In this document: one piece after another, positions 1 through 64,000 of the stretch | How the letters are laid out: every line of letters starts with the position of its first letter | How positions within the stretch are numbered: the first letter of the stretch is position 1 | NCBI RefSeq assembly: GCF_988243305.1 | Contig: NZ_OZ547136.1 | DNA: 64,000 nt | Reading direction: 5' to 3' (one strand) | Made by a program: the position numbers and the translations under genes | Notes under the pieces: generated by a model | The model's database searches: none | The model's input: the letters and a program-made list of their open reading frames with translations, nothing else | Told to the model about the DNA's origin: nothing

Positions 1-524
1 GCGTGCGTGCGGTTCGCGATCTGAAAGCGCTCTACCCGCACAAAATCGTACTGGCTGACGCCAAAATTGCCGATGCAGGCAAAATCCTTTCGCGTATGTG
101 CTTCGAAGCCAACGCTGACTGGGTGACCGTGATTTGTTGTGCGGATATCAACACCGCCAAAGGTGCGCTGGACGTGGCAAAAGAGTTTAACGGCGACGTG
201 CAGATCGAACTGACCGGTTACTGGACCTGGGAACAGGCGCAACAGTGGCGCGATGCAGGTATTCAGCAGGTGGTTTATCACCGCAGCCGTGACGCGCAGG
301 CCGCTGGCGTGGCATGGGGTGAAGCCGATATCACTGCGATCAAACGTCTTTCCGATATGGGCTTCAAAGTCACCGTCACCGGTGGCCTGGCGCTGGAAGA
401 TCTGCCGCTGTTCAAAGGCATTCCAATTCATGTGTTTATCGCCGGTCGCAGCATCCGTGATGCCGCTTCTCCGGTTGAAGCCGCGCGTCAGTTCAAACGT
501 TCCATCGCCGAACTGTGGGGCTAA
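1..524 (+). CDS. ulaD: 3-keto-L-gulonate-6-phosphate decarboxylase UlaD (5' end outside window)
   Basis: Translation matches the UlaD/SgbH decarboxylase C-terminal 173 aa (recalled); immediately followed by a ulaE start, and ulaF lies after the island. Confidence 0.9.
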
Positions 525-533
525 GGAGCGGAT

Positions 534-647
534 ATGTTGTCCAAACAAATCCCGCTTGGCATCTATGAAAAAGCGCTCCCCGCCGGGGATGAGCTTAAGA
601 TAGCTATAACATTGAATAATAAAAATATATTTAAATATATCGTATAA
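534..647 (+). pseudogene. ulaE: ulaE 5' fragment (L-ribulose-5-phosphate 3-epimerase), first 18 codons then island-derived read-through
   Basis: MLSKQIPLGIYEKALPAG matches the UlaE N-terminus; frame then enters AT-rich island sequence and stops. Confidence 0.8.
576..589. repeat. 14-bp direct repeat CTCCCCGCCGGGGA, left island junction (att core)
   Basis: Identical 14-mer at 50681..50694; deleting 590..50694 restores a continuous ulaE reading frame (…[13 protein letters not shown]…). Confidence 0.75.
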
Positions 648-669
648 ATAGCCCCCAATATAGCCCCCA
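647..669. repeat. Tandem ATAGCCCCCAA x2 (candidate integrase arm-type sites, left end)
   Basis: Two copies 1 bp apart; same TAGCCCCCA motif occurs twice at 50522..50542 just upstream of the integrase start. Confidence 0.45.
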
Positions 670-795
670 AGGTGTAGTTGTTATACATGAAGGTATATTG
701 AACTCTGTTGAAATATTATCTGTAATGGTTCAGTGAATGCAGCATACCTACCTGTCTTGTTCCGGGACGAGACACAATATCTGTGATATATAAGT

Positions 796-1644
796 CTATA
801 CTGAAGAAGAGACTTTTCCCGCATAATGTTTCGCAATAATATCATTTAGCCGATCAACCAGTTCTGGTTTCCTGAACGTGATATGTGCGGAGCCCTTCTT
901 AAAGTATCTGATGCTGAACATCTCATCTTCATAGCACGCTTTGCCCTGAACGGAGCGGATGTGATCATCCAGACGAATAGTGATGTTTTCCCGGTTGTCG
1001 GGGATTGGTTTGCCGCTGAACAGGTGCAGCATTCTTTCCTGGTCGGCAAGTCTATCTGCCTGTTGCCCGGTGATAAGATGCAATCCCCATCGGTCCCATC
1101 TCACCAGATTGTTGACGATAATTTTATTGCCAAATTTACAGGGGGAGTTGGTTTTGTAATTCCAGCTCAGCCCTCTGAAGAGGTTGATCACACCTCGCTC
1201 AAACACTTCATCCTTATTCTGGTGCAGTTGTTCAAATGTGCTCAGGATATTCGCCTCGCTGATTTCCGGAAAATTATCGTACTCCAGTGACCGGTACCAT
1301 GTATCACGGGCCTGTGCATCCATTAATGACAGCATCCCTGAACGTTGCATCAGGTCACGCCAGATTTCGCGGTCAAGGTTGCGGGTGATAGCTTTCATTG
1401 CGGTTTCCGTTTTATCCATCAGCCAGCAGCCGCAGCGAAAATCCTGTTTCATGGCCCAGTCCCGGGCGGTTTTACCTCCAATACTTTCTGTCAGTACTGA
1501 GATTTCTGCCAGTTGCCGGATAAGTGTGTCGATTTGCAGCAGCGCACTCTTTCGCACAGCTAGAATGTGGCTGACTGAGGTGGAGCAGATAACGTCCGTA
1601 TGCCCGTTGACCACTTCCGGACGGGAGGCTGTGATTTCAGACAT
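796..1644 (-). CDS. Hypothetical protein (282 aa) at the distal end of the CP4-like backbone
   Basis: Long ORF, same strand as the backbone genes; family not recognised. Confidence 0.5.
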   Translation of the reverse strand: MSEITASRPEVVNGHTDVICSTSVSHILAVRKSALLQIDTLIRQLAEISVLTESIGGKTARDWAMKQDFRCGCWLMDKTETAMKAITRNLDREIWRDLMQRSGMLSLMDAQARDTWYRSLEYDNFPEISEANILSTFEQLHQNKDEVFERGVINLFRGLSWNYKTNSPCKFGNKIIVNNLVRWDRWGLHLITGQQADRLADQERMLHLFSGKPIPDNRENITIRLDDHIRSVQGKACYEDEMFSIRYFKKGSAHITFRKPELVDRLNDIIAKHYAGKVSSSV

Positions 1645-1728
1645 AATCGTTTTTCCTTTTTACTGATAAACGAAAACGCCAGCCGTATTCAGGCTGGCGT
1701 CAGTGGAATGAAGTCTGGTGAGTAAGAC

Positions 1729-1926
1729 TCACCGGTTCTGTTGCAGAAACTGCACCTGGCGCAGGGTACGGATATCTTCCCTGGCCTGTTCAATGCAGGG
1801 CAGCAGTGCTGCTGAATCCGTGTTATCCTCATCGTTGTCGAAGATAATCCCTGATTCGCAGTCAATATTGTCCTGCAGCCACGCAATCAGAATATCCAGC
1901 GCCGTTTCTGTGGTTAATAATTTCAT
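1729..1926 (-). CDS. Small hypothetical protein (65 aa, MKLLTTETALDILIAWLQDN…)
   Basis: In-frame internal Met of a 144-aa ORF; lies just downstream of the YeeW-like gene. Confidence 0.35.
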   Translation of the reverse strand: MKLLTTETALDILIAWLQDNIDCESGIIFDNDEDNTDSAALLPCIEQAREDIRTLRQVQFLQQNR

Positions 1927-1945
1927 CCAGTGTCTTTTGTCCTGA

Positions 1946-2434
1946 TTACCAGTCGAAAGTGGGTAAATCCGGCAGACATTCTGCGCTGGCATCCAGATGA
2001 ATGAGACTGACGCCATAACGCCGGATGAGAGTGACAACCAGACGACGGAACGTTTTTGACAGGCCCAGGCGTTTAAGCTGCAGAATCGGGTATGACCATG
2101 CATTGGCACGTAACAGATATCCGCTGCCTGTAAAATGAATCCATTCTGATTCGCCGGTGTCATTCGTCTGATGTGACAGCGAGTACAGCCAGGCGTTGTC
2201 TGTTTCCGTGATATGTGCGGTGCTGCAGCGTATACCGCTCAGGGCAGCAGAGGGGGGCATGCTGTCAGTTGCGGTCCGGTCAGATGCATCAACAACACGA
2301 AGGGAGTAGCCATTATCGCAGACCACGTTAATCAGTTCGGCAAGCTCAATACCATCGATGTCAACGACAATGCGCCCCATGTTCAGCGCCTGCACGTTAA
2401 TGCTGTCGGCCTCCAGCGTCAGGGCCAGTTTCAT
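1946..2434 (-). CDS. YeeW-like hypothetical protein
   Basis: 162-aa ORF directly downstream of cbtA, the position YeeW-type genes occupy in CP4-44-like elements. Confidence 0.5.
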   Translation of the reverse strand: MKLALTLEADSINVQALNMGRIVVDIDGIELAELINVVCDNGYSLRVVDASDRTATDSMPPSAALSGIRCSTAHITETDNAWLYSLSHQTNDTGESEWIHFTGSGYLLRANAWSYPILQLKRLGLSKTFRRLVVTLIRRYGVSLIHLDASAECLPDLPTFDW

Positions 2435-2478
2435 TGTTTCGCCTCCGGATGCTTACCCAGGATAATGTCATTTACCGT

Positions 2479-2808
2479 TCAGTAGTGGCTGCGGGTCATC
2501 AGGCCGGTTGCCCGGCGGGCCCGGAGAATATCAATGCTGTTGATTAACTGCGACGGGGCTCCTGCGCTGAATCCCGGCTGGTCAGTTCGTACCAGCGCGT
2601 ATTTTTCAACGAGAAAGTTCACCGCATCACACAGTGAAATCCCTGCCTCAATATGCTGCTCAATCACACGTTCATCAGCGAACGGTGTGTCATTCAGCGT
2701 GAGGCCATAGTGCTGGTCCAGCAGTCGGGTGAGCAGTGTCTGCCAGATGGTGACGGGAGACGGGCAGCCCGATGCCTCCCGTACGTGAGTGTCGGGTAAT
2801 GTATTCAT
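2479..2808 (-). CDS. cbtA: CbtA/YeeV-family toxin (type IV toxin-antitoxin, cytoskeleton inhibitor)
   Basis: …[52 protein letters not shown]… matches CbtA/YkfI/YpjF; start taken at MNTLPD. Confidence 0.8.
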
Positions 2809-2854
2809 CTTAAGTTCTCTGTAACAGGTGGTGATAAAGGGGAGATATCCGGGG

Positions 2855-3232
2855 TTATACGGTGATTGTGGGCGCTGCCGGTGTCGGATAAACAGCCAGA
2901 TAAACGTAACCACAACTGCCAAGGGTATCGGCTTCGCAGGTCAGCCCTTTCGCATACAGTGTGACGGTATGCTGATGACGGGGATTCAGTTCACCGCCGG
3001 TGAGCATGAGTTCCAGTTGTTTCATCAGCAACGGAAAGGCCTGGTCCAGATGGTACGCATCCGCGTCGCTGAACCGGCCTCTGATACCGGCGCGGTCGGC
3101 AAGGTAATGCAGGCGGTTACCCTCCTGTACCAGTCGGGCCCCGAAACAGGGCGTCACGGTGCAGGGCCCCCCCCACCAGGGGCGGTCGTGATTGTCGTCG
3201 GGATGCGTTGTCCCGGGGAGTGTGTCTGACAC
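2855..3232 (-). CDS. cbeA: CbeA/YeeU-family antitoxin
   Basis: [21 protein letters not shown]…[12 protein letters not shown]… matches CbeA/YafW/YfjZ; directly upstream of cbtA. Confidence 0.8.
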
Positions 3233-3307
3233 GATAAAGTCCTCACAAAAAATCGGTTAAGAATGGTCCGGTGGTGGCGATAATGCTGCTCATCAGAATG
3301 CCCTGAT

Positions 3308-3529
3308 TCAGTTCAGGGTGACGCTCATCAGCCGGACATACGGGCCAAAACTGTCCTTATGGCGTTCAGCAAACACGGCCAGCACTCCGGGAATATCCTG
3401 CACTTCACGACCGGTATACGCCCCGGCACTGCCGTGCCAGCGGTACTTACCGGTGCAGAACGGAAAAAGACGGGATGCCGGATGCTGTTGGTGAATACGC
3501 ATGGCTTCACCACGGGTGATGATTTTCAT
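3308..3529 (-). CDS. DUF987 protein (YeeT/YkfH-like)
   Basis: 73-aa ORF between RadC-like and cbeA, the conserved position of this family. Confidence 0.65.
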   Translation of the reverse strand: MKIITRGEAMRIHQQHPASRLFPFCTGKYRWHGSAGAYTGREVQDIPGVLAVFAERHKDSFGPYVRLMSVTLN

Positions 3530-3597
3530 GATGTGATACCTCTGAAGACAGAAGATAAAAGTGAAAACAGGTATGATGTGGTTGTGACGGTGACGGG

Positions 3598-4089
3598 TTA
3601 AAGCAGACCGTGTTCCGCAAAGGAGAAAACCTGGCTGCCACCGATTATCAGATGGTCCGGTACCCGGATATCCACCAGGGCCAGTGCCTGTACCAGACGC
3701 TCAGTGATAAGGCGGTCTGCCTTGCTGGGGGTGACTTCACCGGACGGGTGATTGTGCGCCAGCACCACGGCAGCGGCATTGTGGTACAGGGCGCGTTTAA
3801 TCACCTCCCGGGGATGGACTTCTGTGCGGTTGATGGTGCCAGTGAAGAGGGTTTCACCGGCAATCAGCTGATTCTGGTTGTTCAGGTACAGCACCCGGAA
3901 CTCTTCACGCTCCAGCCCTGCCATGTTCAGAATCAGCCATTCCCGTGCCGCACGGGTGGAGGTGAAGGCCACGCCGGGTTCATGAAGATGGCGGTCCAGG
4001 GTTTTCAGGGCCCGTTGAATGAGGCTGCGCTCGCCGGGCGTCATCTCTCCGGGCAGAAAGGAAAGCTGTTGCATTGTACTTCTCTCCAT
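3598..4089 (-). CDS. RadC-like JAB/MPN-domain protein (YeeS/YkfG/YfjY family)
   Basis: HNHPSG JAMM motif; conserved CP4-type context. Confidence 0.85.
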   Translation of the reverse strand: MERSTMQQLSFLPGEMTPGERSLIQRALKTLDRHLHEPGVAFTSTRAAREWLILNMAGLEREEFRVLYLNNQNQLIAGETLFTGTINRTEVHPREVIKRALYHNAAAVVLAHNHPSGEVTPSKADRLITERLVQALALVDIRVPDHLIIGGSQVFSFAEHGLL

Positions 4090-4563
4090 TCAGTCGATGA
4101 TGCGCATAATGGCGCTGCATTCCGGATGCTGCAGGGCGTAATCCCGCAGCCGGTAATAATGGACCGTCATGGCATAACACTCCGTACGACAGGCATGATG
4201 ACTGTACGTCATCAGACAGGCAGCAATGCCGGCAGCTTCCGGACTCATTTCAGCGCGGTTACCGTTCATGGCATTGAACAGTACCCATGTTTCGTCATCA
4301 TCGTCATCCGGTTCGGGTGCCATAAATGCCCCGCCGTTGTTCAGGGTGTACAGATTCCAGATACCACCGCAGTAGTCTTCGCACAGACGGTCCATCCAGC
4401 CGAAGACACGGGGCTCCAGGGTCACCCACTGTGGAATGAGGCCAAAGTGCTGCGGCCAGAAGCTGATGCGCTGTTCATCAGGGACGAGGGTGGCAACCAG
4501 TTGTTGCAGGTCAGTCTCCGGTGCACAGGCTGAAGAGGTGGTGTTCTGAGACAATGTTTTCAT
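4090..4563 (-). CDS. Antirestriction protein, KlcA/ArdB family (YfjX-like)
   Basis: Acidic DDDDDE stretch and conserved context upstream of radC-like; start taken at MKTLSQ. Confidence 0.7.
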   Translation of the reverse strand: MKTLSQNTTSSACAPETDLQQLVATLVPDEQRISFWPQHFGLIPQWVTLEPRVFGWMDRLCEDYCGGIWNLYTLNNGGAFMAPEPDDDDDETWVLFNAMNGNRAEMSPEAAGIAACLMTYSHHACRTECYAMTVHYYRLRDYALQHPECSAIMRIID

Positions 4564-4656
4564 GTATGAAATCCTTGTAATGTGAATAAATGAGAGGGAG
4601 TAAAGGCCGGGGGCTGACAACATCACGTTCATCACTGAGCGTGAGACCCGGTAATG

Positions 4657-4902
4657 TCAGGGATGAATGATATTCGGCTGAAATTCCGGACAGCCGTACG
4701 CGTAACCGTTCCGGTCACAGACGGATGGCCAGATGCCATTGCCTGTACTCAGTCTGCACAGACTGAGTTCTCCGGGACGGTAAAGCAGACGGGTACACCA
4801 GGCGCACAGGTCATCATCAGAAATGGAACGACACCCCGGCAGCGCCTCCGGGGCGTCGGGTGATTCTGGTACCTGAATCACGCCTTCAGGGATATGTTTC
4901 AT
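4657..4902 (-). CDS. Small hypothetical protein
   Basis: ORF between DUF932 and antirestriction genes; family not recognised. Confidence 0.3.
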   Translation of the reverse strand: MKHIPEGVIQVPESPDAPEALPGCRSISDDDLCAWCTRLLYRPGELSLCRLSTGNGIWPSVCDRNGYAYGCPEFQPNIIHP

Positions 4903-5723
4903 CAGCGCATACTCTCCAGCAGCGTTTCTGCCATTACCCACAATGCGCGGTTGAGCTTAATATCGGTGTCGATGCTGTGAATGGCACGGGTGTGGATACG
5001 TTTTCCTCTGGCACTGCGCCCGGAAATCCCCCCTTTCAGCATATTCTCCTGGATGGTCTGATAAGCACTCCACAGGTCCTTTCCGTAATCCTCCCGGCGT
5101 CGTGGCGTCAGAATGTCGGCGGTGGTGACGGGCTGATGTTCGTCACCATAACGGTAAGTCAGTGCCGCCTGTGCCAGCGCCTGGCGTGCCGGTGGCGGCA
5201 GGACCAGCGACTGCATGGCATCACGCTTCTCCTCTATCCGGTCAAAAACCCCCACCACCTCGTAAGCCCCTTCGATAACTTTCTCCACTACATTTCCCCG
5301 GTGCGGAACACGCACTTCCCCCAGAGACTGACCACAGACGCACCCGTTCTGGCAGACGAACCTGAAGTAACCCGGCAGCATCTGGTAGCTGGATGAACCG
5401 TCATGAGAGTTGAGCAGAATAATTTCAGGGACATGCTGACCGGTTATCTGTCCGGCCCGCCGCAGACGCAGCATGTGTTTTGTGTATTCCCGGCGACCCG
5501 GGTCACGCACACGTGTCTGGCAGGCGAAGAATGGCTGAAAGCCTTCCCGCTGCAGGCTTTCCAGTACGGTGATGGTGGGAATGTACGCATAGCGTTTACT
5601 GCGGGAAGTATGCCGGTCTTCACCGAAAATACTGGGAACATAGTGCATCAGTTCTTCGTGTGTCAGCGGACGGTCACGGCGTATCTGGTTTGCAGCATAA
5701 CCAAAACGACTGGCTAGTCGCAT
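4902..5723 (-). CDS. DUF932-family protein (YfjQ/YafZ/YkfF-like)
   Basis: 273-aa ORF with the recalled family signature (…EIILLNSHDGSSSYQ…); conserved CP4-type gene. Confidence 0.7.
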   Translation of the reverse strand: MRLASRFGYAANQIRRDRPLTHEELMHYVPSIFGEDRHTSRSKRYAYIPTITVLESLQREGFQPFFACQTRVRDPGRREYTKHMLRLRRAGQITGQHVPEIILLNSHDGSSSYQMLPGYFRFVCQNGCVCGQSLGEVRVPHRGNVVEKVIEGAYEVVGVFDRIEEKRDAMQSLVLPPPARQALAQAALTYRYGDEHQPVTTADILTPRRREDYGKDLWSAYQTIQENMLKGGISGRSARGKRIHTRAIHSIDTDIKLNRALWVMAETLLESMR

Positions 5724-6115
5724 AATTTGCTCCTTATCGGTGGTTAAGATTTACTGGTGTAATAAATGAAAAAGCCACGTCTCCCGGAGAAGACGCGGCC
5801 TGATGGACGAAATTAATGAGGTTTATTGTCTGAGAAGACCGTCACTGGCGAACCTTCCGGCGTCAGTCTCTGCGTTGCGGATAACCCGACGGAAATGAGT
5901 TCCCTGGTCATCGTCGATAAACACATTGCGGTAAGCTGTTGTGATGACAACAGCCTGCTCGCGTGAGAAAGGGACTTCGGGCAATAAACGTGACATACAA
6001 CCAGACCTGTATTTGGTTCCCTGAAAATATAAGTCCCTGTCATCATGGCAGAGCCGTATTTACTTTTGATATCAATAAATTAATAACGCGAAGATGAACC
6101 GCATAACTTACGCCT

Positions 6116-6379
6116 TTAATTTGTTTTGTTTACGTAGTCCCTGACCAGGTACGCGAATTCGTGAACGCCAGTTTCACCAAACCAAATCAGGTAACCAGGG
6201 TCGATGTTGTAATAGTAACCAACGACTTTATGCGTTTTTGGGTTATAGAGTGTTACGATATAGTCCCAGCCGCAGGCGTGGGCTTTACAACCGCCACCTT
6301 CTACCCAGGTCGTTCCGTTAATGTTTACAGGATACGCACCACCATCAGGACCATCCATATAGCCGTCTTCCCCAAACAT
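6116..6379 (-). pseudogene. Possible C-terminal remnant of a gene truncated by IS1
   Basis: 87-aa ORF whose upstream side runs into the IS1 end at 6547; no credible start. Confidence 0.25.
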
Positions 6380-6561
6380 TCCGTTTAACCCAACAGGGTT
6401 TAATGCTTTGTCGATAGCAGCTCTGTAGGTAGCGTCACCTTCGTATAACTCGTACGTTGTTGGACATGCACCAGGCTGGTCAGCCCGGGCTTTTGAGTCG
6501 CATTTAAGTGTCTGATTTACAGTGGCGGCGTTTGTGTCAGGACTTAGGTAATGACTCCAAC

Positions 6562-7065
6562 TTATTGATAGTGTTTTATGTTCAGATAATGCCCGATGAC
6601 TTTGTCATGCAGCTCCACCGATTTTGAGAACGACAGCGACTTCCGTCCCAGCCGTGCCAGGTGCTGCCTCAGATTCAGGTTATGCCGCTCAATTCGCTGC
6701 GTATATCGCTTGCTGATTACGTGCAGCTTTCCCTTCAGGCGGGATTCATACAGCGGCCAGCCATCCGCCATCCATATCACCACGTCAAAGGGTGACAGCA
6801 GGCTCATAAGACGCCCCAGCGTCGCCATAGTGCGTTCACCGAATACGTGCGCAACAACCGTCTTCCGGAGCCTGTCATACGCGTAAAACAGCCAGCGCTG
6901 GCGCGATTTAGCCCCGACATAGCCCCACTGTTCGTCCATTTCCGCGCAGACGATGACGTCACTGCCCGGCTGTATGCGCGAGGTTACCGACTGCGGCCTG
7001 AGTTTTTTAAGTGACGTAAAATCGTGTTGAGGCCAACGCCCATAATGCGGGCTGTTGCCCGGCAT
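6562..7065 (-). CDS. insB: IS1 InsB (expressed as InsAB' by frameshift)
   Basis: 167-aa IS1 transposase ORF overlapping insA. Confidence 0.9.
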
Positions 7066-7259
7066 CCAACGCCATTCATGGCCATATCAATGATTTTCTG
7101 GTGCGTACCGGGTTGAGAAGCGGTGTAAGTGAACTGCAGTTGCCATGTTTTACGGCAGTGAGAGCAGAGATAGCGCTGATGTCCGGCGGTGCTTTTGCCG
7201 TTACGCACCACCCCGTCAGTAGCTGAACAGGAGGGACAGCTGATAGAAACAGAAGCCAC
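6984..7259 (-). CDS. insA: IS1 InsA
   Basis: 91 aa, [23 protein letters not shown]… zinc-finger/HTH InsA. Confidence 0.9.
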
Positions 7260-7425
7260 TGGAGCACTTCAAAAACGCCATCATACACTAAATCAGTAAG
7301 TTGGCAGCATCACCTAAGTGCTTTTACGATGAATTTCATGATAACTCTCCTTATGACATTAATAAATGCGTTAATCTTAAATCTCACCCAGGTAATATAT
7401 ATCTGAAAATATTTTCAACAACACC

Positions 7426-7450
7426 AGACAGGAAAAACACCACCACAGGC
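7426..7450 (-). terminator. Putative rho-independent terminator downstream of the patatin gene
   Basis: On the minus strand CCACC-N6-GGTGG stem followed by a T-rich tract, about 25 bp after the stop codon. Confidence 0.4.
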
Positions 7451-7473
7451 GGTGGCGTTTCTTTGGGGCGTCT

Positions 7474-8544
7474 TTATTTAATCCGGGCCATCGCGCTTCT
7501 CAGTGCCAAATCTGCCTCTTCCGTTATCTCCAGACTTTTCTGCAACACCGTTTCTGACCGGGACAGTGCCTGACGTGCTGCCAGCGGTTTCCGGATATGC
7601 TCCATCGTCAGCATCGTGTCCTCGTAGCCCTGCTGACGCCAGGCGTCGGTATGTGCCGACGTGAAACTGAGCAGACCGCCACTGTTGCCACCATCACCTG
7701 CATATTTCAGCCTTTTCCGGGGACGGATCTCAAGGATTGTGGTGTCCGGAAAAGCCTGGCGATCCCATAAAGAACCGTCACTCAGATGCGACACAATCAC
7801 CATATTGCATCCGGCATCGACCAGAGGCGTTACAGGGGTATTTCCCTGCATATTTCGCCATCCTCCCATACCACCATCACCGAACATTGTCCCCTGAACC
7901 TCACGGGGACGGAACAACAGGGGCAGTGCGGCTGACGCAAGCAGAGCCTCTTTCTGCTGTCCGCGGGGCAGACTCTGGATATGCTGAAAAACGGCGTTTT
8001 TCGTGGTTCCGGAACCCAGTTCAGCACGAATGCAGTCAATAATATCCTGCATGCCCCCTTCTGTGGGGTACAGCGACACATACAGCGGTAGCCCGTCTGC
8101 CAGAGCATCTGTATCAAGATAATGATCCATCAGCGCTGTCAGGGGCCCATCTGACAACAACGGCTGAGTCATCGGATTGTCGAAGCCGTTGATTATCGAT
8201 ATATGGCGAAGAAGTGTCGTAAGCAGTGCTCCTGCACGTCCGGGGATCTGGCAGAGGTTCATTGCCTGGAACAATTTTTTCAGCAATGAAAAGTAAACCG
8301 ATCGGTTTACCGACAGCACCTGATTATTCCCAAGATGATCCCAGAGCGCCTCCAGGCGTACGGCAGCTTCTGACAGATCGGGAGAGGCCGCGATAATGGC
8401 ACCATTGAATGCGCCAATGCTGGCCCCTGAAACCATGCTGATCTGTGTACCACACTCTGCCAGTGCCTTAACCACTCCCGCCTGATAAGCGCCCACCGCC
8501 CCACCGCCGGACAGCACCAGCCCTGTTTTTATTTCTATACTCAT
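7474..8544 (-). CDS. Patatin-like phospholipase (356 aa)
   Basis: GGGAVGAYQAG glycine-rich oxyanion motif, GASIGA (GxSxG) nucleophile, DGG catalytic Asp; start overlaps upstream stop (ATGA). Confidence 0.85.
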   Translation of the reverse strand: MSIEIKTGLVLSGGGAVGAYQAGVVKALAECGTQISMVSGASIGAFNGAIIAASPDLSEAAVRLEALWDHLGNNQVLSVNRSVYFSLLKKLFQAMNLCQIPGRAGALLTTLLRHISIINGFDNPMTQPLLSDGPLTALMDHYLDTDALADGLPLYVSLYPTEGGMQDIIDCIRAELGSGTTKNAVFQHIQSLPRGQQKEALLASAALPLLFRPREVQGTMFGDGGMGGWRNMQGNTPVTPLVDAGCNMVIVSHLSDGSLWDRQAFPDTTILEIRPRKRLKYAGDGGNSGGLLSFTSAHTDAWRQQGYEDTMLTMEHIRKPLAARQALSRSETVLQKSLEITEEADLALRSAMARIK

Positions 8545-9446
8545 GCAGCCCCCTTCTGAAATATTTCATCGACCATACTTTCAGAGAGGCGTTCTGCAGA
8601 GCAGAGACGGGGCATGCGAACCGGTAAGTGTTCTGCAGCCTGCGTGGTTGACCAGATCACCGGATGCTGCTCTTCACTGCACCAGTCCCCCAGCCAGTTA
8701 ATCGCGTCATGCCACTCGTTATCTGCCTGCTCCCGGCCCTGACCACCAAGCCAGTCCAGAGTGTTCAGACGCACGGTTGCACTACCGCCACTCTCCTGTG
8801 CCATCTGCGTTAATGCTTTATGTCTGAGAATATCCAGTAGCTGGTTAACCTGGCCTGTTTCGCCCTGACGTATCACATCACCAAACGCGCCCCAGCGAAG
8901 CTCTTCAAGTGCCACATAACAACGTCCGGCAGGGGAAAATGACGCATATCGCCCGGCGCTCCACCAGGAGAATATCTGCTCAAGATGTAACTGCGCCCGC
9001 TGAACCAGGTCAACACGGTGGAGTTTTTCTTCAAGATGATTCAGTTTCTGGTGAACCTGATCGGCCAGGGTGAGTAACTGCTCCCGCGTATCTGCGGAAT
9101 AATGCGCCAGCCTGGCAGTATCACTGACCAGTGAACTGACCCTGTCGTTTACCCGGGTAATCGCGTAGTTTGTGGTGGCAAGTGACGTTGTCAGCTCCGT
9201 CAGCCAGCGCAGGGACGCCTCAACGCCCTGTGCAAGCGAAGCATTGATGGCATTCTGCCGTGCAGCACCTTCGCCGCTCAGCCCCTCTTTTAACCGCCGG
9301 AAGAACGTGCGCTCTCCGGCCGTACGGATATGCTCCTGTGCAACATCAATACCGTTTGCGAAATCAACCACAAATTTTTCAGGAAGACAGGTGAGTACCT
9401 GACATACCCGGTTATCAGCAATTTGTTGAATAAATGGTGAAGTCAC
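8541..9446 (-). CDS. Hypothetical protein, partner of the dynamin-like GTPase (possibly YjcZ-like), 301 aa
   Basis: ORF overlapping both neighbours by 4 bp; no TM segments; YjcZ-like assignment is only by synteny with crfC(yjdA)-yjcZ. Confidence 0.6.
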   Translation of the reverse strand: MTSPFIQQIADNRVCQVLTCLPEKFVVDFANGIDVAQEHIRTAGERTFFRRLKEGLSGEGAARQNAINASLAQGVEASLRWLTELTTSLATTNYAITRVNDRVSSLVSDTARLAHYSADTREQLLTLADQVHQKLNHLEEKLHRVDLVQRAQLHLEQIFSWWSAGRYASFSPAGRCYVALEELRWGAFGDVIRQGETGQVNQLLDILRHKALTQMAQESGGSATVRLNTLDWLGGQGREQADNEWHDAINWLGDWCSEEQHPVIWSTTQAAEHLPVRMPRLCSAERLSESMVDEIFQKGAA

Positions 9447-11827
9447 AGCATTGTCTCCAGTTCTTCCCTTAACGCCTTACTGTCAGTAATGAGCTCAGGA
9501 ACCCTTTCATTTAACGCCTGAAGACGCCCGGTCAGCCGTTCCTGCGCCTGCTGATCGCGTTTATGATCTTCAGAGCTCTGAATCAGCGTGTTACGCAGCT
9601 GTTCAACTTTCTCCCTGAATGTACAGAAAAAGGCATCGATTTCCTGGCGGACGGGCTGGTTAATATCCTGCTCAATGGATGCCTGCAGCTCCCCGAAATA
9701 TGCCCGGGTCAGTGACATCACTTCCTCTCTGACCTTGTTGATATTGATCACGCTGCGGCTCACATCCACACTGTACTCTTTCCAGCCCCAGTCACTGGTG
9801 TTTGCCCATCGACAAAGCGTACCCCAGACACCATCCTGTCGACAGCGACGGGTTACTGTCTCCGTTCTTTCCTCCATAAGCGCGCTCAGATTTGTTTTTA
9901 CTGCGAGCCGGGTCTGTAACTGGCTGACTGCCGGAAAACTGATTTTTACAGTGAAACCTTCATCCTCCAGACGGGCATTGATGCGTCCGGCAATATTTTC
10001 TGTGGCGTACAGGGCCGTACCACGAAAACCTGTTTCAATACCCCTGACGATTTTTTCCAGTTCAGGACGGAACTGTGCTTCAGCCTCACGGTGCAGGCTG
10101 GTCACGGTCGATTCGATTTGCGTCATCAGTTCAAGGGCTTCCCTGCGATCACTGAATTTTATTTCGGGGCTGTCCGGATCAAAGTCCCGCATCCTGTCAT
10201 GCTGATTTCCGGTTCCGAAAATATCGTGAAAGAAAGCGAATGCGTTTCTCTCCCGGGGCTGCGCTGAATTTTCTTCCTCCAGCATTTGCTGTTCTTTGCG
10301 TTTACCGCTTCTGAAATAGTCATTCAGCTCCTCTTCCAGTGAGGTGCAGACCCCCGTCAGTAATTCCCGGGTTCTGGCATCGATCTCCTCCATGGCCATT
10401 CTGACATCAGCGGTCACCTGCTCCTGACAGTCCGCGATTTCCCGGATATCCGCAAGCAGGCTGGTGATATGCGACTGCAGTGACTGAATGCTTTGCTGTA
10501 GCCCCTGATGGCGTAATGACAGATATTCGCTGACATTTTCCGCATTCTGCATCAGTTTTGCGGCGGCAGAATCAACCGCCAGTGCCGCCGCTCTGGAATG
10601 GGAGCTCTGTATGACTTCCGTTATCAGTTGATCGATAAGTGAGCCTTCCCACAGGTCTGTCGCCCCTTCGGTTGCCATTTCACTGTCTTTACAGACGTAT
10701 TCTTTTTTCATGCGACCGAAGGCTTCCCTGACAAAATCATCGACCCAGGCTTCATCAACAGGAAGGGTTCTGTTTTTCCGTAACTCATGAAGCGCACGGT
10801 TAGCCAGGTACGCCTGACGTGATGAGCCTGGATAAACGCGGGAGGCGGGCAGCACATCGCTGTTCAGCATTGCCGGAACTTTCTGGCGTACGGCATCTGC
10901 CCCATCGCCATTGCGGTCTTTCTCATCAAATTTATTGACCAGCACAAACAGGCGGCCAGCTGATACGTCAGCAATGGCATTAAGCTCTTTACGGACGTCT
11001 TCATCCGCTTTTGAGTTCATCTGGGTGTAATCCATCACCGCCAGCACCGCAGAGGCTTTCTGCAGTTGATCCCGCATCATCACTTCCATCTGCGGTTGTC
11101 CGGCCTCATTAGGGCCGGGGGTATCCAGCAGTGTGAGTGTTCCCTGGCATGGATCCATCCCCACCAGATGGCTGAATTCCACGTCGATCACCGGCAGTTT
11201 CTGCACTTCTGCGTATTCATCAAAAGGAAACTCACTCCCCATTGCCGCAGCAAGGCGAACCAGATCGTTTAACGATGCCAGTCCGGTAAAAATTTCCTCC
11301 TCCCCGTGGTATTCATTTTTGAGCCAGCCATCATTTGCCAGAATATCCAGCAGTTCGCAGGTATCCCCGGTTTGCTGCAGGGTCTGTGCGACTTGCTGTC
11401 CTGCCGGGGTGTCGAGTTTTTGTTTCAGTGTGCTTAATAAATTGCGGACGGGCTGAATATGTTCCAGATGGAGGACCGGCTCAGTTTTTCCGGGAACGTG
11501 GCGGATGAGCGTCGGTACAGAGGTCATGGGGCGGTTACGGTTAGGCAGAATTTCCTGCCCCACAATGGCGTTGATGGTGGTTGATTTACCTGCTTTCATC
11601 GTGCCGACAACAGCCAGCACCATCTCCCTGCGGGCGGTTTTGATTTGTTCGCCCTCCAGCTCCTCAATTCTTTTCAGTGCTTTCTGTTTATCAAAAAGCA
11701 GTCTGTTTTCGTTCTTACTGTCAGATAACACATCCGGCTCATCAACCATTTGCCGGAGCAGATTAATGTTCAGTTGCAAAAGTCGGTCGGCTTCATCACA
11801 AAGCAGGGCGATGTTCTTTTCGTGCAT
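9443..11827 (-). CDS. Dynamin-family GTPase, CrfC/YjdA-like bacterial dynamin-like protein (794 aa)
   Basis: G1 GTMKAGKST, G3 DTPG, G4 NKFD; N-terminal GTPase region resembles E. coli CrfC as recalled; long coiled-coil-rich C-terminus. Confidence 0.85.
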   Translation of the reverse strand: MHEKNIALLCDEADRLLQLNINLLRQMVDEPDVLSDSKNENRLLFDKQKALKRIEELEGEQIKTARREMVLAVVGTMKAGKSTTINAIVGQEILPNRNRPMTSVPTLIRHVPGKTEPVLHLEHIQPVRNLLSTLKQKLDTPAGQQVAQTLQQTGDTCELLDILANDGWLKNEYHGEEEIFTGLASLNDLVRLAAAMGSEFPFDEYAEVQKLPVIDVEFSHLVGMDPCQGTLTLLDTPGPNEAGQPQMEVMMRDQLQKASAVLAVMDYTQMNSKADEDVRKELNAIADVSAGRLFVLVNKFDEKDRNGDGADAVRQKVPAMLNSDVLPASRVYPGSSRQAYLANRALHELRKNRTLPVDEAWVDDFVREAFGRMKKEYVCKDSEMATEGATDLWEGSLIDQLITEVIQSSHSRAAALAVDSAAAKLMQNAENVSEYLSLRHQGLQQSIQSLQSHITSLLADIREIADCQEQVTADVRMAMEEIDARTRELLTGVCTSLEEELNDYFRSGKRKEQQMLEEENSAQPRERNAFAFFHDIFGTGNQHDRMRDFDPDSPEIKFSDRREALELMTQIESTVTSLHREAEAQFRPELEKIVRGIETGFRGTALYATENIAGRINARLEDEGFTVKISFPAVSQLQTRLAVKTNLSALMEERTETVTRRCRQDGVWGTLCRWANTSDWGWKEYSVDVSRSVININKVREEVMSLTRAYFGELQASIEQDINQPVRQEIDAFFCTFREKVEQLRNTLIQSSEDHKRDQQAQERLTGRLQALNERVPELITDSKALREELETML

Positions 11828-11884
11828 TATTTAACCTTCCTGAGACGCATTTTCATGACAACCACGGAGGAGGTCATTTACTAC

Positions 11885-11910
11885 AAACGATCGTTTATAA
11901 CGATCGATAT
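11885..11910. promoter_or_regulatory. Palindromic operator-like motifs upstream of the dynamin operon (AAACGATCGTTT, CGATCGAT)
   Basis: Perfect 12-bp palindrome plus adjacent palindrome in the 199-bp gap between the GTPase stop and the dynamin start. Confidence 0.3.
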
Positions 11911-12026
11911 ACTCTATTAACTTGAGAAACACAACGCAAGGGGACAACCCGGGTATGGCTGCGTTTGCATAGTGTTTTCATGGAGTTAAAAATCTGTAAC
12001 AATAGCCTGGTACATCACCACCGGGT

Positions 12027-12899
12027 TCAGAAGAAAATCCAGTTCCATACCGCGCGGGCAACAGAGACCACCGAGTCACGGACGGCTCGCAGAACCGTAC
12101 GAGCCACAGAGGCAACACAGACGCTCTCCGCTGTGTCAAATATCCGGTCCACCGCACCGGTAAACTGTTCACGGGCCTGAGAGCGGACAGACTCCGTGCG
12201 CAGTTCGTCCTGCAGGCGGGTCATCAGGGGGCTGGCGGCATGGTCGGGAAGCGCTGTCATGAGCGCACTGACCAGCGTATCCAGTTCCCAGCCGGTGCAG
12301 GCCGATACGGCCACAACCGGATGTACGGGCCGGAACAGCCGGAATACCGCCTCCGTTTTCTCACGAATGTTCTGTGCCTGTGCGGGAGAAGGCTGAATGC
12401 CGGCCATATCCCATTCATGGCAGGGCTCCGTTTTGTCGGCCTGCGTCACCACAAACAGCACCTGCTGATGTCCCCGGTGCAGGATGTGTCGCCAGAAATA
12501 CTCATCCACAGACAGGGCACGGTCATCGGCTTTAATCAGCCACAGTACCAGGTCAAGTTCAGGCAGAATGTCACGGTACAGGGCTTCATACTCTGCATCC
12601 CTGTCCCGGCTCTCGCCCACCCCGGGCAGGTCAGTGATAATCATGCTGTGACCGTGGCCACTCAGACGGAAGCGCCGCACTTCCCGGGTGCCGGCGTGAA
12701 CATCACTGACCGGGGTGACCTCCCCCTGAAACAGCGCATTACAGAGTGAGGATTTACCGGCCCCGCTTTTACCCATAATGCCAATCACGGGTTCGTGACT
12801 GGTGAGTTTGCGCAGATGTTCCTGGATGTGACGGGAAAGTGAGTAAGGCAGGGAGGAGAGCGGTTTTTCAATTGCCTCAATGGCATCAGACGGATTCAT
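12027..12899 (-). CDS. YfjP/YeeP/YkfA-family GTPase
   Basis: P-loop GIMGKSGAGKSS and DLPG motifs; conserved CP4-type gene; start taken at MNPSDAIE. Confidence 0.8.
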   Translation of the reverse strand: MNPSDAIEAIEKPLSSLPYSLSRHIQEHLRKLTSHEPVIGIMGKSGAGKSSLCNALFQGEVTPVSDVHAGTREVRRFRLSGHGHSMIITDLPGVGESRDRDAEYEALYRDILPELDLVLWLIKADDRALSVDEYFWRHILHRGHQQVLFVVTQADKTEPCHEWDMAGIQPSPAQAQNIREKTEAVFRLFRPVHPVVAVSACTGWELDTLVSALMTALPDHAASPLMTRLQDELRTESVRSQAREQFTGAVDRIFDTAESVCVASVARTVLRAVRDSVVSVARAVWNWIFF

Positions 12900-12983
12900 A
12901 CATGTATTCCCGGTGAAAAAAGACAAAACCCCCGCACACCGGAAAGGTGGCGGGGGACTCACAGAGATAATATATGTCTGAAA

Positions 12984-13901
12984 TTATCTGGAATGTCGGT
13001 ACCTTTTATACTCTTCAACAATCAGGTCATGCAGCATTTCGCCGGTACTGAGTCTTCTGACCCTCGATAATTCTTTGAGCTGCGCCCTGGTTTCTGCGTC
13101 AAGAAAAAACTGTACATTGACTTTATCTTCCTGCATTTTTTTGTACTTGCGCTGCGCCTTGGCCTTATTGAAACTGTTTCTGAAATTTTTTATATCGTCA
13201 GGTGAGGTGAGTGTACAGGTAACCCATATGTCAAATGAAAGGTGAATTGCGTGGTAAATATCAGCAGAACCAGGAAAACTGGCCAGTTTTTCCAGTGCAA
13301 TATTTTTTCCCTTCAAATAATTCCATGTCCATATGCATTCATGTTCGTTCTCCGGGAGGAGGTAACTGAAAGGACTCTTTGATTTAAATGCCCGTATCCA
13401 TCTGTCTTTGGTCTGGATTATCCACTCATCCCGCAAATTCTTATCAGAAAGAATATCGAGAACTCTGAGTATTTGTCTGAACTGTGTCGATGAGTCCGAC
13501 GGGAAGGCATTCCCTTCTAAATACTCTTCTTTAAGATACAGTTTATTCTTTTGAAGCAAGTCTGCACTTATTTTTGCCCTGTTATTCTGGATAAACTGCA
13601 TCAACAGATACCAGGAAAATAAGCATGCGCGTTCACTGCCCGCGATCCAGGATATTTTTTCCAGGGGGACCAGGAAGGCCTGGGCCTTCAGACGCATACC
13701 AGAAATGATTTGTTCAAGTTCAAAATCTGAAAGTGTGATGTTCAGATTTTCTCTGTTTTTTTTTATGTAAGCGATAAAACGTTCCGGGGGATCATAAACA
13801 TTAAGGGGCAGTACGGAGATATTACGCTCTCCAAGATAATAAGAGTAATACGCATTTGTTCTTTCATTCATAACCTTATCCGACAAAATTTTCTGAACCA
13901 T
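12984..13901 (-). CDS. Hypothetical protein (305 aa), AT-rich, with C-terminal ribbon-helix-helix-like segment
   Basis: Long ORF with low-GC codon usage; C-terminus VQFFLDAETRAQLKELSRVRRLSTGEMLHDLIVEEY resembles CopG/Arc-type RHH. Confidence 0.55.
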   Translation of the reverse strand: MVQKILSDKVMNERTNAYYSYYLGERNISVLPLNVYDPPERFIAYIKKNRENLNITLSDFELEQIISGMRLKAQAFLVPLEKISWIAGSERACLFSWYLLMQFIQNNRAKISADLLQKNKLYLKEEYLEGNAFPSDSSTQFRQILRVLDILSDKNLRDEWIIQTKDRWIRAFKSKSPFSYLLPENEHECIWTWNYLKGKNIALEKLASFPGSADIYHAIHLSFDIWVTCTLTSPDDIKNFRNSFNKAKAQRKYKKMQEDKVNVQFFLDAETRAQLKELSRVRRLSTGEMLHDLIVEEYKRYRHSR

Positions 13902-15101
13902 CCCCTTTCTCCGGTTGCTTAAAAATTAAACACAACAAGGTGATAATAACATGATAAAAAGAAGTTTATAATGGTATATTAAGGTGGTCAATAAAAAGGC
14001 AATCTGCGCACTGTATAGTCATTATGACAGGAAATGCAGGAGGAAGGGAAGGTAACCGGCTTCGTTATGCTGACAGGAATACCTGTTATCATGGAAGTGC
14101 ATTCATGTGGCCGACGTAGCTTAAGAGGATGGAAGAGTGGAGACTGCAGACAGGGGGTATTGAAAGGTAAACATGTTTCGCCCGCCAGCTGCACCGGAGG
14201 CCAGCATCACTTTTTTTACGTTGTAACCTGGTATGCATTCCGGCTTTGATGATTACAGTCAGAGGGCAGCAGACTGACGTTATTTAACCGGACAGCAAAA
14301 TTATGGACACTGAAATATCGTCCGTTAATACCTCGTTTGTCGGTGTGGTATTCCCTGTATTACCGGCGTCACCGATAAAGAGAGTTATAAACGCCAGAAA
14401 GGTACCTGCTTTATGCCGGGGAACACTTATGGAAAATGAAGTCTGAAAAGGAGCACAATGAAAAGAGACGTGTCCCGTAAATATAACGAATCATCGCAGG
14501 ATATGCATTATCAGGTGATACCAGAGTGCATTAAACTGCCGTCACGGATAAGAATATACAACATTTCTGATAACAAAACATCATAACGTGTTTCAGATAT
14601 GTTCCGGCATCAGTCTGACGGATATTATTTCCCGGGAAAACAAACCTGCTACTGTGACGGTTAACTGTATCTGCATAAATTATTTATGATGAAAGAACAG
14701 TATTACGGATTCAAATATCATCCTGTTTGCATTCAGGCGGACATTCCCGGATGCCGAAAAGAATATCCTGCAGGCTGAGTGAGTCTCTTCCACAGTGCCG
14801 GGATCGCTGTCGCCACGTACATATTGTCACCAGGATGGGTATGTACCGCAGCATGCCATTTCTGGTGAATAACCGCACCTGCACATTCAGTCTGCTGAGA
14901 ACCTGGCGTGCATCGGGCTGTAAAGAACATCCCTGTCCGTGGCTCCTCTGGTGGTGTTGCCTGCTCAGTAATGACAGGATGCCCTTAAGACGCCCGTCAT
15001 GGCTCAGTATGATGACGACGAACACGCTCTGCAGGTGAGCATGCGGGGCCGGGAGCATCATCATTTCCGTATTTTGTCACACCTTCCGGAAGCAACCGGC
15101 A

Positions 15102-15719
15102 TCAGTTGCGGTTATCGTCAACCGTTGTGCGGTATGCCAGGAGCACGTACTGATCCATCAGATCCGTCAGTGCTGCGCTCTGCCTCTGACGGTTGATGAT
15201 CCATTCCTCCAGCTCTTTTTCTGATTTCCGTTTCAGGTTCTCTTTCCAGTCTTCAAGGCTGTTTCCGGTCATTAAATCAAGCCAGCAAAGCCAGACCAGT
15301 TTGAGGCGCAACTCCGTGCCACCAAACTGACGGAAGAGGCTAATCAGTTTATTTGCCAGAGAACGCTGCCTCAGACGTTCACATTCAGACAGGAGAATGC
15401 CTTCCAGCATCGGATGATGAACCAGCAGATGTTCACTGGTGCATAAATTCACTATCAGATCATCATCCAGGGGCGGCGTGGCCCGTTTGTCAGGGCCATA
15501 AATCAGCCGGTGCAGGCTCTGGGGTACGATGGCAATCTCCGGTTTTTCACCATTGAATGACACCCACCCGGGCGTCAGATTATGGAAGTAGTAGATATTC
15601 GGATGACACACGCCCCAGGATACGGCGTGCCGGGTGAAGCCGGTCAGCCATTTCTGGTAGCTTTCGTGGAGCAGTTCGTAACGGGTCTGATACTGTTGTT
15701 TCATTTTCATATTCCTCAC
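15102..15719 (-). CDS. Hypothetical protein (205 aa) downstream of alpA
   Basis: ORF on the backbone strand; family not recognised. Confidence 0.45.
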   Translation of the reverse strand: MRNMKMKQQYQTRYELLHESYQKWLTGFTRHAVSWGVCHPNIYYFHNLTPGWVSFNGEKPEIAIVPQSLHRLIYGPDKRATPPLDDDLIVNLCTSEHLLVHHPMLEGILLSECERLRQRSLANKLISLFRQFGGTELRLKLVWLCWLDLMTGNSLEDWKENLKRKSEKELEEWIINRQRQSAALTDLMDQYVLLAYRTTVDDNRN

Positions 15720-15798
15720 GGGGATATAACAGGCAGCAGAATGCCGCCGGCAGGCCGGGGATTACGTCTGCTGCGGGTGAACGGATAACGGTCAGAAA

Positions 15799-16005
15799 TT
15801 ACGGACGGGACTGTGCAATACGCGCCTGCAGCCAGGCTTCCACTTCACTTTTCAGCCATCGGGAACTGCGGCCCAGCTTGATGGGGGCCGGAAAGGCCCC
15901 ATCCCTGATGAGTTTGTAAAACCACTTATCGGTCAGGCCAGTCAGTTGAGTGATAAACGCCATGTCGACCATCTGGTCATCCATCAGTGAAACTGGGGTG
16001 GTCAT
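15799..16005 (-). CDS. alpA: AlpA-family transcriptional regulator / excisionase-like protein
   Basis: MTTPVSLMDDQMVDMAFITQLTGLTDKWFYKLIRDGAFPAPIKLGRSSRW… matches AlpA. Confidence 0.8.
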   Translation of the reverse strand: MTTPVSLMDDQMVDMAFITQLTGLTDKWFYKLIRDGAFPAPIKLGRSSRWLKSEVEAWLQARIAQSRP

Positions 16006-16911
16006 GAGAATGTTCCTCCGGATGTTGTTAATCTCAACCGGCGTTGGTGATGAAAACAACGCACCACCTTCACCGGCATAACAACCGGGGAGAAACGTAA
16101 AAAATAATCGGGAATGTGACCGCCAGGAGATAAACGGGGGGATTGCGGTGGCTGAGCCGTACCGGTATGTCGGGTGGTTGTTGCGAAACGATGCTTCCGC
16201 ACGCGATAAAGGAGGGAGGACTTTCGTGAGACAAGGGGAAAACTAGCGTTCTGATAATTGCAGAGTTGTTTTTGAAGGCGGTTGTGGTATATCAGCCTGT
16301 GACCTGTGGGCAGGCGACAGTTATCACTGGTGGGATAATACTGTCTGATTGGTATTATAAATATATAAGAGAGATCAAACACATGAGATCAAACACATGA
16401 GTTCATATATGTGAAATAAATCTGTGAGTGTGATCAGCAGACCAGTCTACCCAGTAGCAACAGATTGCGTTGTACTCACAGGGTTATCCCTGATAACTGG
16501 CGTATAACCTGCGTACATAAAACGTACCTGCAATGCACCTGAACAGAGTGCATTAAGCATCCGCCTGAGCGGTAAACGTATCCGATCTGGTGAGTGACAG
16601 TCTGAGAGCATTCTCAGTAATCGCCCCCTTGTATCCTGGAAATTGGTTAAGATAACAGCGATTAGATTTGGCAAGGTGTATGCAGCCAGCAGCTTAACAT
16701 CTCAGCTAACTGGCTGGTTACCTTCAGGTTGTCGCAATGGCATCGGACATCCGGTGTCGGATAACTAAACGTAGCGTTAAGGCGATATTGCTGAGAGACC
16801 GGTTAAGTGGTTGCACGGGAGTAATGAGTTTGGGGAGGGCACCAGAATGCCAGGTTGGTGCGGTATGCTGACAGCATCCTGTTAACCGCAGCATAAAGTA
16901 ATGAGAGGCTA

Positions 16912-17124
16912 ATGGAAGTTAAAACCAAAGAAGACTGGCTGTATCAGCTCCGTCGTTGTTCATCCCGGGAGACACTGGAAAAAGTGATTTCCCACACACG
17001 TTATAAACTTACCCCTGCGGAGCTGGAAGCCTTCAACTCTGCGGTCGATCACCGGCTGGCAGAACTGACAATGAACAAGCTTTACGATCGCGTGCCGGCT
17101 TCAGTCTGGAAATATGTCATCTGA
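16912..17124 (+). CDS. Hha/YmoA-family nucleoid-associated modulator
   Basis: 70 aa; …[14 protein letters not shown]…VPASVWKYV closely parallels Hha/Cnu. Confidence 0.8.
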
Positions 17125-17720
17125 GCGTTCGGTAATCACAACGGCATCGCGCCAGGTGTTATCCGCTTTGTGATTCTTATTGGCTCTTCTCAGGTTATTA
17201 AAAGCTGAATATGTTCCTGTTGTCGGGAACCAGGATAATGTCGGGAACGTTAAGCTGTATAACGACAACAAAGAATTCGAAATCAAAAGGGAATGGTGTA
17301 CGGAGGTGTGGACGGTAATGGGCCGATTTTCGGGCATTACCGACCTCTGCTGAGGTTTTCTCGTATTTCTGGGGATCCGGTGAGTTACTGTCACTGTCTG
17401 GCACAGCAAGCGCAGAGGCGGCGGGGCGCTTTGCTCCGCTGATTCCGGATAATTCCTCCCCTGTAACCTACCGCAACAGTACAAATACACTGACGCCTGA
17501 AACGACAGCCAGAATCAGCACAAGCCACAATCCCTGCACACCGTTTTGCGTATCACCATAACGCCTCCTCACAGCCTTACCCGTAACCGGTTTTTTACAT
17601 TAAAAAAACAACGCTGGGAATTCAATCGTCAGTCCGGAGACGACAGTCGGGTTATCACAGAGTGCCTGAGACAGTGTCCTGCCGGAGGTCACCTCAGGGA
17701 CTCTGCACATTTTTTACAGC

Positions 17721-18326
17721 GTGGCTATTCCGTATGAACCATACGGAGATTTAACCATGACCTACAAATACAACCCCTTCTGGCAGCAACGTATTCGTGA
17801 GACGGTGCGGCACGCACTGAATGTTCATCCCCGCCTGACGGCATTGCGGGTTGACCTGCGTCTCCCGGATGTACCGGCAGCAACGGACGCAGCTGTGATA
17901 TCCCGCTTCATCAATGCCCTGAAAGCCCGAATCGACGCTTACCAGAAACGTAAGCATCGGGAAGGTAAACGCGTGCATCCCACAACCCTGCATTACGTCT
18001 GGGCCCGGGAGTTTGGGGAGTGCAAAGGTAAAAAACACTATCACCTGCTGCTGCTGGTCAACCGGGATACCTGGTGTCGTGCCGGTGATTACCGCGCTCC
18101 GGGGTCACTGGCCGGGATGATTAAACAGGCCTGGTGCAGTGCCCTGGGAGTGGATGCCGGACGTTATGACACGCTGGCACATTTTCCGGTCAGGCCGGCG
18201 GTGTGGCTGGAACGCGATGATGACACCGGCTTTCAGCAGGTGCTGGAGCGTGCTGACTATCTGGCGAAGGAGAGTACCAAAGCTTACGGCACCGGTGAGC
18301 GCAACTTTGGCTGCAGTCGTGGCTGA
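17721..18326 (+). CDS. YagK/YfjJ-family (inovirus Gp2-like) protein with HUH-like motif
   Basis: HYHLLLLVN His-hydrophobic-His motif; family assignment from memory; start may be the internal Met at 17757. Confidence 0.55.
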   Translation: MAIPYEPYGDLTMTYKYNPFWQQRIRETVRHALNVHPRLTALRVDLRLPDVPAATDAAVISRFINALKARIDAYQKRKHREGKRVHPTTLHYVWAREFGECKGKKHYHLLLLVNRDTWCRAGDYRAPGSLAGMIKQAWCSALGVDAGRYDTLAHFPVRPAVWLERDDDTGFQQVLERADYLAKESTKAYGTGERNFGCSRG

Positions 18327-18455
18327 GCCCGACAGACGACTTATCTGACTTCAGTGTGATGACGTGTTCACAGCGACCACACTGATTTTCCCTTCTGAGA
18401 CTGAACTGAAAACCGCCATTCACACCTGACCACGCTGCCCGTACCGGGACGGCTG

Positions 18456-19057
18456 TTGCCTGCGTGTCGTCTGGCGGTAAGGAACCACACTATGTACGCA
18501 AAATCTTTTCTCGCACTTGATGGCAACGGACGTCTGACCGGTGCCCGTACCGCACAGACCGCACCTTATGCTTACTACACCTGCCACCTTTGCGGCAGTG
18601 CACTCAGATACCACCCGCAGCACGACACGGAACGTCCCTGGTTTGAACACACTGACGACGGGCTGACGGAGCACGCGCAGCAATGTCCTTATGTCAGGCC
18701 GGAACGCAGAGAAATACGGTTGATTAAACGTCTGCAGCAATTCGTCCCGGATGCCTTACCCGTGGTACGTAAAGCCAGCTGGTACTGCAGGCAATGTCAC
18801 CACGATTATTATGGGGAGCAGTACTGCACACACTGCCAGACCGGGCGCTTCAGTGAGGACGGGGAGCAGAATGAACGGTATAAAAACGGGGCTGGGGATC
18901 ACGCCGGGTGAGCACATTATCAGTGCCGACTCTGCGCTCAGCAGAAATATCCGGCATTGTTTCTGCCTTTCCTGTCATGGCCGGTTGATTCTGCAGACAG
19001 ATGCTCAGGGGGCGTGGTTTGAGCACGATTTACATGCCCTGAGTGAGCAACAGAAGG
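18456..19057 (+). pseudogene. Disrupted gene for a Cys-rich protein with repeated C..C…WFEH modules; frameshifted and cut by IS66
   Basis: Two overlapping ORFs in different frames each carry CxxC…WFEH(D/T) modules; 3' end runs into the IS66 terminus. Confidence 0.4.
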
Positions 19058-19094
19058 GTAAGCGTGCAGCAAGAACCGTATTGACGGGGATGTG

Positions 19095-20633
19095 TTATTC
19101 AGTCGGCAGTGCTACGCGCCAGGGGAGCAGTTCGCCGACCCGGTTTATCGGCCAGTCGGCTATGACGTCAAGGACATAGCGGAGGTAGCTTTCTGGCTCC
19201 ACTCCGTTCAGTTTGCACGTCCCGATCAGGCTGTACAGCAGCGCTCCCCGCTCTCCTCCATGATCCGAACCGAAGAACAGGTAGTTTTTGCGGCCCAGAC
19301 TGACCATCCGCAACGCATTTTCAGCGATGTTATTGTCCGCCTCAGCCCAGCCATCATCTGCATAGTACGTCAGCGCCGGCCACTGGTTCAGGGCGTATGC
19401 GAACGCTTTCGCCAGTTCTGAGTGTCGCGACAGGGTTTTCATCTTTTCACGCAGCCAGCTTTCCAGGGATTTCAGCAGCGGTTTCGTTTTCAACTGACGT
19501 TCGGCAAGGCGCTGTTCCGCCGTCATTCCCCTTATCTCTGCCTCGATGGCGTACAGTTCGCCGATCCGTTTCAGCGCTTCCTCCGTCAGGGCTGACGGGG
19601 TGCGAACGTGCACATCGTGGATTTTACGGCGGGCGTGAGCCCAACAGGCGGCTTCCGTTATCCGGCCATCCCGGTACAGCTCGTTGAACCCGGCGTATGC
19701 ATCCGCCTGCAGTACACCACTGAACCCCGCAAGATGGGTCTGCGGATGGATGCCTTTTCTGTCCGGGCTGTAAGCGAACCACACCGCCGGCGCCAGCGTT
19801 GACCCGGCGTTACGGTCGTCACGAACATACGCCCACAACCGCTCGGTCTTCGTTTTCTTATTGCCTGGCAACAGCACCGGGACAGGCGTGTCATCAACAT
19901 GGAGCTTACCGTCAGTCAGCACATAGCCATGAAGCGCCTCTTCCAGCGGAGACAGCTGCCGGCAGCATGCATCCACCCAGCCCGACAGCAGTGAACGGCT
20001 CAGCTCCACACCTTGCCGGCCGTATATTTCTGACTGGCGATACAGCGGGGTGTGCTCTGCATACTTCGAGGTCAGCACGCGGGCCAGCAGCCCCGGTCCG
20101 GCGATACCCCGCTCGATGGGCCGCGAAGGTGCAGGTGCCTGCACGATGGCATCGCACTGAGTACAGGCATGTTTTTCCCGTACCGTCCGGATAACCCGGA
20201 AGGCGCTACGCATCAACTCCAGCTGTTCGGCGATATCCTCGCCCAGATAGCTCAGTGAACCGCCGCAGTTCGGGCAGCACGGCGCCGCAGGCAACAGTCG
20301 CTTTTCGTCACGGGGTAGTGATTCAGGGAACGGCTTACGGGTGCGGGTCTGACGCAACGGACGCTGTACTGCCGGGTCATACACCCTACCAGTCAGCGTA
20401 TCGCTCTCTTTCTGAAGCCGGTTCAGATCGGCTTCCATTTGTGCGATACGGCGGGAGACTTTTTCGGAACGACTGCCGAAGTTCATCCGGCGGAGTTTAT
20501 CCAGCTGCGCCTGCAGATGGTCTATTTCGCGCTCCCGGTTGCTCAGCTTTTCCTGCAGGGCGTGGATCAGCGCTTCCTGTTCGGCCAGGCGCTGTTTCAG
20601 CAGGAAAATGTCGTCAGAAGAGATGTCGTTCAT
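19095..20633 (-). CDS. IS66-family transposase TnpC (complete, about 512 aa)
   Basis: Full-length TnpC with CPNCGG zinc motif; start taken at MNDISSDD. Confidence 0.9.
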
Positions 20634-21730
20634 ACATCGTGTATTTTTCGCCGGGCATGGACCCAGCACGCAACTTCTGTCTGTGCACCACCTTCACGTT
20701 TGGCACTGAACAGCCGATCGTAACCGCTGAATGCATCCGCCTGCAGGATACCCCGGAAGGGACGAAGGTGTTGTACCGGATGTTTTCCCTGCCTGTCTGG
20801 TGAGTAGGCGAACCAGACCGCCGGTGGCTCTGATGAGCCCGCATTCCGGTCATCCCGGACATACGTCCAGATGCGTCCTGTTTTTGCCTTTTTTCTGCCC
20901 GGTGTCAGCACTTTTACCGGTGTGTCGTCAGTGTGAACCTTGCGGGTGTTCATCACGTAACGGTACAGGGCATCATTCAGCGGAGTCATTAACTGGCAGC
21001 ACGCGTCAACCCAGTTGGAGATTAATGCACGGCTCAGTTCGGCACCCTGTCGGGCAAAGATTTCACTCTGACGATACAGTGGCAGGTGTTCGCAGTATTT
21101 TCCCGTTAACACGCGGGCAAGTAATCCGGAGCCCGCGATGCCGCGCGCTATCGGGCGGGACGGCGCTGGCGCTTCAACTATACAGTCACATTTTGTACAG
21201 GCTTTTTTTACCCGAACAGTGCGGATCACTTTCAGGGCGCTACTCACCAGTTCCAGCTGCTCAGCACTGACTTCACCCAGATAATCCAGCTCACTGCCAC
21301 ACTCCGGGCAACAACTTTCTTCAGGCTCCAGGCGGTGTATTTCACGGGGAAGATGTGCTGGTAACGGACGACGATGACGTGACTGTCGCAACTGGCGGGG
21401 AACCTGCGGGTCATCCTCACGCCCACTGTAACGATCGCTTTCCTGTTCGCGTTGTTTCAGTTGGGCCTCAGCCTGTTCAACCTCACGCTGCAGTTTTTCA
21501 GAACGGGTACCGAACAGCATCCGGCGCAGTTTTTCTATCTGGGCCCTCAGATATTCTATTTCCCGCTCCTCCTCTTCGATCTTTTCTTCGGCACGTGCCA
21601 GTGCAGAGCGCAGGAAGGCCTCCGTCTCTTCAACCAGACTCAGTTGCAGATCTCTCTGACGGAGGGCTTCAGCCTGCTCAGAGAGCAGCCTTTCCAGCTC
21701 AGTGATACGAATGAGGTATTTCCGACTCAT
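20630..21730 (-). pseudogene. IS66-family transposase TnpC, C-terminally truncated (N-terminal 366 aa of a different copy)
   Basis: Ends at …[12 protein letters not shown], the point homologous to the middle of the complete TnpC; its stop overlaps the next start. Confidence 0.8.
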
Positions 21731-21760
21731 GACCGTTTTTATAATCCGGCCATGACATTT

Positions 21761-22111
21761 TTACAACATTGTCAGTGCGTTAAGACGGGATGTTTTTGGC
21801 TGACGCCAGTCCAGCTTATCGAGGAGCATTGCCAGCTGCGAGCGGGTAATGGATACCTTACCGTCACGCACCGCAGGCCAGATAAACAGGCCTTCCTCCA
21901 GGCGTTTGGTGAACAGGCACAGACCATCAGCATCAGCCCAGAGGATTTTAATCATGTCACTCCGTCGGCCACGGAAGATGAACAGGTGACCGGAGAAGGG
22001 GTTCTCATCCAGCACATGTTGTACCTGTTCCCCCAGACCGTTGAAGGATTTACGCATATCAGTAACGCCGGCAACCAGCGAGATTCGAGTGTCTGATGGG
22101 AGCGAGATCAT
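21761..22111 (-). CDS. IS66-family TnpB (Orf2)
   Basis: 116-aa IS66 Orf2-like protein overlapping tnpA. Confidence 0.85.
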   Translation of the reverse strand: MISLPSDTRISLVAGVTDMRKSFNGLGEQVQHVLDENPFSGHLFIFRGRRSDMIKILWADADGLCLFTKRLEEGLFIWPAVRDGKVSITRSQLAMLLDKLDWRQPKTSRLNALTML

Positions 22112-22533
22112 CGCCCCCTCCCGGTCAGTTCACGGATCAACACCGTGAGCAGCTCTGGTGAAGGATTTTCCAGCGTCATGTTACCGTGGCGGAACTCAAC
22201 TTTACAGGAACTGGCACTGACTGTGCTTTGTGAAGGAGTGGATAAAAGCGGAGTAAGAGCCGCCATAGGCTCTTTCTGCTCATCAGGCGTTATCTCAACA
22301 GGTAATAATTCAACGCCAGCGTCAGAAGAGGTTGTTACCGGAAGACGCCGCGATATACGCCCTTCGTTCTGCCAGAGCCTGAGCCATTTGAACAGGAGGT
22401 TATCATTGATATCGTGTTCCCTGGCAATACGGGCAACAGAGGCTCCTGGTTGCAAAGCCAGTTTAACCATTTGAAGTTTAAACTCATTTGAAAATGTTCT
22501 GCGGGGTTCTGCGGATAATATTTTCTGTTCCAT
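22108..22533 (-). CDS. IS66-family TnpA (Orf1, HTH)
   Basis: 141-aa IS66 Orf1-like protein. Confidence 0.85.
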   Translation of the reverse strand: MEQKILSAEPRRTFSNEFKLQMVKLALQPGASVARIAREHDINDNLLFKWLRLWQNEGRISRRLPVTTSSDAGVELLPVEITPDEQKEPMAALTPLLSTPSQSTVSASSCKVEFRHGNMTLENPSPELLTVLIRELTGRGR

Positions 22534-23194
22534 AACAGGTGTCCACTAGTTGATGAAAAGGTGGGCACCTACGTTACCAATACTGGCTTAATGGCTACAT
22601 ACGGCGGTCAGTTTACGCTTACCATGTATCTGGCGAGTGAAGCTTTATGTCGTGTTCTGGCGTGTCCTGTGTTAGTTAGAACACGCCATCGATGGTCAGC
22701 AGGTTCATATTGCACCAGAGCGGATACAGCGTGGTGTTATGTCAGGGCTGCGCTGTTTACGTGAACACGTGGCGTATGGCCCCGCTTCCTGGCCGCTGCT
22801 GGGCATGGATCACGGCGCGACAAAGGGGCGACTACCTGGCAGCATGTGTCCAGCCGGTTCACAATCTGGTGAAGGTTCCTTACGCTCATGGGCCATACTG
22901 ATAATTCACCAGGCCATCATTTCCAGAGGAAGACGCCGTTTGCGTAGCGTGACAGTGTCGGACTCTTCAGGGCTGTGGGTAATCAGTTCCGGGGCAAGAT
23001 AGTCGCAGAGGGTTACGCAGAGAATAGTAACTGGACACTGGATCGATCAACCGATCCTTAACTGAGCGGCATGACAGCTTTCTGATGGTTTTTTTTTGAT
23101 AATCTTCACATTGTGCTTCTTTTCTGTTGGATAATCTTTGTACTTGATGGTGTACTAGGTATCCCATTATGCAGTTAAGTGAAGGTGATTAAAA

Positions 23195-24112
23195 ATGCAA
23201 TGTGAATTTAAAGGGGTCATATCAGCATTACCCACTCCTTATGACCAATCCCAGCAAACCGATATGGAGAGTCTTCGAAAACTGATCCGTTTTAATATCG
23301 AACAAAATATTAAGGGATTGTATGTTGGAGGCTCTACTGGAGAAGCATTTCTTCAGAATGTTGCAGAGCGAGAAAAAATTCTTGAAACAGTAGCCGATGA
23401 ATCAGATGGAAGACTGACACTTATAGCGCATGTGGGCGGAATCAGTACGGCAGAAAGCGAGGTACTTGCAAAAGCTGCAAAAAAATACGGATATCATGCT
23501 ATATCTGCTGTTACTCCATTTTATTATCCTTTTTCATTTGAAGAGCATTGTATCCATTACAGGAAGATTATTGATTCTGCAGATGGACTTCCGATGGTAG
23601 TTTATAATATACCGGCTCTTAGCGGAGTGCGTTTTTCTTTAGATCAGATAAATGAGCTTGTCACAATACCCAGGGTTTGTGCATTAAAACAGACATCCGG
23701 TGATTTATTCCAGATGGAACAAATCAAAAGGAATCATCCAGAGCTTGTGTTATATAATGGTTACGATGAAATATTTGCATCAGGGTTAATTGCAGGTGCA
23801 GATGGGGGAATCGGTAGTACATATAATATAATGGGGTGGCGTTATCTTGAAATATTTGAAGCAGTCAAAAACAATGATGTGATTAAGGCGAAGGAAATGC
23901 AAGTAGCCTGTAACCAGGTTATTGACACTCTTATTCAGAGTGGTGTCCTGGCAGGTATAAAAACTCTTCTTTACTATATGGGGATTATAAATACTCCTGT
24001 ATGCAGAAGTCCTTTTTCTCCGGTAAAGGAAAAGAATCTGGATGTATTATCAAAACTTGCAGAGCGACTGTTCGAAGAACATGACAGAAACAAAAAAATG
24101 AAAATAATCTGA
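23195..24112 (+). CDS. nanA: N-acetylneuraminate lyase (NanA paralog)
   Basis: High similarity to E. coli NanA across the full length (…[12 protein letters not shown]…[14 protein letters not shown]…). Confidence 0.9.
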
Positions 24113-24145
24113 ATAATTGCAAGATTGTTATATAGGTGAAAATGA

Positions 24146-25021
24146 ATGATAACACTGGCTGTTGATATAGGAGGAACGAAAATTTCAGCGGCGTTGATAT
24201 CTGATGACGGTTCATTTTTGCTGAAAAAACAGATATCAACACCTCATGAAAGATGTCCTGACGAAATGACAGGGGCTTTACGTCTACTGGTTTCTGAAAT
24301 GAAGGGAACAGCGGAGCGATTTGCAGTAGCATCAACAGGGATTATTAATAATGGAGTATTGACAGCTCTGAATCCAGACAATCTTGGAGGGCTGAAAGAG
24401 TATCCTCTGAAAAATATAATGGAAGATATAACTGGTTTAAATGGAAGTGTGATAAATGATGCCCAGGCAGCCGCATGGGCAGAATATACAGTTTTGCCGA
24501 AAGAAATTTGTGATATGGTTTTTATAACCGTTTCTACGGGGGTTGGAGGGGGAATTGTAGTTAACAGAAAATTATTAACAGGTGTTTCTGGATTAGCCGG
24601 ACATGTTGGGCATATATTGTCCGGAGTAACGGATACAGAATGTGGATGTGGTCGTCGGGGATGCGTTGAAGCGGTTTCATCTGGTCGGGCCATCATGGGG
24701 GCAGCAAAAAATAAACTTGCAGGATATAGCACCAAATATATTTTTGAATTAGCGAGACAGGGATATAAGGAAGCAGAATTTTTGACAGAGCGTTCTGCCA
24801 GTACTATTGCTGAATTAATAGTAAGTTTAAAATTACTGCTTGATTGTCAGGTTGTTGTTGTCGGAGGAAGTGTTGGACTTGCTGATGGGTATGTTCAGAA
24901 AGTGTCGAAACATCTTTCCATATATTCTGAAATTTGTAATGTAATGCTGTTTCCGGCATATTTCAGAAGTGACTCTGGTCTTATTGGTGCAACTCTTTGG
25001 GACCGGGATTGTATTACTTAA
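24146..25021 (+). CDS. nanK: N-acetylmannosamine kinase (NanK-like, ROK family)
   Basis: ROK motifs, N-terminal DIGGTK, CGCGRRGC zinc site. Confidence 0.85.
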   Translation: MITLAVDIGGTKISAALISDDGSFLLKKQISTPHERCPDEMTGALRLLVSEMKGTAERFAVASTGIINNGVLTALNPDNLGGLKEYPLKNIMEDITGLNGSVINDAQAAAWAEYTVLPKEICDMVFITVSTGVGGGIVVNRKLLTGVSGLAGHVGHILSGVTDTECGCGRRGCVEAVSSGRAIMGAAKNKLAGYSTKYIFELARQGYKEAEFLTERSASTIAELIVSLKLLLDCQVVVVGGSVGLADGYVQKVSKHLSIYSEICNVMLFPAYFRSDSGLIGATLWDRDCIT

Positions 25022-25069
25022 AGTAATACTCCAGTGTATTATAAATCCGCTATTATTGTGAGGTTTAAT

Positions 25070-26536
25070 ATGGACTCCTGTATTCAGAAAAAGCAGGTTT
25101 GGTATAAGCATCTTTCACCCAGACAGTGGAAGATATTCGGTGCGGCATGGACAGGTTATTTACTTGATGGTTTTGATTTCGTTCTGATATCTCTGGTTCT
25201 TACAGAGGTTCAGCATGAATTCGGCTTGACGACAATAGAAGCGGCAAGCCTTATTTCCGCTGCTTTTATTTCTCGATGGTTTGGGGGGCTTGCTATTGGC
25301 GCTTTATCGGACAAGATGGGGCGCAGGATGGCAATGGTTTTAAGTATAGTGCTATTCTCTCTCGGAACCCTTGCCTGTGGTCTGGCTCCTGGATATGCAG
25401 TGATGTTTATTGCTCGCATTGTTATTGGGCTTGGTATGGCAGGTGAATATGGCTCAAGTGTAACATATGTTATCGAAAGCTGGCCTGTTCATCTCAGAAA
25501 CAAGGCAAGTGGTTTTTTAATTTCTGGATTTTCTATTGGGGGAGGTTTAGCTGCACAGGTTTATAGCATTGTAGTACCACTATGGGGCTGGCGTTCTCTT
25601 TTCTTTGTCGGCATGCTTCCAATATTATTTGCTTTTTATCTTCGCAAGAATCTTCCGGAGTCTGATGACTGGCAAAAAAGGCAACAAGAGAATAAACCCG
25701 TCAGAACAATGGTGGATATTCTGTACAGAGAAAAGAATAAATACATAAATATTCTTCTGTCTTGTATTGCATTTGCATGTCTATATGTTTGTTTTTCAGG
25801 CGTCACTGCAAACGCTGCTTTAATCACAGTTATGGCATTGTGCTGTGCGGCTGTTTTTATCAGTTTTATATATCAGGGTATGGGGAAAAGATGGCCAACA
25901 GGCATTATGTTGATGCTTGTGGTTATGTTCTGTTTCCTCTACGGATGGCCACTGCAGGCTTTTCTTCCTACATGGCTTAAGGTTGATATGCAGTATTCAC
26001 CAGAAACTGTTGCTCTCATATTTATGCTGGCAGGTTTTGGCTCTGCAGCTGGAAGTTGTATAGGTGGTTTTATGGGGGACTGGCTTGGAACCCGAAAAGC
26101 ATATGTTATATCACTTCTTATCGGTCAGCTTGTTATTATCCCCGTTTTTCTTGTGGACCGGGACTATGTATGGTTACTTGGCCTTCTAATCTTTACTCAG
26201 CAGGTTTTTGGTCAGGGGATTGGTGCTCTGGTGCCGAAAATAATCAGTGGTTATTTTAATGTGGAGCAGCGTGCGGCAGGACTGGGGTTTATTTATAATG
26301 TAGGTTCACTTGGTGGAGCATGTGCGCCTATTCTTGGTGCAGTTGTTGCGTCTCATACAAGTCTTGGTACAGCAATGTGTTCTCTTGCTTTTATCTTAAC
26401 ATTTGTTGTTCTTGTCCTTATTGGTTTTGATATGCCATCACGTGTACAGAGATGGATCCATCCAGAAGCTGCGCTTGAATATGATACTGTCGATGGAAAA
26501 CCTTTTTATGGAGCAAGAAAAAAGAATGTTGCATAA
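25070..26536 (+). CDS. nanT: Sialic acid MFS transporter (NanT paralog)
   Basis: Strong similarity to NanT throughout (…[12 protein letters not shown]…GEYGSS…TYVIESWP…). Confidence 0.9.
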
Positions 26537-26545
26537 GAATAACGG

Positions 26546-27376
26546 ATGCTATCAGGGAATAAAAAAATGATTCATTACAGGGAGAATATATATTCTCTTG
26601 ATAATTATGAGCGTTATATAACTGACAGTTCGCTATTTGAGAATACTGGCGATGGCATAATATATACAGGTATTGTGCCCCTTATTACAGTTGTTGAGCC
26701 TGTTGTATCTAATCAACATAGTGTGCTGATTATACCTGGAGGTGGATACAGGAGGATTGTTTATGAAAGAGAGGGACTTGATGTTGGCAGATGGATAGCA
26801 GGTCAGGGATATACGGCATTTATTCTTTCTTACAGAATGCCCTCCGTTAATGGTTATTATTCCTTTGCAGATGCGAAGAATGCCCTGAACTTTATTTCTT
26901 ACTGGGCCGGAATGTCGGAGAGAACATTTAAGAGTGTTGGATGTATGGGGTTTTCGGCAGGTGGTCATCTTGCTGGATATATTACTCATCTCCATTATGA
27001 GGAAGAGACTTCTGTGCGTCCTGACTGGATGGCTCTGATATATCCAGTTATATCTCTTGACAGGAGTATTGCTCATCAGGGATGCCGGAAACGTCTTCTG
27101 GATGCAGGTGAAAGTGAATATTCAGCCAGTCTTGAAAATAGTGTTACAGAGTATATGCCACCAGTCTTTATTGTGCATGCAACAGATGATAAGGATGTTC
27201 CAGTTATTCATTCTCTGAGATATTTTAACTCTATTCGGGATAAGGGACATCATGCAGAAGCTCATTTTTTTGATAAGGGAGGTCATGGATTTGGTGTATC
27301 CGGAAAAAATGGATATCCGATAGAAAAATGGCAAAGCCTGCTTCTGGAATGGCTTGCGGAACATAAGTTTTATTGA
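26546..27376 (+). CDS. Alpha/beta-hydrolase esterase (putative sialate O-acetylesterase), copy 1
   Basis: GFSAGG (GxSxG) and HGF motifs; nan-cluster context; start may be the internal Met at 26567. Confidence 0.65.
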   Translation: MLSGNKKMIHYRENIYSLDNYERYITDSSLFENTGDGIIYTGIVPLITVVEPVVSNQHSVLIIPGGGYRRIVYEREGLDVGRWIAGQGYTAFILSYRMPSVNGYYSFADAKNALNFISYWAGMSERTFKSVGCMGFSAGGHLAGYITHLHYEEETSVRPDWMALIYPVISLDRSIAHQGCRKRLLDAGESEYSASLENSVTEYMPPVFIVHATDDKDVPVIHSLRYFNSIRDKGHHAEAHFFDKGGHGFGVSGKNGYPIEKWQSLLLEWLAEHKFY

Positions 27377-27421
27377 GAAATCAAATTACAAGTGATAAAT
27401 ATATTTAATGATGAGGCATTT

Positions 27422-28132
27422 ATGAAAAAATATTATCCACTATTAACTGTAATTCTTCTTGGTTTACCTTTGTGCTCTCAGGCATTAACTCTTAATCTAC
27501 GTGGGGGATACAGAAGCGCCAGTCACGCTTATGAAACGTTGATTCAGGTTAGTCAGGGGTGGAATAATGGTTGGTGGGCAAGTTTTGAGTCAAACACCTG
27601 GAATACAATTCACAACAATGAAAATGAATTGTTTGCACTCAATTATAATAAAATAGATATAAATAAAACATATAAAATAGATGACAAATGGGCTCTAATC
27701 CCAGGGATTCAGACACAATGGATGTCAGCAGGAAGTCAGTATAACCCTTATCTGAAAATTTCGTATCAGGCAACGCCAGATCTTAATCTGGCCTTACGCT
27801 ATCGCTATGACTGGAAAGCTTTCCGACAGACGGATTTAGATGGCAACAGGGCGCGTAATGATCAGCATCAGTTTGATGGTTATGTGACATACAAAATTAA
27901 TGATTCATGGTTGTTTGCATGGCAGACCACGGTATATACGAAGGTTAATAATTTCAAATATGGGAATCATAAAAAAACAGCAACTGAAAATGCATTTGTT
28001 CTGCAATATAAAATGTCACCGGTGTTCACCCCATATATAGAATATGATTACTTGGATAAACAAGGGGTGTATAAGGGGAAAGATAATAAACATGAAAATA
28101 GTTACCGTGTCGGTGTTCTGATTAATTTTTAA
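27422..28132 (+). CDS. KdgM/NanC-family outer-membrane porin
   Basis: Signal peptide MKKYYPLLTVILLGLPLCSQA, Tyr-rich beta-barrel ending in F. Confidence 0.75.
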   Translation: MKKYYPLLTVILLGLPLCSQALTLNLRGGYRSASHAYETLIQVSQGWNNGWWASFESNTWNTIHNNENELFALNYNKIDINKTYKIDDKWALIPGIQTQWMSAGSQYNPYLKISYQATPDLNLALRYRYDWKAFRQTDLDGNRARNDQHQFDGYVTYKINDSWLFAWQTTVYTKVNNFKYGNHKKTATENAFVLQYKMSPVFTPYIEYDYLDKQGVYKGKDNKHENSYRVGVLINF

Positions 28133-28144
28133 AAGGTGATTACA

Positions 28145-29254
28145 ATGAAAGTGAAAAACTTTATATATCTTCCCTTCTGCTTGTTTATTGGAACGTCGGT
28201 AGCCGGAGCTTTACCGGAAATTCCTGAACCATTTAAATATGGTGTAGGAGGGATCGAGAATGGTAAAATATATATAGGACTGGGAAGTCTGGGAAATAAC
28301 TGGTATATGATAGATACAAACCAGAGTGAAAAAAAATGGACTAAGATAGCGCAATGGCCGACAGTTCCCAGAGAGCAGGCAACAGCTACTATTATTGATG
28401 GTAAGATCTATGTATTTGGAGGAATTGGAAAAGATAAAAGTGGAGTCATAACCTTACAAAAAGATGTCTATTCCTATGATATTGCTAAAGATAAATGGGA
28501 AAAATTGATGACCCGTCCCCCTGTATCTCTTGCCGGTCATGTTTCTTTTATCCATAATGGTCATGCGGTATCTACTGGTGGTGTAAATGAGAATATTTTT
28601 AATGGATACTTTTCAGATGTCGAGTTATCAAAAGGGAATTCCGCGCTGACAGAGAAAGTCAACAGGGATTATTTTAGTAAACCTGCTGATGATTATTTTT
28701 TAAATAATCATATAATTTCTTATGACCCGTCAAAAAACCAGTGGAAGAACCTGGGAACGACTCCATTTCCGGGAACTGCTGGTTCATCGGTGATTTTTGC
28801 AGAACAGCAAATTTATATACTGGGAGGGGAGAGAAAACCGGGGCTTCGTTCTGTTAGATCCTGGACGGGGGAGCTTTCGCATGATCGAATTAAATGGTTT
28901 GAACTTCCACCAGTAGCTTCACCCGAGGGGGTGTCAGGAGCATATGCCTCTGTTATTGATGGAAATATCTTTCTGGCCGGTGGTGCATATTTCCCGGGGG
29001 CGGCAGAAAAGTATAGCAATGGTGAATACTGGTCTCATAAAGGACTGGATAAAGCCTATTCAAAAGAGATATATCAGCTAATAAAAAATGACTGGAAAAA
29101 AGTTGGTTCTTTGCCGGAAGGACTTGCTTATGGTGTAAGCCTGCCCTGGCAGGGGGGGATGCTCATTCTGGGGGGGGAGAAAAAAGATGGTAAAGCTGTT
29201 TCAGATGTTATTTATCTGAAAAAAAATGACAAACAAATAAAGATTGTTAAATAA
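28145..29254 (+). CDS. nanM: N-acetylneuraminate mutarotase (NanM/YjhT-like, Kelch repeats)
   Basis: Signal peptide plus repeated Kelch-type (IYV/I F GG) blades. Confidence 0.8.
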   Translation: MKVKNFIYLPFCLFIGTSVAGALPEIPEPFKYGVGGIENGKIYIGLGSLGNNWYMIDTNQSEKKWTKIAQWPTVPREQATATIIDGKIYVFGGIGKDKSGVITLQKDVYSYDIAKDKWEKLMTRPPVSLAGHVSFIHNGHAVSTGGVNENIFNGYFSDVELSKGNSALTEKVNRDYFSKPADDYFLNNHIISYDPSKNQWKNLGTTPFPGTAGSSVIFAEQQIYILGGERKPGLRSVRSWTGELSHDRIKWFELPPVASPEGVSGAYASVIDGNIFLAGGAYFPGAAEKYSNGEYWSHKGLDKAYSKEIYQLIKNDWKKVGSLPEGLAYGVSLPWQGGMLILGGEKKDGKAVSDVIYLKKNDKQIKIVK

Positions 29255-29315
29255 CTGTAATGCAGGTGACTGTATTAGTTGTTCAGTCACCTGAGTTATT
29301 TTAATGGGGTTTATA

Positions 29316-30239
29316 ATGAATAAAGATAGATCTTTAAATGAAATGATGTTAAGCTTGTTTAATAAATCAACTATTGTTGACTTGTCAAGTGAGACAATAT
29401 CTGAGAGTAAATCTCTTTCAGGCCGTATTTATCAGGATCCTGAACATAACGGGGAATTTGAACTTGATCGTGTATTGACAGATATTTATGCTCCTCAGTT
29501 AATTATTTTTTTACCAGATAAACCAAATGGAACAGGAATATTGATTATTCCCGGGGGGGGCTACCAGGCTGTTATGTTAGATAAGGAAGGTACAGCTCTT
29601 GCTCCAGAGTTTTTATCTCAGGGCTATACATTATTTGTTCTTAGTTACAGATTACCATCGCCAGTTGAGGGAGAAAATATAAACAAAACTTTTATTGATG
29701 CAATATCTGCAATGCTTTATATTCGTAAGAATGCTGATAAATGGCATCTACAGCGTCATCGTATTGGTGTATTAGGATTTTCTGCTGGGGGGCATATCGC
29801 CTCAACGTTTGTGAATCAGATTTGTGATTTCAAACGTTCTTCTGACAGTAAAGAACAAGAGATTTTCGCTATTCCCGATTTTGTCGGGTTAATTTATCCT
29901 GTAATATCAATGAAAGATGATGTGACACATCCAGGCTCCAGGAAGCAATTACTGGGGGACAATAGTACCTCAGAAAATATAATACAATATAGTGCGGATC
30001 TTAATGTCACATCATGTTTTCCTCCTGTGTTTTTACTCCATTGTTGTGATGATGATCTTGTGTCAATTGAAAACAGTCTGCTCATGTACCGTGGCCTAAT
30101 AGAGAAAGGTGTTTCTGCTGAAATGCATCTCTATGAGAAAGGAGGGCATGGTTTTAGTATTCAGTGGGCCACAGATCTTCCTGTTGGAGGATGGATAAAA
30201 CTGTTTATGGACTGGATGTATTCTCATGGATTTAAATAA
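29316..30239 (+). CDS. Alpha/beta-hydrolase esterase, copy 2
   Basis: Paralog of 26546..27376 with the same GFSAGG and HGF motifs. Confidence 0.65.
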   Translation: MNKDRSLNEMMLSLFNKSTIVDLSSETISESKSLSGRIYQDPEHNGEFELDRVLTDIYAPQLIIFLPDKPNGTGILIIPGGGYQAVMLDKEGTALAPEFLSQGYTLFVLSYRLPSPVEGENINKTFIDAISAMLYIRKNADKWHLQRHRIGVLGFSAGGHIASTFVNQICDFKRSSDSKEQEIFAIPDFVGLIYPVISMKDDVTHPGSRKQLLGDNSTSENIIQYSADLNVTSCFPPVFLLHCCDDDLVSIENSLLMYRGLIEKGVSAEMHLYEKGGHGFSIQWATDLPVGGWIKLFMDWMYSHGFK

Positions 30240-30274
30240 TATTTATGGTGACTACCTGGTGAAGCGTCGAGTAA

Positions 30275-31009
30275 CTATGATGCTTCAATTCGTTTATAAA
30301 GGTGATTATACATTAGCTGTTCAGCTTTATCACAATCATGCTCTTTTATGGCCGTAAGTATTTCAATATGCTGCTGATGGGTTTTTTTGTTATTTTCATA
30401 TGTCATTTTATTCTTTTCCAGAGGTTTGGCCATTATCAGCCATTCAGAAAATGCTGAGTGTATTGTTTTTAATACTTTATTGTCAGGTATATCAGCAAGT
30501 ATACTATGAAATTCAATATCATATTGAGCATACACTTCGGGGGTTCTCAGTGAGTTATGATGGATACTGAGCACCTTCTCAAGCCTGTGAATATCCTCAG
30601 GCGTTGCATTTTTTGCTGCATATCTTACAAGGTTGGTTTCAAAAAAGATGCGTAGTCTTTCAAAATCCTTGATGCCATCAGCTGTAGATAAAAAATCTTT
30701 AACAATGCCTGATAACCCATTAATGATGGTTTCTGGTGATGGACGGCAGACACTGGCTTTTTCTCCCTTGTTATACCGGATTAGCCCTTTATGTCTGAGA
30801 GATGATAAAGCCTCTCTGACAGATGGTCTTCCAACGCCAAAGAATGCCATAAGTTCACGTTCAGAAGGCAGGTATTCACCTTCCCTTATCTCCTCCTGGC
30901 GGATCATTCTTTCAAGCTCTTCGGCAACGATTTCTGAAAGTTTTTTTGTAACAATGGGCTTTCTGGTCGTTGTTAGCCCGGGTAACACGGTTTTTTTGTT
31001 GTCGGACAT
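30275..31009 (-). CDS. GntR/FadR-family regulator (NanR-like)
   Basis: …LPSERELMAFFGVGRPSVREAL… and overall colinearity with NanR. Confidence 0.8.
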   Translation of the reverse strand: MSDNKKTVLPGLTTTRKPIVTKKLSEIVAEELERMIRQEEIREGEYLPSERELMAFFGVGRPSVREALSSLRHKGLIRYNKGEKASVCRPSPETIINGLSGIVKDFLSTADGIKDFERLRIFFETNLVRYAAKNATPEDIHRLEKVLSIHHNSLRTPEVYAQYDIEFHSILADIPDNKVLKTIHSAFSEWLIMAKPLEKNKMTYENNKKTHQQHIEILTAIKEHDCDKAEQLMYNHLYKRIEAS

Positions 31010-31105
31010 ATATTGATTTATATGGATTAGAGCAAATGAGTTTTTAATTTAACACTTTCTTTTAATAATGAAAATATTTAATTAAATCTATTATGTAAAG
31101 GGGGA

Positions 31106-32095
31106 ATGATGTATCATCATGATTTTAATGAAAAAATAGGTTTCTGGTATGTGATAGCCCTCGCAGGACAGTCTAATGGTATGGCCTACGGTGAAGGTAT
31201 TCCCCTGCCAGATACACTCGACAAACCCGAGTCCCGTGTAAAACAACTGGCTCGTCGAAAAACAATCACACCAGGAGGAAAAGAGTGTAAATTCAATGAG
31301 ATTATTCCGGCAGATCACTGCCTGCATGATGTTCAGGATATGAGTGGATATCACCATCCGGCTGCTGATTTGCATAAAGGGGAATATGGTTGTGTCGGAC
31401 AGGGATTGCATATAGCTAAAAAGTTACTGCCATACATACCTGAGCAAGCAGGGATATTACTGGTTCCTTGTTGCAGAGGAGGTGCCGCCTTTACTGTTGG
31501 AGCTGAAGGTATGTATGTACCTGATACAGGGGCAACAGCTGATGCAATGCGGTGGGGCACCGGAACAGCACTCTATGAGGACTTAGTAGCCCGGGTTAAG
31601 GTAGCTCTGGAATATAACAGAAAGAATAAACTGCTATCTGTCTGCTGGATGCAGGGGGAGTTTGATCTTATGTCACCAGATTATGAAAAGCATCCTGACT
31701 TGTTTTATCAGATGGTAACTTCTTTCAGGTCTGAGTTATCTGAATACTCATCTCAGTGTGTTGGTAATTCGTCAGAAAGAGTTCCATGGTTGTGTGGTGA
31801 TACAACCTGGTACTGGAAGGAATCTTATCAAAAAGAATATGATTTTATATATGGACATTACAGACAACGGACTGATGATGAAATACATTTTCTCAGCTTT
31901 CAGGATAGTAACCGACATGAATTAACTAATGAGCCAGAAGAAGATGCCGATGATTTATCTGTCGGGTATCTGGGGTCATCATGGAGGACAGAATTAAGCT
32001 GGACAACGTCACAGAGAAGTACACATTTTAATTCAATGGCCAGAAGGGGAGTTATTGCTGAATGTTATGCGCAAAAAATAAGAAATTATTTGTAG
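31106..32095 (+). CDS. nanS: Sialate O-acetylesterase NanS/YjhS-like (SGNH hydrolase)
   Basis: ALAGQSNGMAYGE GDS-type motif; similarity to YjhS as recalled. Confidence 0.8.
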   Translation: MMYHHDFNEKIGFWYVIALAGQSNGMAYGEGIPLPDTLDKPESRVKQLARRKTITPGGKECKFNEIIPADHCLHDVQDMSGYHHPAADLHKGEYGCVGQGLHIAKKLLPYIPEQAGILLVPCCRGGAAFTVGAEGMYVPDTGATADAMRWGTGTALYEDLVARVKVALEYNRKNKLLSVCWMQGEFDLMSPDYEKHPDLFYQMVTSFRSELSEYSSQCVGNSSERVPWLCGDTTWYWKESYQKEYDFIYGHYRQRTDDEIHFLSFQDSNRHELTNEPEEDADDLSVGYLGSSWRTELSWTTSQRSTHFNSMARRGVIAECYAQKIRNYL

Positions 32096-32139
32096 ACTGA
32101 ACCGCCCCGGGTTTCCTGGAGAGTGTTTTATCTGTGAAC

Positions 32140-34882
<2,743 letters not shown>

Positions 34883-35300
34883 CGTAAGTAAAATCAGCCA
34901 CCCACAGCTGGTCAGGACGTTCTGCCACGCACTGACGGTTTACGCGGTCACCTGTGGCAACGGTTTTCCGGCTGACGGTAGTGCGGACCTTTTTACCCCG
35001 GAGAACACCGGCAAGTCCCATAACCGCCATGAGGCGCGCCACTGTACATCTGGCCACCCTGATTCCTTCCCGTAACAACTGACGCCAGACTTTACGCACA
35101 CCGTACACCTGATGATTTTCATCGTATACGCGCTGTATCTCTCTCTTCAGCCAGTCATCGTGCTGCGCACGGGCACTGCGTTTATCCGGATGATGTCGCT
35201 GTTGCTGACAATGGTAATACGTTGACGGGGCAATATGCAGTTCGCTGCATACCGGTCCGACCCCGTACTGCTCACGCAGCTTATCCAGCAGTGGCATCAT
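34883..35300 (-). pseudogene. IS629 orfB, 5' exon portion
   Basis: [21 protein letters not shown]…QLWVADFTY then intron sequence. Confidence 0.8.
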
Positions 35301-35623
35301 TTTTTCCAGAGGCGGTCGAACTCCGCCTTCGCAAAATAAGCGGAAGCCTGGCGAAGGATATCGTTACTGCGGCGCAGTTCACGATTTTCACGTTCCAGCT
35401 CTTTCAGACGCTGACGTTCAGCGGTGGTGAGCCCTCCATCACCGCCCCCGGTATCCCGCTCATGCTGGCGAACCCAGACACGCAGAGTCTCCGGCGTACA
35501 GCCAATCTTTGGGGCAATGGAACAAATTGCCGCCCACTGTGAGTCATACTCATCCTGACTTTCCAGAACCATACGAATCGCCCGCTGACGGACTTCGGGG
35601 GAAAAACGAGTATTTTTAGTCAT
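35297..35623 (-). CDS. IS629 OrfA
   Basis: [60 protein letters not shown]…. Confidence 0.85.
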
Positions 35624-36027
35624 CCTGTTTACCTCTTTCTCAGGGAGTTTAGTCTCCAGGATTCCCGGGACGGTTCAGTTTCCATTCATGCTTTTAATCT
35701 TTCCCAAAATAACTAAAGCCAGATGTAACAGGCGAACATGGTAAAGTGTCCGCATATTTGAACCTCGCTGATAACGCCTTCACCTGACAACATATTGTCA
35801 GTGCTTCAGCATGTTAAGCTGTTCTTCTGAAAGGTCGGTAAGCTCCAGGACCATATTCCGACTTATCCTGGAAGGATGGCTGGTTCAGACTTCAGGATAT
35901 GGTTGAGGGTTACCTAGTGATGAAGTCTCTTGATCAGGAGATCTGATCAAGAGACAGCACTGGGTGGGGGTGACCATCTCATATCTATGCCTCCATTTGG
36001 CAATCATCAATTTTGACAGAAATAAAG

Positions 36028-36055
36028 CACAGGGGCTGTTCACATAGCCCCTGTG
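36028..36055 (-). terminator. Rho-independent terminator downstream of the MFS transporter gene
   Basis: 10-bp stem CACAGGGGCT / AGCCCCTGTG with 8-nt loop, T-rich 3' side on the minus strand. Confidence 0.5.
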
Positions 36056-36138
36056 CAGAGCAATTGATAACTCTTACTTTGTTGAAAATTCATTGCAGCT
36101 AAGGTCAATGCCACAACAACAAAGCAAATAAAGATTAA

Positions 36139-37425
36139 TCAGGCTTTATTAGGTAAAGTATTTACCGAATGTGAAATCTTCACTGTCAGTGTAACAACTG
36201 CTGAACACAATAGCGTGGCTATCATAAAGATGAATGCACTGTTGTAACTTCCGTCGCTGCTTTGGATCAACCAGCCAATGACAGGGGCAGAAATAACCCC
36301 AGCCATCTGACCGCCAAAGTTAACGATACCTGATGCTCGCCCCATGATATTACTGGGAATAGTATCCATCAAAATGCCCCAGAACATTGCCATAGCGAAG
36401 AACATAAACAACGCTGAAACACATTGATAAACAACAGCCATATCCGCACTACTTACGCTGAAAGTCAAGTACAGGAACCCTGCAGCAATTACGGAAGTCA
36501 AGACATATAGTGTTTTACGTTGTGGTTTTAATTTATCTGAGCAATAGCCACCTAATAATGTCCCCCCAGCTCCAAATAGAAAGGGGATCGCAGCCATTAC
36601 GCCAGTTTTGGCCAATGAGAATTCACGAACAGTAATTAGATAACTTGGCAACCAAGTTGAAAAGCCCCAGAACGTAATATCAAACAAAAACCAAATGCAG
36701 GCCATCTGCCAAAGTACAGGCATCTTAAGTACATCTTTAAATGCAATATTACTTTTGCCTTGCCCCCCGTCCTGGTTATCTGATGCTAGCTCAACCAGAT
36801 CCTGCTGCGTTATTGCTGGATGATCTTTTGGATTATCACGGGTAAATAACCAGATACCCGCAGCAATAAATAAACCTGGTATACCCAATACGATGAAGAC
36901 CATGTGCCAGCCAAATGCACCGATAATGCTCGCCGCTACAACAACCGCCAGTGCTGGCCCTAAGGTGTTCACCGTAGACTGAATGGCTGTTGCGCGTCCT
37001 CGCTCTTTCGATGGAAAATAGGTCGAAATCATCTTCCATGAAGCTGACGGGAAACAACCTTCCCCTATACCAAAGAAGAAACGAACAATCAGCATTAACG
37101 GCAGAGCAAGTACCGCACCAGTAAGGCTGGTAAATATGGACCACCATGCAATACCAATGGCCATAATTTTCCTTGAGCCAAACTTATCGGCTAACATTCC
37201 ACCGGGAATCTGAAATGCAGCATAACCAATAAAAAAAGCACTAATAATTAAACCTTGTTGTGTTGTATCAAGATTTAAATCTTTGCCAATATAAGGTAAT
37301 GAAACACTCATGACCATTCTGTCGAGAAAAGAGAGTAACCATGCTAACCAAATTAAGGTCAAGACGGTATATCTTGCTTTCCAAAGTTTTGGTTTACCTA
37401 AAGGTAAAGATGTTTGTAGATTCAT
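36139..37425 (-). CDS. MFS transporter (428 aa)
   Basis: 12-TM-type hydrophobic profile; last gene of the sigma-54 operon. Confidence 0.85.
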   Translation of the reverse strand: MNLQTSLPLGKPKLWKARYTVLTLIWLAWLLSFLDRMVMSVSLPYIGKDLNLDTTQQGLIISAFFIGYAAFQIPGGMLADKFGSRKIMAIGIAWWSIFTSLTGAVLALPLMLIVRFFFGIGEGCFPSASWKMISTYFPSKERGRATAIQSTVNTLGPALAVVVAASIIGAFGWHMVFIVLGIPGLFIAAGIWLFTRDNPKDHPAITQQDLVELASDNQDGGQGKSNIAFKDVLKMPVLWQMACIWFLFDITFWGFSTWLPSYLITVREFSLAKTGVMAAIPFLFGAGGTLLGGYCSDKLKPQRKTLYVLTSVIAAGFLYLTFSVSSADMAVVYQCVSALFMFFAMAMFWGILMDTIPSNIMGRASGIVNFGGQMAGVISAPVIGWLIQSSDGSYNSAFIFMIATLLCSAVVTLTVKISHSVNTLPNKA

Positions 37426-37502
37426 TGTAATGTCCTTTGAGTGTAACTATCTATCGCGACTCTTTTGGTCGCGATAGATCAATAAGTATTTAACGTAATT
37501 TA

Positions 37503-39098
37503 TTAATATTCTTTTCTGATAACTTTACCGCTACAGGCATAACTTTCCGTACCATTAATTAAGGCGATACGTCCATTGACCATTACAAGTTCAATTCCTT
37601 CTGGATACTGATTTGGCTCTACAAATGTTCCCTTATCTGCAATGGTTTTGGGATCGAACATTACAATATCAGCCGCATACCCAACTTTAAGTAATCCCCT
37701 GTTTTGCAGACCTAATACTTCCGCAGGTTTGCCGGTCATTTTACGAATTGCATCCTCCCAACTTAGGCATCCCTCTTCACGCACATATTTGCCCAGTACA
37801 CGAGGAAAGGCTCCAAACACTCGAGGATGGGGTTTTCCTGCCCCCATTAAACCATCAGTACAGACGTTCTGCTCTGCACGACAGAGGAATTTAATAACGT
37901 GTTCTTCTGTCCCATAGAAATCAACCATTCCTACAGCGTTTTCTTCTTCAAGAAGCAAATCGAAAGTGGCGTTATAGGGATCTTTACCGCGTAATTCGCC
38001 TAACTGGACAAGATTCAAACCTACGGCATCCTGATTTTTGGCAGTTTTCACACTGGTGACAAAAATTTGGTCTAGACCAGCAAAGTCAATAAAGTTATCC
38101 CATCCTGGAATACCTTGCTGAATGTCGTCGATCATTTTTGCACGCAGTTCTGGCGAAGCTAGTCGTTTCAGCAATTTATCCGTTCCTCCGGAATGGACCC
38201 ACGGAGGTAGGATTACACCAAGCATAGTGCTACCTGCAACATACGGATATTGATCGTAAGAGATACGTATTCCCTCTTTCTGCGCCTGTTCCAACATGCC
38301 AAGCATTTGGTCAATAAGCCCCCAGTTTTTCTTCCCACATACTTTCATATGTGATATATGGAGCCACACACCACTAGCTTTGGCTATATCGATTAATTCT
38401 TGGGTTGAATTGATAATATCATCAGCTTCACTGCGCTGATGCACCACAAAGAGCCCATCATATTTCGCTGTGACTTTACATAATTCAATCAACTCAGCAG
38501 TATCGCCAAAGGCGCAGGGCATATAGATAAGCCCAGAGGAAAGACCAAATGCCCCAGCTTTTAACTCCCGCTCAAGGATTTCACACATCTTTGCGACGTC
38601 TTCACGGGTAGAAGGGCGACCATCAAGTCCCATCGCTTCCATACGTACATTACCATGCGGAACCAGATACGCTAGATTTGTTGCTGGATGGTGAGATTCC
38701 AATAGGTTTAGGTATCCATCGGTATTTTTATATTTCCAGTCTATTTTATCGGTATCACCGTCAAGTCCAGCAATATTTTTACGCCAAGCTGGAATATATT
38801 TCTCAGGTAGTGGAGCCAATGCGACACCATCCTGTCCAAGTAACTCAGTAGTAATACCTTGACGTATTTTTGCCGATAGTTCAGGATTTATAATGGCCGA
38901 TAAATCAGAATGTGTGTGTGTATCAATAAAACCAGGGCAAATAATTTTTCCGCTTGCATCAATAAATTGTTCATTCTTACCAACATCAACGTGGCCGATG
39001 GAAATAATATATCCATCATCAACTACCACGTCAGTAATTATGCCCGGACTTCCTGTTCCATCAATAACATTTCCATTTTTAAAAATTGTTTTCATCAT
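37503..39098 (-). CDS. Amidohydrolase, N-acyl-D-amino-acid deacylase (D-aminoacylase) family
   Basis: GFIDTHTH metal-binding motif and family-like N-terminus; start taken at MMKTIF with GGAG RBS. Confidence 0.8.
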   Translation of the reverse strand: MMKTIFKNGNVIDGTGSPGIITDVVVDDGYIISIGHVDVGKNEQFIDASGKIICPGFIDTHTHSDLSAIINPELSAKIRQGITTELLGQDGVALAPLPEKYIPAWRKNIAGLDGDTDKIDWKYKNTDGYLNLLESHHPATNLAYLVPHGNVRMEAMGLDGRPSTREDVAKMCEILERELKAGAFGLSSGLIYMPCAFGDTAELIELCKVTAKYDGLFVVHQRSEADDIINSTQELIDIAKASGVWLHISHMKVCGKKNWGLIDQMLGMLEQAQKEGIRISYDQYPYVAGSTMLGVILPPWVHSGGTDKLLKRLASPELRAKMIDDIQQGIPGWDNFIDFAGLDQIFVTSVKTAKNQDAVGLNLVQLGELRGKDPYNATFDLLLEEENAVGMVDFYGTEEHVIKFLCRAEQNVCTDGLMGAGKPHPRVFGAFPRVLGKYVREEGCLSWEDAIRKMTGKPAEVLGLQNRGLLKVGYAADIVMFDPKTIADKGTFVEPNQYPEGIELVMVNGRIALINGTESYACSGKVIRKEY

Positions 39099-39161
39099 AA
39101 TTCTCCATGACGATGTCACATGGTGACACCGCCTGTAAGGGAAGAGGTTTTATCTTTAAAT

Positions 39162-40346
39162 TTAACGGAGATATAGTGTCTGAATAATGCTGTAATAACC
39201 ACTGGCCGAACCGGTTAATTGCTCGATCTCAATGTACTCATCAATGGTGTGCGCCAAGTTTTCCCGTGAAGGTCCAAACCCAATAGTTTTGATCCCCGCT
39301 TCACCAGCATAGTGGCTTCCGTTTGTACAAAATGAGTACTGCGTGATGGTCGGTGAAAACCCTGCCTTACGAATACCAACCAACGCAGCTTGTACAAATT
39401 CATCAGATTCGTCAAACACCCACCCAGGGAAGAAACGCTCACCTTCAATAGTTGCTCCTGTGTAGCAGGACTCTTGGCCTACTGCGTACGAGACCCGCCC
39501 TTTAAACTGCGGATCGAGGATTGCGAACTCTGCCAGTACACGTTCCAGAGGTGCAATAACGTTTTCTTTCGTTTCTCCGACAAGCAAACGGCGATCGTAA
39601 GTTGCACGGCAGTAATCCGGCACTACTGATGCTCCCGGATATGGCGATGATTTAATGTCTGTTAACTCTAAAATTCCGGGGCCAAGTATCGGATGCATTG
39701 GTGGTACAATGGTACGAATTTTGTCAATTAATTGTGCCATTTTGTAGACAGCATTTATTCCTGCCTGTGGATTGGCTGAGTGAGCTGGTTTCCCAAATGT
39801 TTCGACAACAATTTCAGCGCGTCCACGCTGACCGATTTTCAGGTTTAATTCGGAAGCTTCACCGATAATTACGTAATCAGGTTTAAAACGTTCACTGACC
39901 AAGCGTGCCGCAACACCTTCAAAACACTCTTCATGGACAATACAGGCTACGTAAATTTTGCCGGAAAAATTACGCTGGTAATCCTGACCAAAAAAACCAA
40001 CGGCGGAGATCATAGCCGCAACAGCTCCCTTCATGTCGGTTGCCCCCCGACCATAAATTTTGCCTTCGTCAATATCACCGCCATATGGATTCCGAGTCCA
40101 CATATCTTCGTTTACAGGCACAGTATCAATATGCCCATCCAAAACGAGAGTTTTCCCTGGCTGATTGCCAATAATACCACCAATAATATTGCCATACTTA
40201 TCGATATGAATATCGTCAAACTGGTAATACTGCATCATATCTTTTATGGCATTCACTACATCCCCTTCCTGACCGGAATAGCTTTTTTGTTGGATCAATG
40301 TCTGACAATTTTTAATAACTTCTTTATAACGACTTGCAGATAACAT
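39162..40346 (-). CDS. M20-family metallopeptidase/deacylase (YgeY/ArgE/DapE-like)
   Basis: LDGHIDTVP and GRGATDMKG motifs. Confidence 0.8.
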   Translation of the reverse strand: MLSASRYKEVIKNCQTLIQQKSYSGQEGDVVNAIKDMMQYYQFDDIHIDKYGNIIGGIIGNQPGKTLVLDGHIDTVPVNEDMWTRNPYGGDIDEGKIYGRGATDMKGAVAAMISAVGFFGQDYQRNFSGKIYVACIVHEECFEGVAARLVSERFKPDYVIIGEASELNLKIGQRGRAEIVVETFGKPAHSANPQAGINAVYKMAQLIDKIRTIVPPMHPILGPGILELTDIKSSPYPGASVVPDYCRATYDRRLLVGETKENVIAPLERVLAEFAILDPQFKGRVSYAVGQESCYTGATIEGERFFPGWVFDESDEFVQAALVGIRKAGFSPTITQYSFCTNGSHYAGEAGIKTIGFGPSRENLAHTIDEYIEIEQLTGSASGYYSIIQTLYLR

Positions 40347-40378
40347 GGTGTTCCTCCGTTATTATTTAAATTAGAAAA

Positions 40379-41593
40379 TTACTGCTGAAGTACCGGATAC
40401 TGAGTCCCCCAGACAATATTGCGATATGATTCTGGGTCAGTGTCACCTTCAGTGCTGATTAGCAAAACACGGGAATGTGAATCCAGCCCCAACTGTTCAC
40501 GGGTTTGCCTAAATGTAGGGGAGGTCATCAGTAACGCCAGAAGCCCTGTGGTTACTGCCCCTGACTCTCCAGAAATAATCTGCGGATCTCCTGCTAACGG
40601 ATTTCCCAAAATACGCATACCCAACATTGCAACCTCGTCAGGACAGGAGGCAAAGGCTGTAGCATAGTCACGTAGCAGCTTCCAGCCGATACTGTTAGCC
40701 TCGCCACAAGCCAGTCCTGCCATGAGTGTCTGCAAATCCCCCCCTACTGCCACGGCATTTCCATCTTTCGCCAAGGCTGAGCGGTAGAGGCAATCGGCAA
40801 TTAATGCTTCTACAACGATTACTTTTGGACGATTATCCCCCCAAGCAGCAGTCACCATTCCCTGGACCATACCCGCAAACGAACCAACCCCCGCTTGGAC
40901 AAAGATATGTGTTGGTGCTACCTGATGGAGTTGAGCCATAGCCTCCAGCATCAACGTGCTATAGCCCTGCATGATCCATAGAGGAATTTTTTCATACCCT
41001 TCCCAAGCGGTGTCCTGAACAACAATCCAGCCGGATTTATCTGCCTGCTCTGCGGTCATTCGAACAGCATCGTCATAGTTCATATTGACAATTTCAGCCG
41101 TAGCACCTTCATTGCGAATTGATGACAGGCGTTGTTGCGAAGACCCCTTTGGCATATAAACTACTGCATTTTGCTTTAGCTGACGCGCCATCCACGCTAC
41201 TCCCCGCCCGTGGTTACCGTCAGTAGTAGTAGCAAAGGTAACTGTTTTCAGATAATGGCGCACATCGTCACTAGTCATGATATCAAACGACAATTCATCA
41301 ATCTCTTTCCCTAGTAATTCTGCGATATGACATGCCATGGCATAGGCGCCACCCAGCACTTTGAAGGCTTTTAGGCCAAAACGCTGAGACTCATCTTTGA
41401 GATAGATCTTTTTTATCCCTAATTTTTGTGAAAGCGCAGGTAATGTATAGAGCGGCGTTGGCTCGTAGCCTGGTATTGTCCGATGAAAATTCAATGCTTT
41501 TACCAGCTCATTGTGACTAAATGAAGCTAGTGGTGCGCTAGGTTGCTGAGTAAATTGTGTCTGGTTAATAAAAAAGGATATTTTTTCCTGCAT
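40379..41593 (-). CDS. PLP-dependent diaminopropionate ammonia-lyase-like enzyme (DpaL/YgeX family)
   Basis: Family-level resemblance to YgeX-type ammonia-lyases; first gene of the operon. Confidence 0.75.
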   Translation of the reverse strand: MQEKISFFINQTQFTQQPSAPLASFSHNELVKALNFHRTIPGYEPTPLYTLPALSQKLGIKKIYLKDESQRFGLKAFKVLGGAYAMACHIAELLGKEIDELSFDIMTSDDVRHYLKTVTFATTTDGNHGRGVAWMARQLKQNAVVYMPKGSSQQRLSSIRNEGATAEIVNMNYDDAVRMTAEQADKSGWIVVQDTAWEGYEKIPLWIMQGYSTLMLEAMAQLHQVAPTHIFVQAGVGSFAGMVQGMVTAAWGDNRPKVIVVEALIADCLYRSALAKDGNAVAVGGDLQTLMAGLACGEANSIGWKLLRDYATAFASCPDEVAMLGMRILGNPLAGDPQIISGESGAVTTGLLALLMTSPTFRQTREQLGLDSHSRVLLISTEGDTDPESYRNIVWGTQYPVLQQ

Positions 41594-41675
41594 GATAAGA
41601 CCTCATTGTACTGGTATCTCGCACCCTGTAATCAGAGAAATCCAAAGATGCCTTCTGTATGACTATTCACTAAAA

Positions 41676-41691
41676 AGCAAAATGCGTACCA
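41676..41691 (-). promoter_or_regulatory. Candidate sigma-54 (-24/-12) promoter for the dpaL-like operon
   Basis: Minus strand reads TGGTAC-GCATT-TTGCT (GG-N10-GC spacing) about 85 bp upstream of the dpaL-like start; sigma-54 activator encoded divergently. Confidence 0.5.
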
Positions 41692-41973
41692 GTTTTTTAT
41701 TAGAGTTAGTAAAAAGTAACATATATTTCTTTAACCTTTTCATTTCAATGAATTAGGAAGTCATTGCGTCATAATGAATCCCCCTCCCTAGTATTGGCCT
41801 TATTTCAATGCCTGATAAATTCTCATTAATGAGAATTTATGTGATCAATCAAAAGAAAATAATAAAAACACAAATAAAACATATAGATATATTGATCTTT
41901 TTCAAGTAAATTTTTCCTAATATCATATAATTTCTCATTTTTCTGAGAATTTTATACTGACTGGAGGAGAACC

Positions 41974-43719
41974 ATGATTTCAGTACTGAGAAACATTCAG
42001 GATGATATATGTAATTATGCCGATGCTATCTCTGGCATAATCGGAACTGATGTAGAAATCATTGATGAGTCATTAATGCGCATAGCTGGTACAGGTCAAT
42101 ACAGGTATATGCTCAATGAGAGTGTGGTAAAAAATGGTTACATTTATCGGCATGTATTACAGGTACGAAAAACAGTTCTGATCACAAATCCAGGAGAACA
42201 TCCTCTCTGCCAGTTATGTGAGAAAAACCATTATTGCTCGGAAATGTTAGATTTGAACACACCCATTTTTCTCAATGAGCGTGTCATCGGAGTCATTGGA
42301 ATTATTTGCTCTACCCAGACACAGCGTAAAATCTTGTTGAACCAGATTGATAAATTTATTACCTTTATTGAGCAAATTGCTGCGATGATTTCCAGTAAAG
42401 TCTTCGAATGTCTGGAACGCCTGCGGGCCCAAGAAACTCTCAGTACATTTCGTCGATTGATTGATGCGATGGATCGCGGTGTTGTAGCTATTGATGGTAA
42501 GGGCCGAATCTGGCACGCTAACAACTCAGCCGATCGCATACTTAACCGCAAGGTTCAAGGTATTACGTTAACGATTGAAACAACCGGGGACATTCTATAT
42601 GGAGATGAAGAAGCATGGTTGACGCTGGAAGGAGAAAGATACCATGTGTTGTGCAAACAAATTTCTCTTTCCTCATTAGATAATGATCGACTCACCATGA
42701 TTATCTTTCGTGATGCACATGACTATCTGAGCACAATAGTTTATCCTTACGAATCTGATGCTCAAGTGCGATTAATTGGACATTCACCACTAATGGAACA
42801 ACTCAGAAGCACCGTTAGAAAAATCGCCAGTAGTTGTGCCAGCGTACTGATCACCGGAGAAAGTGGCTCAGGTAAAGAAGTTGTGGCATTTGCTATTCAT
42901 CAGAATAGTCCACGTAAATCCGCTCCTTTTGTAACAATCAACTGCGCTGCAATCCCAGAGCAACTGCTGGAAAGCGAGCTATTTGGCTACGTGAAGGGGG
43001 CATTTAGTGGGGCGAATCCTAAAGGACGTATAGGTAAATTTGAACTGGCCAATGGGGGAAGTCTCTTTCTCGATGAGATCGGAGATATGCCGCTCCATCT
43101 GCAGGCCAAGCTGCTTAGAGTTCTTCAGGAAAAAAACATTACCCGCGTTGGCTCTAATAATATTATCAATATTGATGTGCGCATTATTGCTGCGACCAAC
43201 AAAAACATCCGTGAAATGGTTGAGAGTAATCAGTTTCGAGAAGACCTTTATTATCGCCTGAATGTGGTTCCTCTAGTAATTCCTTCTTTACGGGAACGAC
43301 GGACTGATATTGCCCTCCTTGCACAATATTTTGCTGATGAGTTCTCTGAAAGCTATCAACGTCCAGTGAAAAAACTCCCCGATGATATAATTAACCATCT
43401 TTACGCTTGGCACTGGCCTGGTAACATCCGTGAATTACGTAATGTCATTGAGTATATTTTTGTTATGCGTGGTGAAACTACTGATATCAACGTCAGCCAT
43501 CTTCCCCCTTATCTGCTCAATGTAGTGGACAACAGCAAAACTGTTATGACAATCAACACCAAGCAGCTACTGAGTCAGGGAAGACAAGCGGAAAGGAGGG
43601 CAATTGAAACTGCATTACAACGATATAGCCCAAGTGGAGAGGGGAAAAAACAAGCTGCCGCTGAATTAGGAATAAGTATTGCTACACTATACCGAAAGAT
43701 AAAACAATATGGTTTATAG
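41974..43719 (+). CDS. Sigma-54-dependent transcriptional activator (YgeV-like)
   Basis: AAA+ Walker [15 protein letters not shown] and ESELFGY sigma-54 interaction motifs, C-terminal HTH; GGAGGAG RBS. Confidence 0.85.
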
Positions 43720-43948
43720 GCGAATTTTCTTTATCACACAATATTTAGATAAGCAAATTGAGTAATTATTCTGTAAAGCATTCAGCGAATGCCTGTTATG
43801 TCACAAAAATTATTTACAGATCACATAAGTCATTTTCAAATGGCTTTGACTCTGGAAAAATAAGGTGTGCACTACTGTACGGGGTGAGCAACACTGGTGA
43901 TGGCGGGGTATTGTTTCATGAAATGCTAAATAACTGCTCCTAATGCCG

Positions 43949-44835
43949 CTACACTTTAGCCAGCCCATGTTTTCCACCGGGAAATGGGCTGACGGTATCC
44001 ATAAAGTGACGAACCTTTTTCAACAACTGCCACATTGAACGGCACTGGTGATTTCGGGTTACTGTCTCATGAAGCGCCTGCCATAACCGTTCGATATGAT
44101 TGACCCACGGCGAGTAAACCGGCTGATAAATTATCCTGAACTTCGAGTTTGCTTTCAGCCAGCGCAACGTTTCACGGCTTTTGTGGATGATGTAGTTATC
44201 GACAATGAGTGTAATCGTTTTTGCCCGCCGGTATGTCGCTTTCAGGTGTTTTAACAGACTGATAAATAAGGACGAACCTTTACTGTTCCCACCAACGTAG
44301 CTGACTTTTCCCGTACCGCTGTGCAGCGCACCGGCAAGATAGTACTTTTCATTCTGACCCGGCGTGACAACGCGCTTTTGCTGCCCACGTAGCTGCCAGC
44401 CTGCACCAATTTTGGGATTGAGGTGAATATCCACTTCATCTTCGTAAAACACGGGGTTTTCCGCACAGCATTTCGCCAGTGCTTCATGAATAGCGACCAT
44501 TTTTTCTTCTTTGTGTGGGTCACGGATACGCAGTGTCGGCGCAGTTCTCCGCCATACCAGTCCGGCAGCAGGCAACCAGCGGCATATACACTCGGCAGGT
44601 AATGATTTGTCCATTAACACCCGACTGCGTGAACCAGTTAATCCAGGGTCCAACATAGGAACGGACTCAGCAGAGCATTCTAGCAACATCGCTGACACGG
44701 TGGAGCCATTGCAGTATCACCATAGCAGTCAGTCTGCGGGCATAATTTTTATCGTGTGTTTTGTGGATAGCTTTCTGTATCAGGTGTCGTTCGTTACAGG
44801 GAATTGGCTCTATGATTGGCATAGTTCAGTCCGGT
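43949..44835 (-). pseudogene. IS630-family transposase, decayed (frameshift and internal deletion)
   Basis: N-terminal MPIIEPIPCNERHLIQKAIHKTHDKNYARRL… in one frame, DDE part (…TITLIVDNYIIHKS…) in another, about 150 bp missing. Confidence 0.75.
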
Positions 44836-47179
44836 TGGTGATTTGTTTTAATTTGTCGATTGAACAAACGCACAATCCGGGCTGAGTTCCCTCAAAGTGA
44901 TCTACTATTCCGTGCAGCTATTTAGATCAAGGCTAAGGCAGGAATTTTATGTAATTAATGCTAGAGGTAAACGTTGTGGGTAAATGGTTTGCATGGTTAA
45001 TATTTAACCATAAGGAATAAGAGGTATTGCAGAATTAATTCCGTATAGTTATTCTTCTTGTAAGAAGATTTTTGGGTGCTAGTGATAAATTACAGAGCCT
45101 ATAGAAATGTAAAGTAACAAATCACAGAATAAGGATACAATAGCATAATTTATTGTCACACAAAGCCCCAAGACATTCTGTAATAAAAGGAATTTCCATA
45201 AGAAGAACCATTGACAATAATATGAGCACCACCATTGTAGAGATATTTATTTATGACTGAAAAGGAACTCCAAAATTTGGCTATTTCTATATATGAAAGG
45301 CAACGAGAGAAGTTATCACGTGAGACAGAGTGTAATAAATCTACCTCAATAAGATTTGCCCTAGAAGATTTCCTAAAGAATGCTCCGAAACGTATGCGAT
45401 CTGCGCGTGCTCGCCCCCCAGGGTAATAAATGTCGCAAACTCTGATAATATTTTTATGAAAACAAGCATATTTACAAACGTAAACTAATGATTCTAATTT
45501 GACAGAATATAAACTATAAGTATTAATAAATACCATACGGAGCAGAAAAAAATATCAAAATGAGTTAATTTGATTAGAAAGATTTATCCCATTTATAAAG
45601 ATAATTGTAGAAAGATTCATTGACTCTAAGAGCAAATAAGGAGAGGGCATACAGGATATAACTAGTACTCATAATAAAAATCCCTCTACCGATATAAGTA
45701 AAATTTATTTCCCAGACGAGTTTTTAATAATACATATCAGAAACAGTGCTAAACGATGGGCCGTAATCCTCATGAATAGTAACTCATGGTTATTTTACAC
45801 TGGATTATCGGTGGGGTAATTCTGATAATAGAAACACCTGAAAAACTAAAATCATTAATTTTAAAATACAACCATATACTCATCAAACTCTCGATACACC
45901 ATTCTTCTTTTAAAGTAAAGAAAAACTCTATCTGTGCTTATGTTCCACAACATAAATAGAATAAAAAAATTAAGGATTTATATATTAAGAGTGAATTTAC
46001 ATTTTAGGCTAACTTTAGTACATATTAATTATTGTTTCTTATTAATTTTAAACTTCAAAAGCTATATCAAGGGTTGCCACTTCTATCTGCGACTAACAGC
46101 ATATCTATCAGCAACAATTGATTAATTCCAGCACCTCATGTCGGCGCGATCTGGTGGAAAAGCCATTCCACCAAAACAACCCCAAGCGCTGGCACGTTGG
46201 GGAGATCTGCACTGTGAACCAGCTGGCAATGAGCCGCTTTATTATCGAGTTCGGTGACCGCCTAGACGGTCACTTCTGAGAAAAGGCATTTACACAGAAT
46301 CCTAAACCGGCTCGCAGGTTTCCCCCACTCCCCATCCGCACTCAAGTTCAGACGGCGAATAACATAGCTAATCAGCTCATTACGGAATGACTACCATCCA
46401 GATAGTGTGCCGCAGTTTAAGGTTCGGTCAACCGCTTTTTAACCATTCAGCATTGCCTACAATACAAATAAGGAGCCTTATATTATGCCTAATCTCTGTA
46501 TGCTGCATAGTGCCGGGTGCCTCCCGGTGAGTCCAGCCTGGTGTCTCTGAACCCGCATAGAAAGGATTAGGGTAATATAAAAACAAACACCTGTTACTGA
46601 TATGCTCCGCCGCTTAGGGGAGTTCACCATACATTTTTATTTTTAACAAAAAAGCTCAAGGCGACAATAATAAATACTATAAAATGTGAGCAGCATAACA
46701 TTTTAACTTAGTAACTAATATTCACTAAACTTACCAATTCACATACGCCCCACGGCATGGCAAAGCTTCGTTACGTTAGTTTATACCACATAGGTATTAT
46801 TACCAAACTAAATAATCACTTTACGCTCTGTATTTTGCCTGTTTTCACTGCGGTTTTTCTCAATACCCCGTCCAGAATAACGTTAACACATTATTAACTT
46901 AAATCCGGAGAACATGATGATGACTGGATTCAAACACACTTAACATGAATATCCTCTATCCATTAAAATAACTGTCATTGAGCCGGTTGAAAAAACGAGA
47001 TGAACTATAAACAGATCTAGCAGTGGCATGGCTGGCGAATGGCGTTATCAATCCACTGCCTTTACTGAGTGCTGAATATCCCTTCACTGACCTGGAAGAG
47101 GTGCTACGTTTCGCCGGTGATAAAACCCAGGCATCAAAAGTCCAGCTTGTTTTCTTAGAGATAAATAAAGGAATAATAC

Positions 47180-47863
47180 AATGAACAAGCAATTTTCACT
47201 GGCAGAAAAAATATCTTGATTACCGGATCAGCACAGGGCATTGGCTTTTTACTGGCAACCGGTCTGGGTAAATATGGCGCACAAATAATTATTAATAATA
47301 TTACTGCCGAACGCGCATAACTTGCTGTAGAAAAACTCCACCAGGTGGGTATTCAGGCCGTTGCCGCACCTTTTAATGTTACTCATAAACATGAAATTGA
47401 TGCCGCCGTTGAACATATCGAAAAGGACATCGGCCCCATTGATGTGCTGGTGAATAACGCCGGTATCCAGCGCCGTCATCCTTTTACTGAGTTCCCTGAA
47501 CAAGAGTGGAATGATGTGATCGCAGTAAACCAGACCGCCGTGTTCCTGGTGTCGCAAGCGGTAACCCGTCACATGGTTGAACGCAAGGCAGGTAAAGTTA
47601 TTAATATTTGCTCGATGCAAAGCGAACTGGGACGTGGCACCATCACCCCTTATGCCGCATCGAAAGGGGCGGTAAAAATGCTCACCCGCGGCATGTGCGT
47701 CGAGCTGGCGTGCCACAATATTCAGGTCAACGGTATTGCGCCGGGCTATTTCAAAACAGAAATGACTAAAGCACTGGTTGAGGACGAAGCCTTCACCGCC
47801 TGGTTGTGCAAGAACAAATTTCCATTGCGGGTTTTTATGGGCTGGAGATTGGCAGGCAAATGA
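47180..47863 (+). pseudogene. idnO: Gluconate 5-dehydrogenase idnO pseudogene (frameshift, in-frame stop, 3' truncation)
   Basis: MNKQFSLAEK… then frameshift; …ITGSAQGIGFLLATGLGKYGAQII… and a 172-aa ORF match IdnO; C-terminus diverges. Confidence 0.8.
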
Positions 47864-47865
47864 TC

Positions 47866-48003
47866 CCAAGCCTCGCCAGCGTAATTACTCCCCGTTTTGA
47901 TATTGGTCGGATGGCCGCCCAAATGTTGCTGAGCAAAATTAAGAATAACGATCACAACACTGTTGACCTCGGGTATCAGATTTATCACTGTAACACGCTT
48001 TAG
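47866..48003 (+). pseudogene. LacI-family regulator 3' fragment (possibly idnR)
   Basis: …SLASVITPRFDIGRMAAQMLL… is a LacI-type C-terminal signature; follows idnO as in the idnDOTR operon. Confidence 0.45.
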
Positions 48004-48745
48004 GTTATTTTCTCTTCATTACACGTATTCTCTTTGCCGGACGTTGCCTATACTCCAAGCAGGAAACTGGAGGAAATCTCATGAGCGCCTCCCTGTTAAT
48101 TGCCCGCATGCCAATACGGTGGGGTGGGATATCTTTGGCGAGAAAGGCCATCCGGTGCGGGCAACGGTTTCAGACCTAGGGCCACTGTTGCTGGCGTGGC
48201 TGTTGAATCTCAACGATGTGCAGTCTGGCGTGCTGGATATCATTTTCCGCATTGCTGATGATCAGGGATTGTTGCTGCTCGACTTTAAAGATCTGCGGGC
48301 AATTACCCAGTACATCGGCGATAACGCCAAATCCTTCCAGAATCAGTACGGTAATATCAGTAGCGCATCGGTTGGTGCCATCCCGCGCGGATTACTGTCG
48401 CTGGAGCAACAAGGCGCAGAGCATTTCTTTGGCGAGCCGATGCTGGATATCAAAGACTGGATGCGCACCGATACCAACGGTAAAGGCGTTATTAATATCC
48501 TCAGCGCCGAGAAGCTTTATCAGATGCCGAAACTGTATGCAGCCAGTCTGCTGTGGATGCTCTCGGAGCTGTATGAACAATTGCCGGAAGCGGGCGATCT
48601 GGAGAAACCAAAACTGGTGTTTTTCTTCGACGAAGCGCATCTGCTGTTTAACGATGCAGCACTGGTACTGCTGGATAAGATTGAGCAGGTGATAAGGCTT
48701 ATTCGCTCAAAAGGCGTTGTCGTCAGAACGGCTTCCCCTGTGTGA
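47990..48745 (+). pseudogene. yjgR: yjgR internal fragment (DUF853 ATPase)
   Basis: …[26 protein letters not shown]…[18 protein letters not shown]… matches the middle of YjgR; both ends missing. Confidence 0.7.
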
Positions 48746-49263
48746 CAAAGCCATAGCTCAGGTGCGTGCGGTCCGCACGGCGCGGAGCCTGAGGGCTTCA
48801 CGGCGGAGGATATGCGGACCATCGGGCGCTACCTGCACTGCGAGGCGAATTGGAACATCGACTCGGACTTGAGCCTGTGAGGGGGGCCGTCCTCGGGAGA
48901 AGTTTTTCTGCGAAATAACTATGCGCCGACGGACGAACACTCGTTCGTGTGGCCTATGGCCCAGGGCAAAGGCTGGGGGGCCCCTATTAAGTTGTCAAGA
49001 ATGTTTATTACACCAGCGGGGTATAAAAAGTACCGTCACGCATCATGGCGAATAGAACGTCGCAGCGCCTTGTTCACAGTGTTTTCACTCGTGGTTATCT
49101 GTACCCGTGAATATCAGACCATTGTCACCAGCCCATGCCTGTAATTCTGTCAGAATGGCTACAGCCTGTTTGTTGGGTGGTACAAGATGCAGTGCCCTCT
49201 GGTTCCCTCTGATGAGAGTCCTGGCGGGGTGAACAAATAAAAAAGAAAACATAAATAAAACCA

Positions 49264-49292
49264 TCCGGCTTTTGGGGCCGGATGGTTATTCA
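49264..49292 (-). terminator. Rho-independent terminator downstream of the integrase gene
   Basis: AACCATCCGGC-N7-GCCGGATGGTT hairpin followed by a T-rich run on the minus strand. Confidence 0.6.
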
Positions 49293-49321
49293 TTATTTCT
49301 GTGTCACTGAATTTTCATTCA

Positions 49322-50503
49322 TCAGGTCTGCTCAGAAAGTGAATCAATGTAGTCAGCGTACCATTGCATCATTTCACGGCGACCATCGAGATACTGTGCG
49401 TGGTTATAGGTACCGCGCATGATGTTTTTATCAACATGGGCAAGCTGGAGTTCAATCCAGGCAGAGCTGAAATCATGGTCATGGAGAATGGTACTGAAAG
49501 TATGCCGAAAACCATGAGCTGTAGTGAATGTATGCCAGCCAACTTGTTGAAGAAACTCATTGATGCAACCACGGCTACGAGGTTGATTACCCCTGTATAC
49601 ACCAGGAATAACCAGATCTGAGTTACGGGGATTTGTGATTATTTTTATATCTTTCAATAACATTTGAGCCTGATGAGAAAGAGGAACAACATGCGGCCTC
49701 CGCATTTTCATTCTCTCTTTTGGGATTACCCAGAGGGCATTGGTAAAATCAATTTCATCCCAAGTAGCCAGGCGTAATTCTCCCGTTCGAACAGCAGTCA
49801 GAACCAGTATCCGCGTTACCAGAGACATAAAATTTCCTGAAACTTTCATTTGGTACATGAAAGCTCCTAACTGTTCTTCAGATAGCATCCGTCTCTGCTG
49901 TTTTTCAGGATGCAGAACAACACTGCTGAGAGTCGATGCTGGGTTAATAGTGGCGCGCCCCGTCGCAATGGCATAATCAAATATTTGAGAACAGAGCTGA
50001 CGAGTCTTACGTAACGCTTCAAGTTTGCCATTCCTTTCAATAACCCTCAGTGCATTCAATATTTCCAAGGGGCGAATATCAGCCACAGGACGCTTCCCTA
50101 GCGTGGGATTAATATGATTCTCGAATCTTGCACGCTGGTCCGCTAAATAACCCGCAGTCCAACGACAAGCCATATGTGTGAACAACTCTTCTGCAAGAGT
50201 ACAAAATGTGCATGCAATACTTTCTCTTAGTGCATGTTTACTCGCCTGTTTTTCATATGAAGGATCTTTTCCTTCAGCCAGGAGTTTACGTGCGTCATCC
50301 CGTTTCTGACGCGCCAGAGCCAGTGATATGCCTGGATAGACACCAATCACCAATTTCTTTTCTTTACCCGCAAATCGATACTTCAGATTCCAGTAACGAG
50401 CGCCAGATTTCTTGATAAGAAGGTAAAGTCCTTGACCATCAGAAAGTTTGTAATCCTTGTCAGCGGGTTTGGCCGACTCAATTTGTCGAACAGTAAGTGG
50501 CAT
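49322..50503 (-). CDS. int: Tyrosine integrase, P4-type
   Basis: 393 aa; N-terminal …KLSDGQGLYLLIKKSGARYWNLKYRFAGKEK… and C-terminal HGFRHTF…LAHVD…Y catalytic signature; 177 bp from the right junction. Confidence 0.9.
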   Translation of the reverse strand: MPLTVRQIESAKPADKDYKLSDGQGLYLLIKKSGARYWNLKYRFAGKEKKLVIGVYPGISLALARQKRDDARKLLAEGKDPSYEKQASKHALRESIACTFCTLAEELFTHMACRWTAGYLADQRARFENHINPTLGKRPVADIRPLEILNALRVIERNGKLEALRKTRQLCSQIFDYAIATGRATINPASTLSSVVLHPEKQQRRMLSEEQLGAFMYQMKVSGNFMSLVTRILVLTAVRTGELRLATWDEIDFTNALWVIPKERMKMRRPHVVPLSHQAQMLLKDIKIITNPRNSDLVIPGVYRGNQPRSRGCINEFLQQVGWHTFTTAHGFRHTFSTILHDHDFSSAWIELQLAHVDKNIMRGTYNHAQYLDGRREMMQWYADYIDSLSEQT

Positions 50504-50521
50504 GATGTTAACTCCGAAAAG

Positions 50522-50542
50522 TAGCCCCCAGAGTAGCCCCCA
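50522..50542. repeat. TAGCCCCCA x2 direct repeats just upstream of the integrase start (candidate arm sites or operator)
   Basis: Same motif and orientation as the pair at 647..669 at the other island end. Confidence 0.45.
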
Positions 50543-50680
50543 AAATCATCTTGATGCTCATGGAAGATGGTTTACATCCAGAGTAAAAGAATTTCTGATA
50601 ATACCTTATTTTAACGTGTGTTAAAGGGGATGAAGAGAGTTCTGTTGAAATCAGTCGAAATAAATAGGGCTTAATAAATC

Positions 50681-50694
50681 CTCCCCGCCGGGGA
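50681..50694. repeat. 14-bp direct repeat CTCCCCGCCGGGGA, right island junction (att core)
   Basis: Identical to 576..589. Confidence 0.75.
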
Positions 50695-51493
50695 GTGCTG
50701 GCTGGAACGCCTGCGACTGGCAAAAACGTTGGGCTTCGATTTTGTCGAGATGTCGGTAGATGAAACTGACGAGCGCCTGTCGCGCCTCGACTGGAGCCGC
50801 GAGCAGCGTCTGGCGCTGGTGAATGCGATTGTTGAAACCGGCGTGCGTGTGCCGTCCATGTGCCTTTCTGCCCATCGTCGTTTTCCGTTGGGCAGCGAAG
50901 ATGACGCGGTGCGGGCGCAGGGGCTGGAGATTATGCATAAAGCCATCCAGTTCGCCCAGGACGTTGGCATTCGCGTGATCCAGCTGGCGGGCTATGACGT
51001 TTACTATCAGGAAGTCAATAACGAAACGCGTCGTCGTTTCCGTGACGGCCTGAAAGAGAGCGTTGAGATGGCAAGCCGCGCGCAGGTGACGCTGGCGATG
51101 GAGATCATGGATTATCCGTTGATGAACTCCATCAGCAAGGCGCTGGGTTACGCGCACTATCTCAACAACCCGTGGTTCCAGCTCTACCCGGATATCGGCA
51201 ACCTGTCGGCGTGGGACAACGATGTGCAGATGGAGTTGCAGGCCGGAATCGGGCATATCGTCGCGGTACATGTGAAAGACACCAAACCTGGCGTCTTCAA
51301 AAACGTGCCGTTTGGCGAAGGTGTAGTGGATTTCGAACGTTGTTTCGAAACGCTCAAACAGAGTGGCTATTGCGGGCCGTACCTGATTGAGATGTGGAGC
51401 GAAACGGCGGAAGACCCGGCGGCAGAAGTGGCGAAAGCGCGTGATTGGGTGAAAGCGCGCATGGCGAAAGCGGGCATGGTGGAGGCGGCATAA
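50681..51493 (+). pseudogene. ulaE: ulaE 3' portion (L-ribulose-5-phosphate 3-epimerase lacking its first about 14 codons)
   Basis: Resumes …[24 protein letters not shown]…; in-frame stop immediately upstream in island sequence; first Met at 50729. Confidence 0.85.
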
Positions 51494-52179
51494 TGCAAAA
51501 GCTAAAACAGCAGGTATTTGAAGCCAACATGGAGCTGCCGCGCTACGGGCTGGTGACCTTTACCTGGGGCAACGTCAGCGCTATCGACCGCGAACGCGGG
51601 CTGGTGGTGATCAAGCCCAGCGGCGTTGCCTACGAAACCATGAAAGCGGCCGATATGGTGGTGGTTGATATGAGCGGCAAGGTGGTGGAAGGGGAGTATC
51701 GCCCATCTTCCGACACTGCGACGCATCTCGAACTCTACCGTCGTTACCCGTCGCTTGGCGGCATTGTCCATACCCACTCCACTCATGCCACCGCATGGGC
51801 GCAGGCGGGGCTGGCAATTCCGGCGCTAGGCACCACGCACGCCGACTACTTCTTTGGCGATATCCCGTGCACGCGCGGATTAAGCGAAGAAGAGGTGCAG
51901 GGCGAGTATGAACTGAACACCGGCGAAGTGATTATCGAAACGCTGGGTGACGCCGAGCCGCTGCATACGCCGGGGATTGTGGTGTATCAGCACGGGCCGT
52001 TCGCCTGGGGGAAAGATGCTCACGATGCGGTGCATAACGCGGTAGTGATGGAAGAAGTGGCGAAAATGGCGTGGATTGCGCGCAGTATTAACCCACAACT
52101 GAATCACATCGACAGCTTCCTCATGAATAAACACTTCATGCGTAAGCACGGTCCTAACGCTTATTACGGGCAGAAGTAA
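51493..52179 (+). CDS. ulaF: L-ribulose-5-phosphate 4-epimerase UlaF
   Basis: [45 protein letters not shown]… class II aldolase-type epimerase; start overlaps ulaE stop. Confidence 0.9.
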
Positions 52180-52248
52180 AACACGCGCTGCGGAAATTTC
52201 CTTCTTCGGGAGATAACTGGTCTAATTCCGCAGCCGTTTTTCAAAAAA

Positions 52249-52268
52249 AGCCCCCTGCGAAGGGGGCA
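52249..52268 (-). terminator. Intergenic hairpin terminator between ulaF and yjfY
   Basis: GCCCCCT-GCGAA-GGGGGC with a T-run on the minus strand. Confidence 0.5.
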
Positions 52269-52307
52269 AAGCAAACTATGGCAATGTTTCGTTGGTTATA
52301 CCTGGTG

Positions 52308-52583
52308 CTAGCGATAAATATCCGCGCTGGCGTGCATATTGCCGTTACTCCCCGGTTCCCGCATCAGAATTACGTGGTAGTACGTTGCGCCCTGCGCATC
52401 TGTTTCTTCATTTAATGCCTGACGTGCTTCACTTTCAGTGGCGAAATTATGATTGATATAAATCACGCCTAAGCTTTGCATATCGTCCATATTTCTGGCC
52501 TGGTGGTTATTGATTTCAATGGCTGCCCATGTATTTGCACTTAGCAAAAGCACAGCCAGAAGGGCTAAAACTCGACTGAACAT
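52308..52583 (-). CDS. yjfY: YjfY (DUF1471 periplasmic protein)
   Basis: Signal peptide MFSRVLALLAVLLLSANTWA; conserved position before rpsF. Confidence 0.8.
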   Translation of the reverse strand: MFSRVLALLAVLLLSANTWAAIEINNHQARNMDDMQSLGVIYINHNFATESEARQALNEETDAQGATYYHVILMREPGSNGNMHASADIYR

Positions 52584-52891
52584 AGATACCTCCTCGACGG
52601 CTGACTTTGTGTGCTCTCCTCTGTGATGATCTTCTGATTTAATTTTAATCAATGATAAAGAAGTTGATGGTGACCATTTCTGATGCAGTTGTTCAAAAAA
52701 ACACCATGATGAAGTGTGATGAACTCCAAATCAGCGGTTTAGAGGTTAATTGCGAAAGGGGAGATTTATTTCGGCTCTGCCCTTGAGTTTAGCGGGGCAT
52801 ACAAGTACTATAACGCGTCATTTTTCAGCCGACCTTTAACACGTTCCTTGCCTCCCCGGGATTCGGCTGACCCAGACAGGAGGCTGAATAA

Positions 52892-53305
<414 letters not shown>

Positions 53306-53311
53306 TTTCTG

Positions 53312-53858
<547 letters not shown>

Positions 53859-53887
53859 TCGGTCACGGTCCATTAATACGACTTTGA

Positions 53888-54349
<462 letters not shown>

Positions 54350-54370
54350 TTCGTTATTCAACGAGACGTA

Positions 54371-54397
54371 AAAACGCCGACCATTGGTCGGCGTTTT
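54371..54397 (+). terminator. rplI rho-independent terminator
   Basis: AAAACGCCGACC-ATT-GGTCGGCGTTTT perfect hairpin followed by a T-run. Confidence 0.8.
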
Positions 54398-54450
54398 GCT
54401 TTATAGCGAAAGCGTTACAACTGGTAGTATAACGCTCTGATATCTATTAA

Positions 54451-55267
54451 TTAGCTTGTCGCTAACTGTACTTGCGGTTCTTCATCTTTAACTTTGATAA
54501 GCGTCCACAGCGCAATGGCGCCAATAATGTCAAAGAAAGCCAGGGCAATAAAGAACGGCGCGAAGCCGATAATGTGAACGAATGCCCCGATAAACAGGTT
54601 GAAAATCAACTGACCGCTCCACGCACAGGCTCCTGCCATACCCACTGCGGTAGCTACTTCGTCTTTTTTGAACAGATCGCCACCCAGAGTTGCTGCTACA
54701 GTAGAAAGACATTGATGCGAGAACGCGCCAATACTAATCAGTAATACGGCAATGTAGGGATTTTCGACAATACTCACCAGGCCAATCGTCATCATAATGA
54801 CGGCTGCAATAGTGAAGGTAATTCTTCGTGAGTTAATTAAACTCACGCCGCGATCGTGGAAGAACTTCGCGACAAAACCACTGGCTAAACAGCCGAGATC
54901 GCCCAGCAGGAAAGGCAGCCAGACGAACATGGCAATTTCTTTCAGGCTAAAATGCAGCGTTTCGACGAAGAAAATCGGCACCCAGAAGTTAATGGTTCCC
55001 CATGCCGGGTCTGCGAGAAAACGCGCGATGCCAATCCCCCAGAAATTACGTTGGCTGAGGATATGCTTGATTGACGTTTTTTCTTTCTTATCTGTTTTAA
55101 GATGCTGTTCTTGTCCTGATTCAATATAGTGGCGCTCTTCATCAGAAAGGCGTTTGGCATCTTTCGGATCTTTATAACAAAAGAACCAAAATAAAGCCGC
55201 GAGCAAAGCAAGGCTACCTGAAACAATAAACGCAAATTGCCAGCTATGAAACATAATGCACCAGGCA
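54451..55267 (-). pseudogene. MFS transporter gene, 5'-truncated by IS1 (C-terminal about 276 codons remain)
   Basis: ORF with multiple TM segments runs directly into the IS1 end at 55268 without a start codon. Confidence 0.7.
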
Positions 55268-55282
55268 GGTAATGACTCCAAC

Positions 55283-55786
55283 TTATTGATAGTGTTTTAT
55301 GTTCAGATAATGCCCGATGACTTTGTCATGCAGCTCCACCGATTTTGAGAACGACAGCGACTTCCGTCCCAGCCGTGCCAGGTGCTGCCTCAGATTCAGG
55401 TTATGCCGCTCAATTCGCTGCGTATATCGCTTGCTGATTACGTGCAGCTTTCCCTTCAGGCGGGATTCATACAGCGGCCAGCCATCCGTCATCCATATCA
55501 CCACGTCAAAGGGTGACAGCAGGCTCATAAGACGCCCCAGCGTCGCCATAGTGCGTTCACCGAATACGTGCGCAACAACCGTCTTCCGGAGACTGTCATA
55601 CGCGTAAAACAGCCAGCGCTGGCGCGATTTAGCCCCGACATAGCCCCACTGTTCGTCCATTTCCGCGCAGACGATGACGTCACTGCCCGGCTGTATGCGC
55701 GAGGTTACCGACTGCGGCCTGAGTTTTTTAAGTGACGTAAAATCGTGTTGAGGCCAACGCCCATAATGCGTGCAGTTGCCCGGCAT
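55283..55786 (-). CDS. insB: IS1 InsB
   Basis: One amino-acid difference from the first copy (…VIWMTDGW…). Confidence 0.9.
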
Positions 55787-55980
55787 CCAACGCCATTCAT
55801 GGCCATATCAATGATTTTCTGGTGCGTACCGGGTTGAGAAGCGGTGTAAGTGAACTGCAGTTGCCATGTTTTACGGCAGTGAGAGCAGAGATAGCGCTGA
55901 TGTCCGGCAGTGCTTTTGCCGTTACGCACCACCCCGTCAGTAGCTGAACAGGAGGGACAGCTGATAGAAACAGAAGCCAC
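55705..55980 (-). CDS. insA: IS1 InsA
   Basis: Identical to the InsA of the first copy. Confidence 0.9.
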
Positions 55981-56099
55981 TGGAGCACCTCAAAAACACC
56001 ATCATACACTAAATCAGTAAGTTGGCAGCATCACCCTGGAAGCCAGACGTAAGGTCATCAAAGAGACAATCCTTAGCTGGCTTTTGGTTGACCCTTCAT

Positions 56100-56738
56100 C
56101 TACCGCGCACGAATAAAACTGCCATCCGGCTGGCGGGTGAACAGGACCTGTTGATTATTCCCCGTATCAATGGTTAAGCCCGTCACCACGCCGCTGGCGT
56201 TCTGGCGGATTTTCACCATTTGCCCGTTTTGCAAATTACTCAGCGGCTTACCCGCGCCTTCTACCTGCGCCATTGCATAGACATCGGTAGCGGGCAGTCC
56301 GTGGTCGCGGAACAGCTGCGCCATCGTTTTACCGGGTTCGACACGGTAAGAGCGCCATTGATTATCAATTCCGCTATCTGGCTGGAATGGTTGTGTTTGG
56401 GTAGTTTGCGGCTGTTCTTCTGGCTGGCCTTCCTGTATAGGTTCTGGAGCGACCGGAGCCACCTGATCAGGATCATTTTGTGGTGTGACTAATTGCGCCC
56501 GCAGCTGTTCTTCTGTCGGCGGTTGTGATTGCGACTGAATATCTAACTGCGCTTCACGCGTCACCACCGGCGCGTTGGGCGTATCATCAGATGGAAGCAG
56601 AAATCCGACCACCAATATAATGGCGGCAATAATGATCCCCCGACGATGCATCGGCGGCAGCGGGTCCATGAAGCGAAAATTGTCCGGCGCGTGCCAGACT
56701 TTCTCCAGGGTTGGTTTTAGTTCAAAGCGCCCGGGCAT
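56100..56738 (-). CDS. ytfB: Cell-division protein YtfB (OapA/LysM-like)
   Basis: [33 protein letters not shown]… with Pro/Gln-rich linker; conserved position before fklB. Confidence 0.85.
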
Positions 56739-56956
56739 GGTTTCCTCCTGCTCCGCGTCTTGTTCCTCAATCATAGCCTATGAATAAGCTAACGCTATGA
56801 TGTCCGTGGTAAACCCGCCTTTATTATATTCATACGGGATATTGCTATTGTTTCTTTTTCCCCGGGATTTGTCATCATTCCTGCGACAAAGTTTTACCCA
56901 AAGAAGTGTGGCTGATATGCTGCCCGCTACTTTTATACCCTAAGAAAGGAAATACG

Positions 56957-57577
56957 ATGACCACCCCAACTTTTGACACCATCGAAGCGCAAGCAAGCTA
57001 CGGCATTGGTTTACAGGTAGGCCAACAACTGAGTGAATCTGGCCTGCAAGGGCTGCTGCCGGAGGCGCTGGTGGCTGGTATTGCAGATGCGCTGGAAGGC
57101 AAACATCCGGCTGTTCCGGTTGATGTGGTGCATCGCGCGCTGCGTGAAATCCACGAACGCGCCGATGCCGTTCGTCGTCAGCGTTTCCAGGCGATGGCTG
57201 CCGAAGGTGTGAAATATCTTGAAGAAAATGCCAAAAAAGAAGGTGTGAACAGCACCGAATCTGGCCTGCAATTCCGCGTGATCAACCAGGGTGAAGGCGC
57301 AATTCCGGCACGTACTGACCGCGTTCGTGTTCATTACACCGGTAAACTGATCGACGGCACCGTGTTTGACAGCTCCGTTGCTCGTGGTGAACCCGCTGAA
57401 TTCCCGGTTAATGGCGTGATCCCTGGCTGGATTGAAGCACTGACTCTGATGCCGGTAGGTTCTAAATGGGAACTGACTATCCCGCAGGAACTGGCATATG
57501 GCGAGCGCGGCGCAGGCGCATCCATCCCTCCGTTCAGCACCCTGGTGTTTGAAGTCGAACTGCTGGAAATCCTCTAA
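56957..57577 (+). CDS. fklB: FKBP-type peptidyl-prolyl cis-trans isomerase FklB
   Basis: [25 protein letters not shown]…FEVELLEIL. Confidence 0.9.
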
Positions 57578-57885
57578 GCAGCGCATTCTGTTCCCCTCGA
57601 ACCAGAGGGGAGCAGGCATTCAGCAATAAACCCTTCAGTTTGCCAAACGGCGCTATTTTGTGTTGCAAAGACCCCGTAAGCGTGTATTTTTGTGAGCTGT
57701 TTCGCGTTATCACCGTGATATGACACTCACTTTAAACATAAAATTAACATTAGATCTAAATCTTAGTATTCATCCCGCGTATTGTTACCTAATATCGATG
57801 AGTCCCGATACAGATTCGTCGTATCATAGACTGACTAAAGGCCGTAGAGCCTGAACAACACAGACAGGTACAGGAAGAAAAAAAC

Positions 57886-59298
57886 ATGGTAGATCAGGTA
57901 AAAGTCGTTGCCGATGATCAGGCTCCGGCTGAACAGTCGCTACGGCGCAATCTCACAAACCGACATATTCAGCTTATTGCCATTGGCGGTGCCATTGGTA
58001 CGGGGTTGTTTATGGGGTCTGGCAAAACGATTAGCCTTGCCGGGCCGTCGATCATTTTCGTTTATATGATCATCGGTTTTATGCTCTTTTTCGTGATGCG
58101 GGCAATGGGGGAATTGCTGCTTTCGAATCTGGAATACAAATCTTTTAGTGACTTCGCTTCCGATTTACTCGGGCCGTGGGCAGGATATTTCACCGGCTGG
58201 ACTTACTGGTTCTGCTGGGTTGTAACCGGTATGGCAGACGTGGTGGCGATCACTGCTTATGCTCAGTTCTGGTTCCCCGATCTCTCCGACTGGGTCGCCT
58301 CGCTGGCGGTGATAGTGCTGCTGTTGACGCTCAACCTTGCCACCGTGAAAATGTTCGGTGAGATGGAGTTCTGGTTTGCGATGATCAAAATCGTCGCCAT
58401 CGTGTCGCTGATTGTCGTCGGCCTGGTCATGGTGGCGATGCACTTTCAGTCACCGACCGGTGTGGAAGCGTCATTCGCGCATTTGTGGAATGACGGCGGC
58501 TGGTTCCCGAAAGGTTTAAGTGGCTTCTTTGCCGGATTCCAGATAGCGGTTTTCGCTTTCGTGGGGATTGAGCTGGTAGGTACAACAGCTGCGGAAACCA
58601 AAGATCCGGAGAAATCACTGCCACGCGCGATTAACTCCATTCCGATCCGTATCATTATGTTCTACGTCTTCGCGCTGATTGTGATTATGTCCGTGACGCC
58701 GTGGAGTTCGGTAGTCCCGGAGAAAAGCCCGTTTGTTGAACTGTTCGTGTTGGTAGGGCTGCCTGCTGCCGCAAGCGTGATCAACTTTGTGGTGCTGACC
58801 TCTGCGGCGTCTTCCGCTAACAGCGGCGTCTTCTCTACCAGCCGTATGCTGTTTGGTCTGGCGCAGGAAGGTGTGGCACCGAAAGCGTTCGCTAAACTTT
58901 CTAAGCGCGCAGTACCAGCGAAAGGGCTGACCTTCTCCTGCATCTGCCTGCTCGGTGGCGTGGTGATGCTGTATGTGAATCCTAGCGTGATTGGCGCGTT
59001 CACGATGATTACAACCGTTTCCGCGATTCTGTTTATGTTCGTCTGGACGATTATCCTTTGCTCGTACCTGGTTTACCGCAAACAGCGTCCTCATCTGCAT
59101 GAGAAGTCGATCTACAAGATGCCGCTCGGCAAGCTGATGTGCTGGGTATGTATGGCGTTCTTTGTGTTCGTGGTCGTGTTGCTGACACTGGAAGATGACA
59201 CTCGCCAGGCGCTGTTGGTCACCCCGCTGTGGTTTATCGCACTGGGGCTGGGCTGGTTGTTTATTGGTAAGAAGCGGGCTGCTGAACTGCGGAAATAA
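57886..59298 (+). CDS. cycA: D-serine/D-alanine/glycine transporter CycA
   Basis: 470-aa APC-family permease matching CycA as recalled. Confidence 0.9.
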   Translation: MVDQVKVVADDQAPAEQSLRRNLTNRHIQLIAIGGAIGTGLFMGSGKTISLAGPSIIFVYMIIGFMLFFVMRAMGELLLSNLEYKSFSDFASDLLGPWAGYFTGWTYWFCWVVTGMADVVAITAYAQFWFPDLSDWVASLAVIVLLLTLNLATVKMFGEMEFWFAMIKIVAIVSLIVVGLVMVAMHFQSPTGVEASFAHLWNDGGWFPKGLSGFFAGFQIAVFAFVGIELVGTTAAETKDPEKSLPRAINSIPIRIIMFYVFALIVIMSVTPWSSVVPEKSPFVELFVLVGLPAAASVINFVVLTSAASSANSGVFSTSRMLFGLAQEGVAPKAFAKLSKRAVPAKGLTFSCICLLGGVVMLYVNPSVIGAFTMITTVSAILFMFVWTIILCSYLVYRKQRPHLHEKSIYKMPLGKLMCWVCMAFFVFVVVLLTLEDDTRQALLVTPLWFIALGLGWLFIGKKRAAELRK

Positions 59299-59342
59299 CC
59301 GCATTATCATGCTGGATGGCGCAATGCCATCCAGCTTTTAGA

Positions 59343-60005
59343 TTACTCACCCGCCAACGCGCGTGGGAACAGTACATTGTTTTCCAGACTGATGTGATCC
59401 ATCAGGTCATCAATCAGTTCATTAATGCCGTTATACATCGCTTTCCAGGTGGTGCAGGCTTCTGGCGGCGGTGTGACGTTATTGGTAGTGTGTTTGATCA
59501 CTTCCAGCAGTTCGCCCGCTTCATCGTGCTCGCTTTCCATTACGCTGATTGGCCCCATTGCCTGGCTGCCCATGCCTTGTTTGATCATCGGGAAGAGGAT
59601 CTGCTCTTCTTTCATCATGTGGCTGGAAAGCTCTTCATGCAGCATGGTCAGGTATTTTGTCAGCCCTTTTGGCACGCTCGGTTTGTCGGCGTGAACGCGC
59701 TCGACTTTAGTCGCTTGCAGGATCAGCTCCGGCAGTTGCTCGCGGTGACGATCGTGGTAGCGCACGATGATATGGTCGATGATTTCTGCCAGCGGGGCGC
59801 TACGCCAGTCTTTCTCAATCGGTTGTTCAGCAAGCTTTGCCAGCTCAGCTTCAATGACCTCAACATCCAGTTCTTTACGTGCCGCCGCACGCGCCAGCGT
59901 TTGCTTACCGCCGCAGCAGTAATCCATATCATATTTACGAAACAGAGCCGAAGCGCGAGGGATAGAGAGCGCCAGTTCACCTAAAGGTTGGTCGCGATAA
60001 GCCAT
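59343..60005 (-). CDS. ytfE: Iron-sulfur cluster repair di-iron protein YtfE
   Basis: [37 protein letters not shown]… hemerythrin-like. Confidence 0.9.
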
Positions 60006-60112
60006 AGCTGATACCTCATTCTTAATAAGATAAGATGTATTTTAAATGCATCTTTAAGGCAAATGCTATAACCCTTACGTAGCAGAGGCTTATTTAACTC
60101 ACTGCCAGTATG

Positions 60113-61087
60113 TCAACTTTCTGAGACAGATTCAGTTAAAGGCTTTTCCGGTTTTGCTCTGACTGCAATGACCACGCCAACCACTAACAGCGCGATACCG
60201 CTCAGCGTCATCAGCGGCGGCATTTGCTGGCGTATCAAAAAGGTGTACAGCAAACCTGCCAGTGTTTCGAAAACGATCAGCGGCCCGAGAATCACTGTCG
60301 GTAATCGCTGGCTGGCGACGTTCCAGCAGAGTGCGCCAACCCATGAGCAAAGCACGGCTATCGCAACCATCAGACTAATAAACACCAGCGGACGGGGGCC
60401 AAAAGGTAAGGAGAAGTCCGGCGTTTGTATATTCAGCCAGTAACAGGCGACGAGATAGCCGATGAGAGAAACCGGCAGCGTGACCAGCGCCTGCGCCGTC
60501 GCCCACATCATCGGATGTTTGTCGGGATTTTCCCGCAGCCAGCGGGCGTTGCGCAGGGCATACCATGCCCAGCAGACCACGGAAACTAACGCTAGCACGA
60601 TGCCAGAGGTATAACGTGCCCAGTCAAAATCGGGGAGTCCGTGGTTTAACTCAGCAATATTCACACACGCCAGGCCGATGCCAATACAAATCAGTGCCGG
60701 GGCGAGTTTTCCCCACGCGAGTTTGCCGTCGCGCTGGCTATAAAGCAGATTGGCAAAGACAGGAATGACCACCGGCAGGGTGCCAATAATCATCGTAGAA
60801 ACAGGCGCGCCAGTACGTTGAATGGCACTGGCAAGGCAGAAGTAATAGATGAGGTTGCCCATCATAGTGAGCATCAAGGCGGTAAGCCAGTCGCGACGCG
60901 CCAACTGACGCAGACGCACGCGTCCCAGCCAGGCAATGGGTAGCGCAATTAACCCTAACGCCAGATAACGCCCCATCGACTGCAACATCGCCGGGTATTC
61001 CGGCACGATCAACGGCCCGACAAAAATAAGCCCCCACATCAACCCTGCTAACAGGGCGTACAGCACGCCGCTAATCATTACTGGCAT
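60113..61087 (-). CDS. ytfF: Inner-membrane EamA/DMT-family transporter YtfF
   Basis: 324-aa polytopic membrane protein in the conserved position. Confidence 0.8.
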   Translation of the reverse strand: MPVMISGVLYALLAGLMWGLIFVGPLIVPEYPAMLQSMGRYLALGLIALPIAWLGRVRLRQLARRDWLTALMLTMMGNLIYYFCLASAIQRTGAPVSTMIIGTLPVVIPVFANLLYSQRDGKLAWGKLAPALICIGIGLACVNIAELNHGLPDFDWARYTSGIVLALVSVVCWAWYALRNARWLRENPDKHPMMWATAQALVTLPVSLIGYLVACYWLNIQTPDFSLPFGPRPLVFISLMVAIAVLCSWVGALCWNVASQRLPTVILGPLIVFETLAGLLYTFLIRQQMPPLMTLSGIALLVVGVVIAVRAKPEKPLTESVSES

Positions 61088-61186
61088 CCATTGGTCTGTC
61101 AGAAGAAACGTTCAGGAAGCAGACATGATTGCTCCCGGCATCCCGTCATTATCAGAGAGGATGCGGGAGGATGCCACTTTAATTAA

Positions 61187-62047
61187 CTATTTATTAACAT
61201 TAAAAAGATGGCTTACGCTTTCGGCTAACGTTGTCGTTGGGCGGCCAATCAATTTGCTCAGCGTTTTGCTGTCATCAAACAGACCGCCTTTCGATGCGCC
61301 AACGTCAGAATCCGCCAGCATATCCGCCAGTCCGTCAGGCAGGCCAACGCTTTTCAGCGCCGCAGCGAAATCGGTTTCGCTCAGATTTTGATAGGTAACC
61401 TGTTTGCCGCTCTGTTTGGTCAGCTCTGCCGCTAACTGTGTCAACGTCCAGGCACTATCGCCCGCCAGCTCGTAAACCTTGCCTTCGTGACCGGCTTCGC
61501 TAATCACGCGTGCCGCAGCTGCCGCATAATCTGCCCGCGTTGCCGAGGCAATTTTGCCATCGCCCGCGGCACCGATAAATACGCCGTGCTCCAGTGCTGC
61601 CGGGGCGCTGGCGAGATAGTTTTCGGTGTACCAGCCGTTGCGCAGCAGGGTGTAAACGATGCCAGAATCAGCCAACATTTTCTCCGTCTCGATGTGCTCA
61701 TCGGCGAGGCCGAGCGGAGATTTATCCGCGTGAAGCAGACTGGTATAAGCGATAAATTTCACGCCAGCCGTCTTTGCGGCATTAATAACATTACGATGCT
61801 GCGGGGCACGTTGACCCACTTCGCTGGAAGAGATCAGCAGTAGTTTTTCCACTCCCTGAAGTGCAGATGTCAGTGCGGCTTCATCGCCGTAGTCAGCCTG
61901 ACGCACGGTAATGCCTTGTGCTGTCAGTGCCTGGGCTTTTGCCGGATTACGAACGATAGCCACTATTTGGCTGGCAGGAACCGTTTTCATCAAGGATTTA
62001 ATAACATAGTGACCAAGTTGGCCAGTGGCACCAGTAATAGCGATCAT
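61187..62047 (-). CDS. qorB: NAD(P)H:quinone oxidoreductase QorB (YtfG)
   Basis: MIAITGATGQLGHYVI… NmrA-like Rossmann N-terminus. Confidence 0.85.
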   Translation of the reverse strand: MIAITGATGQLGHYVIKSLMKTVPASQIVAIVRNPAKAQALTAQGITVRQADYGDEAALTSALQGVEKLLLISSSEVGQRAPQHRNVINAAKTAGVKFIAYTSLLHADKSPLGLADEHIETEKMLADSGIVYTLLRNGWYTENYLASAPAALEHGVFIGAAGDGKIASATRADYAAAAARVISEAGHEGKVYELAGDSAWTLTQLAAELTKQSGKQVTYQNLSETDFAAALKSVGLPDGLADMLADSDVGASKGGLFDDSKTLSKLIGRPTTTLAESVSHLFNVNK

Positions 62048-62135
62048 GGGAAGTCTCCATCGTTTTGTCTTGTGTTTAAATACGCTAACACCTAAACTTA
62101 CTTTTAGTAAGTACGTACAAAAAGGTAAGTATGAA

Positions 62136-62516
62136 ATGAGTCAGGTTAGCCTGTCACAACAACTGAAAGAGGGTAATCTCTTTGCGGAACAGTGCCCGTC
62201 GCGCGAGGTGTTGAAACACGTCACCAGCCGTTGGGGGGTGTTGATTCTGGTGGCGCTACGCGAAGGTACTCATCGCTTTAGCGACCTGCGGCGCAAAATC
62301 GGTGGGGTGAGTGAAAAGATGCTTGCGCAGTCGTTACAGGCGTTAGAACAGGATGGTTTTCTTAACCGTATCGCGTATCCGGTGGTGCCGCCGCATGTGG
62401 AATATAGCCTCACGCCGCTGGGCGAGCAGGTGAGCGAAAAGGTTGCTGCACTGGCGGACTGGATTGAGTTGAATTTGCCCGAGGTGTTGGCGGTGCGGGA
62501 TGAACGTGCGGCATAA
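62136..62516 (+). CDS. ytfH: HxlR-family transcriptional regulator YtfH
   Basis: …CPSREVLKHVTSRWGVLILVALREGTHRFSDLRRKIGGVSEKMLAQSLQALEQDGFLNR… winged helix; start at MSQVSL. Confidence 0.8.
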   Translation: MSQVSLSQQLKEGNLFAEQCPSREVLKHVTSRWGVLILVALREGTHRFSDLRRKIGGVSEKMLAQSLQALEQDGFLNRIAYPVVPPHVEYSLTPLGEQVSEKVAALADWIELNLPEVLAVRDERAA

Positions 62517-62638
62517 CTGCCGGCTGCGCTTATCCGGCCTACGGTTCATGACTTGTAGGGCGGATAAGATGCGCCAGCATCGCATCCGACAAAAGTGCCG
62601 GATGCGGTTGATGATTTATAGGCCGAAAAAGAAGTGTA

Positions 62639-64000
62639 TTACTTACTCAAATCCACCTGATAAATCGCAAACCCGATATCATCGGTCGCGACTTTATTCA
62701 TCGGATATTGCCCTTTCTCTTTAATAAACGCCGCGGCTTTATCTGATGGAGAGGTTTCGAAACGGATATCCAGTTTCTTATCGCCAGCTATCGGTGCTAA
62801 ACGCCAGTTGTTATCTGCCGCCGGGTGAATTTCCCCCGCACGTTTCGACTCATCAGCAATCCACGCTGCCAGCACCGAGCGGTTCTCATCCGGTGAAGCA
62901 AAAGCGATATGGCTGTCGCCCGTACCGGCAAATTTGCCGCCGTAAGCGCGATAGTTATTGGTGGCAACCAGGAACATGGCGTTCGGATCAATCGGCTTGC
63001 CATTAAAGGTCAGGTTCTTAATCCTTTCCGCATTGGCATTAACCATCTGGCACTCGCCGTCATAACGGGCAGGCTGGGTAACATCAATCTGATAATTCAC
63101 ACCATCAATCACATCAAAGTTATAGGTGCGGAAACCATCCCAGTTGATGAGTGACTGTGGTTTCGTGTTGTCAGGATCAATCTGGTTAAACTGTCCGGCG
63201 GAGCACTCCAGCCACTCTTTCACCTCTTTACCGCTGGCTTTCACCACAATCAGCGTATTGGGGTAGAGATAAAGATCGGCGGCATTACGGAAGGTCAACT
63301 GGCCTTTTTCCACCTCCACATAGCTTGCCGGATCATTTTTGCGACCACCAACTTTAAACGGTGCAGCAGCTGAAAGCACCGGCAGTTTTGCCAGATCCGG
63401 ATCGCCCTGAATGTAATGCTCGACATACGCTTTTTGCGCGTTGTTCACCACCTGCACGGTCGGATCGTCCTGCACCAGCGCCAGATAGCTATACATATTG
63501 TCGGCGGATTTACCGATTGGCTTGCTGACGAACTGGCGTGTGGCATCGTGATCGGCTTTGAGTGTTTCTACTAGCTTGCTGTCTTCCGCCGCGAGGGATT
63601 TTTTATTGGCGATGTCGTAAATCGGCCGTGCTTCCGCTTTCGCCTGCGTCACCTGCCATTTACCGCTGTTATTACTGAGTTGTAAGTCGACCACCCCAAG
63701 ATGATCGCCCCACATGCCCGGCATTACCGCCGGAACACCATTCAGCGTGCCTTTCGCGATATCAGCCCCTTCGATATCAGCAAAATCTTTACCTGGGAAA
63801 ACGGCGTGAGCATGGCCAAACATAATGGCGTTAACGCCAGGAATTTCACTGAGGTAATAAACTGAGTTTTCCGCCATCACTTTATACGGATCGGCAGATA
63901 GCCCGGAATGCGCCAGAACGACAACGACATCGGCACCTTTCTCGCGCATTTCAGGCACGTATTTGCGCACGGTTTCGGTAATATCATTCACCGTCACTTT
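62639..64000 (-). CDS. cpdB: 2',3'-cyclic-nucleotide 2'-phosphodiesterase / 3'-nucleotidase CpdB (N-terminus outside window)
   Basis: C-terminal 452 aa with metallophosphoesterase and 5'-nucleotidase C-domain similarity; conserved position after ytfH. Confidence 0.9.

Follow-up and report, generated by a model that had tools for sequence, protein, structure and literature searches.

A probable regulatory spacer and frameshifted alpA relic in a 1.2-kb ORF-poor gap of an Escherichia coli island

The window analysed here is a stretch of 64,000 nucleotides from contig NZ_OZ547136.1 (RefSeq assembly GCF_988243305.1), and the gap under study, positions 13902-15101, is the exact interval between the start of a 305-aa gene (13901) and the stop of a 205-aa gene (15102), as an earlier note on this DNA had placed it. 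Beyond the 205-aa gene lies an intact alpA, which matches PF05930 with E=1.4e-8 (Table 1). The note had called such an ORF-poor stretch unusual, which stands only in part: the window contains seven stretches of at least 600 nt without an ORF of at least 120 aa, and the gap ranks second among them in length, and is therefore notable, but not unique. The longest such stretch, 45537-47248, extends over 1712 nt without any ORF of at least 120 aa. The statement that no ORF of 60 codons or more occupies the gap was not strictly correct, in that the gap fully encloses five mechanical ORFs with lengths of 60-117 codons; the two smaller ORFs that the note had seen are both present, with 47 and 42 codons. 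The longest gap ORF, of 117 aa, compares with 91 ± 22 aa in 500 dinucleotide shuffles of the gap, 12% of which reach 117 aa, and the ORF content of the gap is at chance level.

Table 1. Features of the gap and its surroundings; positions are those of the window, except in the last row
Feature	Position	Strand	Basis or remark
305-aa gene	12984..13901	-	
IG1, ancestral divergent intergenic region between 305-aa gene and original alpA	13902..14302		blastn and alignments
Putative promoter and leader of 305-aa gene	13930..13991	-	promoter scan and cross-lineage conservation
Leader TTTTATCATGTTATTATCACCTT	13937-13959	-	near-invariant across five lineages
Putative -10, TAAACT	13963-13968	-	consensus match only
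Putative -35, TTGACC	13986-13991	-	consensus match only
Gap ORF, 68 aa	13988..14194	-	
Gap ORF, 71 aa	14034..14249	+	
10-bp palindrome AAACATGTTT	14169..14178		candidate operator in IG1
alpA upstream relic	14207..14302	+	invariant TTTTTTTACGT (14211-14221), AACCGGA...ATG
alpA pseudogene relic	14303..14478	+	nhmmer and frameshift-tolerant alignment
47-codon ORF	14303..14446	+	starts at ancestral alpA ATG
42-codon ORF	14458..14586	+	AAGGAG box in front
Possible 197-aa gene fragment (codons ~49-72)	14624..14693	+	nhmmer, suggestive only
Gap ORF, 117 aa	14711..15064	-	
Gap ORF, 103 aa	14727..15038	+	
Gap ORF, 65 aa	14733..14930	-	
3′ flank common to alpA/205-aa module of other E. coli island variants	14779..15101		unconstrained
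Weak terminator-like hairpin	14838-14857	+	
Sixth ORF, 65 aa	14999..15196	+	crosses gap end into 205-aa gene
Weak terminator-like hairpin	15050-15069	+	
205-aa gene	15102..15719	-	
Intact alpA	about 15799..16059	-	beyond 205-aa gene
IstB relics of sister islands	L005 3315-3694; L006 1026-1432; L007 4045-4478; L008 3601-3735		equivalent spacer

Among 5426 complete E. coli genomes, 1918 contain the gap DNA, on the chromosome in every case, and 1285 of these have it at full length, with 96-99.8% identity. RefSeq annotation leaves it empty save for two sporadic 65-aa “hypothetical proteins”. In some strains it is interrupted by IS1, IS50 or IS66 insertions or by deletions, and BL21(DE3) has kept only the first ~150 bp beside the 305-aa gene (to ~14054). 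The best match, in strain cM8a (NZ_CM176589.1, 819785-821084; 99.8%), spans 1300 bp in two pieces for the 1200-bp query, and its gap therefore contains an insertion of ~100 bp. Plasmid and phage collections yielded nothing new for the gap, and a literature search by protein accession and topic found nothing on the locus.

Diverged homologues of the 305-aa protein occur in Salmonella enterica (79%), Serratia (68-69%), Enterobacter, Edwardsiella and further assemblies; a GTDB scan with this protein gave a single locus, in Serratia, and the wider set was obtained by protein search and contig look-ups. We compared five homologue contexts (L011, L018, L019, L020 and L021), in all of which the opposite strand carries alpA together with a homologue (177 or 197 aa) of the 205-aa gene, both divergent from the 305-aa and GTPase genes. 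The distance from alpA to the 305-aa gene is ~420 bp in L018-L020 and ~290 bp in the Serratia locus L011; in L021 a Gp2-like gene is placed between the two. In these related islands a yagK-like gene follows beyond the alpA module. Two homologues with 91-92% identity were considered as candidate intermediates: the contig of one (P0075) has the same arrangement as the window, and the 2.2-kb contig of the other (P0074) carries only a 284-aa gene.

When the window was aligned with the related loci by blastn, 12925-14221 matched in one orientation (L018 4977->3666, with L019 and L020 likewise), and 15179-16104, which comprises the 205-aa gene and alpA with the 94 nt in front of it, matched in the other, while the yagK-like gene at 17898-18011 shared the orientation of the first block. 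Thus the alpA/205-aa block, which has the 305-aa gene on one side and the yagK-like gene on the other, is inverted in comparison with the Salmonella-type loci, as it would be after a simple in-place inversion of this segment that left the gap as a scar with no pseudogene in it. However, the alpA upstream motif and the 5′ half of alpA are present twice in the window, at ~14207-14400 on the plus strand and at 15900-16104 on the minus strand, and inversion cannot yield two copies; nor is the match at 14207-14400 spurious, since none of 500 shuffled gaps came close to it, and we regard an in-place inversion as extremely improbable. The presence of two copies would therefore point to either an inverted duplication or recombination between related islands.

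The plus-strand copy was detected with an nhmmer profile of the alpA-p197 operon built only from Salmonella-type loci, which matched the gap at ~14207-14400 with E-values of 4.7e-8 to 1.3e-9 (18.2 bits at 4.7e-8); the best score among 500 shuffled gaps was 1.2 bits. Homology is unbroken in the alignments from the 305-aa gene through IG1 to the alpA start, and the ancestral alpA ATG, at 14303, lies 402 bp from the ATG of the 305-aa gene, compared with an IG1 length of ~420 bp in its relatives (L018-L020). A frameshift-tolerant protein-DNA alignment to an AlpA profile (z=4.8-5.0) extends to AlpA residue ~39 (14418), and the relic can be followed to ~14478 only with relaxed penalties, its 3′ part being 35-39% identical beyond ~14420. 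Indels of +7, -8 and -4 nt and stops break the homologous frame, and the 3′ half of the ~68-codon gene is eroded; it is therefore a pseudogene. Pfam gave zero matches, even at E≤10, for the 47-codon ORF and for the frameshift-repaired relic peptide, and the BLASTP alignment of the repaired peptide to AlpA (41% identity, E=3e-7) is circular and illustrative only.

The AlpA/Phage_AlpA family (PF05930) comprises the CP4-57 prophage regulator and the P4 Vis-like excisionase/activator genes of integrative islands and satellites. The relic resembles its members in that its DNA is homologous to a true alpA, occupies the same position and has kept the upstream motif TTTTTTTACGT, but differs from them in being frameshifted, with a 3′ half that can no longer be recognised, and in falling below every Pfam threshold. 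Comparison with homologous islands, which the earlier note had proposed, was informative, in that the related islands hold an intact alpA at the position of the relic. A decayed gene, which was one of the options in the note, is thus found in part of the gap, as an alpA relic from 14303 to ~14420 at the ancestral divergent position, but not in the rest; this homology to a known gene fragment, which the note had set against its more interesting readings, largely refutes them.

An alpA-like relic (nhmmer E=6e-4) was also observed at 2226-2324 of L005, another island variant from ST131, in which a different gene, of 290 aa, precedes the GTPase gene; the relic lies upstream of this pre-GTPase gene and on the other strand from the live alpA of L005. 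An architecture with a dead alpA may therefore be a general one in this E. coli island family. Two other observations concern genes near the live alpA. An 88-aa hypothetical gene (WP_000840364; 4746..5012 in L003), which is divergent from alpA in other strains, corresponds to 16147-16413 and is split by a frameshift in the window into ORFs 16148..16246 and 16266..16400. Further on, 16912-17124 contains an open 70-aa Hha/YmoA-like ORF; in near-identical strains RefSeq treats its equivalent as a partial pseudogene of hha without the N-terminus (L001 9030..9209).

The first ~400 bp of the gap constitute a conserved, probably regulatory spacer of the 305-aa gene, an option absent from the earlier note. 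Near the 305-aa gene, IG1 is 75-79% identical to the Salmonella-type islands, and towards the dead alpA this value goes down to 50-57%. At 13930-13969, ~90% of positions are identical in four other lineages, as compared with 72-79% in the adjoining coding DNA; a minus-strand site found here by a promoter scan is the putative promoter of the 305-aa gene, and the leader belongs to the same block. A second conservation peak (0.84 at 14170-14189) includes the palindrome, the counterpart of which is TGAACATGTTCA in three of the four other lineages, so that the E. coli change is symmetric, and GGACATGTTCA in Serratia; it is mutated (G14175A) in two of nine E. coli strains. The spacer also carries TATCA repeats 11 nt apart. 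Upstream of the putative 305-aa promoter there is a direct repeat, GTCATTATGACAGGAA (14018-14033) and GTTATGCTGACAGGAA (14064-14079), 46 nt apart, the CTGTC core of which is partly conserved in Serratia, and which might represent possible regulator sites.

We infer that the conserved blocks may provide the 305-aa/GTPase arm with its promoter, leader and operator, and that the part of the spacer proximal to the 305-aa gene would have stayed under constraint. The arrangement is reminiscent of the divergent promoter/operator regions of small-regulator operons (autoregulated, of the RHH or HTH type), with which it shares a spacer of ~400 bp, a leader, the TATCA repeats and a palindrome, as well as a 305-aa protein with a weak Arc-like C-terminus (E=0.07). 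It is unlike them in that the alpA partner is dead here and the palindrome is not intact in every strain (two of nine mutated). One could go further and view the leader, the palindrome and the relic alpA promoter as a working regulatory switch, in which read-through or convergent transcription from the live alpA/205-aa operon, passing over the dead alpA, would tune the 305-aa/GTPase arm. We consider such a switch very unlikely; if it did operate, the apparent “junk” would be a transcriptional-interference buffer or a source of antisense RNA.

At the relic are the two small ORFs, in which gene callers predict proteins in many E. coli genomes. Coding potential was assessed in nine aligned E. coli copies (96.7-99.8% identity), in which the flanking genes display synonymous to nonsynonymous ratios of 8:11 and 17:15 and zero indels. 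In spite of the strong AAGGAG box in front of it, the 42-codon ORF has one synonymous and nine nonsynonymous substitutions, mainly at first codon positions, a 15-nt deletion in one copy (L012) and a frameshifting 1-nt insertion in another (L003), and the members of its cluster measure 33, 38, 42 and 53 aa; it is not maintained as coding sequence, and the small protein suggested in the earlier note is, for this ORF, shortened or broken in other strains. The 47-codon ORF has two synonymous and three nonsynonymous substitutions, too few to judge, and its length is kept in most cluster members, although its homologues are E. coli ORF calls only; it begins at the frameshifted alpA start, with no Shine-Dalgarno box, and is a chance frame arising from the start codon of the dead alpA. 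The remaining gap ORFs have ratios of 3:8 (with a stop variant), 2:10, 3:10 (with indels) and 2:8. Substitution patterns in the gap ORFs are neutral-like. There are 3-5 variable sites per 100 nt over most of the gap versus 3.0 and 5.5 in the flanking genes, and, given the shallow divergence of the E. coli copies, weak constraint on the gap may exist.

Searches for homologues were similarly negative. Pfam, PHROGs and NCBIfam run on all gap ORFs, and Pfam run on six frames, gave zero matches. An exhaustive HMMER comparison of all inter-stop segments from 38 aa upwards with 1.84 billion representative proteins returned 43 matches, all of them short E. coli ORF calls with 73-100% identity or deletion/IS chimeras, and homologues of the gap ORFs are absent from this collection outside near-identical E. 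coli DNA. A tblastn match to Serratia DNA (E=2e-4) was judged on inspection to be due to chance. Against the ribosome-binding box, the gene calls and the retained length of the 47-codon ORF there stand, then, the damage to the 42-codon ORF, the neutral ratios, stop variant and indels of the larger ORFs, the loss of the reading frames in L005, L006 and L008, and the lack of family matches and of distant homologues, and it is very improbable that either small ORF or another gap ORF encodes a real small protein. Both small ORFs are by-products of the alpA relic.

Homologous islands account for ~500 bp of the 1200-bp gap, plus a possible 70-bp fragment. The last part, the 3′ flank at 14779-15101, is found in other island variants directly downstream of the 205-aa homologues. 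It is 86.5% identical to L005 and 70% identical to L006/L007, with indels and, in L008, a 117-nt deletion, as compared with 94% and 79% identity at third-codon positions of the neighbouring gene in the same comparisons; this segment diverges faster than third-codon positions, and is therefore unconstrained.

Could the remainder be what is left of the original partner of alpA, so that the whole gap would be a dead alpA plus 197-aa operon, tail-to-tail with the live copy as the result of an ancient inverted duplication? The size is suggestive: the ancestral IG1, alpA, spacer and 197-aa gene add up to ~1318 bp versus the 1200-bp gap. A weak nhmmer match at 14624-14693 (E=0.09-0.24) is collinear with the alpA relic, although equally good scores are reached by 9 of 500 shuffled gaps, and a frameshift-tolerant alignment to the Salmonella-type profile gives z=2.8-3.3 at 14661-14972. 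On the other hand, the positions that these two weak alignments assign to the same codons are incompatible, z is 0.1-0.5 for the homologous module of L005, L006 and L008, the protein HMM and the full-family profile were negative, and a DNA profile of the shared flank (14560-15101 and its homologues) did not match any 197/205-aa gene. A decayed 197/205-aa gene in 14480-15101 was thus tested in five ways and not demonstrated; we treat a dead operon filling the whole gap as possible, but on balance doubtful.

The 320-bp block of the 3′ flank, unannotated and common to several island variants, raises the question of whether the gap encodes a small RNA, as the earlier note had considered, or a structured cis-acting RNA, for instance in the 3′ flank of the 205-aa gene or at the relic alpA promoter. 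Two weak terminator-like hairpins are found on the plus strand, and no intrinsic terminator was found on the minus strand inside the gap or after the 205-aa gene, so that read-through from this gene across the gap is predicted to be likely. Nevertheless, the covariance search that the note had recommended, with Rfam 15 models on both strands of 12500-16800, gave zero matches at E≤1; fold z-scores of the shared block are +0.40 and -0.40, and those of 120-nt windows across the gap, on both strands, are never below -2.2. The block diverges faster than synonymous sites and has tolerated indels and the 117-nt deletion. An RNA gene is, accordingly, decidedly unlikely, and the small-RNA option of the note was not borne out. 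Outside the gap, the 3′ end of the 205-aa gene (15100-15219) folds far better than its shuffles (z=-3.78 on the plus strand and -2.22 on the minus strand), and the sole other 120-nt window with a low z in 13500-15460 is 15300-15419 (z=-2.63, minus strand).

We also examined insertion sequences as a source of the gap DNA. Six-frame Pfam searches detected no transposase homology in the gap, and no repeat families or significant or terminal inverted repeats were found in it. In the sister islands, the pseudogenes annotated as “AAA family ATPase” or “ATP-binding protein” in the equivalent spacers are relics of IS21-family IstB (Table 1), adjoined in L006 and L007 by a fragment annotated as IS21 transposase/hypothetical, presumably IstA. 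We had considered these “AAA ATPase” pseudogenes as a lost island gene, and rejected this, as they are IS21 IstB/IstA relics; no counterpart of them was detected in the window gap. The locus is similar to other mosaic enterobacterial islands (CP4-like, or carrying Ag43 and GTPase genes) in that a redundant regulator decays after module shuffling and in that sister spacers contain IS insertions and IS21 istA/istB relics, but differs in that the present copy has no IS remnant of its own.

Overall, the gap is most likely non-coding, consisting of a regulatory spacer, a frameshifted alpA relic and unconstrained filler. In this explanation, 13902-14302 would be the original divergent spacer of ~400 bp, still with the promoter and leader of the 305-aa/GTPase genes; 14303 to ~14420/14480 would be the frameshifted remnant of an alpA that once faced away from the 305-aa gene; and ~14480-15101 (~620 bp) would be unconstrained filler, the last 320 bp of which probably move together with the intact, oppositely oriented alpA/205-aa module. 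The cargo arm (the 305-aa gene, the GTPase gene and the following genes) may have brought a divergent alpA/197-aa pair of its own; a second, intact alpA/205-aa module would then have come to lie alongside in the opposite orientation, through inverted duplication or through recombination with a related island, after which the native alpA, now redundant, and probably the 197-aa gene too, would have decayed.

The verdict is that of an ordinary intergenic region, which opens no new biological question. It would nevertheless document the way in which this island family is assembled, two related alpA modules having been joined and one of them left decaying, and the leader and palindrome that are shared across genera may provide a handle on how the uncharacterised pair of 305-aa and GTPase genes is regulated. 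In over 1200 complete E. coli genomes this DNA is either left without annotation or given spurious 65-aa “hypothetical proteins”, and reading it as a regulatory spacer followed by an alpA pseudogene would remove such false gene calls.

Follow-up and report, generated by a model that had tools for sequence, protein, structure and literature searches.

A predicted Hha2-type member of the Hha/YmoA family encoded in the backbone of an Escherichia coli island

A 64,000-nucleotide stretch of DNA, referred to here as the window, holds a short open reading frame that raises two questions: whether its product is a Hha/YmoA-family modulator, and whether such a modulator would control the genes of the island on which it lies. 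The original prediction called for a 70-aa protein at 16912-17124, and these coordinates are exact. The frame lies on the plus strand and runs from an ATG start codon to a TGA stop codon that is counted within the interval.

16912..17124, plus strand: intact allele of a hha2-type gene, from the open reading frame and family profiles
16903..16908, plus strand: Shine-Dalgarno-like GAGAGG, 3 nt before the hha ATG, read from the sequence

The predicted 70-aa protein has a mass of 8.36 kDa and a pI of 8.82, compared with 8.63 kDa and 8.79 for Hha. The gene has a GC content of 49%, and the GAGAGG motif is kept in eight of the 11 aligned related copies. Open reading frames that overlap hha on the opposite strand are short (30-41 aa) and unremarkable. 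A separate 68-aa open reading frame on the minus strand (17198-17404) is located between hha and the downstream YagK/YfjJ gene; many related loci carry it as an annotated 65-aa hypothetical protein, and Pfam has no match for it.

Profile searches, structure-database searches and alignment were used to place the protein in a family. The Pfam HHA profile (PF05321) matches at E = 5e-28 across 56 of its 57 positions, with 97.6 bits where the cut-off is 25, and the NCBIfam Hha model NF008191 gives 109.2 bits where 90 is required. Sequence matches in the PDB are Hha (1jw2, E = 5e-23), YmoA (2k5s, E = 6e-22) and Cnu (2jqt, E = 9e-10), and the Salmonella Hha from the H-NS complex (4icg) was matched as well. 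The proposed similarity to Hha-family proteins was borne out by formal alignment with MAFFT, which gave 57% identity to K-12 Hha, 57% to YmoA (its sequence taken partly from the PDB-search alignment) and 48% to Cnu. Judged by its sequence, the product clearly belongs to the Hha/YmoA family. Assignment as Cnu/YdgT was considered and rejected: the equivalog model NF007703 scores 46.6 bits against a cut-off of 101, and the identity is 48%. To our knowledge, the Hha/YmoA family is restricted to Enterobacteriaceae, and the host of the window is enterobacterial, as its core flanks are E. coli and the segment from ulaE through cpdB is 98-99.8% identical to E. coli genomes.

The AlphaFold2 model of the protein, built on a 29-sequence alignment, has a mean pLDDT of 80 and consists of four helices (residues 6-13, 19-30, 35-54 and 63-66). 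Foldseek superposes the model on chains C and D of 4icg, the crystal complex of Hha with H-NS(1-46), with TM scores of 0.90-0.94 and rmsd values of 0.8-0.9 Å, and on 1jw2 with a TM score of 0.80; the search returned no unrelated folds with an E value below 4. The fold thus superposes on H-NS-bound Hha and the family profiles score above their cut-offs, so the Hha-like label was upheld. Alignment pairs Glu23 of the window protein with Glu25 of Hha, Asp46 with Asp48 and Cys16 with Cys18, and all three residues are conserved. According to a passage in PMC4519777 that cites de Alba et al. 2011, Hha Glu25 is critical and Asp48 essential for H-NS binding. The window protein would be expected to bind H-NS in the same way.

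The closest named relative is Hha2 of enteroaggregative E. coli strain 042 (EC042_4516, WP_000453331.1), also a 70-aa protein, with 96% amino acid identity. At the nucleotide level the identity to 042 hha2 (L005:13505-13717) is 94.4% over 213 of 213 nt. Prieto 2016 (PMC4864382) scored hha2 by BLASTN at a threshold of at least 90% identity over at least 80% of 042 hha2, and the window allele falls within that definition. Two changes are private to the window allele, Leu13, which restores the core Hha residue, and the C-terminal Ile70. The shorter Hha3 product of 042 (EC042_4796) is 79% identical to the window protein. In E. coli strain 142 the gene is identical at 213 of 213 nt and is annotated 'hha: hemolysin expression modulator Hha' (WP_087901481.1). 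By sequence, then, the open reading frame is assigned as an intact allele of the published Hha2 type, and RefSeq already lists this very protein as Hha.

Relatives of the gene are common in E. coli and on plasmids. Blastn found a match in 3746 of 5426 complete E. coli genomes, with at least 80% of the gene matched in 2366, and the matches are usually annotated as hha or 'Hha/YmoA family nucleoid-associated regulatory protein'. In a large protein collection, clusters at least 90% identical to the window protein are all E. coli 'Hha', and the next tier, at 64-82% identity, comes from Salmonella, Klebsiella, Citrobacter, Yersinia, Hafnia and others. Hha homologues occur on at least 5000 plasmid records, and among those listed 3924 are on conjugative plasmids. 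A 79%-identical Hha lies inside an IncI1-like conjugative transfer region in the order TraW/TraX, exclusion protein, Hha, DotM_C. The closest relatives outside islands are plasmid-borne. The 64-82% identity to plasmid-type Hha, set against 57% to core Hha, places the island copy closer to the mobile-element Hha lineage.

The gene was predicted to be island-encoded, and the map of the window agrees. An island of ~50 kb (window ~525-50600) is inserted between ulaD (3-524) and ulaE (~50.6 kb), carries a tyrosine integrase gene and is followed by E. coli core genes from ulaE through rpsF to cpdB, with an Rfam rpsF leader at 52828. The window contains no tRNA gene, and the insertion is not at a tRNA gene. 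Annotation of the island was transferred from strain BR1220, which is 98-99% identical over 812-35677, and supplemented by Pfam scans.

0.8-6 kb: DUF4942, DUF957, DUF5983, CbtA/CbeA, DUF987, JAB/RadC, antirestriction, DUF932 and DUF905 genes
~6547-7314: IS1, inside the island
7474-11827, minus strand: genes for a patatin-like phospholipase, YjcZ/RdcB and a 794-aa dynamin-family GTPase
12.0-13.0 kb: YeeP-like GTPase gene
13.0-13.9 kb: AT-rich gene for a 305-aa hypothetical protein
15.1-15.7 kb: gene for a 205-aa hypothetical protein
15799..16059, minus strand: AlpA-family HTH regulator gene (Pfam Phage_AlpA, E = 1.4e-8), divergent from hha across ~850 bp
17721..18326, plus strand: YagK/YfjJ ('inovirus Gp2 family') gene (Pfam YagK_YfjJ_C, E = 1.2e-47), the next same-strand gene after hha
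18456..18911, plus strand: first zinc-ribbon gene (DUF7828/Zn_ribbon_11), from Pfam DUF7828 (E = 1.7e-30) and the BR1220 annotation
19095-22534: IS66-family element with a full TnpC gene, a second truncated TnpC gene, tnpB and tnpA, 2 kb downstream of hha
23195-32095: sialic-acid-type catabolic cluster, 37-41% GC
32.1-35.7 kb: IS3/IS629 remnants and a group II intron (Rfam Intron_gpII at 32613-32699; ltrA open reading frame at 32703-34226)
36139-43719: AT-rich block with an MFS transporter, an amidohydrolase, an M20 peptidase, a PLP-dependent enzyme and a divergent sigma-54 enhancer-binding activator
43.7-49.3 kb: IS remnants and a HerA-like fragment
49322-50503, minus strand: P4-type tyrosine integrase gene (Arm-DNA-bind_3/Phage_integrase), adjoining ulaE

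Homologous loci annotate the AlpA-family gene as a 207-nt CDS. A second zinc-ribbon gene is interrupted by the IS66 element at ~19057-19095. The sialic-acid-type cluster encodes an N-acetylneuraminate lyase, a ManNAc kinase, an MFS transporter, two alpha/beta hydrolases, a KdgM-family porin, an epimerase, NanR and a sialate O-acetylesterase. The AT-rich block at 36139-43719 had no good match in complete E. coli genomes among the megablast matches listed. PADLOC found no match for the patatin, YjcZ/RdcB and dynamin cluster. A role of hha or its neighbors in a defense system was set aside, PADLOC having given a weak LeoBC-like match for the GTPase only.

Several other features of the window are recorded alongside this map. 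Different islands occupy the ulaD-ulaE junction in other strains. An ALIL frameshift pseudoknot belonging to an IS is present at 35226-35342, and a full-length STnc100 small RNA (Rfam, 103 bits) lies on the minus strand at 46464-46662 in a very AT-rich stretch (31% GC at 45-46 kb). A second IS1 is found at 55267-56035 in the core region downstream of rplI, where strain CUPS04 has 4.7 kb of accessory genes.

The position of hha within the island is conserved. The module made up of the alpA-like gene, divergent hha, the YagK/YfjJ gene and the zinc-ribbon genes recurs in 10 of 11 related loci, the YagK/YfjJ gene being the exception at locus L010. These loci are at different chromosomal sites, with related islands adjoining setC in BR1220 and near cadB-lysS in strain 142, and they carry different cargo, Ag43-YeeR-IrmA plus T6SS in 042 and Afa/Dr fimbriae in strain 142. 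Conservation of the module across sites and cargoes indicates that hha is a backbone gene of the island family and not cargo. The published hha2/hha3 trait of a variable map position on acquired DNA flanked by IS elements is found here too. The flu-yeeR-irmA cluster is absent from the island; the slot between the GTPase and DUF905 genes holds dynamin, YjcZ/RdcB, patatin and IS1, with no Ag43 gene. Prieto 2016 describes the linkage of hha2/hha3 to flu-yeeR-irmA as a statistical association that is not absolute (PMC4864382). The dynamin, YjcZ/RdcB and patatin cluster fills the backbone slot that Ag43-YeeR-IrmA holds in other islands. As an island-borne gene whose product is 96% identical to published 042 Hha2 (PMC4864382), the window copy agrees with its description as a horizontally acquired Hha paralogue.

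Alignment of 10 loci revealed a length difference in the DNA between the AlpA-family gene and hha.

16602..16790: 189-bp indel polymorphism, ~120 bp upstream of the hha ATG

The 189-bp segment is flanked by 7-bp direct repeats (CTGAGAG), its ends form an imperfect inverted repeat of ~15 bp, and its RNA fold has a z-score of -2.3. The window, strain 142 and BR1220 have it, and the 042 hha2 locus and six further loci lack it. The median is 1 copy per genome, and many genomes also have a second chromosomal site that matches part of the segment at 88%. A multicopy MITE was rejected for this segment, given ~1 copy per genome, and an indel polymorphism is more likely. A strict sigma-70 scan of 15700-17800 returned 0 sites. 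The relaxed scan gave weak candidates only, 550-800 nt upstream of hha, and none was convincing in the 850-bp upstream region. Rfam had nothing nearby at the gathering threshold and nothing at E ≤ 1 in 15700-17800.

The average GC content of E. coli is ~51%. Measured in 200-bp bins, the 16.2-17.4 kb interval, within ~700 bp of hha, has 43-50% GC, which places the flanks slightly below the E. coli average and makes them mildly AT-rich only. The nearest clearly AT-rich blocks are at 13.0-14.0 kb (33-43% GC), ~3 kb off, and at 23-32 kb (37-41% GC), ~6 kb off beyond IS66, and parts of 36-47 kb are also strongly AT-rich. The statement that the gene lies next to AT-rich DNA therefore needs to be narrowed: the island does carry AT-rich blocks, but they are 3 and 6 kb from the gene and the immediate flanks are at 43-50% GC. 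A tblastn search with an H-NS sequence found no hns paralogue in the window at E ≤ 1.

Selection on the gene was assessed in an alignment of the window copy with 11 related copies, taken mostly in even steps down the blastn ranking. Full-length open reading frames are present in five members of this sample (the window, strain 142, ETEC4069, 042 hha2 and F5656C1). Five of the copies share a 14-nt deletion after codon 5 and are annotated as 49-59 aa products or as pseudogenes, the O104:H4 2009EL-2050 copy has a 1-nt frameshift and is an annotated pseudogene, and 042 hha3 has had its 5' end replaced.

L002:28085-28297, L003:38646-38844, L011-L013, L009:1501-1712 and L006:13133-13345: broken island hha copies, with a deletion, a frameshift or a replaced 5' end

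Nei-Gojobori comparisons among the four distinct intact alleles gave 6-13 synonymous versus 1-3 non-synonymous differences, with dS = 0.13-0.33, dN = 0.006-0.019 and dN/dS = 0.02-0.10. These ratios indicate that the full-length alleles are maintained by selection on the protein, and the N-terminus has been lost in many lineages. The many frameshifted or 5'-truncated sister copies indicate that the function is often dispensable. Because decayed copies are common in the sample, the presence of hha2/hha3 by PCR or BLAST overstates the number of functional copies.

The function of such paralogues has been studied in strain 042, where hha2 expression is a little lower than that of hha and hha3 expression is far lower (PMC4864382). 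All three genes, hha, hha2 and hha3, individually modulate the ag43 gene EC042_2242, whose expression changes when hha2 or hha3 is deleted, and the other two ag43 alleles, including the one adjoining hha2, are unaffected (PMC4864382). The duplicated flu-yeeR-irmA region is de-repressed more than 2-fold in the hha hha2 double mutant and likewise in an hns mutant (PMC6480617). The irmA_4509 gene, which adjoins hha2, is raised in the hha hha2 double mutant and does not respond to hns (PMC9431211). There is overlap between the genes most up-regulated in the double mutant and those of an hns2 mutant, and most of these genes were probably acquired horizontally (PMC5861252). Published 042 phenotypes come mostly from hha hha2 double mutants.

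Taken with this literature, the open reading frame probably encodes a functional, horizontally acquired Hha/YmoA protein of the Hha2 type that acts via H-NS/StpA. The product would be an 8-kDa four-helix protein that, like Hha, has no DNA-binding domain of its own. Its acidic patch of Glu23 and Asp46 most likely docks onto the N-terminal dimerization domain of H-NS or StpA, and its basic face would then reinforce the H-NS nucleofilaments that silence AT-rich, horizontally acquired DNA. As a gene carried in the island backbone, hha2 would raise the cellular pool of Hha-type co-repressor. Control of the island's own cargo, as the original prediction proposed, is plausible by analogy with 042. 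That the preferred targets include genes of the same island, namely the AT-rich cargo at 13-14, 23-32 and 36-47 kb, is possible rather than probable; within that cargo, the AT-rich sialic-acid cluster is a plausible H-NS/Hha target.

A working Hha need have no targets of its own on the island, and could simply add dosage to the core Hha/Cnu pool while hitch-hiking in the backbone. The fold and contact residues shared with core Hha would suit such a redundant spare, as would the action of the three 042 paralogues on one common ag43 allele with the two others unaffected (PMC4864382), and the sister copies have decayed often enough to suggest that selection is weak in many lineages. A spare is nevertheless somewhat unlikely, as intact alleles keep dN/dS at 0.02-0.10 even at dS up to 0.33, position and synteny are kept across island variants with different cargo, and loss of hha and hha2 together de-represses irmA_4509, the neighbor of hha2 (PMC9431211). 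The gene could also have an intact-looking open reading frame and have lost its expression. Detection of no strong promoter, the indel 120 bp upstream, the expression of 042 hha3 far below hha (PMC4864382) and the breakage of roughly half of the sampled sister copies all point that way. Against it, 042 hha2 is expressed only slightly below hha (PMC4864382), the window frame is full length with a Shine-Dalgarno motif and has an identical, annotated counterpart in another strain, and its substitutions relative to other intact alleles are overwhelmingly synonymous. A silent or decaying gene is very unlikely on this evidence.

Hha has been described as the toxin of a TomB-Hha pair, and an island Hha might in principle inhibit growth and thereby aid retention of the island. 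The cysteine targeted in Hha (Cys18) is conserved as Cys16, and Hha is toxic when overexpressed and has been linked to genes of the CP4-57 and DLP12 prophages, alpA among them (PMC2408971). The surroundings of the gene do not fit a toxin-like stabilizer. A tblastn search with K-12 TomB had no match in 16060-16911, its best match elsewhere in the window having E = 0.12, and the pairing of hha with an upstream tomB partner was rejected. No plus-strand open reading frame longer than 44 aa is present upstream of hha, PADLOC gave no match, and a CbtA/CbeA toxin-antitoxin pair is already present on the island. A stabilizer of this kind is extremely unlikely, and a co-silencer acting via H-NS/StpA is the preferred reading.

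An extension of the co-silencer reading concerns the neighbor of hha. The conserved divergent pairing of hha2 with the AlpA gene could be functional, in which case H-NS and the island-encoded co-silencer would jointly set how readily AlpA and the integrase drive excision and how readily the cargo is expressed. In vivo, core Hha is associated with regions of the CP4-57 prophage, and an hha mutant shows altered alpA expression (PMC2408971); in Shewanella, excision of the CP4So prophage is under H-NS control (PMC8034616). The pairing is unlikely to work in this way, but if it did, hha2 would be a self-encoded 'stealth' or immobility switch and more than an extra dose of Hha.

The observation behind the original prediction is real, its interpretation is supported and the type of gene was already known. 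The result is a correct label for a regulatory gene that a widespread family of E. coli islands carries in its backbone. It has been proposed that additional Hha copies mark pathogenic clones and co-silence island genes, and the present analysis does not go beyond that picture in function. Its modest addition, from a small spread sample, is the strong purifying selection on intact alleles next to many broken sisters.

The window protein can be compared with several known Hha systems. Core Hha of E. coli and Salmonella (1jw2, 4icg) is alike in fold, size, pI, the Glu25/Asp48/Cys18 residues and one identical 14-residue block. Unlike the window copy, to which it is only 57% identical, core Hha is encoded at the acrB-maa locus and its gene is preceded by tomB. 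Cnu/YdgT and YmoA also belong to PF05321 and bind H-NS/StpA, and YmoA is encoded by a Yersinia core gene. Plasmid-borne Hha proteins (64-82% identity) are likewise on mobile DNA and are closer to the window protein than is core Hha (57%), but their neighbors differ, and the window gene is in a chromosomal integrative island and not on a plasmid. Hha3 and the other 5'-truncated island copies occupy a like position in the backbone and are ~90% identical at the nucleotide level over the C-terminal two thirds, whereas their 49-59 aa products lack helix 1 and the window copy is full length. The nearest system is Hha2 of 042, from which the window protein differs by three substitutions (Leu13 for Phe, Pro35 for Leu and Ile70 for Thr). 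The backbone order of the 042 locus is alike (alpA-like gene, divergent hha, YagK/YfjJ and zinc-ribbon genes), without the 189-bp upstream segment seen in the window. The two islands differ in what the backbone carries, Ag43-YeeR-IrmA and T6SS in 042 and, in the window, the dynamin/YjcZ/patatin and sialic-acid-type genes at the ulaD/ulaE site.

Follow-up and report, generated by a model that had tools for sequence, protein, structure and literature searches.

A YagK/YfjJ-family island protein with the sequence motifs and predicted fold of a Rep-class HUH endonuclease

What is the function of the YagK/YfjJ-like protein encoded in the window, the 64,000-nt stretch of DNA analyzed here? The initial annotation read the peptide HYHLLLLVN as the signature of an HUH endonuclease and suggested a role in island replication or mobilization. 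The K-12 relatives YfjJ and YagK are still classed among the uncharacterized y-genes of Escherichia coli (PMC11551758), and the literature searched contained no functional study or assay of any PF11726 protein. The gene is not a new object; it is a common E. coli island gene of a class already in the databases, and its island function is a prediction. The present analysis provides a clear and cheaply testable hypothesis for this known and annotated family.

Coding region and family assignment

The open reading frame at 17721-18326 on the plus strand opens with a GTG codon and would encode 201 residues. As initially annotated, the frame is real and intact, with HYHLLLLVN in place, but translation most likely starts later, at the ATG at 17757, and yields 189 residues, because this codon is preceded by a GGAG Shine-Dalgarno sequence at 17745-17748, homologues begin at the equivalent methionine and PGAP annotates a 570-nt coding sequence, named 'inovirus Gp2 family protein', in near-identical E. 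coli loci. The gene and the elements in front of it are as follows.

17658-17705, plus strand: long, imperfect inverted repeat in front of the gene, with arms CAGAGTGCCTGAG and CTCAGGGACTCTG 22 nt apart
17713-17756, plus strand: conserved leader
17721-17756, plus strand: in-frame upstream extension from the GTG codon, probably leader and not coding, judged from the homologue and PGAP starts and the GGAG sequence
17757-18326 (stop codon counted), plus strand: coding sequence (likewise annotated by PGAP) of the 189-residue YagK/YfjJ-family (PF11726) protein, a predicted Rep-class HUH endonuclease according to Pfam, conservation and the structural model

The YagK/YfjJ-like identity is firmly borne out. 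PF11726 (YagK_YfjJ_C, formerly Inovirus_Gp2) matches the protein with E=1.2e-47 and 162.5 bits (cut-off 25.8 bits), covering profile positions 1-170 of 170, and the protein shares 36% and 39% identity over the full length with K-12 YfjJ and YagK, respectively. About 75% of complete E. coli genomes contain homologues under the NCBI name 'inovirus Gp2 family protein', often several of them, within pathogenicity and fitness islands; the copy number has a median of 2 per genome and tracks the number of islands. Full-length copies are found in thousands of genomes, and truncated variants are also numerous in the databases. Comparisons of the more diverged alleles, those with dS of at least about 0.1, give dN/dS values of 0.06-0.35 that indicate purifying selection, while near-identical allele pairs give higher and noisy ratios that rest on few substitutions. 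No relevant NCBIfam or PADLOC model matches the protein, and its sole PHROGs match is a family of unknown function.

Does the protein belong with the inoviruses, as its former family name implies? The assignment to an inovirus Gp2 family stands in that the Pfam and NCBI families of this name are matched, but no real similarity to inoviruses emerges: a tblastn search with the protein and a distant plasmid homologue against 50,697 phage records matched no inovirus genome, and its sole match was the 4.4-kb unannotated 'Escherichia phage ECO111 5-P'. The name 'inovirus Gp2' has historical reasons. Both gpII-type and Rep_trans proteins are nicking initiators of rolling-circle replication, and the gpII-type proteins are HUH enzymes. 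Neither the gpII-type Pfam models (Ff/CTX RstA type) nor Rep_trans (PF02486), which had been suggested as a check, match the protein at an E-value of 1 or less; Rep_trans proteins constitute a separate family outside the HUH group (PMC6668415).

Sequence motifs and predicted fold

The bare HUH motif by itself is not above chance. The six-frame translation of the window contains 75 occurrences of His-hydrophobic-His and 7 of an HUH motif followed by three hydrophobic residues. The motif is meaningful in this protein, where it lies in KKHYHLLLLVN with the codon of the first histidine at nt 18036, because the PF11726 score is high and both histidines are invariant in 114 homologues. A chance occurrence is ruled out by this family invariance together with the fold, despite the commonness of the bare motif.

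In the 189-residue numbering, the protein carries R31-V-D-L-R (motif I-like), E85, H94-Y-H96 (HUH) and Y168-L-A-K171 (tyrosine motif). E85, H94, H96, W126, Y168 and K171 are invariant across the 114 homologues (33-49% identity), and K-12 YfjJ and YagK, as well as plasmid homologues with 21-25% identity, retain the same residues. One paralogue in a related locus (L006:11151-11714) has lost both the tyrosine and the HUH motif.

The AlphaFold2 model (pLDDT 96.1, pTM 0.91) displays an HUH nuclease fold, an antiparallel sheet with flanking helices, that resembles solved Reps. H94-Y-H96 is located on strand 93-102 and E85 on strand 79-86, and Y168 ends helix 156-170. PDB searches by sequence yielded nothing useful, either with the single sequence or with a 114-sequence profile. 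The best solved-structure matches of the model are HUH Rep nuclease domains, namely SIRV1 ORF119 (2x3g), parvovirus NS1 and AAV Rep (3wrn and 1m55), Helitron and RepB of pMV158 (3dkx); the NS1 proteins of B19 (7szx) and human bocavirus (4kw3) are also matched. In a Foldseek search against the BFVD viral proteins, most top matches are unnamed, and all named matches are replication proteins, mostly microvirus replication initiators/VP4, with one ORF2/G2P-domain protein among them. An hhalign comparison with gokushovirus VP4 (88% probability, E=3e-6) places E85 on the glutamate of G-E-Y-G and HYH on HYH. PF23343 (REP_ORF2-G2P) scores 25.0 bits, under its cut-off of 27.8, over residues 71-121 only, which span the HUH region; K-12 YfjJ (29.9) and one Psychrobacter homologue (30.1) pass this cut-off.

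The HUH motif precedes a tyrosine on a C-terminal helix, which is the order found in Reps. The motifs and the model directly support a single-domain protein of 189 residues whose predicted fold places it with the Rep-class HUH endonucleases. The initial annotation was to be discarded if no HUH-family match and no conserved tyrosine could be found; similarity to HUH Reps in both the model and the VP4 profile alignment, together with the invariant E85, H94/H96 and Y168-x-x-K171, supports the HUH reading instead. With one conserved tyrosine, the enzyme is not of the two-tyrosine phiX174/VP4 type. From this arrangement, we infer an active site in which H94 and H96, on one β-strand, would bind Mg2+ or Mn2+ together with E85 from the neighboring strand. 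The C-terminal helix ends with Y168, in the motif Y-L-A-K-x-x-T-K, and this tyrosine would attack a specific site on one strand and form a covalent link with the 5' phosphate.

Island neighborhood and non-coding elements

The gene resides in a conserved module, whose other members in the window are listed below.

15799-16059, minus strand: AlpA-family (Phage_AlpA/HTH_17) excision regulator identified by Pfam, the most constant neighbor of the family
16912-17124, plus strand: Hha/YmoA-family nucleoid-associated modulator directly upstream (Pfam E=5e-28; NCBIfam Hha)
18492-18911, plus strand: first 'putative zinc ribbon protein' (DUF7828 and Zn_ribbon_11 by Pfam), the conserved downstream partner, with synteny in Klebsiella and IMG/VR loci
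18871-19056, plus strand: second zinc-ribbon (DUF7828) gene, cut by an IS66-family insertion, as seen from the open reading frame and from comparison with related loci
19095-20669, minus strand: IS66-family transposase open reading frame, the insertion that disrupts the second zinc-ribbon gene

Of the 15 related loci scanned, 8 have an AlpA homologue no more than about 1 kb away from the Gp2 homologue, and the hha gene and the family gene come in the same order in the E. coli loci and in the SRL island of Shigella (PMC6980539). The K-12 CP4-57 island has the order intA-yfjH-alpA-yfjI(DUF3987)-yfjJ, and DUF3987 also adjoins the family gene in three related loci (L007, L015 and L020). DUF3987 proteins have been predicted to be helicases (PMC5862659), and for one of them, 5'-3' helicase activity within the replication module of a mobile element has been demonstrated experimentally (PMC11724360). 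In related islands, the position of the second zinc-ribbon gene runs on into a second Gp2-type paralogue. In the window, this module is no longer intact, with the downstream genes interrupted by IS66 and a DUF3987 gene absent. Consequently, this copy may act only in trans or not at all. The only integrase homologue in the window is about 31 kb from the gene, and Hha and other neighbors are pseudogenes in several sister loci.

Which DNA site could the protein recognize? The initial annotation proposed a search for a nearby nick site or origin, and that search produced two candidate hairpins, at 17658-17705 and 17729-17747, neither of which matches a known nick sequence. The first is the long inverted repeat, a candidate operator or origin hairpin, which lies in a region (17525-17760) whose predicted DNA fold has z=-3.5. 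The repeat is kept in most aligned E. coli alleles; in one allele (L030), the 24 intervening nt are missing and the right arm is not retained, and the Klebsiella locus has no evident counterpart. The second hairpin, TCCGTATG-AAC-CATACGGA, is a perfect 8-bp stem that overlaps the Shine-Dalgarno sequence and is matched in quality by only 4 of 500 shuffles. It belongs to the conserved leader, in which TTTACA (17713-17718) and TATGAA (17733-17738) are separated by 14 nt (17719-17732), counted from the TACA core of the former. The leader also contains a mini-ORF of 6 codons (17734-17754), and its architecture and spacing recur at loci with proteins of only 35-68% identity. This leader could be a promoter, a translational control element or a protein-binding or nick region.

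Outside close relatives, upstream non-coding conservation is confined to this short leader. A blastn comparison of the gene flanks with distant loci found no conserved upstream non-coding block; the single conserved block lies in front of the zinc-ribbon gene. A near-invariant non-coding block is present at 18413-18471, ahead of the first zinc-ribbon gene (DNA fold z=-2.2). Generic scans for repeats, promoters and terminators near the gene were unremarkable, and a simple scan detected no sigma-70 promoter.

Possible roles and known systems

Distant members of the family are found on small plasmids. In the circular Psychrobacter plasmid pA41H1 (2,626 bp), the PF11726 protein is the only open reading frame of 65 or more residues, and plasmids of 3.7-5.9 kb from E. 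coli, Pseudomonas, Klebsiella and Psychrobacter carry the family gene without another recognizable Rep. Five of the seven Psychrobacter plasmids examined have the gene directly downstream of repM, which encodes a Rep_3/RepM theta initiator, and Pseudomonas pMPC6-4K has it beside a separate annotated replication initiation protein, likewise taken as a canonical theta initiator; in these plasmids, the family gene is probably not the vegetative initiator. The small plasmids share conserved non-coding blocks, the longest of which in pA41H1 spans 245 nt. This block displays no excess single-stranded DNA structure on either strand (z about 0), so an sso-like single-strand origin was not found in it, and the pA41H1 repeats include no clear iterons or origin hairpin.

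We propose, with roughly even confidence, that the protein acts as a tyrosine nickase and initiates rolling-circle replication of the island after excision. The island would be excised by AlpA and the integrase, and the protein would then nick its cognate site on the circular form. The freed 3'-OH could prime rolling-circle synthesis by a host polymerase, with unwinding by a host helicase (UvrD/Rep-like) or, in sister islands such as CP4-57, by the adjacent DUF3987 helicase YfjI. As a result, the excised island would be copied and kept rather than lost. This replication role is supported by pA41H1 with its sole gene, by the small plasmids that lack another Rep, by the CP4-57 gene order, by the DUF3987 helicase and by the linkage to AlpA.

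Rolling-circle nicking is the most likely role, and its main rival, which we regard as rather unlikely, is a relaxase-like activity. The protein would apply the same nicking and joining chemistry to an oriT-like site of the excised island and deliver a single strand to a type IV secretion system encoded by a conjugative plasmid or ICE in the same cell, making the island an integrative mobilizable element with a non-canonical, Rep-derived relaxase. The island backbone is rich in ArdB/KlcA antirestriction, DUF932 and RadC/JAB genes, which are typical of DNA that enters cells single-stranded by conjugation, and homologues also occur on large conjugative plasmids. The site just after repM in the five Psychrobacter plasmids is the usual position of an accessory or MOB module and not that of a second initiator, and the separate initiation gene of pMPC6-4K points the same way. 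However, canonical relaxases have their tyrosine N-terminal to the histidine motif, no Pfam relaxase family matches the protein, and the top fold and profile matches are replication initiators and not relaxases. The motif order and the lack of a Pfam match lower the claim of a canonical relaxase but leave unaffected the idea that the protein could work like one. The sole-gene plasmid pA41H1 also argues against mobilization. MOB-suite types all of these small plasmids as non-mobilizable, which means that the protein is not a catalogued relaxase and nothing more.

Could the gene instead be a silent remnant, intact as an HUH enzyme by sequence but inactive, or only a DNA-binding factor, because its cognate site or partners have been lost from a composite island ridden with insertion sequences? 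The IS66 element truncates the zinc-ribbon gene and removes the site that the second Gp2-type paralogue occupies in sister islands; the missing DUF3987 gene, the distant integrase homologue, the pseudogenes of sister loci, the lack of a predicted promoter and the many truncated database variants fit this picture. A full-length frame with every invariant residue, dN/dS well under 1 in the more diverged alleles, full-length copies in thousands of genomes and the conserved leader speak against it, and we consider such decay unlikely. A nuclease that nicks the DNA of infecting or helper phages or plasmids, in a defense or satellite-type role, and not the island itself would accord with the AbpAB and RnlAB defense cargo beside yfjJ in CP4-57-type islands and with similar Pseudomonas islands that have a Gp2-like core gene, bear defense systems and are spread by transducing phages (bioRxiv 10.1101/2024.08.29.610337). 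This role is very improbable given that PADLOC has no model for the protein or its zinc-ribbon neighbors, that the gene belongs to the conserved AlpA backbone and not to the variable cargo, and that a sole-gene plasmid is at odds with defense. We give scarcely any probability to the idea that the gene encodes a single-strand transposase (IS200/IS605 Y1, RAYT or IS91 type) that mobilizes its own small element, even though the protein is small and consists of one HUH domain with a single tyrosine, and one Pseudomonas homologue is annotated as 'transposase'. Pfam Y1_Tnp and IS91 do not match, the copies always reside in the same long Hha-gene-zinc ribbon module without varied flanks, no subterminal hairpin pair flanks the gene, and the copy number follows the islands; identical copies with short flanks at many unrelated sites are absent. 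The transposase reading was dropped on the constant context and the absent Pfam match.

The rolling-circle nickase role has a broader form, which we put forward only tentatively as the less probable outcome. Islands of the CP4-57, CP4-6 and SRL type, which about three quarters of E. coli genomes contain, may be integrative rolling-circle replicons and not inert 'cryptic prophages', with the AlpA-linked YfjJ/YagK-type HUH protein, and YfjI where present, nicking and copying the circle, and the same family may provide the initiator for a group of tiny plasmids, untyped so far, from Psychrobacter, Pseudomonas, Klebsiella and E. coli. If nicking and the replication or mobilization of the excised island hold true, they would explain how such islands survive excision and spread, define a type of plasmid replicon that is new and escapes present typing schemes, and offer a candidate for a compact, sequence-specific HUH tag.

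How does the protein compare with known systems? K-12 YfjJ (CP4-57) and YagK (CP4-6) belong to the same Pfam family, share the RVDL, W-x-x-E, HYH and Y-x-x-K motifs and reside in similar host elements, the integrase/AlpA islands. However, the window protein represents a separate paralogue group, with 189 residues against the 208 of YfjJ and YagK and without their insertion after motif I, and its gene pairs with DUF7828 zinc-ribbon genes, whereas yfjJ pairs with DUF3987 (YfjI) and yagK with the resolvase-like YagL. An identical AlpA-Hha-YfjJ-like module is listed for the Shigella SRL island (PMC6980539).

The Microviridae initiators, gokushovirus VP4 and phiX174 gpA, have the Rep-class HUH order in common with the window protein, and motif III of VP4, YVARYSLKK, resembles YLAKESTK by eye. 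VP4 and gpA differ in their Y-x-x-x-Y motif, in contrast to the one conserved tyrosine here, and in their size of >300 residues against about 190; the window protein also lacks the zinc-binding N-terminal part. Moreover, microviruses are ssDNA phages, whereas the window gene sits in a dsDNA island. The one-tyrosine Reps (SIRV1 ORF119, NS1/AAV Rep and RepB) share only 10-15% sequence identity with the window protein. The active site of AAV Rep and RepB consists of one acidic residue, the HUH motif and a single tyrosine on a C-terminal helix, and this pattern is the one predicted for the window protein. NS1 and Rep68 have a fused helicase that the window protein lacks, and the oligomerization domain of RepB has no recognizable counterpart in it. 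The pCRESS elements (Kazlauskas et al. 2019) likewise encode HUH Reps in site-specifically integrated bacterial elements with relatives on small plasmids (PMC6668415). The pCRESS Reps are fusions of an HUH nuclease with an SF3 helicase, whereas the family described here comprises the nuclease alone and the DUF3987 helicase, where present, is encoded by a separate gene.

The HUH protein and its probable enzyme class

The ORF at 17721-18326 (+) is open throughout and encodes KKHYHLLLLVN, whose first His codon is at nt 18036. The initial annotation thus placed the ORF and its HUH motif correctly, although the start moves to ATG 17757. The GTG at 17721 is merely the longest start available. Because GGAG at 17745-17748 precedes ATG 17757, full-length homologues all begin at the equivalent Met, and PGAP calls the corresponding CDS of 570 nt in E. 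coli loci that are nearly identical, ATG 17757 is taken as the true start and the protein is numbered over 189 aa (adding 12 gives the 201-aa frame used initially). The bare HUH motif means little: translated in six frames, the window contains 75 instances of His-hydrophobic-His, and 7 if three hydrophobic residues come after, so that the motif is evidential only via its context.

The protein matches Pfam PF11726 (YagK_YfjJ_C, formerly Inovirus_Gp2) over the entire profile (E=1.2e-47), and 710 relatives emerge when 1.84 billion representatives are searched exhaustively. Across 114 aligned full-length relatives (33-49% identity), E85, H94, H96, W126, Y168 and K171 are the sole invariant positions, with R31, D33 and K175 near-invariant. 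The motifs stand in Rep-class order, namely R-V-D-L-R (motif I-like), H-Y-H-u-u-L-L-N (HUH) and Y-L-A-K-x-x-T-K (Tyr). In a high-confidence AlphaFold2 model (pLDDT 96.1, pTM 0.91), strand 93-102 carries the HUH motif, strand 79-86 carries E85, and helix 156-170 bears Y168 at its end. Since an HUH-family match and a conserved Tyr are both found, the assignment as a YagK/YfjJ-like HUH protein stands; it is supported, within the limits of sequence, family conservation and predicted structure, by PF11726, the invariant H94, H96 and Y168, and the modeled fold.

When the BFVD library of viral proteins is searched with Foldseek, the named matches are all replication proteins, mostly microvirus replication initiators/VP4 and including one ORF2/G2P-domain protein; the majority of the top matches are nameless. 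By hhalign, gokushovirus VP4 aligns with 88% probability (E=3e-6); E85 falls opposite the Glu of G-E-Y-G, and the HYH motifs of the two coincide. Motif III of VP4 (YVARYSLKK) resembles YLAKESTKA by eye, but the second Tyr of VP4 is not conserved here, and the window's protein is a predicted one-Tyr Rep. We regard a one-Tyr Rep-class HUH nickase as its very probable biochemical class.

Other family labels fare differently. The suggested inovirus Gp2 type holds in name through PF11726, but true inovirus kinship is not found: tblastn of this protein and a distant plasmid homologue against 50,697 phage records returns no inovirus match, and the label is historical. Rep_trans, also suggested, has no Pfam match and is a non-HUH family (PMC6668415). 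PF23343 (REP_ORF2-G2P) falls below threshold (25.0 vs 27.8 bits; residues 71-121 in the 201-aa frame), the PHROGs match is to an unknown-function family only, and NCBIfam and PADLOC scans of the protein give no match. Motif order argues against both a canonical relaxase and IS200-type membership, and neither relaxase nor Y1-transposase models matched.

The island module and its non-coding elements

The window is an E. coli-type composite island, and the core chromosome resumes at ~49.2 kb beside an IntA-like integrase. The integrase region (~49230-50503) forms the island-chromosome junction, adjoining the cycA/cpdB region. ARAGORN reports no tRNA gene in the entire window, and the attachment site is therefore not obviously a tRNA. 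The local module runs from a hypothetical protein of 205 aa through AlpA, Hha, a small ORF (minus strand) and the HUH gene to two DUF7828 zinc-ribbon genes.

Features of the island
7474-11827, minus strand: operon whose genes, named from their counterparts in strain BR1220, encode dynamin-family (794 aa), RdcB-family and patatin-like phospholipase proteins
12027-12962: GTPase-family gene adjoining the dynamin-family operon, with weak PADLOC matches to LeoBC and LeoA
15799-16059, minus strand: AlpA
16912-17124: Hha
17757-18326, plus strand: the HUH gene
18492-18911: first zinc-ribbon gene (DUF7828 + Zn_ribbon_11), ATG 18492
18871-19056: second zinc-ribbon gene (DUF7828), cut by the IS66 element
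19095-20669, minus strand: full-length IS66-family transposase ORF
20630-21730, minus strand: second IS66-family transposase ORF, C-terminus lost by correspondence with strain BR1220
49346-50500, minus strand: IntA-like tyrosine integrase, sharing 34.5% identity with K-12 IntA

The two transposase ORFs are arranged back to back, and one IS66 element appears to be inserted into another (19095-21730); this junction is the cause of the zinc-ribbon gene truncation, and IS66 TnpB and TnpA accessory genes come after the two transposase ORFs. The zinc-ribbon proteins may bind DNA as partners of the putative nickase. Tandem 'putative zinc ribbon' proteins also lie downstream of the HUH gene in E. coli, Klebsiella (L006:10252-11075, plasmid p1-BD-14-NDM1) and one IMG/VR locus. 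The dynamin/RdcB/patatin operon and the GTPase gene may be defence or membrane-remodelling cargo.

A search for a nick site or origin in the gene flanks and in Psychrobacter plasmid pA41H1 yields nothing decisive. An imperfect 13-bp inverted repeat with a 22-nt spacer (17658-17705; DNA fold of 17525-17760, z=-3.5) is kept in most aligned E. coli alleles, and its spacer and right arm are gone in one (L030). The leader at 17713-17756 is conserved as a T/A run, TAC(A), exactly 14 nt, (G)TTATGAA(A)C, AACC, SD and AACCATG. Its spacing is identical just upstream of the Gp2-family gene in seven other loci (L029, L006, L019, L020, L013, L010, L011), whose proteins are only 35-68% identical. The E. coli leader contains a perfect 8-bp hairpin covering the SD (17729-17747), equalled in only 4 of 500 shuffles, and a short upstream ORF of variable frame. 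Promoter activity, control of translation and protein binding are all possible functions of this leader. The non-coding block 18413-18471, ahead of the first zinc-ribbon gene, exceeds neighbouring coding sequence in conservation: it is near-invariant across E. coli alleles and shares 78% identity with a Klebsiella plasmid copy. Folded as ssDNA, it gives a branched hairpin (z=-2.2). In pA41H1, folding of a conserved non-coding stretch of 245 nt reveals no excess single-strand structure.

Plasmid homologues and candidate roles in the island

What is the role of the HUH protein in the island? Homologues at 21-25% identity keep all motifs and are carried on very small circular plasmids. In Psychrobacter pA41H1 (NZ_MN657093.1, 2,626 bp), the homologue is the sole ORF of at least 65 aa, circular scan included. 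Homologues are also present on E. coli pRHB38-C24_9 (3.7 kb), P. monsensis pPGSB8459 (3.8 kb), Psychrobacter pA46P2 (4.1 kb) and a Klebsiella plasmid group (5.5-5.9 kb), usually, where annotation was examined, with a resolvase and without another recognisable Rep. These plasmids are the strongest indication of a replication-initiator role, and a rolling-circle initiator for the excised island, at about even odds, is the favoured reading of the protein. MOB-suite reports no replicon type and non-mobilisable status for the small plasmids whose typing line was seen, and the tiny PF11726 plasmids may be an uncatalogued replicon family. Across L024, L025, L026, L028 and L003 (Psychrobacter, E. coli, Pseudomonas and Klebsiella), the PF11726 protein is the only recognisable replication candidate.

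Other plasmids speak against an initiator role. The gene lies directly downstream of Rep_3-type repM in five of the seven Psychrobacter plasmids examined (L004, L035, L036, L037 and L038; 4.6-5.7 kb), where this theta initiator is followed by a longer PF11726 protein (~250-290 aa), and Pseudomonas pMPC6-4K carries a separate replication initiation gene. In these plasmids the HUH protein is probably an accessory nickase, possibly used in mobilisation. Such a nickase beside a theta initiator keeps a relaxase-like mobilisation role alive, which we nonetheless judge unlikely for the island. A silent remnant in this damaged module is doubtful to a slightly greater degree. In the Klebsiella plasmid, a second paralogue (L006:11151-11714) has lost both HUH and Tyr and is a predicted catalytically dead partner; it exemplifies a decayed site, and the window's copy is unlike it. 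More diverged allele pairs (dS ~0.1 or more) have dN/dS of 0.06-0.35; near-identical pairs give higher, noisy values from few substitutions. Other roles account for the small remainder of the probability. A second, divergent 'inovirus-type Gp2' paralogue often lies a few genes downstream in islands (also L005:10994-11560 and L007:13103-13669), and its position in the window was removed by the IS66 insertion.

Distribution and comparison with known islands

A 1.4-kb stretch comprising the gene and its flanks is matched in 4,042 of 5,426 complete E. coli genomes, the median being 2 places per genome and the maximum 9. Copies always lie within one long syntenic module, and the flanks are not varied. 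Positions 17125-18500 of the window have at least 99% identity in no complete E. coli genome of the collection; the best match is ~97% over 87%, or 95.5% over the whole stretch. Amino-acid differences between alleles concentrate at residues ~131-155 and 172-178; either specificity loops or mosaic recombination may explain this. A cluster of 2,204 sequences at 98% identity is already named "inovirus Gp2 family protein", and databases already contain both the family and its annotation.

Among 15 related loci scanned, 8 have an AlpA homologue ~1 kb or less from the gene, 5 have a RadC/antirestriction/DUF932 cluster and 3 have a DUF3987 gene; the window has no DUF3987 gene. One DUF3987 protein has been experimentally shown to act as a 5'-3' helicase in the replication module of a mobile element (PMC11724360). 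Pseudomonas islands spread by jumbo-phage transduction include a Gp2-like protein among their core genes (bioRxiv 10.1101/2024.08.29.610337), and the same AlpA-Hha-YfjJ-like module as here is tabulated for the Shigella SRL island (PMC6980539). K-12 YfjJ and YagK, whose function is formally still uncharacterised (PMC11551758), are 36% and 39% identical to the window's protein. In K-12, the gene order of CP4-57 is intA-yfjH-alpA-yfjI(DUF3987)-yfjJ, and in CP4-6 the resolvase-like yagL adjoins yagK.

Follow-up and report, generated by a model that had tools for sequence, protein, structure and literature searches.

A tandem pair of small zinc-ribbon genes, the second cut by IS66, in an Escherichia coli island

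The DNA analysed here (a 64-kb stretch, hereafter referred to as the window) contains two overlapping open reading frames of the plus strand, located in different frames (18456..18911 and 18751..19179). The first of them holds gene A (18492..18911, plus strand), annotated in RefSeq as a "putative zinc ribbon protein" (WP_001423036.1; other proteins bearing this name include WP_000271030.1 and WP_001013306.1). Its true start is the ATG at 18492, in agreement with RefSeq, and the TTG at 18456 is only the mechanical start of the ORF. The encoded protein (139 aa, vs 127 aa in relatives) matches two Pfam domains, i.e. DUF7828 (PF25165; residues 2–87; 105.3 bits, E 1.4e-30) and Zn_ribbon_11 (PF11682; residues 94–123; 32.6 bits, E 6.2e-8), the latter with its WxCxxC…CxxC motif. 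Both scores exceed the respective gathering scores (25.7 and 24 bits), which makes the product of gene A a full member of the DUF7828 + Zn_ribbon_11 family. Moreover, it carries every candidate ligand (C31, C34, H53, C65; C99, C102, C112, C115), and the conserved columns of the family (C31, C34, F51, H53, C65, W97, C99, C102, C112 and C115) are complete. None of the NCBIfam families was matched by the window proteins.

The homology of the second frame begins at the ATG at 18871; thus, the segment 18751–18870 of the listed ORF lies outside the gene. What is present is a remnant of gene B (18871..19057, plus strand; RefSeq pseudogene C_RS29745), which comprises the first 62 of 141 codons. It encodes the N-terminal half of DUF7828 (57.3 bits, E 1.3e-15, profile positions 2–62 of 87), with CxxC and WFEH retained, and ends two codons short of the Cys equivalent to C65. 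The C-terminal Zn_ribbon_11, present in the intact gene B of strain RM14516 (L002), has been removed by the insertion sequence. The CxxC…WFEH module is CHLCGSALRYHPQHDTERPWFEHT in gene A and CLSCHGRLILQTDAQGAWFEHD in the remnant of gene B, with 14–17 residues separating CxxC from WFEH. Since both DUF7828 scores lie far above the cut-off, the module match is not due to chance, and the initial annotation was right in placing a CxxC…WFEH module in each of the two frames.

DNA alignment with related loci revealed a 1-bp deletion (a missing T; 18864..18865, plus strand) close to the end of gene A, where the window reads GACGGGG-AGCAG and relatives read GAGGGGGTAGCAG. As a result, gene A has its last 4 codons replaced and gains 12 new ones, which extends the overlap of the two genes from 4 to 41 nt. 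Compared with other members of the family, the window is therefore distinguished by a frameshifted, 12-aa longer tail of A, and by a gene B reduced to its first 62 codons. Behind the deletion, gene A continues in the third frame and not in that of gene B; hence, the missing base creates no relation between the two ORFs. Gene A is essentially intact in the window, as the deletion rewrites the non-conserved tail alone. A 70-bp probe spanning the deletion gave matches of at least 99% in 128 genomes, and a probe for the IS junction (described below) matched 705 of 5,426 complete E. coli genomes. Strain WP4-S17 (L004) shares the IS junction but lacks the deletion. Taken together, this indicates that the IS event came first, and that the 1-bp deletion arose after it, in a sublineage.

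Homology with the island stops at 19057, and DNA alignment places the beginning of an IS66-family end (GTAAGCGTGCAGC) at 19058. This terminus starts with GTAAGCG and also occurs on its own on many plasmids. The frame of gene B stays open for 40 codons into the IS sequence, up to a stop at 19179, so that the final 122 nt of the interval (19058–19179) are IS sequence. The truncation of the second gene by IS66, proposed in the initial annotation, was thus confirmed, with the cut located at 19057/19058. The element responsible is an IS66-family mosaic of two elements (19058..22621, minus strand; tnpA, tnpB and tnpC annotated). It consists of a full tnpC (19095–20633), an abutting second tnpC of which 366 N-terminal codons are present (20630–21730), tnpB (21761–22111) and tnpA (22108–22533), all on the minus strand. 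The ends of the region are GTAAGCGT… (at 19058) and …ACGCTTAC (at 22621); the latter, located by reading of the sequence, belongs to the second IS66 element.

Like other members of the IS66 family, this region has the terminal GTAAGCG end and tnpA, tnpB and tnpC genes, and disrupts a host gene with one of its ends. In contrast to them, it is a two-copy mosaic with a duplicated tnpC segment, it lacks an 8-bp target-site duplication (the flanking 8-mers, ACAGAAGG and CATGTATC, differ), and flanking DNA has been lost. Neither repeat nor pattern searches detected an inverted repeat matching the end at 19058. In addition, the rest of gene B has no match anywhere in the 64-kb window, including the DNA beyond the IS elements. 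The two tnpC segments, the unlike flanks and the missing part of gene B speak against a simple insertion of a single IS66 element. The ends derived from different IS66 copies and the absent target duplication suggest instead that the truncation probably resulted from a deletion mediated by IS elements, or from recombination of one IS66 copy with another. Gene B has been destroyed, with an IS66 end located behind codon 62 and its remaining part lost along with distal island DNA.

These genes lie in a degraded fragment of an island of uropathogenic E. coli. The segment 18300–19200 is 99.9–100% identical to chromosomes of uropathogenic or B2-type strains, e.g. CFT073, ATCC 25922 and BR1220, the last of which matches the window exactly over this segment. 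In the RefSeq record of CFT073 the order of genes is "inovirus Gp2 family protein" (YagK/YfjJ), WP_001423036.1, a pseudogene "missing C-terminus" and an IS66-family tnpC. The locus, with its zinc-ribbon gene and cut pseudogene beside IS66, is therefore already annotated in RefSeq, and both domains are already present in Pfam. In the window the Rep-like yagK gene (17757..18326, plus strand; PF11726, E 1.2e-47) is separated by 165 nt from gene A, which follows it downstream; the yagK product weakly matches REP_ORF2-G2P as well (E 2.3e-5, below the cut-off). A gene for an AlpA-type helix-turn-helix protein, which belongs to the same island module, was identified at 15799..16005 (minus strand) from RefSeq annotation and comparison of loci. 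A Hha-family gene is located at 16912–17124 (plus strand). When the part of the window spanning 15799–17124 was compared with CFT073 (L001), indels of approximately 80–100 bp were observed between alpA, hha and yagK; the zinc-ribbon region of the two is 99.9% identical.

The order yagK, A, B is common to hundreds of E. coli islands. Nearly all of the roughly 40 loci with enough flanking sequence have a YagK-like gene upstream on the same strand, mostly at a distance of 0.7–2 kb (maximum 3.8 kb), and in most loci outside E. coli alpA lies between yagK and the zinc-ribbon genes, also on the same strand. A second YagK/YfjJ-like gene is often found about 1 kb downstream of the pair in intact islands (L002, 5109–5894; L015, 5585–5986; L017, 5506–5895; L023, 2404–2793; L025, 5562–5948; L040, 5547–5927; L041, 5562–5951); the window lacks this portion of the island. 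Judging by titles and abstracts, the papers listed for YagK/YfjJ mention these proteins only in passing.

The intact state of the locus was sought in related islands. In strain RM14516 gene A (127 aa) and gene B (141 aa) are both complete, and the ATG of B is placed over the TGA stop codon of A as ATGA. The same layout of two genes is found in BEN2908 (L010), and in HS4 (L009) gene A is followed by a paralogue of a third type, which overlaps it by 13 nt. Two separate full-length genes are thus present in each of these three E. coli loci, and they also occur in other genera (L005, L015, L022, L023, L025, L040 and L041). The overlap amounts to 4–13 nt in the intact loci whose gene calls were read, and in the remaining ones the genes abut or overlap. 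Among the matches listed, each E. coli record spanning the A/B boundary has two genes annotated. The intact products of A and B are paralogues (33% identity over 84 residues, E 7e-13), each of which has the CxxC…WFEH…C module in its N-terminal part and a WxCxxC…CxxC ribbon in its C-terminal part. The two-gene layout and the ATGA overlap are retained in loci about 10% apart in DNA sequence, and the layout persists in other genera at approximately 25–30% protein identity. When each gene was analysed in its own frame (Nei-Gojobori), the dN/dS values were 0.06–0.25 for A and 0.05–0.08 for the retained part of B, which shows that both frames have long been coding. A and B are under purifying selection, each in its own frame. 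The repeat is therefore the product of gene duplication rather than an internal repeat, and the difference in frame is native. The position of the B start codon over the A stop codon suggests that in the native arrangement the two genes may be translationally coupled.

These observations bear directly on the interpretation proposed in the initial annotation, namely a single ancestral gene with internal CxxC…WFEH repeats, split by a frameshift and then cut by IS66. The occurrence of similar modules in adjacent overlapping frames, a real 1-bp deletion close to the A/B boundary, and the existence of a 238-aa relative (P0106) with two N-terminal modules in one chain all speak for such a gene. However, A alone and B alone each encode a full two-domain protein, the intact state found in related islands is a pair of genes and not one ORF, and this arrangement holds at the DNA and protein divergences given above, with purifying selection acting on both frames. 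Moreover, the library matches are nearly all 120–170 aa in length, and the only frameshift, i.e. the deletion in the last codons of A, neither separates nor joins the ORFs, since the tail behind it is not read in the frame of B. We consider an origin from one repeat gene very improbable. An A–B fusion protein made by programmed ribosomal frameshifting would account for the overlap and the different frames seen in all the E. coli loci, but no slippery heptamer is present at the overlap (…GTAGCAGAATGAACGG…), B starts at an ATG of its own, preceded within a few bases by a GGAG-type Shine-Dalgarno sequence, the length of the overlap varies (4, 13 or 41 nt), and in some loci the copies are far apart or single. 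The probability of this explanation seems, if anything, slightly lower still. There is thus little doubt that the window locus consists of two tandem paralogous genes of a small zinc-ribbon family, found here in Enterobacterales only. The explanation as a whole (a tandem zinc-ribbon pair with B cut by IS66, to which an accessory role can be ascribed by inference) is, in our opinion, with high probability the best one.

The family to which these genes belong is small. When 1.84 billion representative proteins were searched with the family profile, only 241 clusters were obtained, and nearly all of the 150 clusters listed represent single-unit proteins of 120–170 aa; the sole fusion among these 150 is P0106, composed of a truncated unit and a full one. 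In a scan of genomes and viral contigs, performed with an alignment narrower than the 40-sequence alignment of the family, all genome loci (31/31) originated from Enterobacterales, and 2.9 million viral contigs were found to contain a single related locus. Tandem pairs were identified in at least 10 loci outside E. coli, among others in Salmonella diarizonae, Superficieibacter, Rosenbergiella, Serratia, Siccibacter, Citrobacter, Mixta and Tenebrionibacter. About half of the non-E. coli loci carry a single copy, from which it follows that a heterodimer is not obligatory.

It can be stated with considerable confidence that an intact member of the family is a protein of 120–170 aa with two predicted zinc-binding modules. 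The DUF7828 module, as read from the conserved residues, contains a β-hairpin, CxxC, [WY]F[ES]H and a further Cys, which likely form a Cys-Cys-His-Cys site; the C-terminal module is the four-Cys Zn_ribbon_11 (WxCxxC…G.K.CxxC). Judging from the invariant Cys/His pattern and an AF2 model built from 40 sequences (mean pLDDT 89.9), the products of A and B would bind zinc. The model had no significant structural neighbour in PDB or BFVD. A profile search of PDB returned two-ribbon proteins of the RPB9 type (E 0.011–0.04), which were taken as matches of Cys patterns. A literature search for DUF7828, PF11682, DUF3279, Zn_ribbon_11 and the RefSeq product names retrieved no study on the function of the family.

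Several E. coli members (P0047, P0048, P0055 and P0068) are chimeric and represent mixes of A, B and the third type ("C"), e.g. the N-terminus of A joined to the C-terminus of B, which points to recombination between paralogues or between island alleles. It was also observed that the second copy has been independently broken by a frameshift or stop codon in several species and strains (L003, 4434–4846; L017, 5016–5396; L019, 5001–5387; L035, 4849–5279; L037, 5001–5380); in E. coli 042 (L003), for example, gene B carries a frameshift of its own. Such frequent disruption of second copies suggests that the genes are perhaps dispensable in decaying islands, and gene B may be either dispensable or counter-selected. 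In many loci outside E. coli a short ORF precedes the first full-length copy, directly after alpA where it was mapped (L014, 4678–4839; L019, 4408–4479; L025, 4347–4442; L033, 4446–4535; L041, 4348–4443; also L021, L022 and L023). Only a portion of the family profile is matched by this ORF, chiefly that of the C-terminal ribbon (from about 64–95 to about 118–126), and it could be a third, ribbon-only gene or a remnant.

The initial annotation had also compared the module with zinc-ribbon and nuclease-like motifs of the CoiA type. This resemblance holds for the N-terminal zinc finger, but no nuclease domain is present. The window proteins had no match to CoiA_N (PF25164) at E ≤ 1; in individual scans, 14 of 40 family members matched this family weakly (best E 6.9e-5). 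Comparison of the family with a CoiA_N alignment by hhalign gave a probability of 89% and E 2e-6 over 50 columns, which cover the N-terminal β-hairpin, CxxC and WFEH/HFAH. The CoiA_N alignment was composed of seven proteins, fetched with a CoiA query sequence (used for retrieval only) and confirmed by precomputed Pfam annotation with PF25164 and PF06054. The supposed nuclease-like motif, WFEH, aligns with HFAH of the zinc finger, and no match to CoiA_nuc (PF06054) or to PD-(D/E)xK nucleases was obtained; CoiA_nuc was absent from A, B and all 40 relatives. In a preprint on CoiA the corresponding region has been described as a putative C2H2 zinc finger beside a PD-(D/E)xK nuclease domain (10.1101/2024.02.06.579203).

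CoiA (CoiA_N, CoiA_nuc and CoiA_C, PF25166) and the zinc-ribbon family thus share the aligned region of the β-hairpin, CxxC and xF(A/E)H. They differ in that the members of the family end after the second ribbon, at around 130 aa (vs approximately 300–400 aa), and lack both the PD-(D/E)xK nuclease and CoiA_C, with a second four-Cys ribbon in the place of the nuclease. Furthermore, the first His of the CoiA HFAH is replaced by Trp or Tyr, and the genes are enterobacterial island genes and not competence genes. The assignment of A and B to CoiA proteins was rejected in view of the absent nuclease domain and CoiA_C and the length of 120–170 aa. The alignment nevertheless indicates that the DUF7828 zinc module and CoiA_N may be distant homologues at the level of the domain.

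As regards function, the two zinc modules, the absence of a catalytic domain, the overlapping start and stop codons and the fixed linkage with the Rep-like and AlpA genes suggest a possible accessory role. The products of A and B would be small zinc-dependent nucleic-acid-binding factors with no catalytic domain of their own, acting as a pair where both copies exist. They would serve the island maintenance core (Rep-like YagK/YfjJ and AlpA), e.g. by DNA recognition for excision, replication or regulation. In the present strain the pair is broken, so that at most gene A would be active. The partnership of A and B, as well as their functional coupling to YagK and AlpA, is what we infer, and we put forward the identification of A and B as nucleic-acid-binding accessory proteins of an excision, replication or regulation core only as a tentative proposal.

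Another conceivable role is that of zinc-finger proteins which activate the transcription of island or helper-phage genes, rather than that of replication or excision cofactors, by analogy with Ogr of phage P2 and Delta of satellite P4, the latter being a tandem duplication of an Ogr-like unit. In common with these small Cys-rich zinc proteins of P4-type elements, the family forms tandem paralogues, resides in P4-like (CP4-type) islands and occurs beside a regulator of the AlpA/Vis type. However, no sequence similarity to Ogr or Delta was detected and no indication of a role in transcription was found. The Ogr_Delta family of Pfam was absent from the best 25 of 94 families for the 40 members, and the single related locus among 2.9 million viral contigs also speaks against a phage activator; this possibility is an unlikely one, somewhat less plausible than the accessory role. 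The position of the genes in mobile islands would be in keeping with cargo acting in anti-phage defence or anti-defence. Defence cargo is usually variable in position, whereas the location by yagK and alpA is fixed across genera; moreover, PADLOC revealed no defence system and no effector-type domain is present. A functional screen that recovered a CoiA-domain protein among the defence genes of E. coli (PMC9519451) was counted in favour of this role, but the likeness to CoiA is confined to the zinc finger. We find it hard to regard the pair as defence cargo, and hold this to be less probable than the Ogr-like role. PHROGs gave no useful match to phage families.

For the window itself the significance of these results is small, as the locus is an ordinary one. 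They show, however, that ORFs of the same family overlapping in two frames are not evidence of a frameshift where the intact state is a tandem pair. The kinship with the zinc finger of CoiA offers nucleic-acid binding as a first working hypothesis for two functionally uncharacterised Pfam families, and the zinc-ribbon family emerges as a conserved, unstudied companion of YagK/YfjJ and AlpA in islands of Enterobacterales. In a more far-reaching and rather speculative interpretation, its members, often an A/B pair with overlapping start and stop codons, would be dedicated zinc-finger DNA-binding partners of YagK/YfjJ and AlpA, with which they would make up an uncharacterised core module controlling excision or replication in a widespread class of Enterobacterales islands. 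At transformation D-loops, CoiA would then employ the same module for nucleic-acid recognition as these proteins have in their N-terminal domain.

Follow-up and report, generated by a model that had tools for sequence, protein, structure and literature searches.

A 3,565-bp IS66-family hybrid unit joining the left part of an IS682-like element to the complete tnpC of an ISEc8-related element

The IS66-family unit at positions 22622–19058 (minus strand, 3,565 bp) of the window, the whole 64,000-nt stretch of DNA that was analyzed, is a hybrid in which the left part of an IS682-like element runs into the complete tnpC gene and the right end of an ISEc8-related element. It contains tnpA, tnpB, a 366-codon tnpC stub, and a complete 512-codon tnpC, with a GTAAGCG inverted repeat at each end (Table 1). 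The unit is very probably the remnant of two same-orientation IS66 insertions in a pheV-type island of a phylogroup-B2-like E. coli, which would have been joined by one illegitimate event. The preliminary description of this DNA had given the 366 codons, the ATGA overlap, and the full-length second tnpC; this anatomy was exact, with all features located on the minus strand where they had been placed. The hybrid structure was thus confirmed, and the parentage of each half bears out a join of two different IS66-family elements.

Table 1. Features of the hybrid IS66 unit and its immediate flanks (window positions)
Feature	Position	Strand	Evidence or remark
'Putative zinc ribbon protein' gene, 5' part, cut by the ISEc8-like end	18871..19056	+	CFT073 annotation
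IRR of ISEc8-related element	19058..19087	-	Reverse complement GTAAGCGTGCAGCAAGAACCGTATTGACGG; outer flank CCTTCTGT
Complete ISEc8-related tnpC, 512 aa	19095..20633	-	Four IS66 TnpC Pfam domains; intact tnpC WP_000997995.1 in CFT073
Truncated IS682-like tnpC, 366 codons + TGA made by the join	20630..21730	-	RefSeq: pseudogene 'missing C-terminus'
Crossover point, TAT common to both parents	20632..20634	-	Three-way alignment against intact parents
9-bp hairpin, TCATGGCCG-N11-CGGTCATGA	21727..21755	-	Native IS682 feature, retained; 3' arm over the truncated tnpC ATG
tnpB, IS682-like, 116 aa	21761..22111	-	PF05717 TnpB_IS66 7.8e-35; NF033819
tnpA, IS682-like, 141 aa	22108..22533	-	PF01527 HTH_Tnp_1 1.4e-15; NCBIfam IS66 accessory TnpA; annotated tnpA in CFT073
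IRL of IS682-like element	22593..22622	-	Sequence GTAAGCGTAAACTGACCGCCGTATGTAGCC; outer flank GATACATG
Remnant of an IS4-family transposase (degenerate N-terminal part), adjoining the IRL of the IS682-like element	22766..23083	-	PF13006 Nterm_IS4 6.8e-9, one frame

The IS66 family is reportedly characterized by Han et al. (2001) through tnpA, tnpB, and tnpC in this order with tnpA and tnpB overlapping, which is the ISfinder definition as well. Pfam and NCBIfam matches for all three gene types showed this gene order in the unit, and tnpA and tnpB overlap by ATGA at 22111–22108, the ATG of tnpB lying on the tnpA stop codon. The unit does not hold a complete TnpC from the element that provided tnpA, tnpB, and their end, as the native tnpC ends at codon 366 of 537. 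The codons of this stub run from 21730 to 20633 and end in ...HARRKIHDV, and its TGA stop codon (20632–20630) forms a second ATGA (20633–20630) with the ATG of the complete tnpC (20633–20631), whose stop codon is at 19097–19095. The left inverted repeat has its first base at 22622, opens with GTAAGCGTAAACTGACC, and has the same sequence as the IRL of the intact IS682 copy in L003; the right inverted repeat ends in ...CGCTTAC at 19058 and has the same sequence as the IRR of the L006 element. Both ends open with GTAAGCGT, yet they derive from different elements, and IRL and IRR match at 17 of 30 positions in the hybrid versus 22–23 of 30 within each parent.

For the left half, intact copies labeled as IS682 by NCBI PGAP were used as the reference (e.g., E. 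coli TOE17, NZ_CP069093.1, 3126789–3129321). Nucleotides 1–1991 of the hybrid were 97.2–97.9% identical to intact IS682-type copies, and the match stopped exactly at the join. In ISfinder practice, isoforms share about 95% or more nucleotide identity over the whole element, and the 97.2% identity to IS682 applies to the retained 1,988 of 2,533 nt only. The truncated TnpC was 96.7% identical in amino acids to residues 1–366 of the 537-aa IS682 TnpC, of which 171 aa are missing; it keeps the leucine-zipper and zinc-finger domains, and the DDE_Tnp_IS66 profile is covered at positions 1–163 of 284 only.

For the right half, nt ~1989–3565 of the hybrid were 99.4% identical to nt 866–2442 of an element on pEC16-CTX-55 (5 differences in 1,574 nt). 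This unnamed 2,442-bp sibling of ISEc8 has the ISEc8-type TnpB WP_000612591.1 in common with it. The complete TnpC includes DDE_Tnp_IS66 (positions 1–283 of 284) and DDE_Tnp_IS66_C, and showed 99.6% amino acid identity to the TnpC of the free pEC16-CTX-55 element and 93.6% to that of ISEc8. With 92.0% nucleotide identity between the right ~1,575 nt and PGAP-labeled ISEc8, this half is best described as ISEc8-related and not as ISEc8 proper.

The join leads from tnpC codon 366 on the IS682-like side straight into the final bases of the tnpB–tnpC spacer and the ATG on the ISEc8-like side (nt ~866–869). A base-by-base three-way alignment with the intact parents followed the IS682-like element only up to the crossover and the ISEc8-like element only from the G at 20631 onward, and TAT was the only sequence (3 nt) shared at the crossover. 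Such a 3-nt microhomology has a chance probability of ~0.055, which is not significant. An extended microhomology was considered as the cause because BLAST extended the ISEc8-like alignment by 16 nt into the IS682-like side (GCCCGG..AAAAT..TAT patches), and it was rejected with a local-alignment p of ~0.21 in comparison with 20,000 random position pairs. As only TAT is shared and the surrounding similarity is at the chance level, the junction would have been produced by illegitimate recombination or deletion, assisted by microhomology at most. If the endpoint were random, a join on the start codon would seldom be expected (roughly 3 of the ~870 positions that leave tnpC intact), so that guidance of the breakpoint by a structure, possibly the foot of a hairpin, or selection among the products is conceivable.

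The unit is located between the iha–sat–iuc–nan module and the hha/Gp2/zinc-ribbon backbone module of a virulence island of uropathogenic-type E. coli that we take to be PAI-CFT073-pheV, with other IS debris around it. The zinc-ribbon gene cut by the ISEc8-like end has uninterrupted homologues in UTAK-4 and strain 042, and its 3' part was absent from the 64,000-nt window. The IS4 remnant on the other side is a pseudogene ('transposase domain-containing protein') in RefSeq. A 27-nt repeat had hinted that a third IS66 fragment might lie left of the unit; none was retrieved by tblastn, and the remnant found there is IS4-like.

A 401-nt probe across the internal junction was matched at 100% in 658 of 5,426 complete E. 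coli genomes (659 records), including CFT073, Nissle 1917 (two assemblies), ATCC 25922, ABU 83972, and EC958, and the unit was 99.5–100% conserved in all carriers sampled. The left and right outer junctions were found in 672 and 639 genomes, respectively. Essentially one record per genome and the similar counts of the outer junctions fit a single ancestral event carried with the island, and ST73 and ST131-type strains appear to have inherited the hybrid along with the island. Probes across the internal and outer junctions revealed no further copy or new insertion of the unit in the 5,426 complete genomes; instead of more than one site, as expected of a mobile unit, the counts point to one conserved location. 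The hybrid has GATACATG outside its left end and CCTTCTGT outside its right end, with no 8-bp target-site duplication, whereas all four intact relatives examined had perfect 8-bp duplications (TCTTTCTC, ACATTTCT, AAATGAAG, and GGTCAGCT). The hybrid is apparently a fixed and immobile IS remnant.

We propose that an IS682-like element had inserted beside the sialic-acid catabolism module of the ancestral island and that the 2,442-bp ISEc8-related element had inserted, in the same orientation, in the zinc-ribbon gene of the island backbone. A single illegitimate event would have brought nt ~1988 of the IS682-like element, at codon 366 of tnpC, next to nt ~866–869 of the ISEc8-like element, where the 3' foot of the spacer hairpin lies at the tnpC ATG; this event would have been a cis deletion or else a non-homologous joining of two island segments. 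It would have removed the 3' 545 bp of the IS682-like element, the intervening DNA, and, from the ISEc8-like element, everything before its tnpC, namely the left repeat, tnpA, tnpB, and the spacer. The shared TAT would have restored the ATG. In the frame of the stub, TGA would by chance have followed at once, leaving the ATGA overlap. As no genome with the ancestral arrangement was retrieved, we infer the single-step deletion, its direction, and how far apart the two elements originally lay. None of the 5,426 genomes covered a synthetic probe designed for the zinc-ribbon gene carrying an intact ISEc8-like left end. The cM8a locus was considered as the ancestor, as it shares the left junction and its IS682-like element is full-length, and was rejected because it matches the hybrid only to nt ~1380 and is ~10% divergent thereafter. 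Its right flank also differs, being a CDI locus, and it lacks a target duplication; cM8a, the only full-length IS682-like copy at the same site, is a later homologous recombinant. A hybrid from O157:H7 (hit H33, 91% of the query) was also rejected; it consists of ISEc8 followed by another IS66 element, and the search had joined the pieces in the reverse order.

The preliminary description had explained the junction by recombination between two IS66 copies at the conserved HARRKIHDV region. The motif is indeed present in both TnpC proteins (residues 358–366 of the truncated copy and 333–341 of the complete copy), and the stub ends exactly there. Homologous recombination between IS66 copies does occur in these islands, and in cM8a the stub continues after nt ~1380 with a different IS682-like copy and a new right context. 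However, the sequence joined to the stub is the ISEc8-like spacer and start codon, ~1 kb upstream of the HARRKIHDV codons of that element, so that only the position of the break on the IS682-like side stood and the exchange at homologous positions was refuted by the three-way alignment. The two TnpC proteins were 63% identical in their shared part, the tnpC genes were just ~64–65% identical as DNA with 3 nt shared at the crossover, and a homologous crossover would have made a single hybrid tnpC rather than a stub followed by a complete gene; homologous recombination is therefore extremely unlikely as the origin. Transposition of one IS66 element into the tnpC of the other with subsequent decay has a precedent in TOE17, where an intact IS682 interrupts the tnpC of another IS66-family element and is flanked by an 8-bp duplication, but neither element has an inverted repeat at the internal junction and the first ~865 nt of the ISEc8-like element are gone. 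The 3' remainder of the IS682-like tnpC was not found past the ISEc8-like right end, where the zinc-ribbon gene begins, and nesting would call for two or more additional precise deletions, which makes it very unlikely. For a collapse of two separate complete elements during assembly, which the preliminary description had named as the case against its reading, there is the general risk of misassembling repeated IS copies and nothing more. The same junction occurs in hundreds of independently finished genomes obtained with different technologies, and a collapse is not expected for halves that are only ~64% identical; with the 401-nt probe matched across 658 complete genomes, this artefact was excluded and its probability is practically nil.

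The single illegitimate join of two insertions also has to be weighed against a functional reading, in which the stub and a translationally coupled TnpC have been kept, for example, for regulating or supplying transposase in trans to other IS66 copies. Neither reading frame is disrupted in the window or in CFT073, the ATGA between the stub and tnpC resembles the native tnpA/tnpB coupling, so that translation of the complete tnpC may be coupled to the stub, and the hairpin over the ISEc8-like start codon in the free element has been deleted from the hybrid. The high conservation of the unit in the sampled carriers could be taken as a further sign, but it is explained equally by the recent common descent of the island. 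The ISEc8-like half, with its few differences from free copies, has had no time to decay, and cM8a has lost this half with no obvious consequence, so that retention for a function is very unlikely. Promoter and terminator scans gave nothing above the shuffle expectation. The spacer hairpin of the truncated tnpC has a folding energy of −13.6 kcal/mol as RNA (z of about −3.6 against shuffles), which is ordinary against sliding windows of the element; the hairpin energies in the lineages sampled were likewise ordinary against windows of the same elements except for the ISEc8-like one (rank 19 of 479). From the sequence, we can also imagine that the join was more than a neutral scar and swapped a start-codon hairpin, which several IS66 lineages have in the tnpB–tnpC spacer and which is a candidate, so far undescribed translational brake on the transposase, for the ATGA. 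Other IS66 copies in ExPEC genomes might then be served in trans by an ISEc8-type transposase and a truncated, DNA-binding TnpC stub made constitutively from the island, which is a very unlikely, speculative extension.

Hairpins over or beside the tnpC start were observed in most IS66 lineages sampled. No paper describing this junction or a tnpC start-codon hairpin was found among the papers searched. The structure itself was already known from the RefSeq annotation of CFT073, which reads the unit as a partial tnpC and a tnpC. The hybrid is one more illegitimate IS join where two modules of a mosaic pathogenicity island meet, which is ordinary and matters little. Its exact junction could serve as a marker of the lineage or island (~12% of complete E. 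coli genomes have it, the CFT073, Nissle 1917, and ST131 EC958 types among them), and it offers annotators a worked example in which 'partial tnpC + tnpC' should not be taken as a frameshifted single gene. Any wider interest would lie only in the hairpins that several lineages of the IS66 family have over the start codon of tnpC.

Compared with IS682 (IS66 family; 2,533 bp, TnpC of 537 aa), the hybrid has the IRL, tnpA, tnpB, spacer hairpin, and tnpC codons 1–366 in common, and it lacks the last 545 bp (171 tnpC codons and the IRR) and a target duplication. With ISEc8 and its unnamed relative (2,442 bp, TnpC of 512 aa; pEC16-CTX-55, NZ_CP074124.1, 10124–12565, and O104:H4 pAA plasmids), it shares the complete tnpC and the IRR, and it lacks nt 1–865 of the 2,442-bp element, comprising the IRL, tnpA, tnpB, and the spacer hairpin. 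Other hybrid or truncated IS remnants in mosaic ExPEC islands likewise lie between island modules amid IS debris, and the present unit does not differ from them in kind; the sole unusual detail is the join on a start codon with an ATGA overlap.

On the minus strand, the element begins with GTAAGCGTAAACTGACC at 22622 and finishes with GCACGCTTAC at 19058, which are terminal repeats typical of the IS66 family. Its genes are listed in the table. Reading frames and domain searches agreed to the base with the preliminary description of a 366-codon tnpC stub, an ATGA overlap, and a full-length second tnpC. The stub transposase covered the DDE_Tnp_IS66 profile only to position 163 of 284 and lacked the C-terminal domain; the second transposase, 63% identical to it, contained all four Pfam/NCBIfam domains, each complete. 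The stub ends in HARRKIHDV, corresponding to residues 333-341 of the complete transposase.

Genes of the hybrid element and tnpB-tnpC spacer hairpins in the window and comparison loci
Feature	Position	Strand	Description
tnpA	22533-22108	minus	141 aa; IS66 TnpA by Pfam and NCBIfam
tnpB	22111-21761	minus	116 aa; IS66 TnpB by Pfam and NCBIfam; ATGA overlap with tnpA
Truncated tnpC (stub)	21730-20633; TGA 20632-20630	minus	366 codons; IS66 transposase by Pfam/NCBIfam
Complete tnpC	ATG at 20633; stop at 19095	minus	512 codons; IS66 transposase by Pfam/NCBIfam
Spacer hairpin, window	21727-21755	minus	
Spacer hairpin, L006 (intact ISEc8-related element)	1990-2015		
Spacer hairpin, comparison locus L004	2490-2515		
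Spacer hairpin, comparison locus L010	~14571-14618	minus	
Spacer hairpin, L003 (E. coli TOE17)	~5850-5909	minus	
Spacer hairpin, comparison locus L012	~2552-2590		
Spacer hairpin, comparison locus L013	2549-2590		

Both parts are unambiguous members of the IS66 family. By sequence comparison, the left half is IS682-like: nt 1-1991 matched intact 2,533-bp elements, whose transposase is labelled "IS682 family" by PGAP, at 97.2% (97.9% for a sibling copy), with the match ending at nt 1991 in every hit, and the stub was 96.7% identical in amino acids to residues 1-366 of the 537-aa IS682 TnpC. The right half (nt ~1989-3565) was 99.4% identical to a 2,442-bp element carried by many plasmids (e.g., pEC16-CTX-55 and the O104:H4 pAA plasmids), over nt 866-2442 of the latter, with 5 of 1,574 positions differing between the window and plasmid copies. 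As its nucleotide identity to PGAP-labelled ISEc8 was 92%, it is ISEc8-related, not ISEc8 proper; the complete tnpC product was 99.6% identical in amino acids to the TnpC of the plasmid element and 93.6% to that of ISEc8. Both names follow PGAP labels on near-identical copies.

In the alignment with both intact parents, the IS682-like parent reads GCCCGGCGAAAAATCCACGATGTAT/ACATCAGC at the join, the ISEc8-like parent ATAAGCCCGGTAAAATACGGGCTTAT/GAACGACATC, and the hybrid GCCCGGCGAAAAATACACGATGTAT/GAACGACATC. Only TAT (20634-20632) is common to both parents; on the IS682-like side it lies at tnpC codon 366, and on the ISEc8-like side it forms the last three bases preceding the G of the tnpC ATG. 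The proposal that two different IS66-family elements had been joined was thus upheld, but its second part, recombination at the homologous HARRKIHDV position, was not, since the HARRKIHDV codons of the ISEc8-like tnpC lie ~1 kb downstream of the breakpoint in that element, so that the exchange did not involve homologous positions. Among random joins, 5.5% would be expected to share 3 nt, and 21% of random position pairs scored at least as well as the patches of similarity (GCCCGG, AAAAT) immediately upstream. The shared AT rebuilds the ATG of the complete tnpC, and the stub frame, GAT GTA TGA, runs straight into a stop; the "precise" ATGA is an incidental consequence of the break position.

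The free ISEc8-like element has a 43-nt tnpB-tnpC spacer with a 9-bp hairpin, ATAAGCCCG-N8-CGGGCTTAT, whose 3' arm runs to the AT of the start codon (-9.9 kcal/mol as DNA, z = -3.8, none of 200 shuffles equally stable), and the breakpoint on this side is its 3' foot. Replication-slippage deletions are known to have breakpoints at hairpin bases, and breakage at the hairpin foot could account for the position of the join on the start codon.

Spacer hairpins of 6-13 bp were found in most IS66-family lineages examined, with the 3' arm covering the tnpC ATG; in the Shigella element, the stem contains a GAGG ribosome-binding site instead. Their energies compared well with those of shuffles (z from -2.5 to -4.2) and were unremarkable against sliding windows of their own elements, with the ISEc8-like hairpin (ranked 19 of 479) as the exception. 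Because the stems differ in sequence among lineages, the hairpin may serve translational control; no description of a hairpin at the tnpC start was found in the literature searched.

The most likely history would begin with the IS682-like element inserting beside genes for sialic-acid utilisation and, independently but in the same orientation, the ISEc8-like element inserting in a zinc-ribbon gene. One illegitimate event, either a cis deletion or the joining of two island segments, would then have fused them, with loss of the 3' 545 bp of the IS682-like element, everything between, and ~865 bp at the start of the ISEc8-like element. Perfect 8-bp target duplications flanked all four intact relatives examined; the hybrid has none (left flank GATACATG, right flank CCTTCTGT), no cognate complete tnpC, and a single site, and its terminal repeats agree at 17 of 30 positions vs. 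22-23 of 30 within each parent. Lacking a target duplication, a cognate complete tnpC, and a second site, it does not qualify as an intact IS66-family element. It does not seem to have arrived as a unit or to be mobile.

An ancestral form was looked for and none was found; none of 5,426 genomes covered a synthetic probe that placed an intact left end of the ISEc8-like element within the zinc-ribbon gene. E. coli cM8a (NZ_CM176589.1, 834831-846819; element at 5001-7534 of this locus) carries the left junction and flank of the hybrid with a full-length IS682-like element. It was rejected as the ancestral state because identity ends at nt ~1380, a CDI toxin/immunity locus lies to the right, and the target duplication is absent. 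Past nt ~1380, the element is ~10% divergent and its tnpC, full-length but frameshifted, comes from a different IS682-like copy. The locus looks like the outcome of a later homologous exchange with another such copy, removing the ISEc8-like half; recombination of this type probably explains some of the 14 genomes with the left but without the internal junction. In E. coli TOE17 (1782-5864 of the locus), an intact IS682, flanked by the 8-bp duplication TCTTTCTC, lies in opposite orientation within the tnpC of another IS66-family element beside terW, a case of nested IS66-in-IS66 insertion.

Assembly collapse was ruled out: a 401-nt junction-centred probe matched at full length and 100% in CFT073, Nissle 1917 (two assemblies), ATCC 25922, ABU 83972, EC958, and many others, and the RefSeq annotation of CFT073 has the identical layout (tnpA, tnpB, "tnpC, incomplete, missing C-terminus", then an intact tnpC from the last base of the pseudogene). 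Among 5,426 complete E. coli genomes, the internal junction was covered in 658 (659 records), the left outer junction in 672, and the right in 639, so the hybrid effectively occupies one genomic location. The sole record of the plasmid collection with the junction, CP088753.1 (22,129 bp; 4182-7726, 98.3-98.6% identity), is small and of lower identity, and may therefore represent part of a chromosomal island that was submitted as a plasmid.

Within the hybrid, the window and CFT073 differ at 12 positions, six of them in 17 nt of the complete tnpC (19827-19843) and three in 7 nt of tnpA (22448-22454). The free parental element agrees with the window at five of the six, making the CFT073 patch derived, and IS682 references agree with CFT073 at two of the three, making the window derived. 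This clustering is suggestive of gene conversion over short tracts or of old errors in the sequencing of CFT073.

The right end of the hybrid interrupts an island-backbone gene annotated as "putative zinc ribbon protein", which is uninterrupted in UTAK-4 and 042 and whose other half is absent throughout the window. In the CFT073 island, which we take to be PAI-CFT073-pheV, the hybrid is the boundary between an iha-sat-iuc-nan module and an hha/Gp2/zinc-ribbon module. A decayed N-terminal remnant of an IS4-family transposase (22766-23083, minus; PF13006, 6.8e-9) directly adjoins the left end, and in the searches made the 200-nt left flank was always attached to an IS682-like end, never alone. 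The window is collinear with CFT073 only over ~14.6 kb (17525-32094, 99.3%), a segment that contains the hybrid, the module for sialic-acid catabolism, and the genes for the zinc-ribbon and Gp2 proteins. Past 32.1 kb, the aerobactin/sat region of CFT073 does not follow, and on the other side, past 17.5 kb, identity is at most 95%. The island of this strain thus combines the same modules in a different mosaic.

There is no indication that the hybrid is anything but debris, and any retained function is very improbable. Neither tnpC frame is disrupted in the window or in CFT073; the ISEc8-like half, however, is nearly identical to free copies, leaving no time for decay. As the native spacer is gone and no obvious Shine-Dalgarno sequence is present, the complete tnpC may be translated via stop-start coupling. 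The element already appears in the RefSeq annotation and is an IS remnant, hybrid or truncated, of a familiar type within an equally familiar island.

Follow-up and report, generated by a model that had tools for sequence, protein, structure and literature searches.

The window, by which we mean the whole 64-kb stretch of DNA that was analysed, contains the sialic acid cluster known as nan-9 (Tiwari 2023, PMC10088187), which is the same gene cluster as the 'nan module' of the ExPEC island GI-pheV (PMC11537424). This region is 99.8% identical to that of Nissle 1917, and 689 of the 5426 complete E. coli genomes have it. Both papers cover the gene content, host association and growth phenotypes of the cluster and neither mentions an operator; in the text of PMC10088187 the word 'operator' is absent and 'promoter' occurs once, in an unrelated sense. 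No description of the nan-9 operator or of its regulation was found in the literature searched, nor was any further, later work on nan-9. Gene calls were taken from the list of open reading frames, from NCBIfam matches and from the RefSeq annotation of the identical Nissle 1917 region, and they give the following arrangement:

22622-23078, minus strand: IS4-family transposase remnant with its terminal inverted repeat, identified by blastn; upstream boundary of the native nan-9 DNA
23195-24112, plus strand: nanA paralogue, N-acetylneuraminate lyase, 305 aa, 66% identical to K-12 NanA
24146-25021, plus strand: ROK kinase, nanK-like
25034-26536, plus strand: sialate MFS transporter (open reading frame)
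26546-27376, plus strand: alpha/beta-hydrolase 1
27392-28132, plus strand: KdgM/NanC-like porin
28136-29254, plus strand: NanM epimerase
29304-30239, plus strand: alpha/beta-hydrolase 2
30275-31009, minus strand: nan-9 NanR paralogue of the GntR/FadR subfamily (wHTH and FCD domains), candidate repressor, from NF003011 and a PDB match

The seven genes between 23195 and 30239 are separated by gaps of 3-49 nt and probably form one operon. The NanR gene converges on them and a SASA-type sialate esterase gene (nanS-like) is divergent from the NanR gene. A stable RNA hairpin (29257-29299; -20 kcal/mol, z = -3.4) followed by UUAUUUU was observed in the 49-nt gap between nanM and hydrolase 2, and it may be an intra-operon attenuator or stability element. 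In the plasmid-type clusters hydrolase 2 is a separate unit with an operator-like palindrome of its own.

The cluster is bordered by mobile DNA on both sides. The IS4 remnant is 80.7% identical by blastn to an IS4-family element of Klebsiella plasmids over 22622-23078, has an internal deletion of about 70 bp, shares the terminus ...CTTAACTGAGCGGCATGACAGC with the Klebsiella copy and ends at about 23074-23078; RefSeq annotates a frameshifted transposase pseudogene at 22622-23078. This remnant is outside the switch. An earlier reading, made from the sequence only, had taken 23040-23194 as the upstream region. Its last 116 bp (23079-23194) are indeed native upstream DNA, but its first 39 bases (23040-23078) belong to the IS4-family terminus. 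At two unrelated loci an IS4-family element was observed just 5' of a NanR-type-regulated promoter and in the same orientation relative to it, with its end 17 bp before the nan-9 CRP-like site described below and about 110 bp before the K-12 nanX operator (L044, 2091-3516), which may be a coincidence or a target preference. Nested IS66-family elements (full tnpC, truncated tnpC, tnpB and tnpA; 19095-22533) adjoin the IS4 remnant upstream and match the reported position of IS682, which 63 of 86 isolates had upstream of nan-9 (PMC10088187). Just downstream of the nanS-like gene there is an open reading frame for a group II intron reverse transcriptase/maturase (32703-34226, minus strand; TIGR04416, 337 bits) where Nissle 1917 has an IS3 element, and therefore the downstream border of the nan module differs between strains.

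Predicted promoter architecture upstream of the nanA paralogue

The motif GGTGTACTAGGTATC (GGTGTA-CTA-GGTATC) is located on the plus strand at 23149-23163, with its end 32 nt and its centre 39 nt 5' of the ATG of the nanA paralogue at 23195, and thus where the sequence-only reading had put it, about 40 bp upstream of the nanA-like start. Its likeness to the GGTATA-repeat operator, noted in that reading, is imperfect. Two hexamers, GGTGTA (23149-23154) and GGTATC (23158-23163), are present with a 3-nt spacer, CTA, but each has one mismatch and an exact GGTATA is absent. A third repeat was not found at 23166-23171, which reads ATTATG (3 of 6 matches) and is unconserved between lineages. The pattern GGTATA-N3-GGTATA with at most two mismatches gave 11 matches in the 64-kb window as compared with 3.07 expected from shuffles, and none of 100 shuffles reached 11; none of the 11 has fewer than one mismatch. 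The bare pattern match is weak and is by itself not above chance, and the excess of matches in the window is probably a codon or composition bias. Three matches at the same threshold were observed within nan-9 coding genes (24425-24439, 28293-28307 and 29510-29524). What makes the match upstream of nanA convincing is its position and conservation rather than the bare pattern.

The K-12 nanA promoter reportedly has three GGTATA repeats as the operator of NanR, with a CRP site upstream, and NanR protects about 30 bp across this promoter. Alignment with it, together with the five nan-9-type sequences compared here (the window and four others, from four lineages), suggests the following elements in the nan-9 upstream region:

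23095-23110, plus strand: CRP-like site TTTGATAATCTTCACA (TTTGA-TAATCT-TCACA), 9 of 10 consensus half-site bases
23128-23133, plus strand: putative -35 element TGGATA, from geometry, 17 bp 5' of the putative -10
23148-23156, plus strand: putative extended -10 element TG-G-TGTACT (hexamer 23151-23156), from alignment with K-12 nanA
23148-23166, plus strand: proposed NanR-family operator TGGTGTAC-TAG-GTATCCCA, from invariance, geometry and dyad symmetry
23166-23171, plus strand: position of the third repeat, ATTATG, from alignment with the canonical operator
23183-23188, plus strand: Shine-Dalgarno sequence AGGTGA, read 6 nt before the ATG

The CRP-like pattern with at most one mismatch occurs only three times in the 64 kb, the site at 23095-23110 among them. 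In all five nan-9-type sequences (T/C)(T/G)TGA-N6-TCACA was observed exactly 38 nt 5' of GGTGTACTAGGTAT. The same order is found at K-12 nanA, where the CRP-like site AGTGAAGCAGATCGCA is followed by 38 nt and the operator GGTATAACAGGTATAAAGGTATA, while K-12 nanX has a similar CRP-like site 39 nt 5' of its operator; CRP-like site and operator are both kept in 27 canonical nanA promoters from other species. Since the offset is that of K-12 nanA, the motif occupies the place of canonical repeats 1-2.

The sequence TGgTGTACT of the window aligns position for position with TGgTATAAC of K-12 nanA. In both families the first hexamer opens with a G that, together with the T preceding it, gives TGn, and a -10-like hexamer follows. 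All nan-9-type sequences keep the TGG of the -35 element, and K-12 nanA has its GG too. The proposed -10, TGTACT, is poor in that it has no A, which is near-universal, at its second position. From the geometry of the 17-bp spacer the start site is predicted at about 23163-23164, which would centre the CRP-like site near -61, as compared with about -61.5 in class I CRP-dependent promoters. A consensus sigma-70 promoter and terminator scan of 22950-23300 called nothing, and for this reason the promoter proposal rests on homology. An Rfam scan of 22900-23400 returned just a meaningless sub-threshold miRNA match and indicated no RNA element.

Relative to the canonical operator, the nan-9 site is a distinct variant. 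The extended sequence GGTATAA(C/T)AGGTATAAAGGT is present in the 27 canonical nanA promoters and in K-12 nanA, nanX and nanC, from which the nan-9 site deviates by A4 to G, by the spacer ACA to CTA and by AAG to CCA after hexamer 2. No nan-9-type sequence departs from the G, the CTA spacer or the C that follows hexamer 2. A parallel for an operator with two repeats is K-12 nanC (nanCMS), which has an effectively two-repeat NanR operator, GGTATAACAGGTATAAAGGTGCA, with a degenerate third repeat GGTGCA, and which controls porin, mutarotase and esterase genes resembling those of nan-9. Unlike nan-9, however, nanC has two perfect first repeats, the same as in nanA, and it belongs to the core genome and is under the control of the core NanR.

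Conservation and symmetry of the site

The nan-9-type sequences are well diverged. They include Proteus faecis (L007), which has the gene order of the window without nanK and a NanR 80% identical to the window NanR, an E. coli variant (L033 and L034; NanR 71% identical) and IncF-plasmid versions (L036, pCEC15, and L037; NanR 76% identical). The NanA proteins of these lineages are 69-70% identical to the window NanA, and the fourfold-degenerate nanA sites are 39-40% identical, which is near saturation. In a gapless alignment of the four lineages, TGGTGTACTAGGTAT (23148-23162) was observed to form 15 consecutive invariant columns; outside it, identity to the window falls to 21-49% in the flanks and the spacer, and just 7 of 84 background columns (8%) are invariant. 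Such a 15-column run has an analytic probability of about 8e-15, which rises to about 2e-6 when a deliberately generous background is assumed. Every nan-9-type sequence has T-GGTGTACTAGGTAT-(C/A)C upstream of nanA, where hexamer 2 ends in C in four of them and in A in Proteus. The invariance of TGGTGTACTAGGTAT despite near-saturated neutral sites points to purifying selection on it. As the motif overlaps the -10 and the predicted start, some of this conservation could be owed to RNA polymerase rather than to a repressor. The promoter was compared in 42 GI-pheV-type copies from metagenomes: about 12 depart from the window sequence (in poly-T length or at 23087, 23115, 23147 or 23171), none of them within 23148-23166. 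These population data are weak evidence and uninformative, because the promoter is almost invariant and overall diversity is low.

Lineages beyond these four were not found in genomes, plasmids, proteins or metagenomes. In the search of genome contigs with NanA, 26 canonical nanA loci and two MAG contigs derived from E. coli came back, and Proteus faecis gave the single useful orthologue; the NanR homologue search returned just four nan-9-type clusters. The esterase-1 homologue search gave no further nan-9 lineage and dropped straight to about 40% identity, to Bacteroidota-type esterases. A scan of metagenomes for TCACA-N38-GGTGTACTAGGTAT brought up no new lineage: 46 matches were of E. coli type, and the one other, L091, in which the nan context is absent, was rejected as a chance match. 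Three more distant matches of the NanR search (L038, L040 and L042) were rejected as nan-9 lineages for their canonical or unrelated contexts. Short direct and inverted repeats in 23000-23260 are unconserved in the other lineages and were treated as chance.

A related sequence, TGGTATACTAGCTATTCAG, was observed on the metagenome contig L038 (2656-2674; NanR-like protein 43% identical), 5' of a cluster of TonB-dependent receptor, SSF transporter, nanE, nanK and nanA genes. It has the GGTrTA-CTAG core of the nan-9 operator, not the canonical ACA spacer, which hints that the CTA-spacer form might be an older or wider operator type.

The site at 23148-23166 is also a 19-bp imperfect dyad, with six of the nine symmetric pairs of TGGTGTAC-TAG-GTATCCCA satisfied, and the Proteus faecis copy, TTGGTGTACTAGGTATACCAA, is a nearly perfect one. 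Where nan-9 and canonical sites differ, it is mostly at the positions to which the dyad is due (C at 8 and CCA at 17-19). In the plasmid-type clusters the motif occurs again, in a more symmetric form, 5' of the separately transcribed esterase-2 gene. This second copy is ATTGGTATGCTTAGTATACCAAT, that is ATTGGTATGC-TTA-GTATACCAAT, in L036 and L037, and the esterase-2 upstream copy of L033 is TGGTATACTAAGCACTCCA, or TGGTATAC-TAA-GCACTCCA. FadR-subfamily GntR regulators such as FadR, PdhR and LldR bind palindromic operators of the TGGT...ACCA type. The outer TGG...CCA dyad of the nan-9 site and the near-perfect esterase-2 palindrome resemble these operators, but TGGT and ACCA are 11 bp apart in nan-9 as compared with about 3 bp. 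The esterase-2 upstream copies seem to fit a dyad somewhat better than a direct repeat, and the window site reads equally well as two direct hexamers or as a palindrome. The five distinct sites do not separate the two readings, which have most positions in common.

Other intergenic regions of the window cluster gave no such site. A second operator was not found in its nanM/esterase-2 gap, and a NanR-type site is absent from the AT-rich divergent region between nanR and the nanS-like gene (31010-31105). This latter region is not alignable with its Proteus counterpart, and the plasmid-type clusters have GATCTTGCCATATATACA in common in their nanR/nanS intergenic regions. In the plasmid-type clusters the esterase-2 upstream site was observed to be inside a longer inverted repeat, CCCCTGTATTGGTAT-GCTTAGT-ATACCAATACAGGGG (L036, 11640-11680; L037, 11634-11674), the right arm of which, ATACCAATACAGGGG, overlaps a GGGGG Shine-Dalgarno sequence. 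This long repeat could have a role in the RNA in addition to one in the DNA.

The NanR paralogue of the cluster

The regulator that the sequence-only reading had picked out at 30275-31009 was recovered as a 244-aa protein of the minus strand with an NCBIfam NF003011 score of 273.1 bits (cut-off 260). Pfam domains PF00392 and PF07729 are present, the protein is 52% identical to K-12 NanR and its best PDB match is NanR (6ON4/6WFQ/6WG7, E = 5e-73). Together with the CRP offset and the invariance across lineages, the co-occurrence of this paralogue appears to bear out the proposed likeness of the motif to the NanR operator.

The alpha2 and alpha3 recognition helices are identical to those of canonical NanR. 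Nine DNA contacts have been proposed for NanR (S33, E58, R59, G68, R69, S71, R73, N89 and E91; Horne et al. 2021, PMC8012715) and eight are kept in nan-9 NanR, the exception being N89, a wing residue with a proposed role in base reading, which is K in all five nan-9-type proteins. These five proteins also have N66G and the wing residues Q86K/R, I87Y, N89K, R92K and R94S, which are absent from the canonical NanRs of 12 species. All four Zn ligands are kept, as are R128, D172, H176 and H244 of the carboxylate-binding site, and this argues for, or is at least compatible with, a sialic-acid ligand. Among the Neu5Ac contacts 8 of 13 are kept, and the replacement of N165, F168, R203, H214 and S218 would leave room for a ligand other than Neu5Ac.

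The N-terminal extension has 24 residues in the window NanR and 13 in that of Proteus faecis as compared with 32 in K-12, so that the window protein is 8 residues shorter there; the acidic distal part is missing in nan-9 NanR. In K-12 NanR this extension mediates the cooperative assembly of three dimers (PMC8012715). The same study found that K-12 NanR needs two repeats only, if correctly spaced, with a KD of 25 nM for a two-repeat oligonucleotide as compared with about 20 nM for three repeats, and the NanR-dimer1/DNA complex has a single-dimer, FadR-like binding mode (PMC8012715). The missing third repeat of nan-9 is therefore compatible with NanR control, as the KD for two repeats is similar and the third repeat of nanC is degenerate. 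Furthermore, operator and regulator types were observed to co-vary: canonical NanR occurs with GGTATA-A(C/T)A-GGTATA-AA-GGT, and nan-9-type NanR with GGTGTA-CTA-GGTAT(C/A)-C.

Proposed control of the nan-9 operon

We consider it probable that the sequence at 23148-23166 is a NanR-family operator placed on the core promoter of the nan-9 operon. CRP-cAMP at 23095-23110, near -61, would activate a nanA promoter consisting of the weak -35 TGGATA and the extended -10 TGgTGTACT, and the operator would extend from about -16 to +3. When sialic acid is lacking, the two hexamers would be occupied by a dimer of the island NanR, possibly also of the core NanR, so that RNA polymerase is kept from the -10 and start region. 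Binding of sialic acid together with Zn2+ in the FCD domain would release the repressor, after which transcription would depend on CRP, i.e. on the absence of glucose. The start site, the binding protein, the number of dimers, the inducing sialic acid and the extent of the operon are the parts of this scheme that we infer. Against the scheme count the imperfect hexamers with their commonly matched pattern, the lack of a third repeat, the poor -10 in a promoter that the consensus scan did not call, the N89K change and shorter extension of the regulator, the lack of a similar site at 31010-31105 and the small number of lineages, four, in the comparison. Without nan-9, growth is about 3 h later on Neu5Ac and impaired on Neu5Gc (PMC10088187), phenotypes that are compatible with the repressor model but not diagnostic of it.

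The nan-9 promoter thus shares with K-12 nanA the CRP-like site 38 nt upstream, the first hexamer over the predicted extended -10, the 3-nt hexamer spacing, a nanA gene downstream and a FadR-subfamily GntR regulator with the same alpha2/alpha3 helices and Zn ligands. It differs in its two one-mismatch hexamers, the CTA spacer, the lack of a third repeat and the dyad symmetry of a site ending in CCA, and its regulator differs in the wing, in N66G and in the length of the extension. It is conceivable, though less likely than not, that these differences reflect an insulated paralogous switch, in which nan-9 NanR would bind the dyad TGGTrTAC-N3-GyATmCCA as a single dimer or non-cooperative pair, with no cross-binding by the core NanR and with a different inducer, such as an O-acetylated form or Neu5Gc. 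If this were true, ExPEC of ST131, ST73 and ST69 would have a second, independent sialic-acid sensing channel.

Control by the core NanR has to be taken as a serious alternative or addition to control by the island protein, because the recognition helices of the two are identical. In its full form, this alternative would have a real site under the main control of the core-genome NanR, with nan-9 as part of the existing sialoregulon and an island NanR that is redundant or acts elsewhere or with a different ligand. Core nanR is present in more than 99% of E. coli (PMC10088187), two correctly spaced repeats suffice for the K-12 protein (PMC8012715) and the hexamer spacing and promoter position equal those of canonical repeats 1-2. 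We think this full form unlikely, as the nan-9 site has fixed differences (A to G in hexamer 1 and ACA to CTA in the spacer) from a canonical operator that is otherwise invariant, the nan-9-type operator is always found with a nan-9-type NanR, also in Proteus faecis and on plasmids, and the two NanR types have consistently different wings.

The remaining explanations do without NanR. The block might be core-promoter sequence only (extended -10, -10, discriminator and start) that is kept for RNA polymerase, its likeness to GGTATA being inherited or incidental. The alignment of TGgTGTACT with TGgTATAAC and the coincidence of the first hexamer with the -10 agree with this, and more distant NanR-linked promoters have TGGTATAAT-like sequences. 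We regard it as improbable, however, as the invariance runs 6 nt past the -10 (AGGTAT) to just before the predicted start, which is rarely conserved in promoters, and the hexamer itself is a poor -10. Moreover, the right half recurs as the palindromic partner GTATACCA at the second gene and a NanR paralogue with intact DNA contacts is encoded in every cluster. It is very improbable that a transcription factor unrelated to NanR, for instance a nucleoid protein or a different sugar regulator, binds the block, given that register and position match the canonical NanR operator, that GGTATA-like hexamers occur with the canonical spacing and that the NanR paralogue accompanies the site in every cluster, different host genera included. 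Matches with up to two mismatches are common in the window, but a chance resemblance without function is effectively refuted by the conservation analysis, with a 15-nt invariant run across lineages saturated at neutral sites and a CRP-like offset that is exact in six promoters.

NanR-family control of the nan-9 promoter remains the reading that we favour, and the operator, undescribed in the literature searched, is yet very likely an ordinary copy of a known sugar-sensing switch. The added interest is modest and lies in a distinct, co-evolved operator/regulator subtype within a clinically prominent accessory cluster. With promoter, CRP site and operator defined, the switching of nan-9 is reduced to a few direct experiments. 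Provided that the two NanRs cross-bind or form mixed dimers, strains that carry both may differ from K-12 in NanR-based sialic-acid biosensors and in the control of fimB and type-1 fimbriae.
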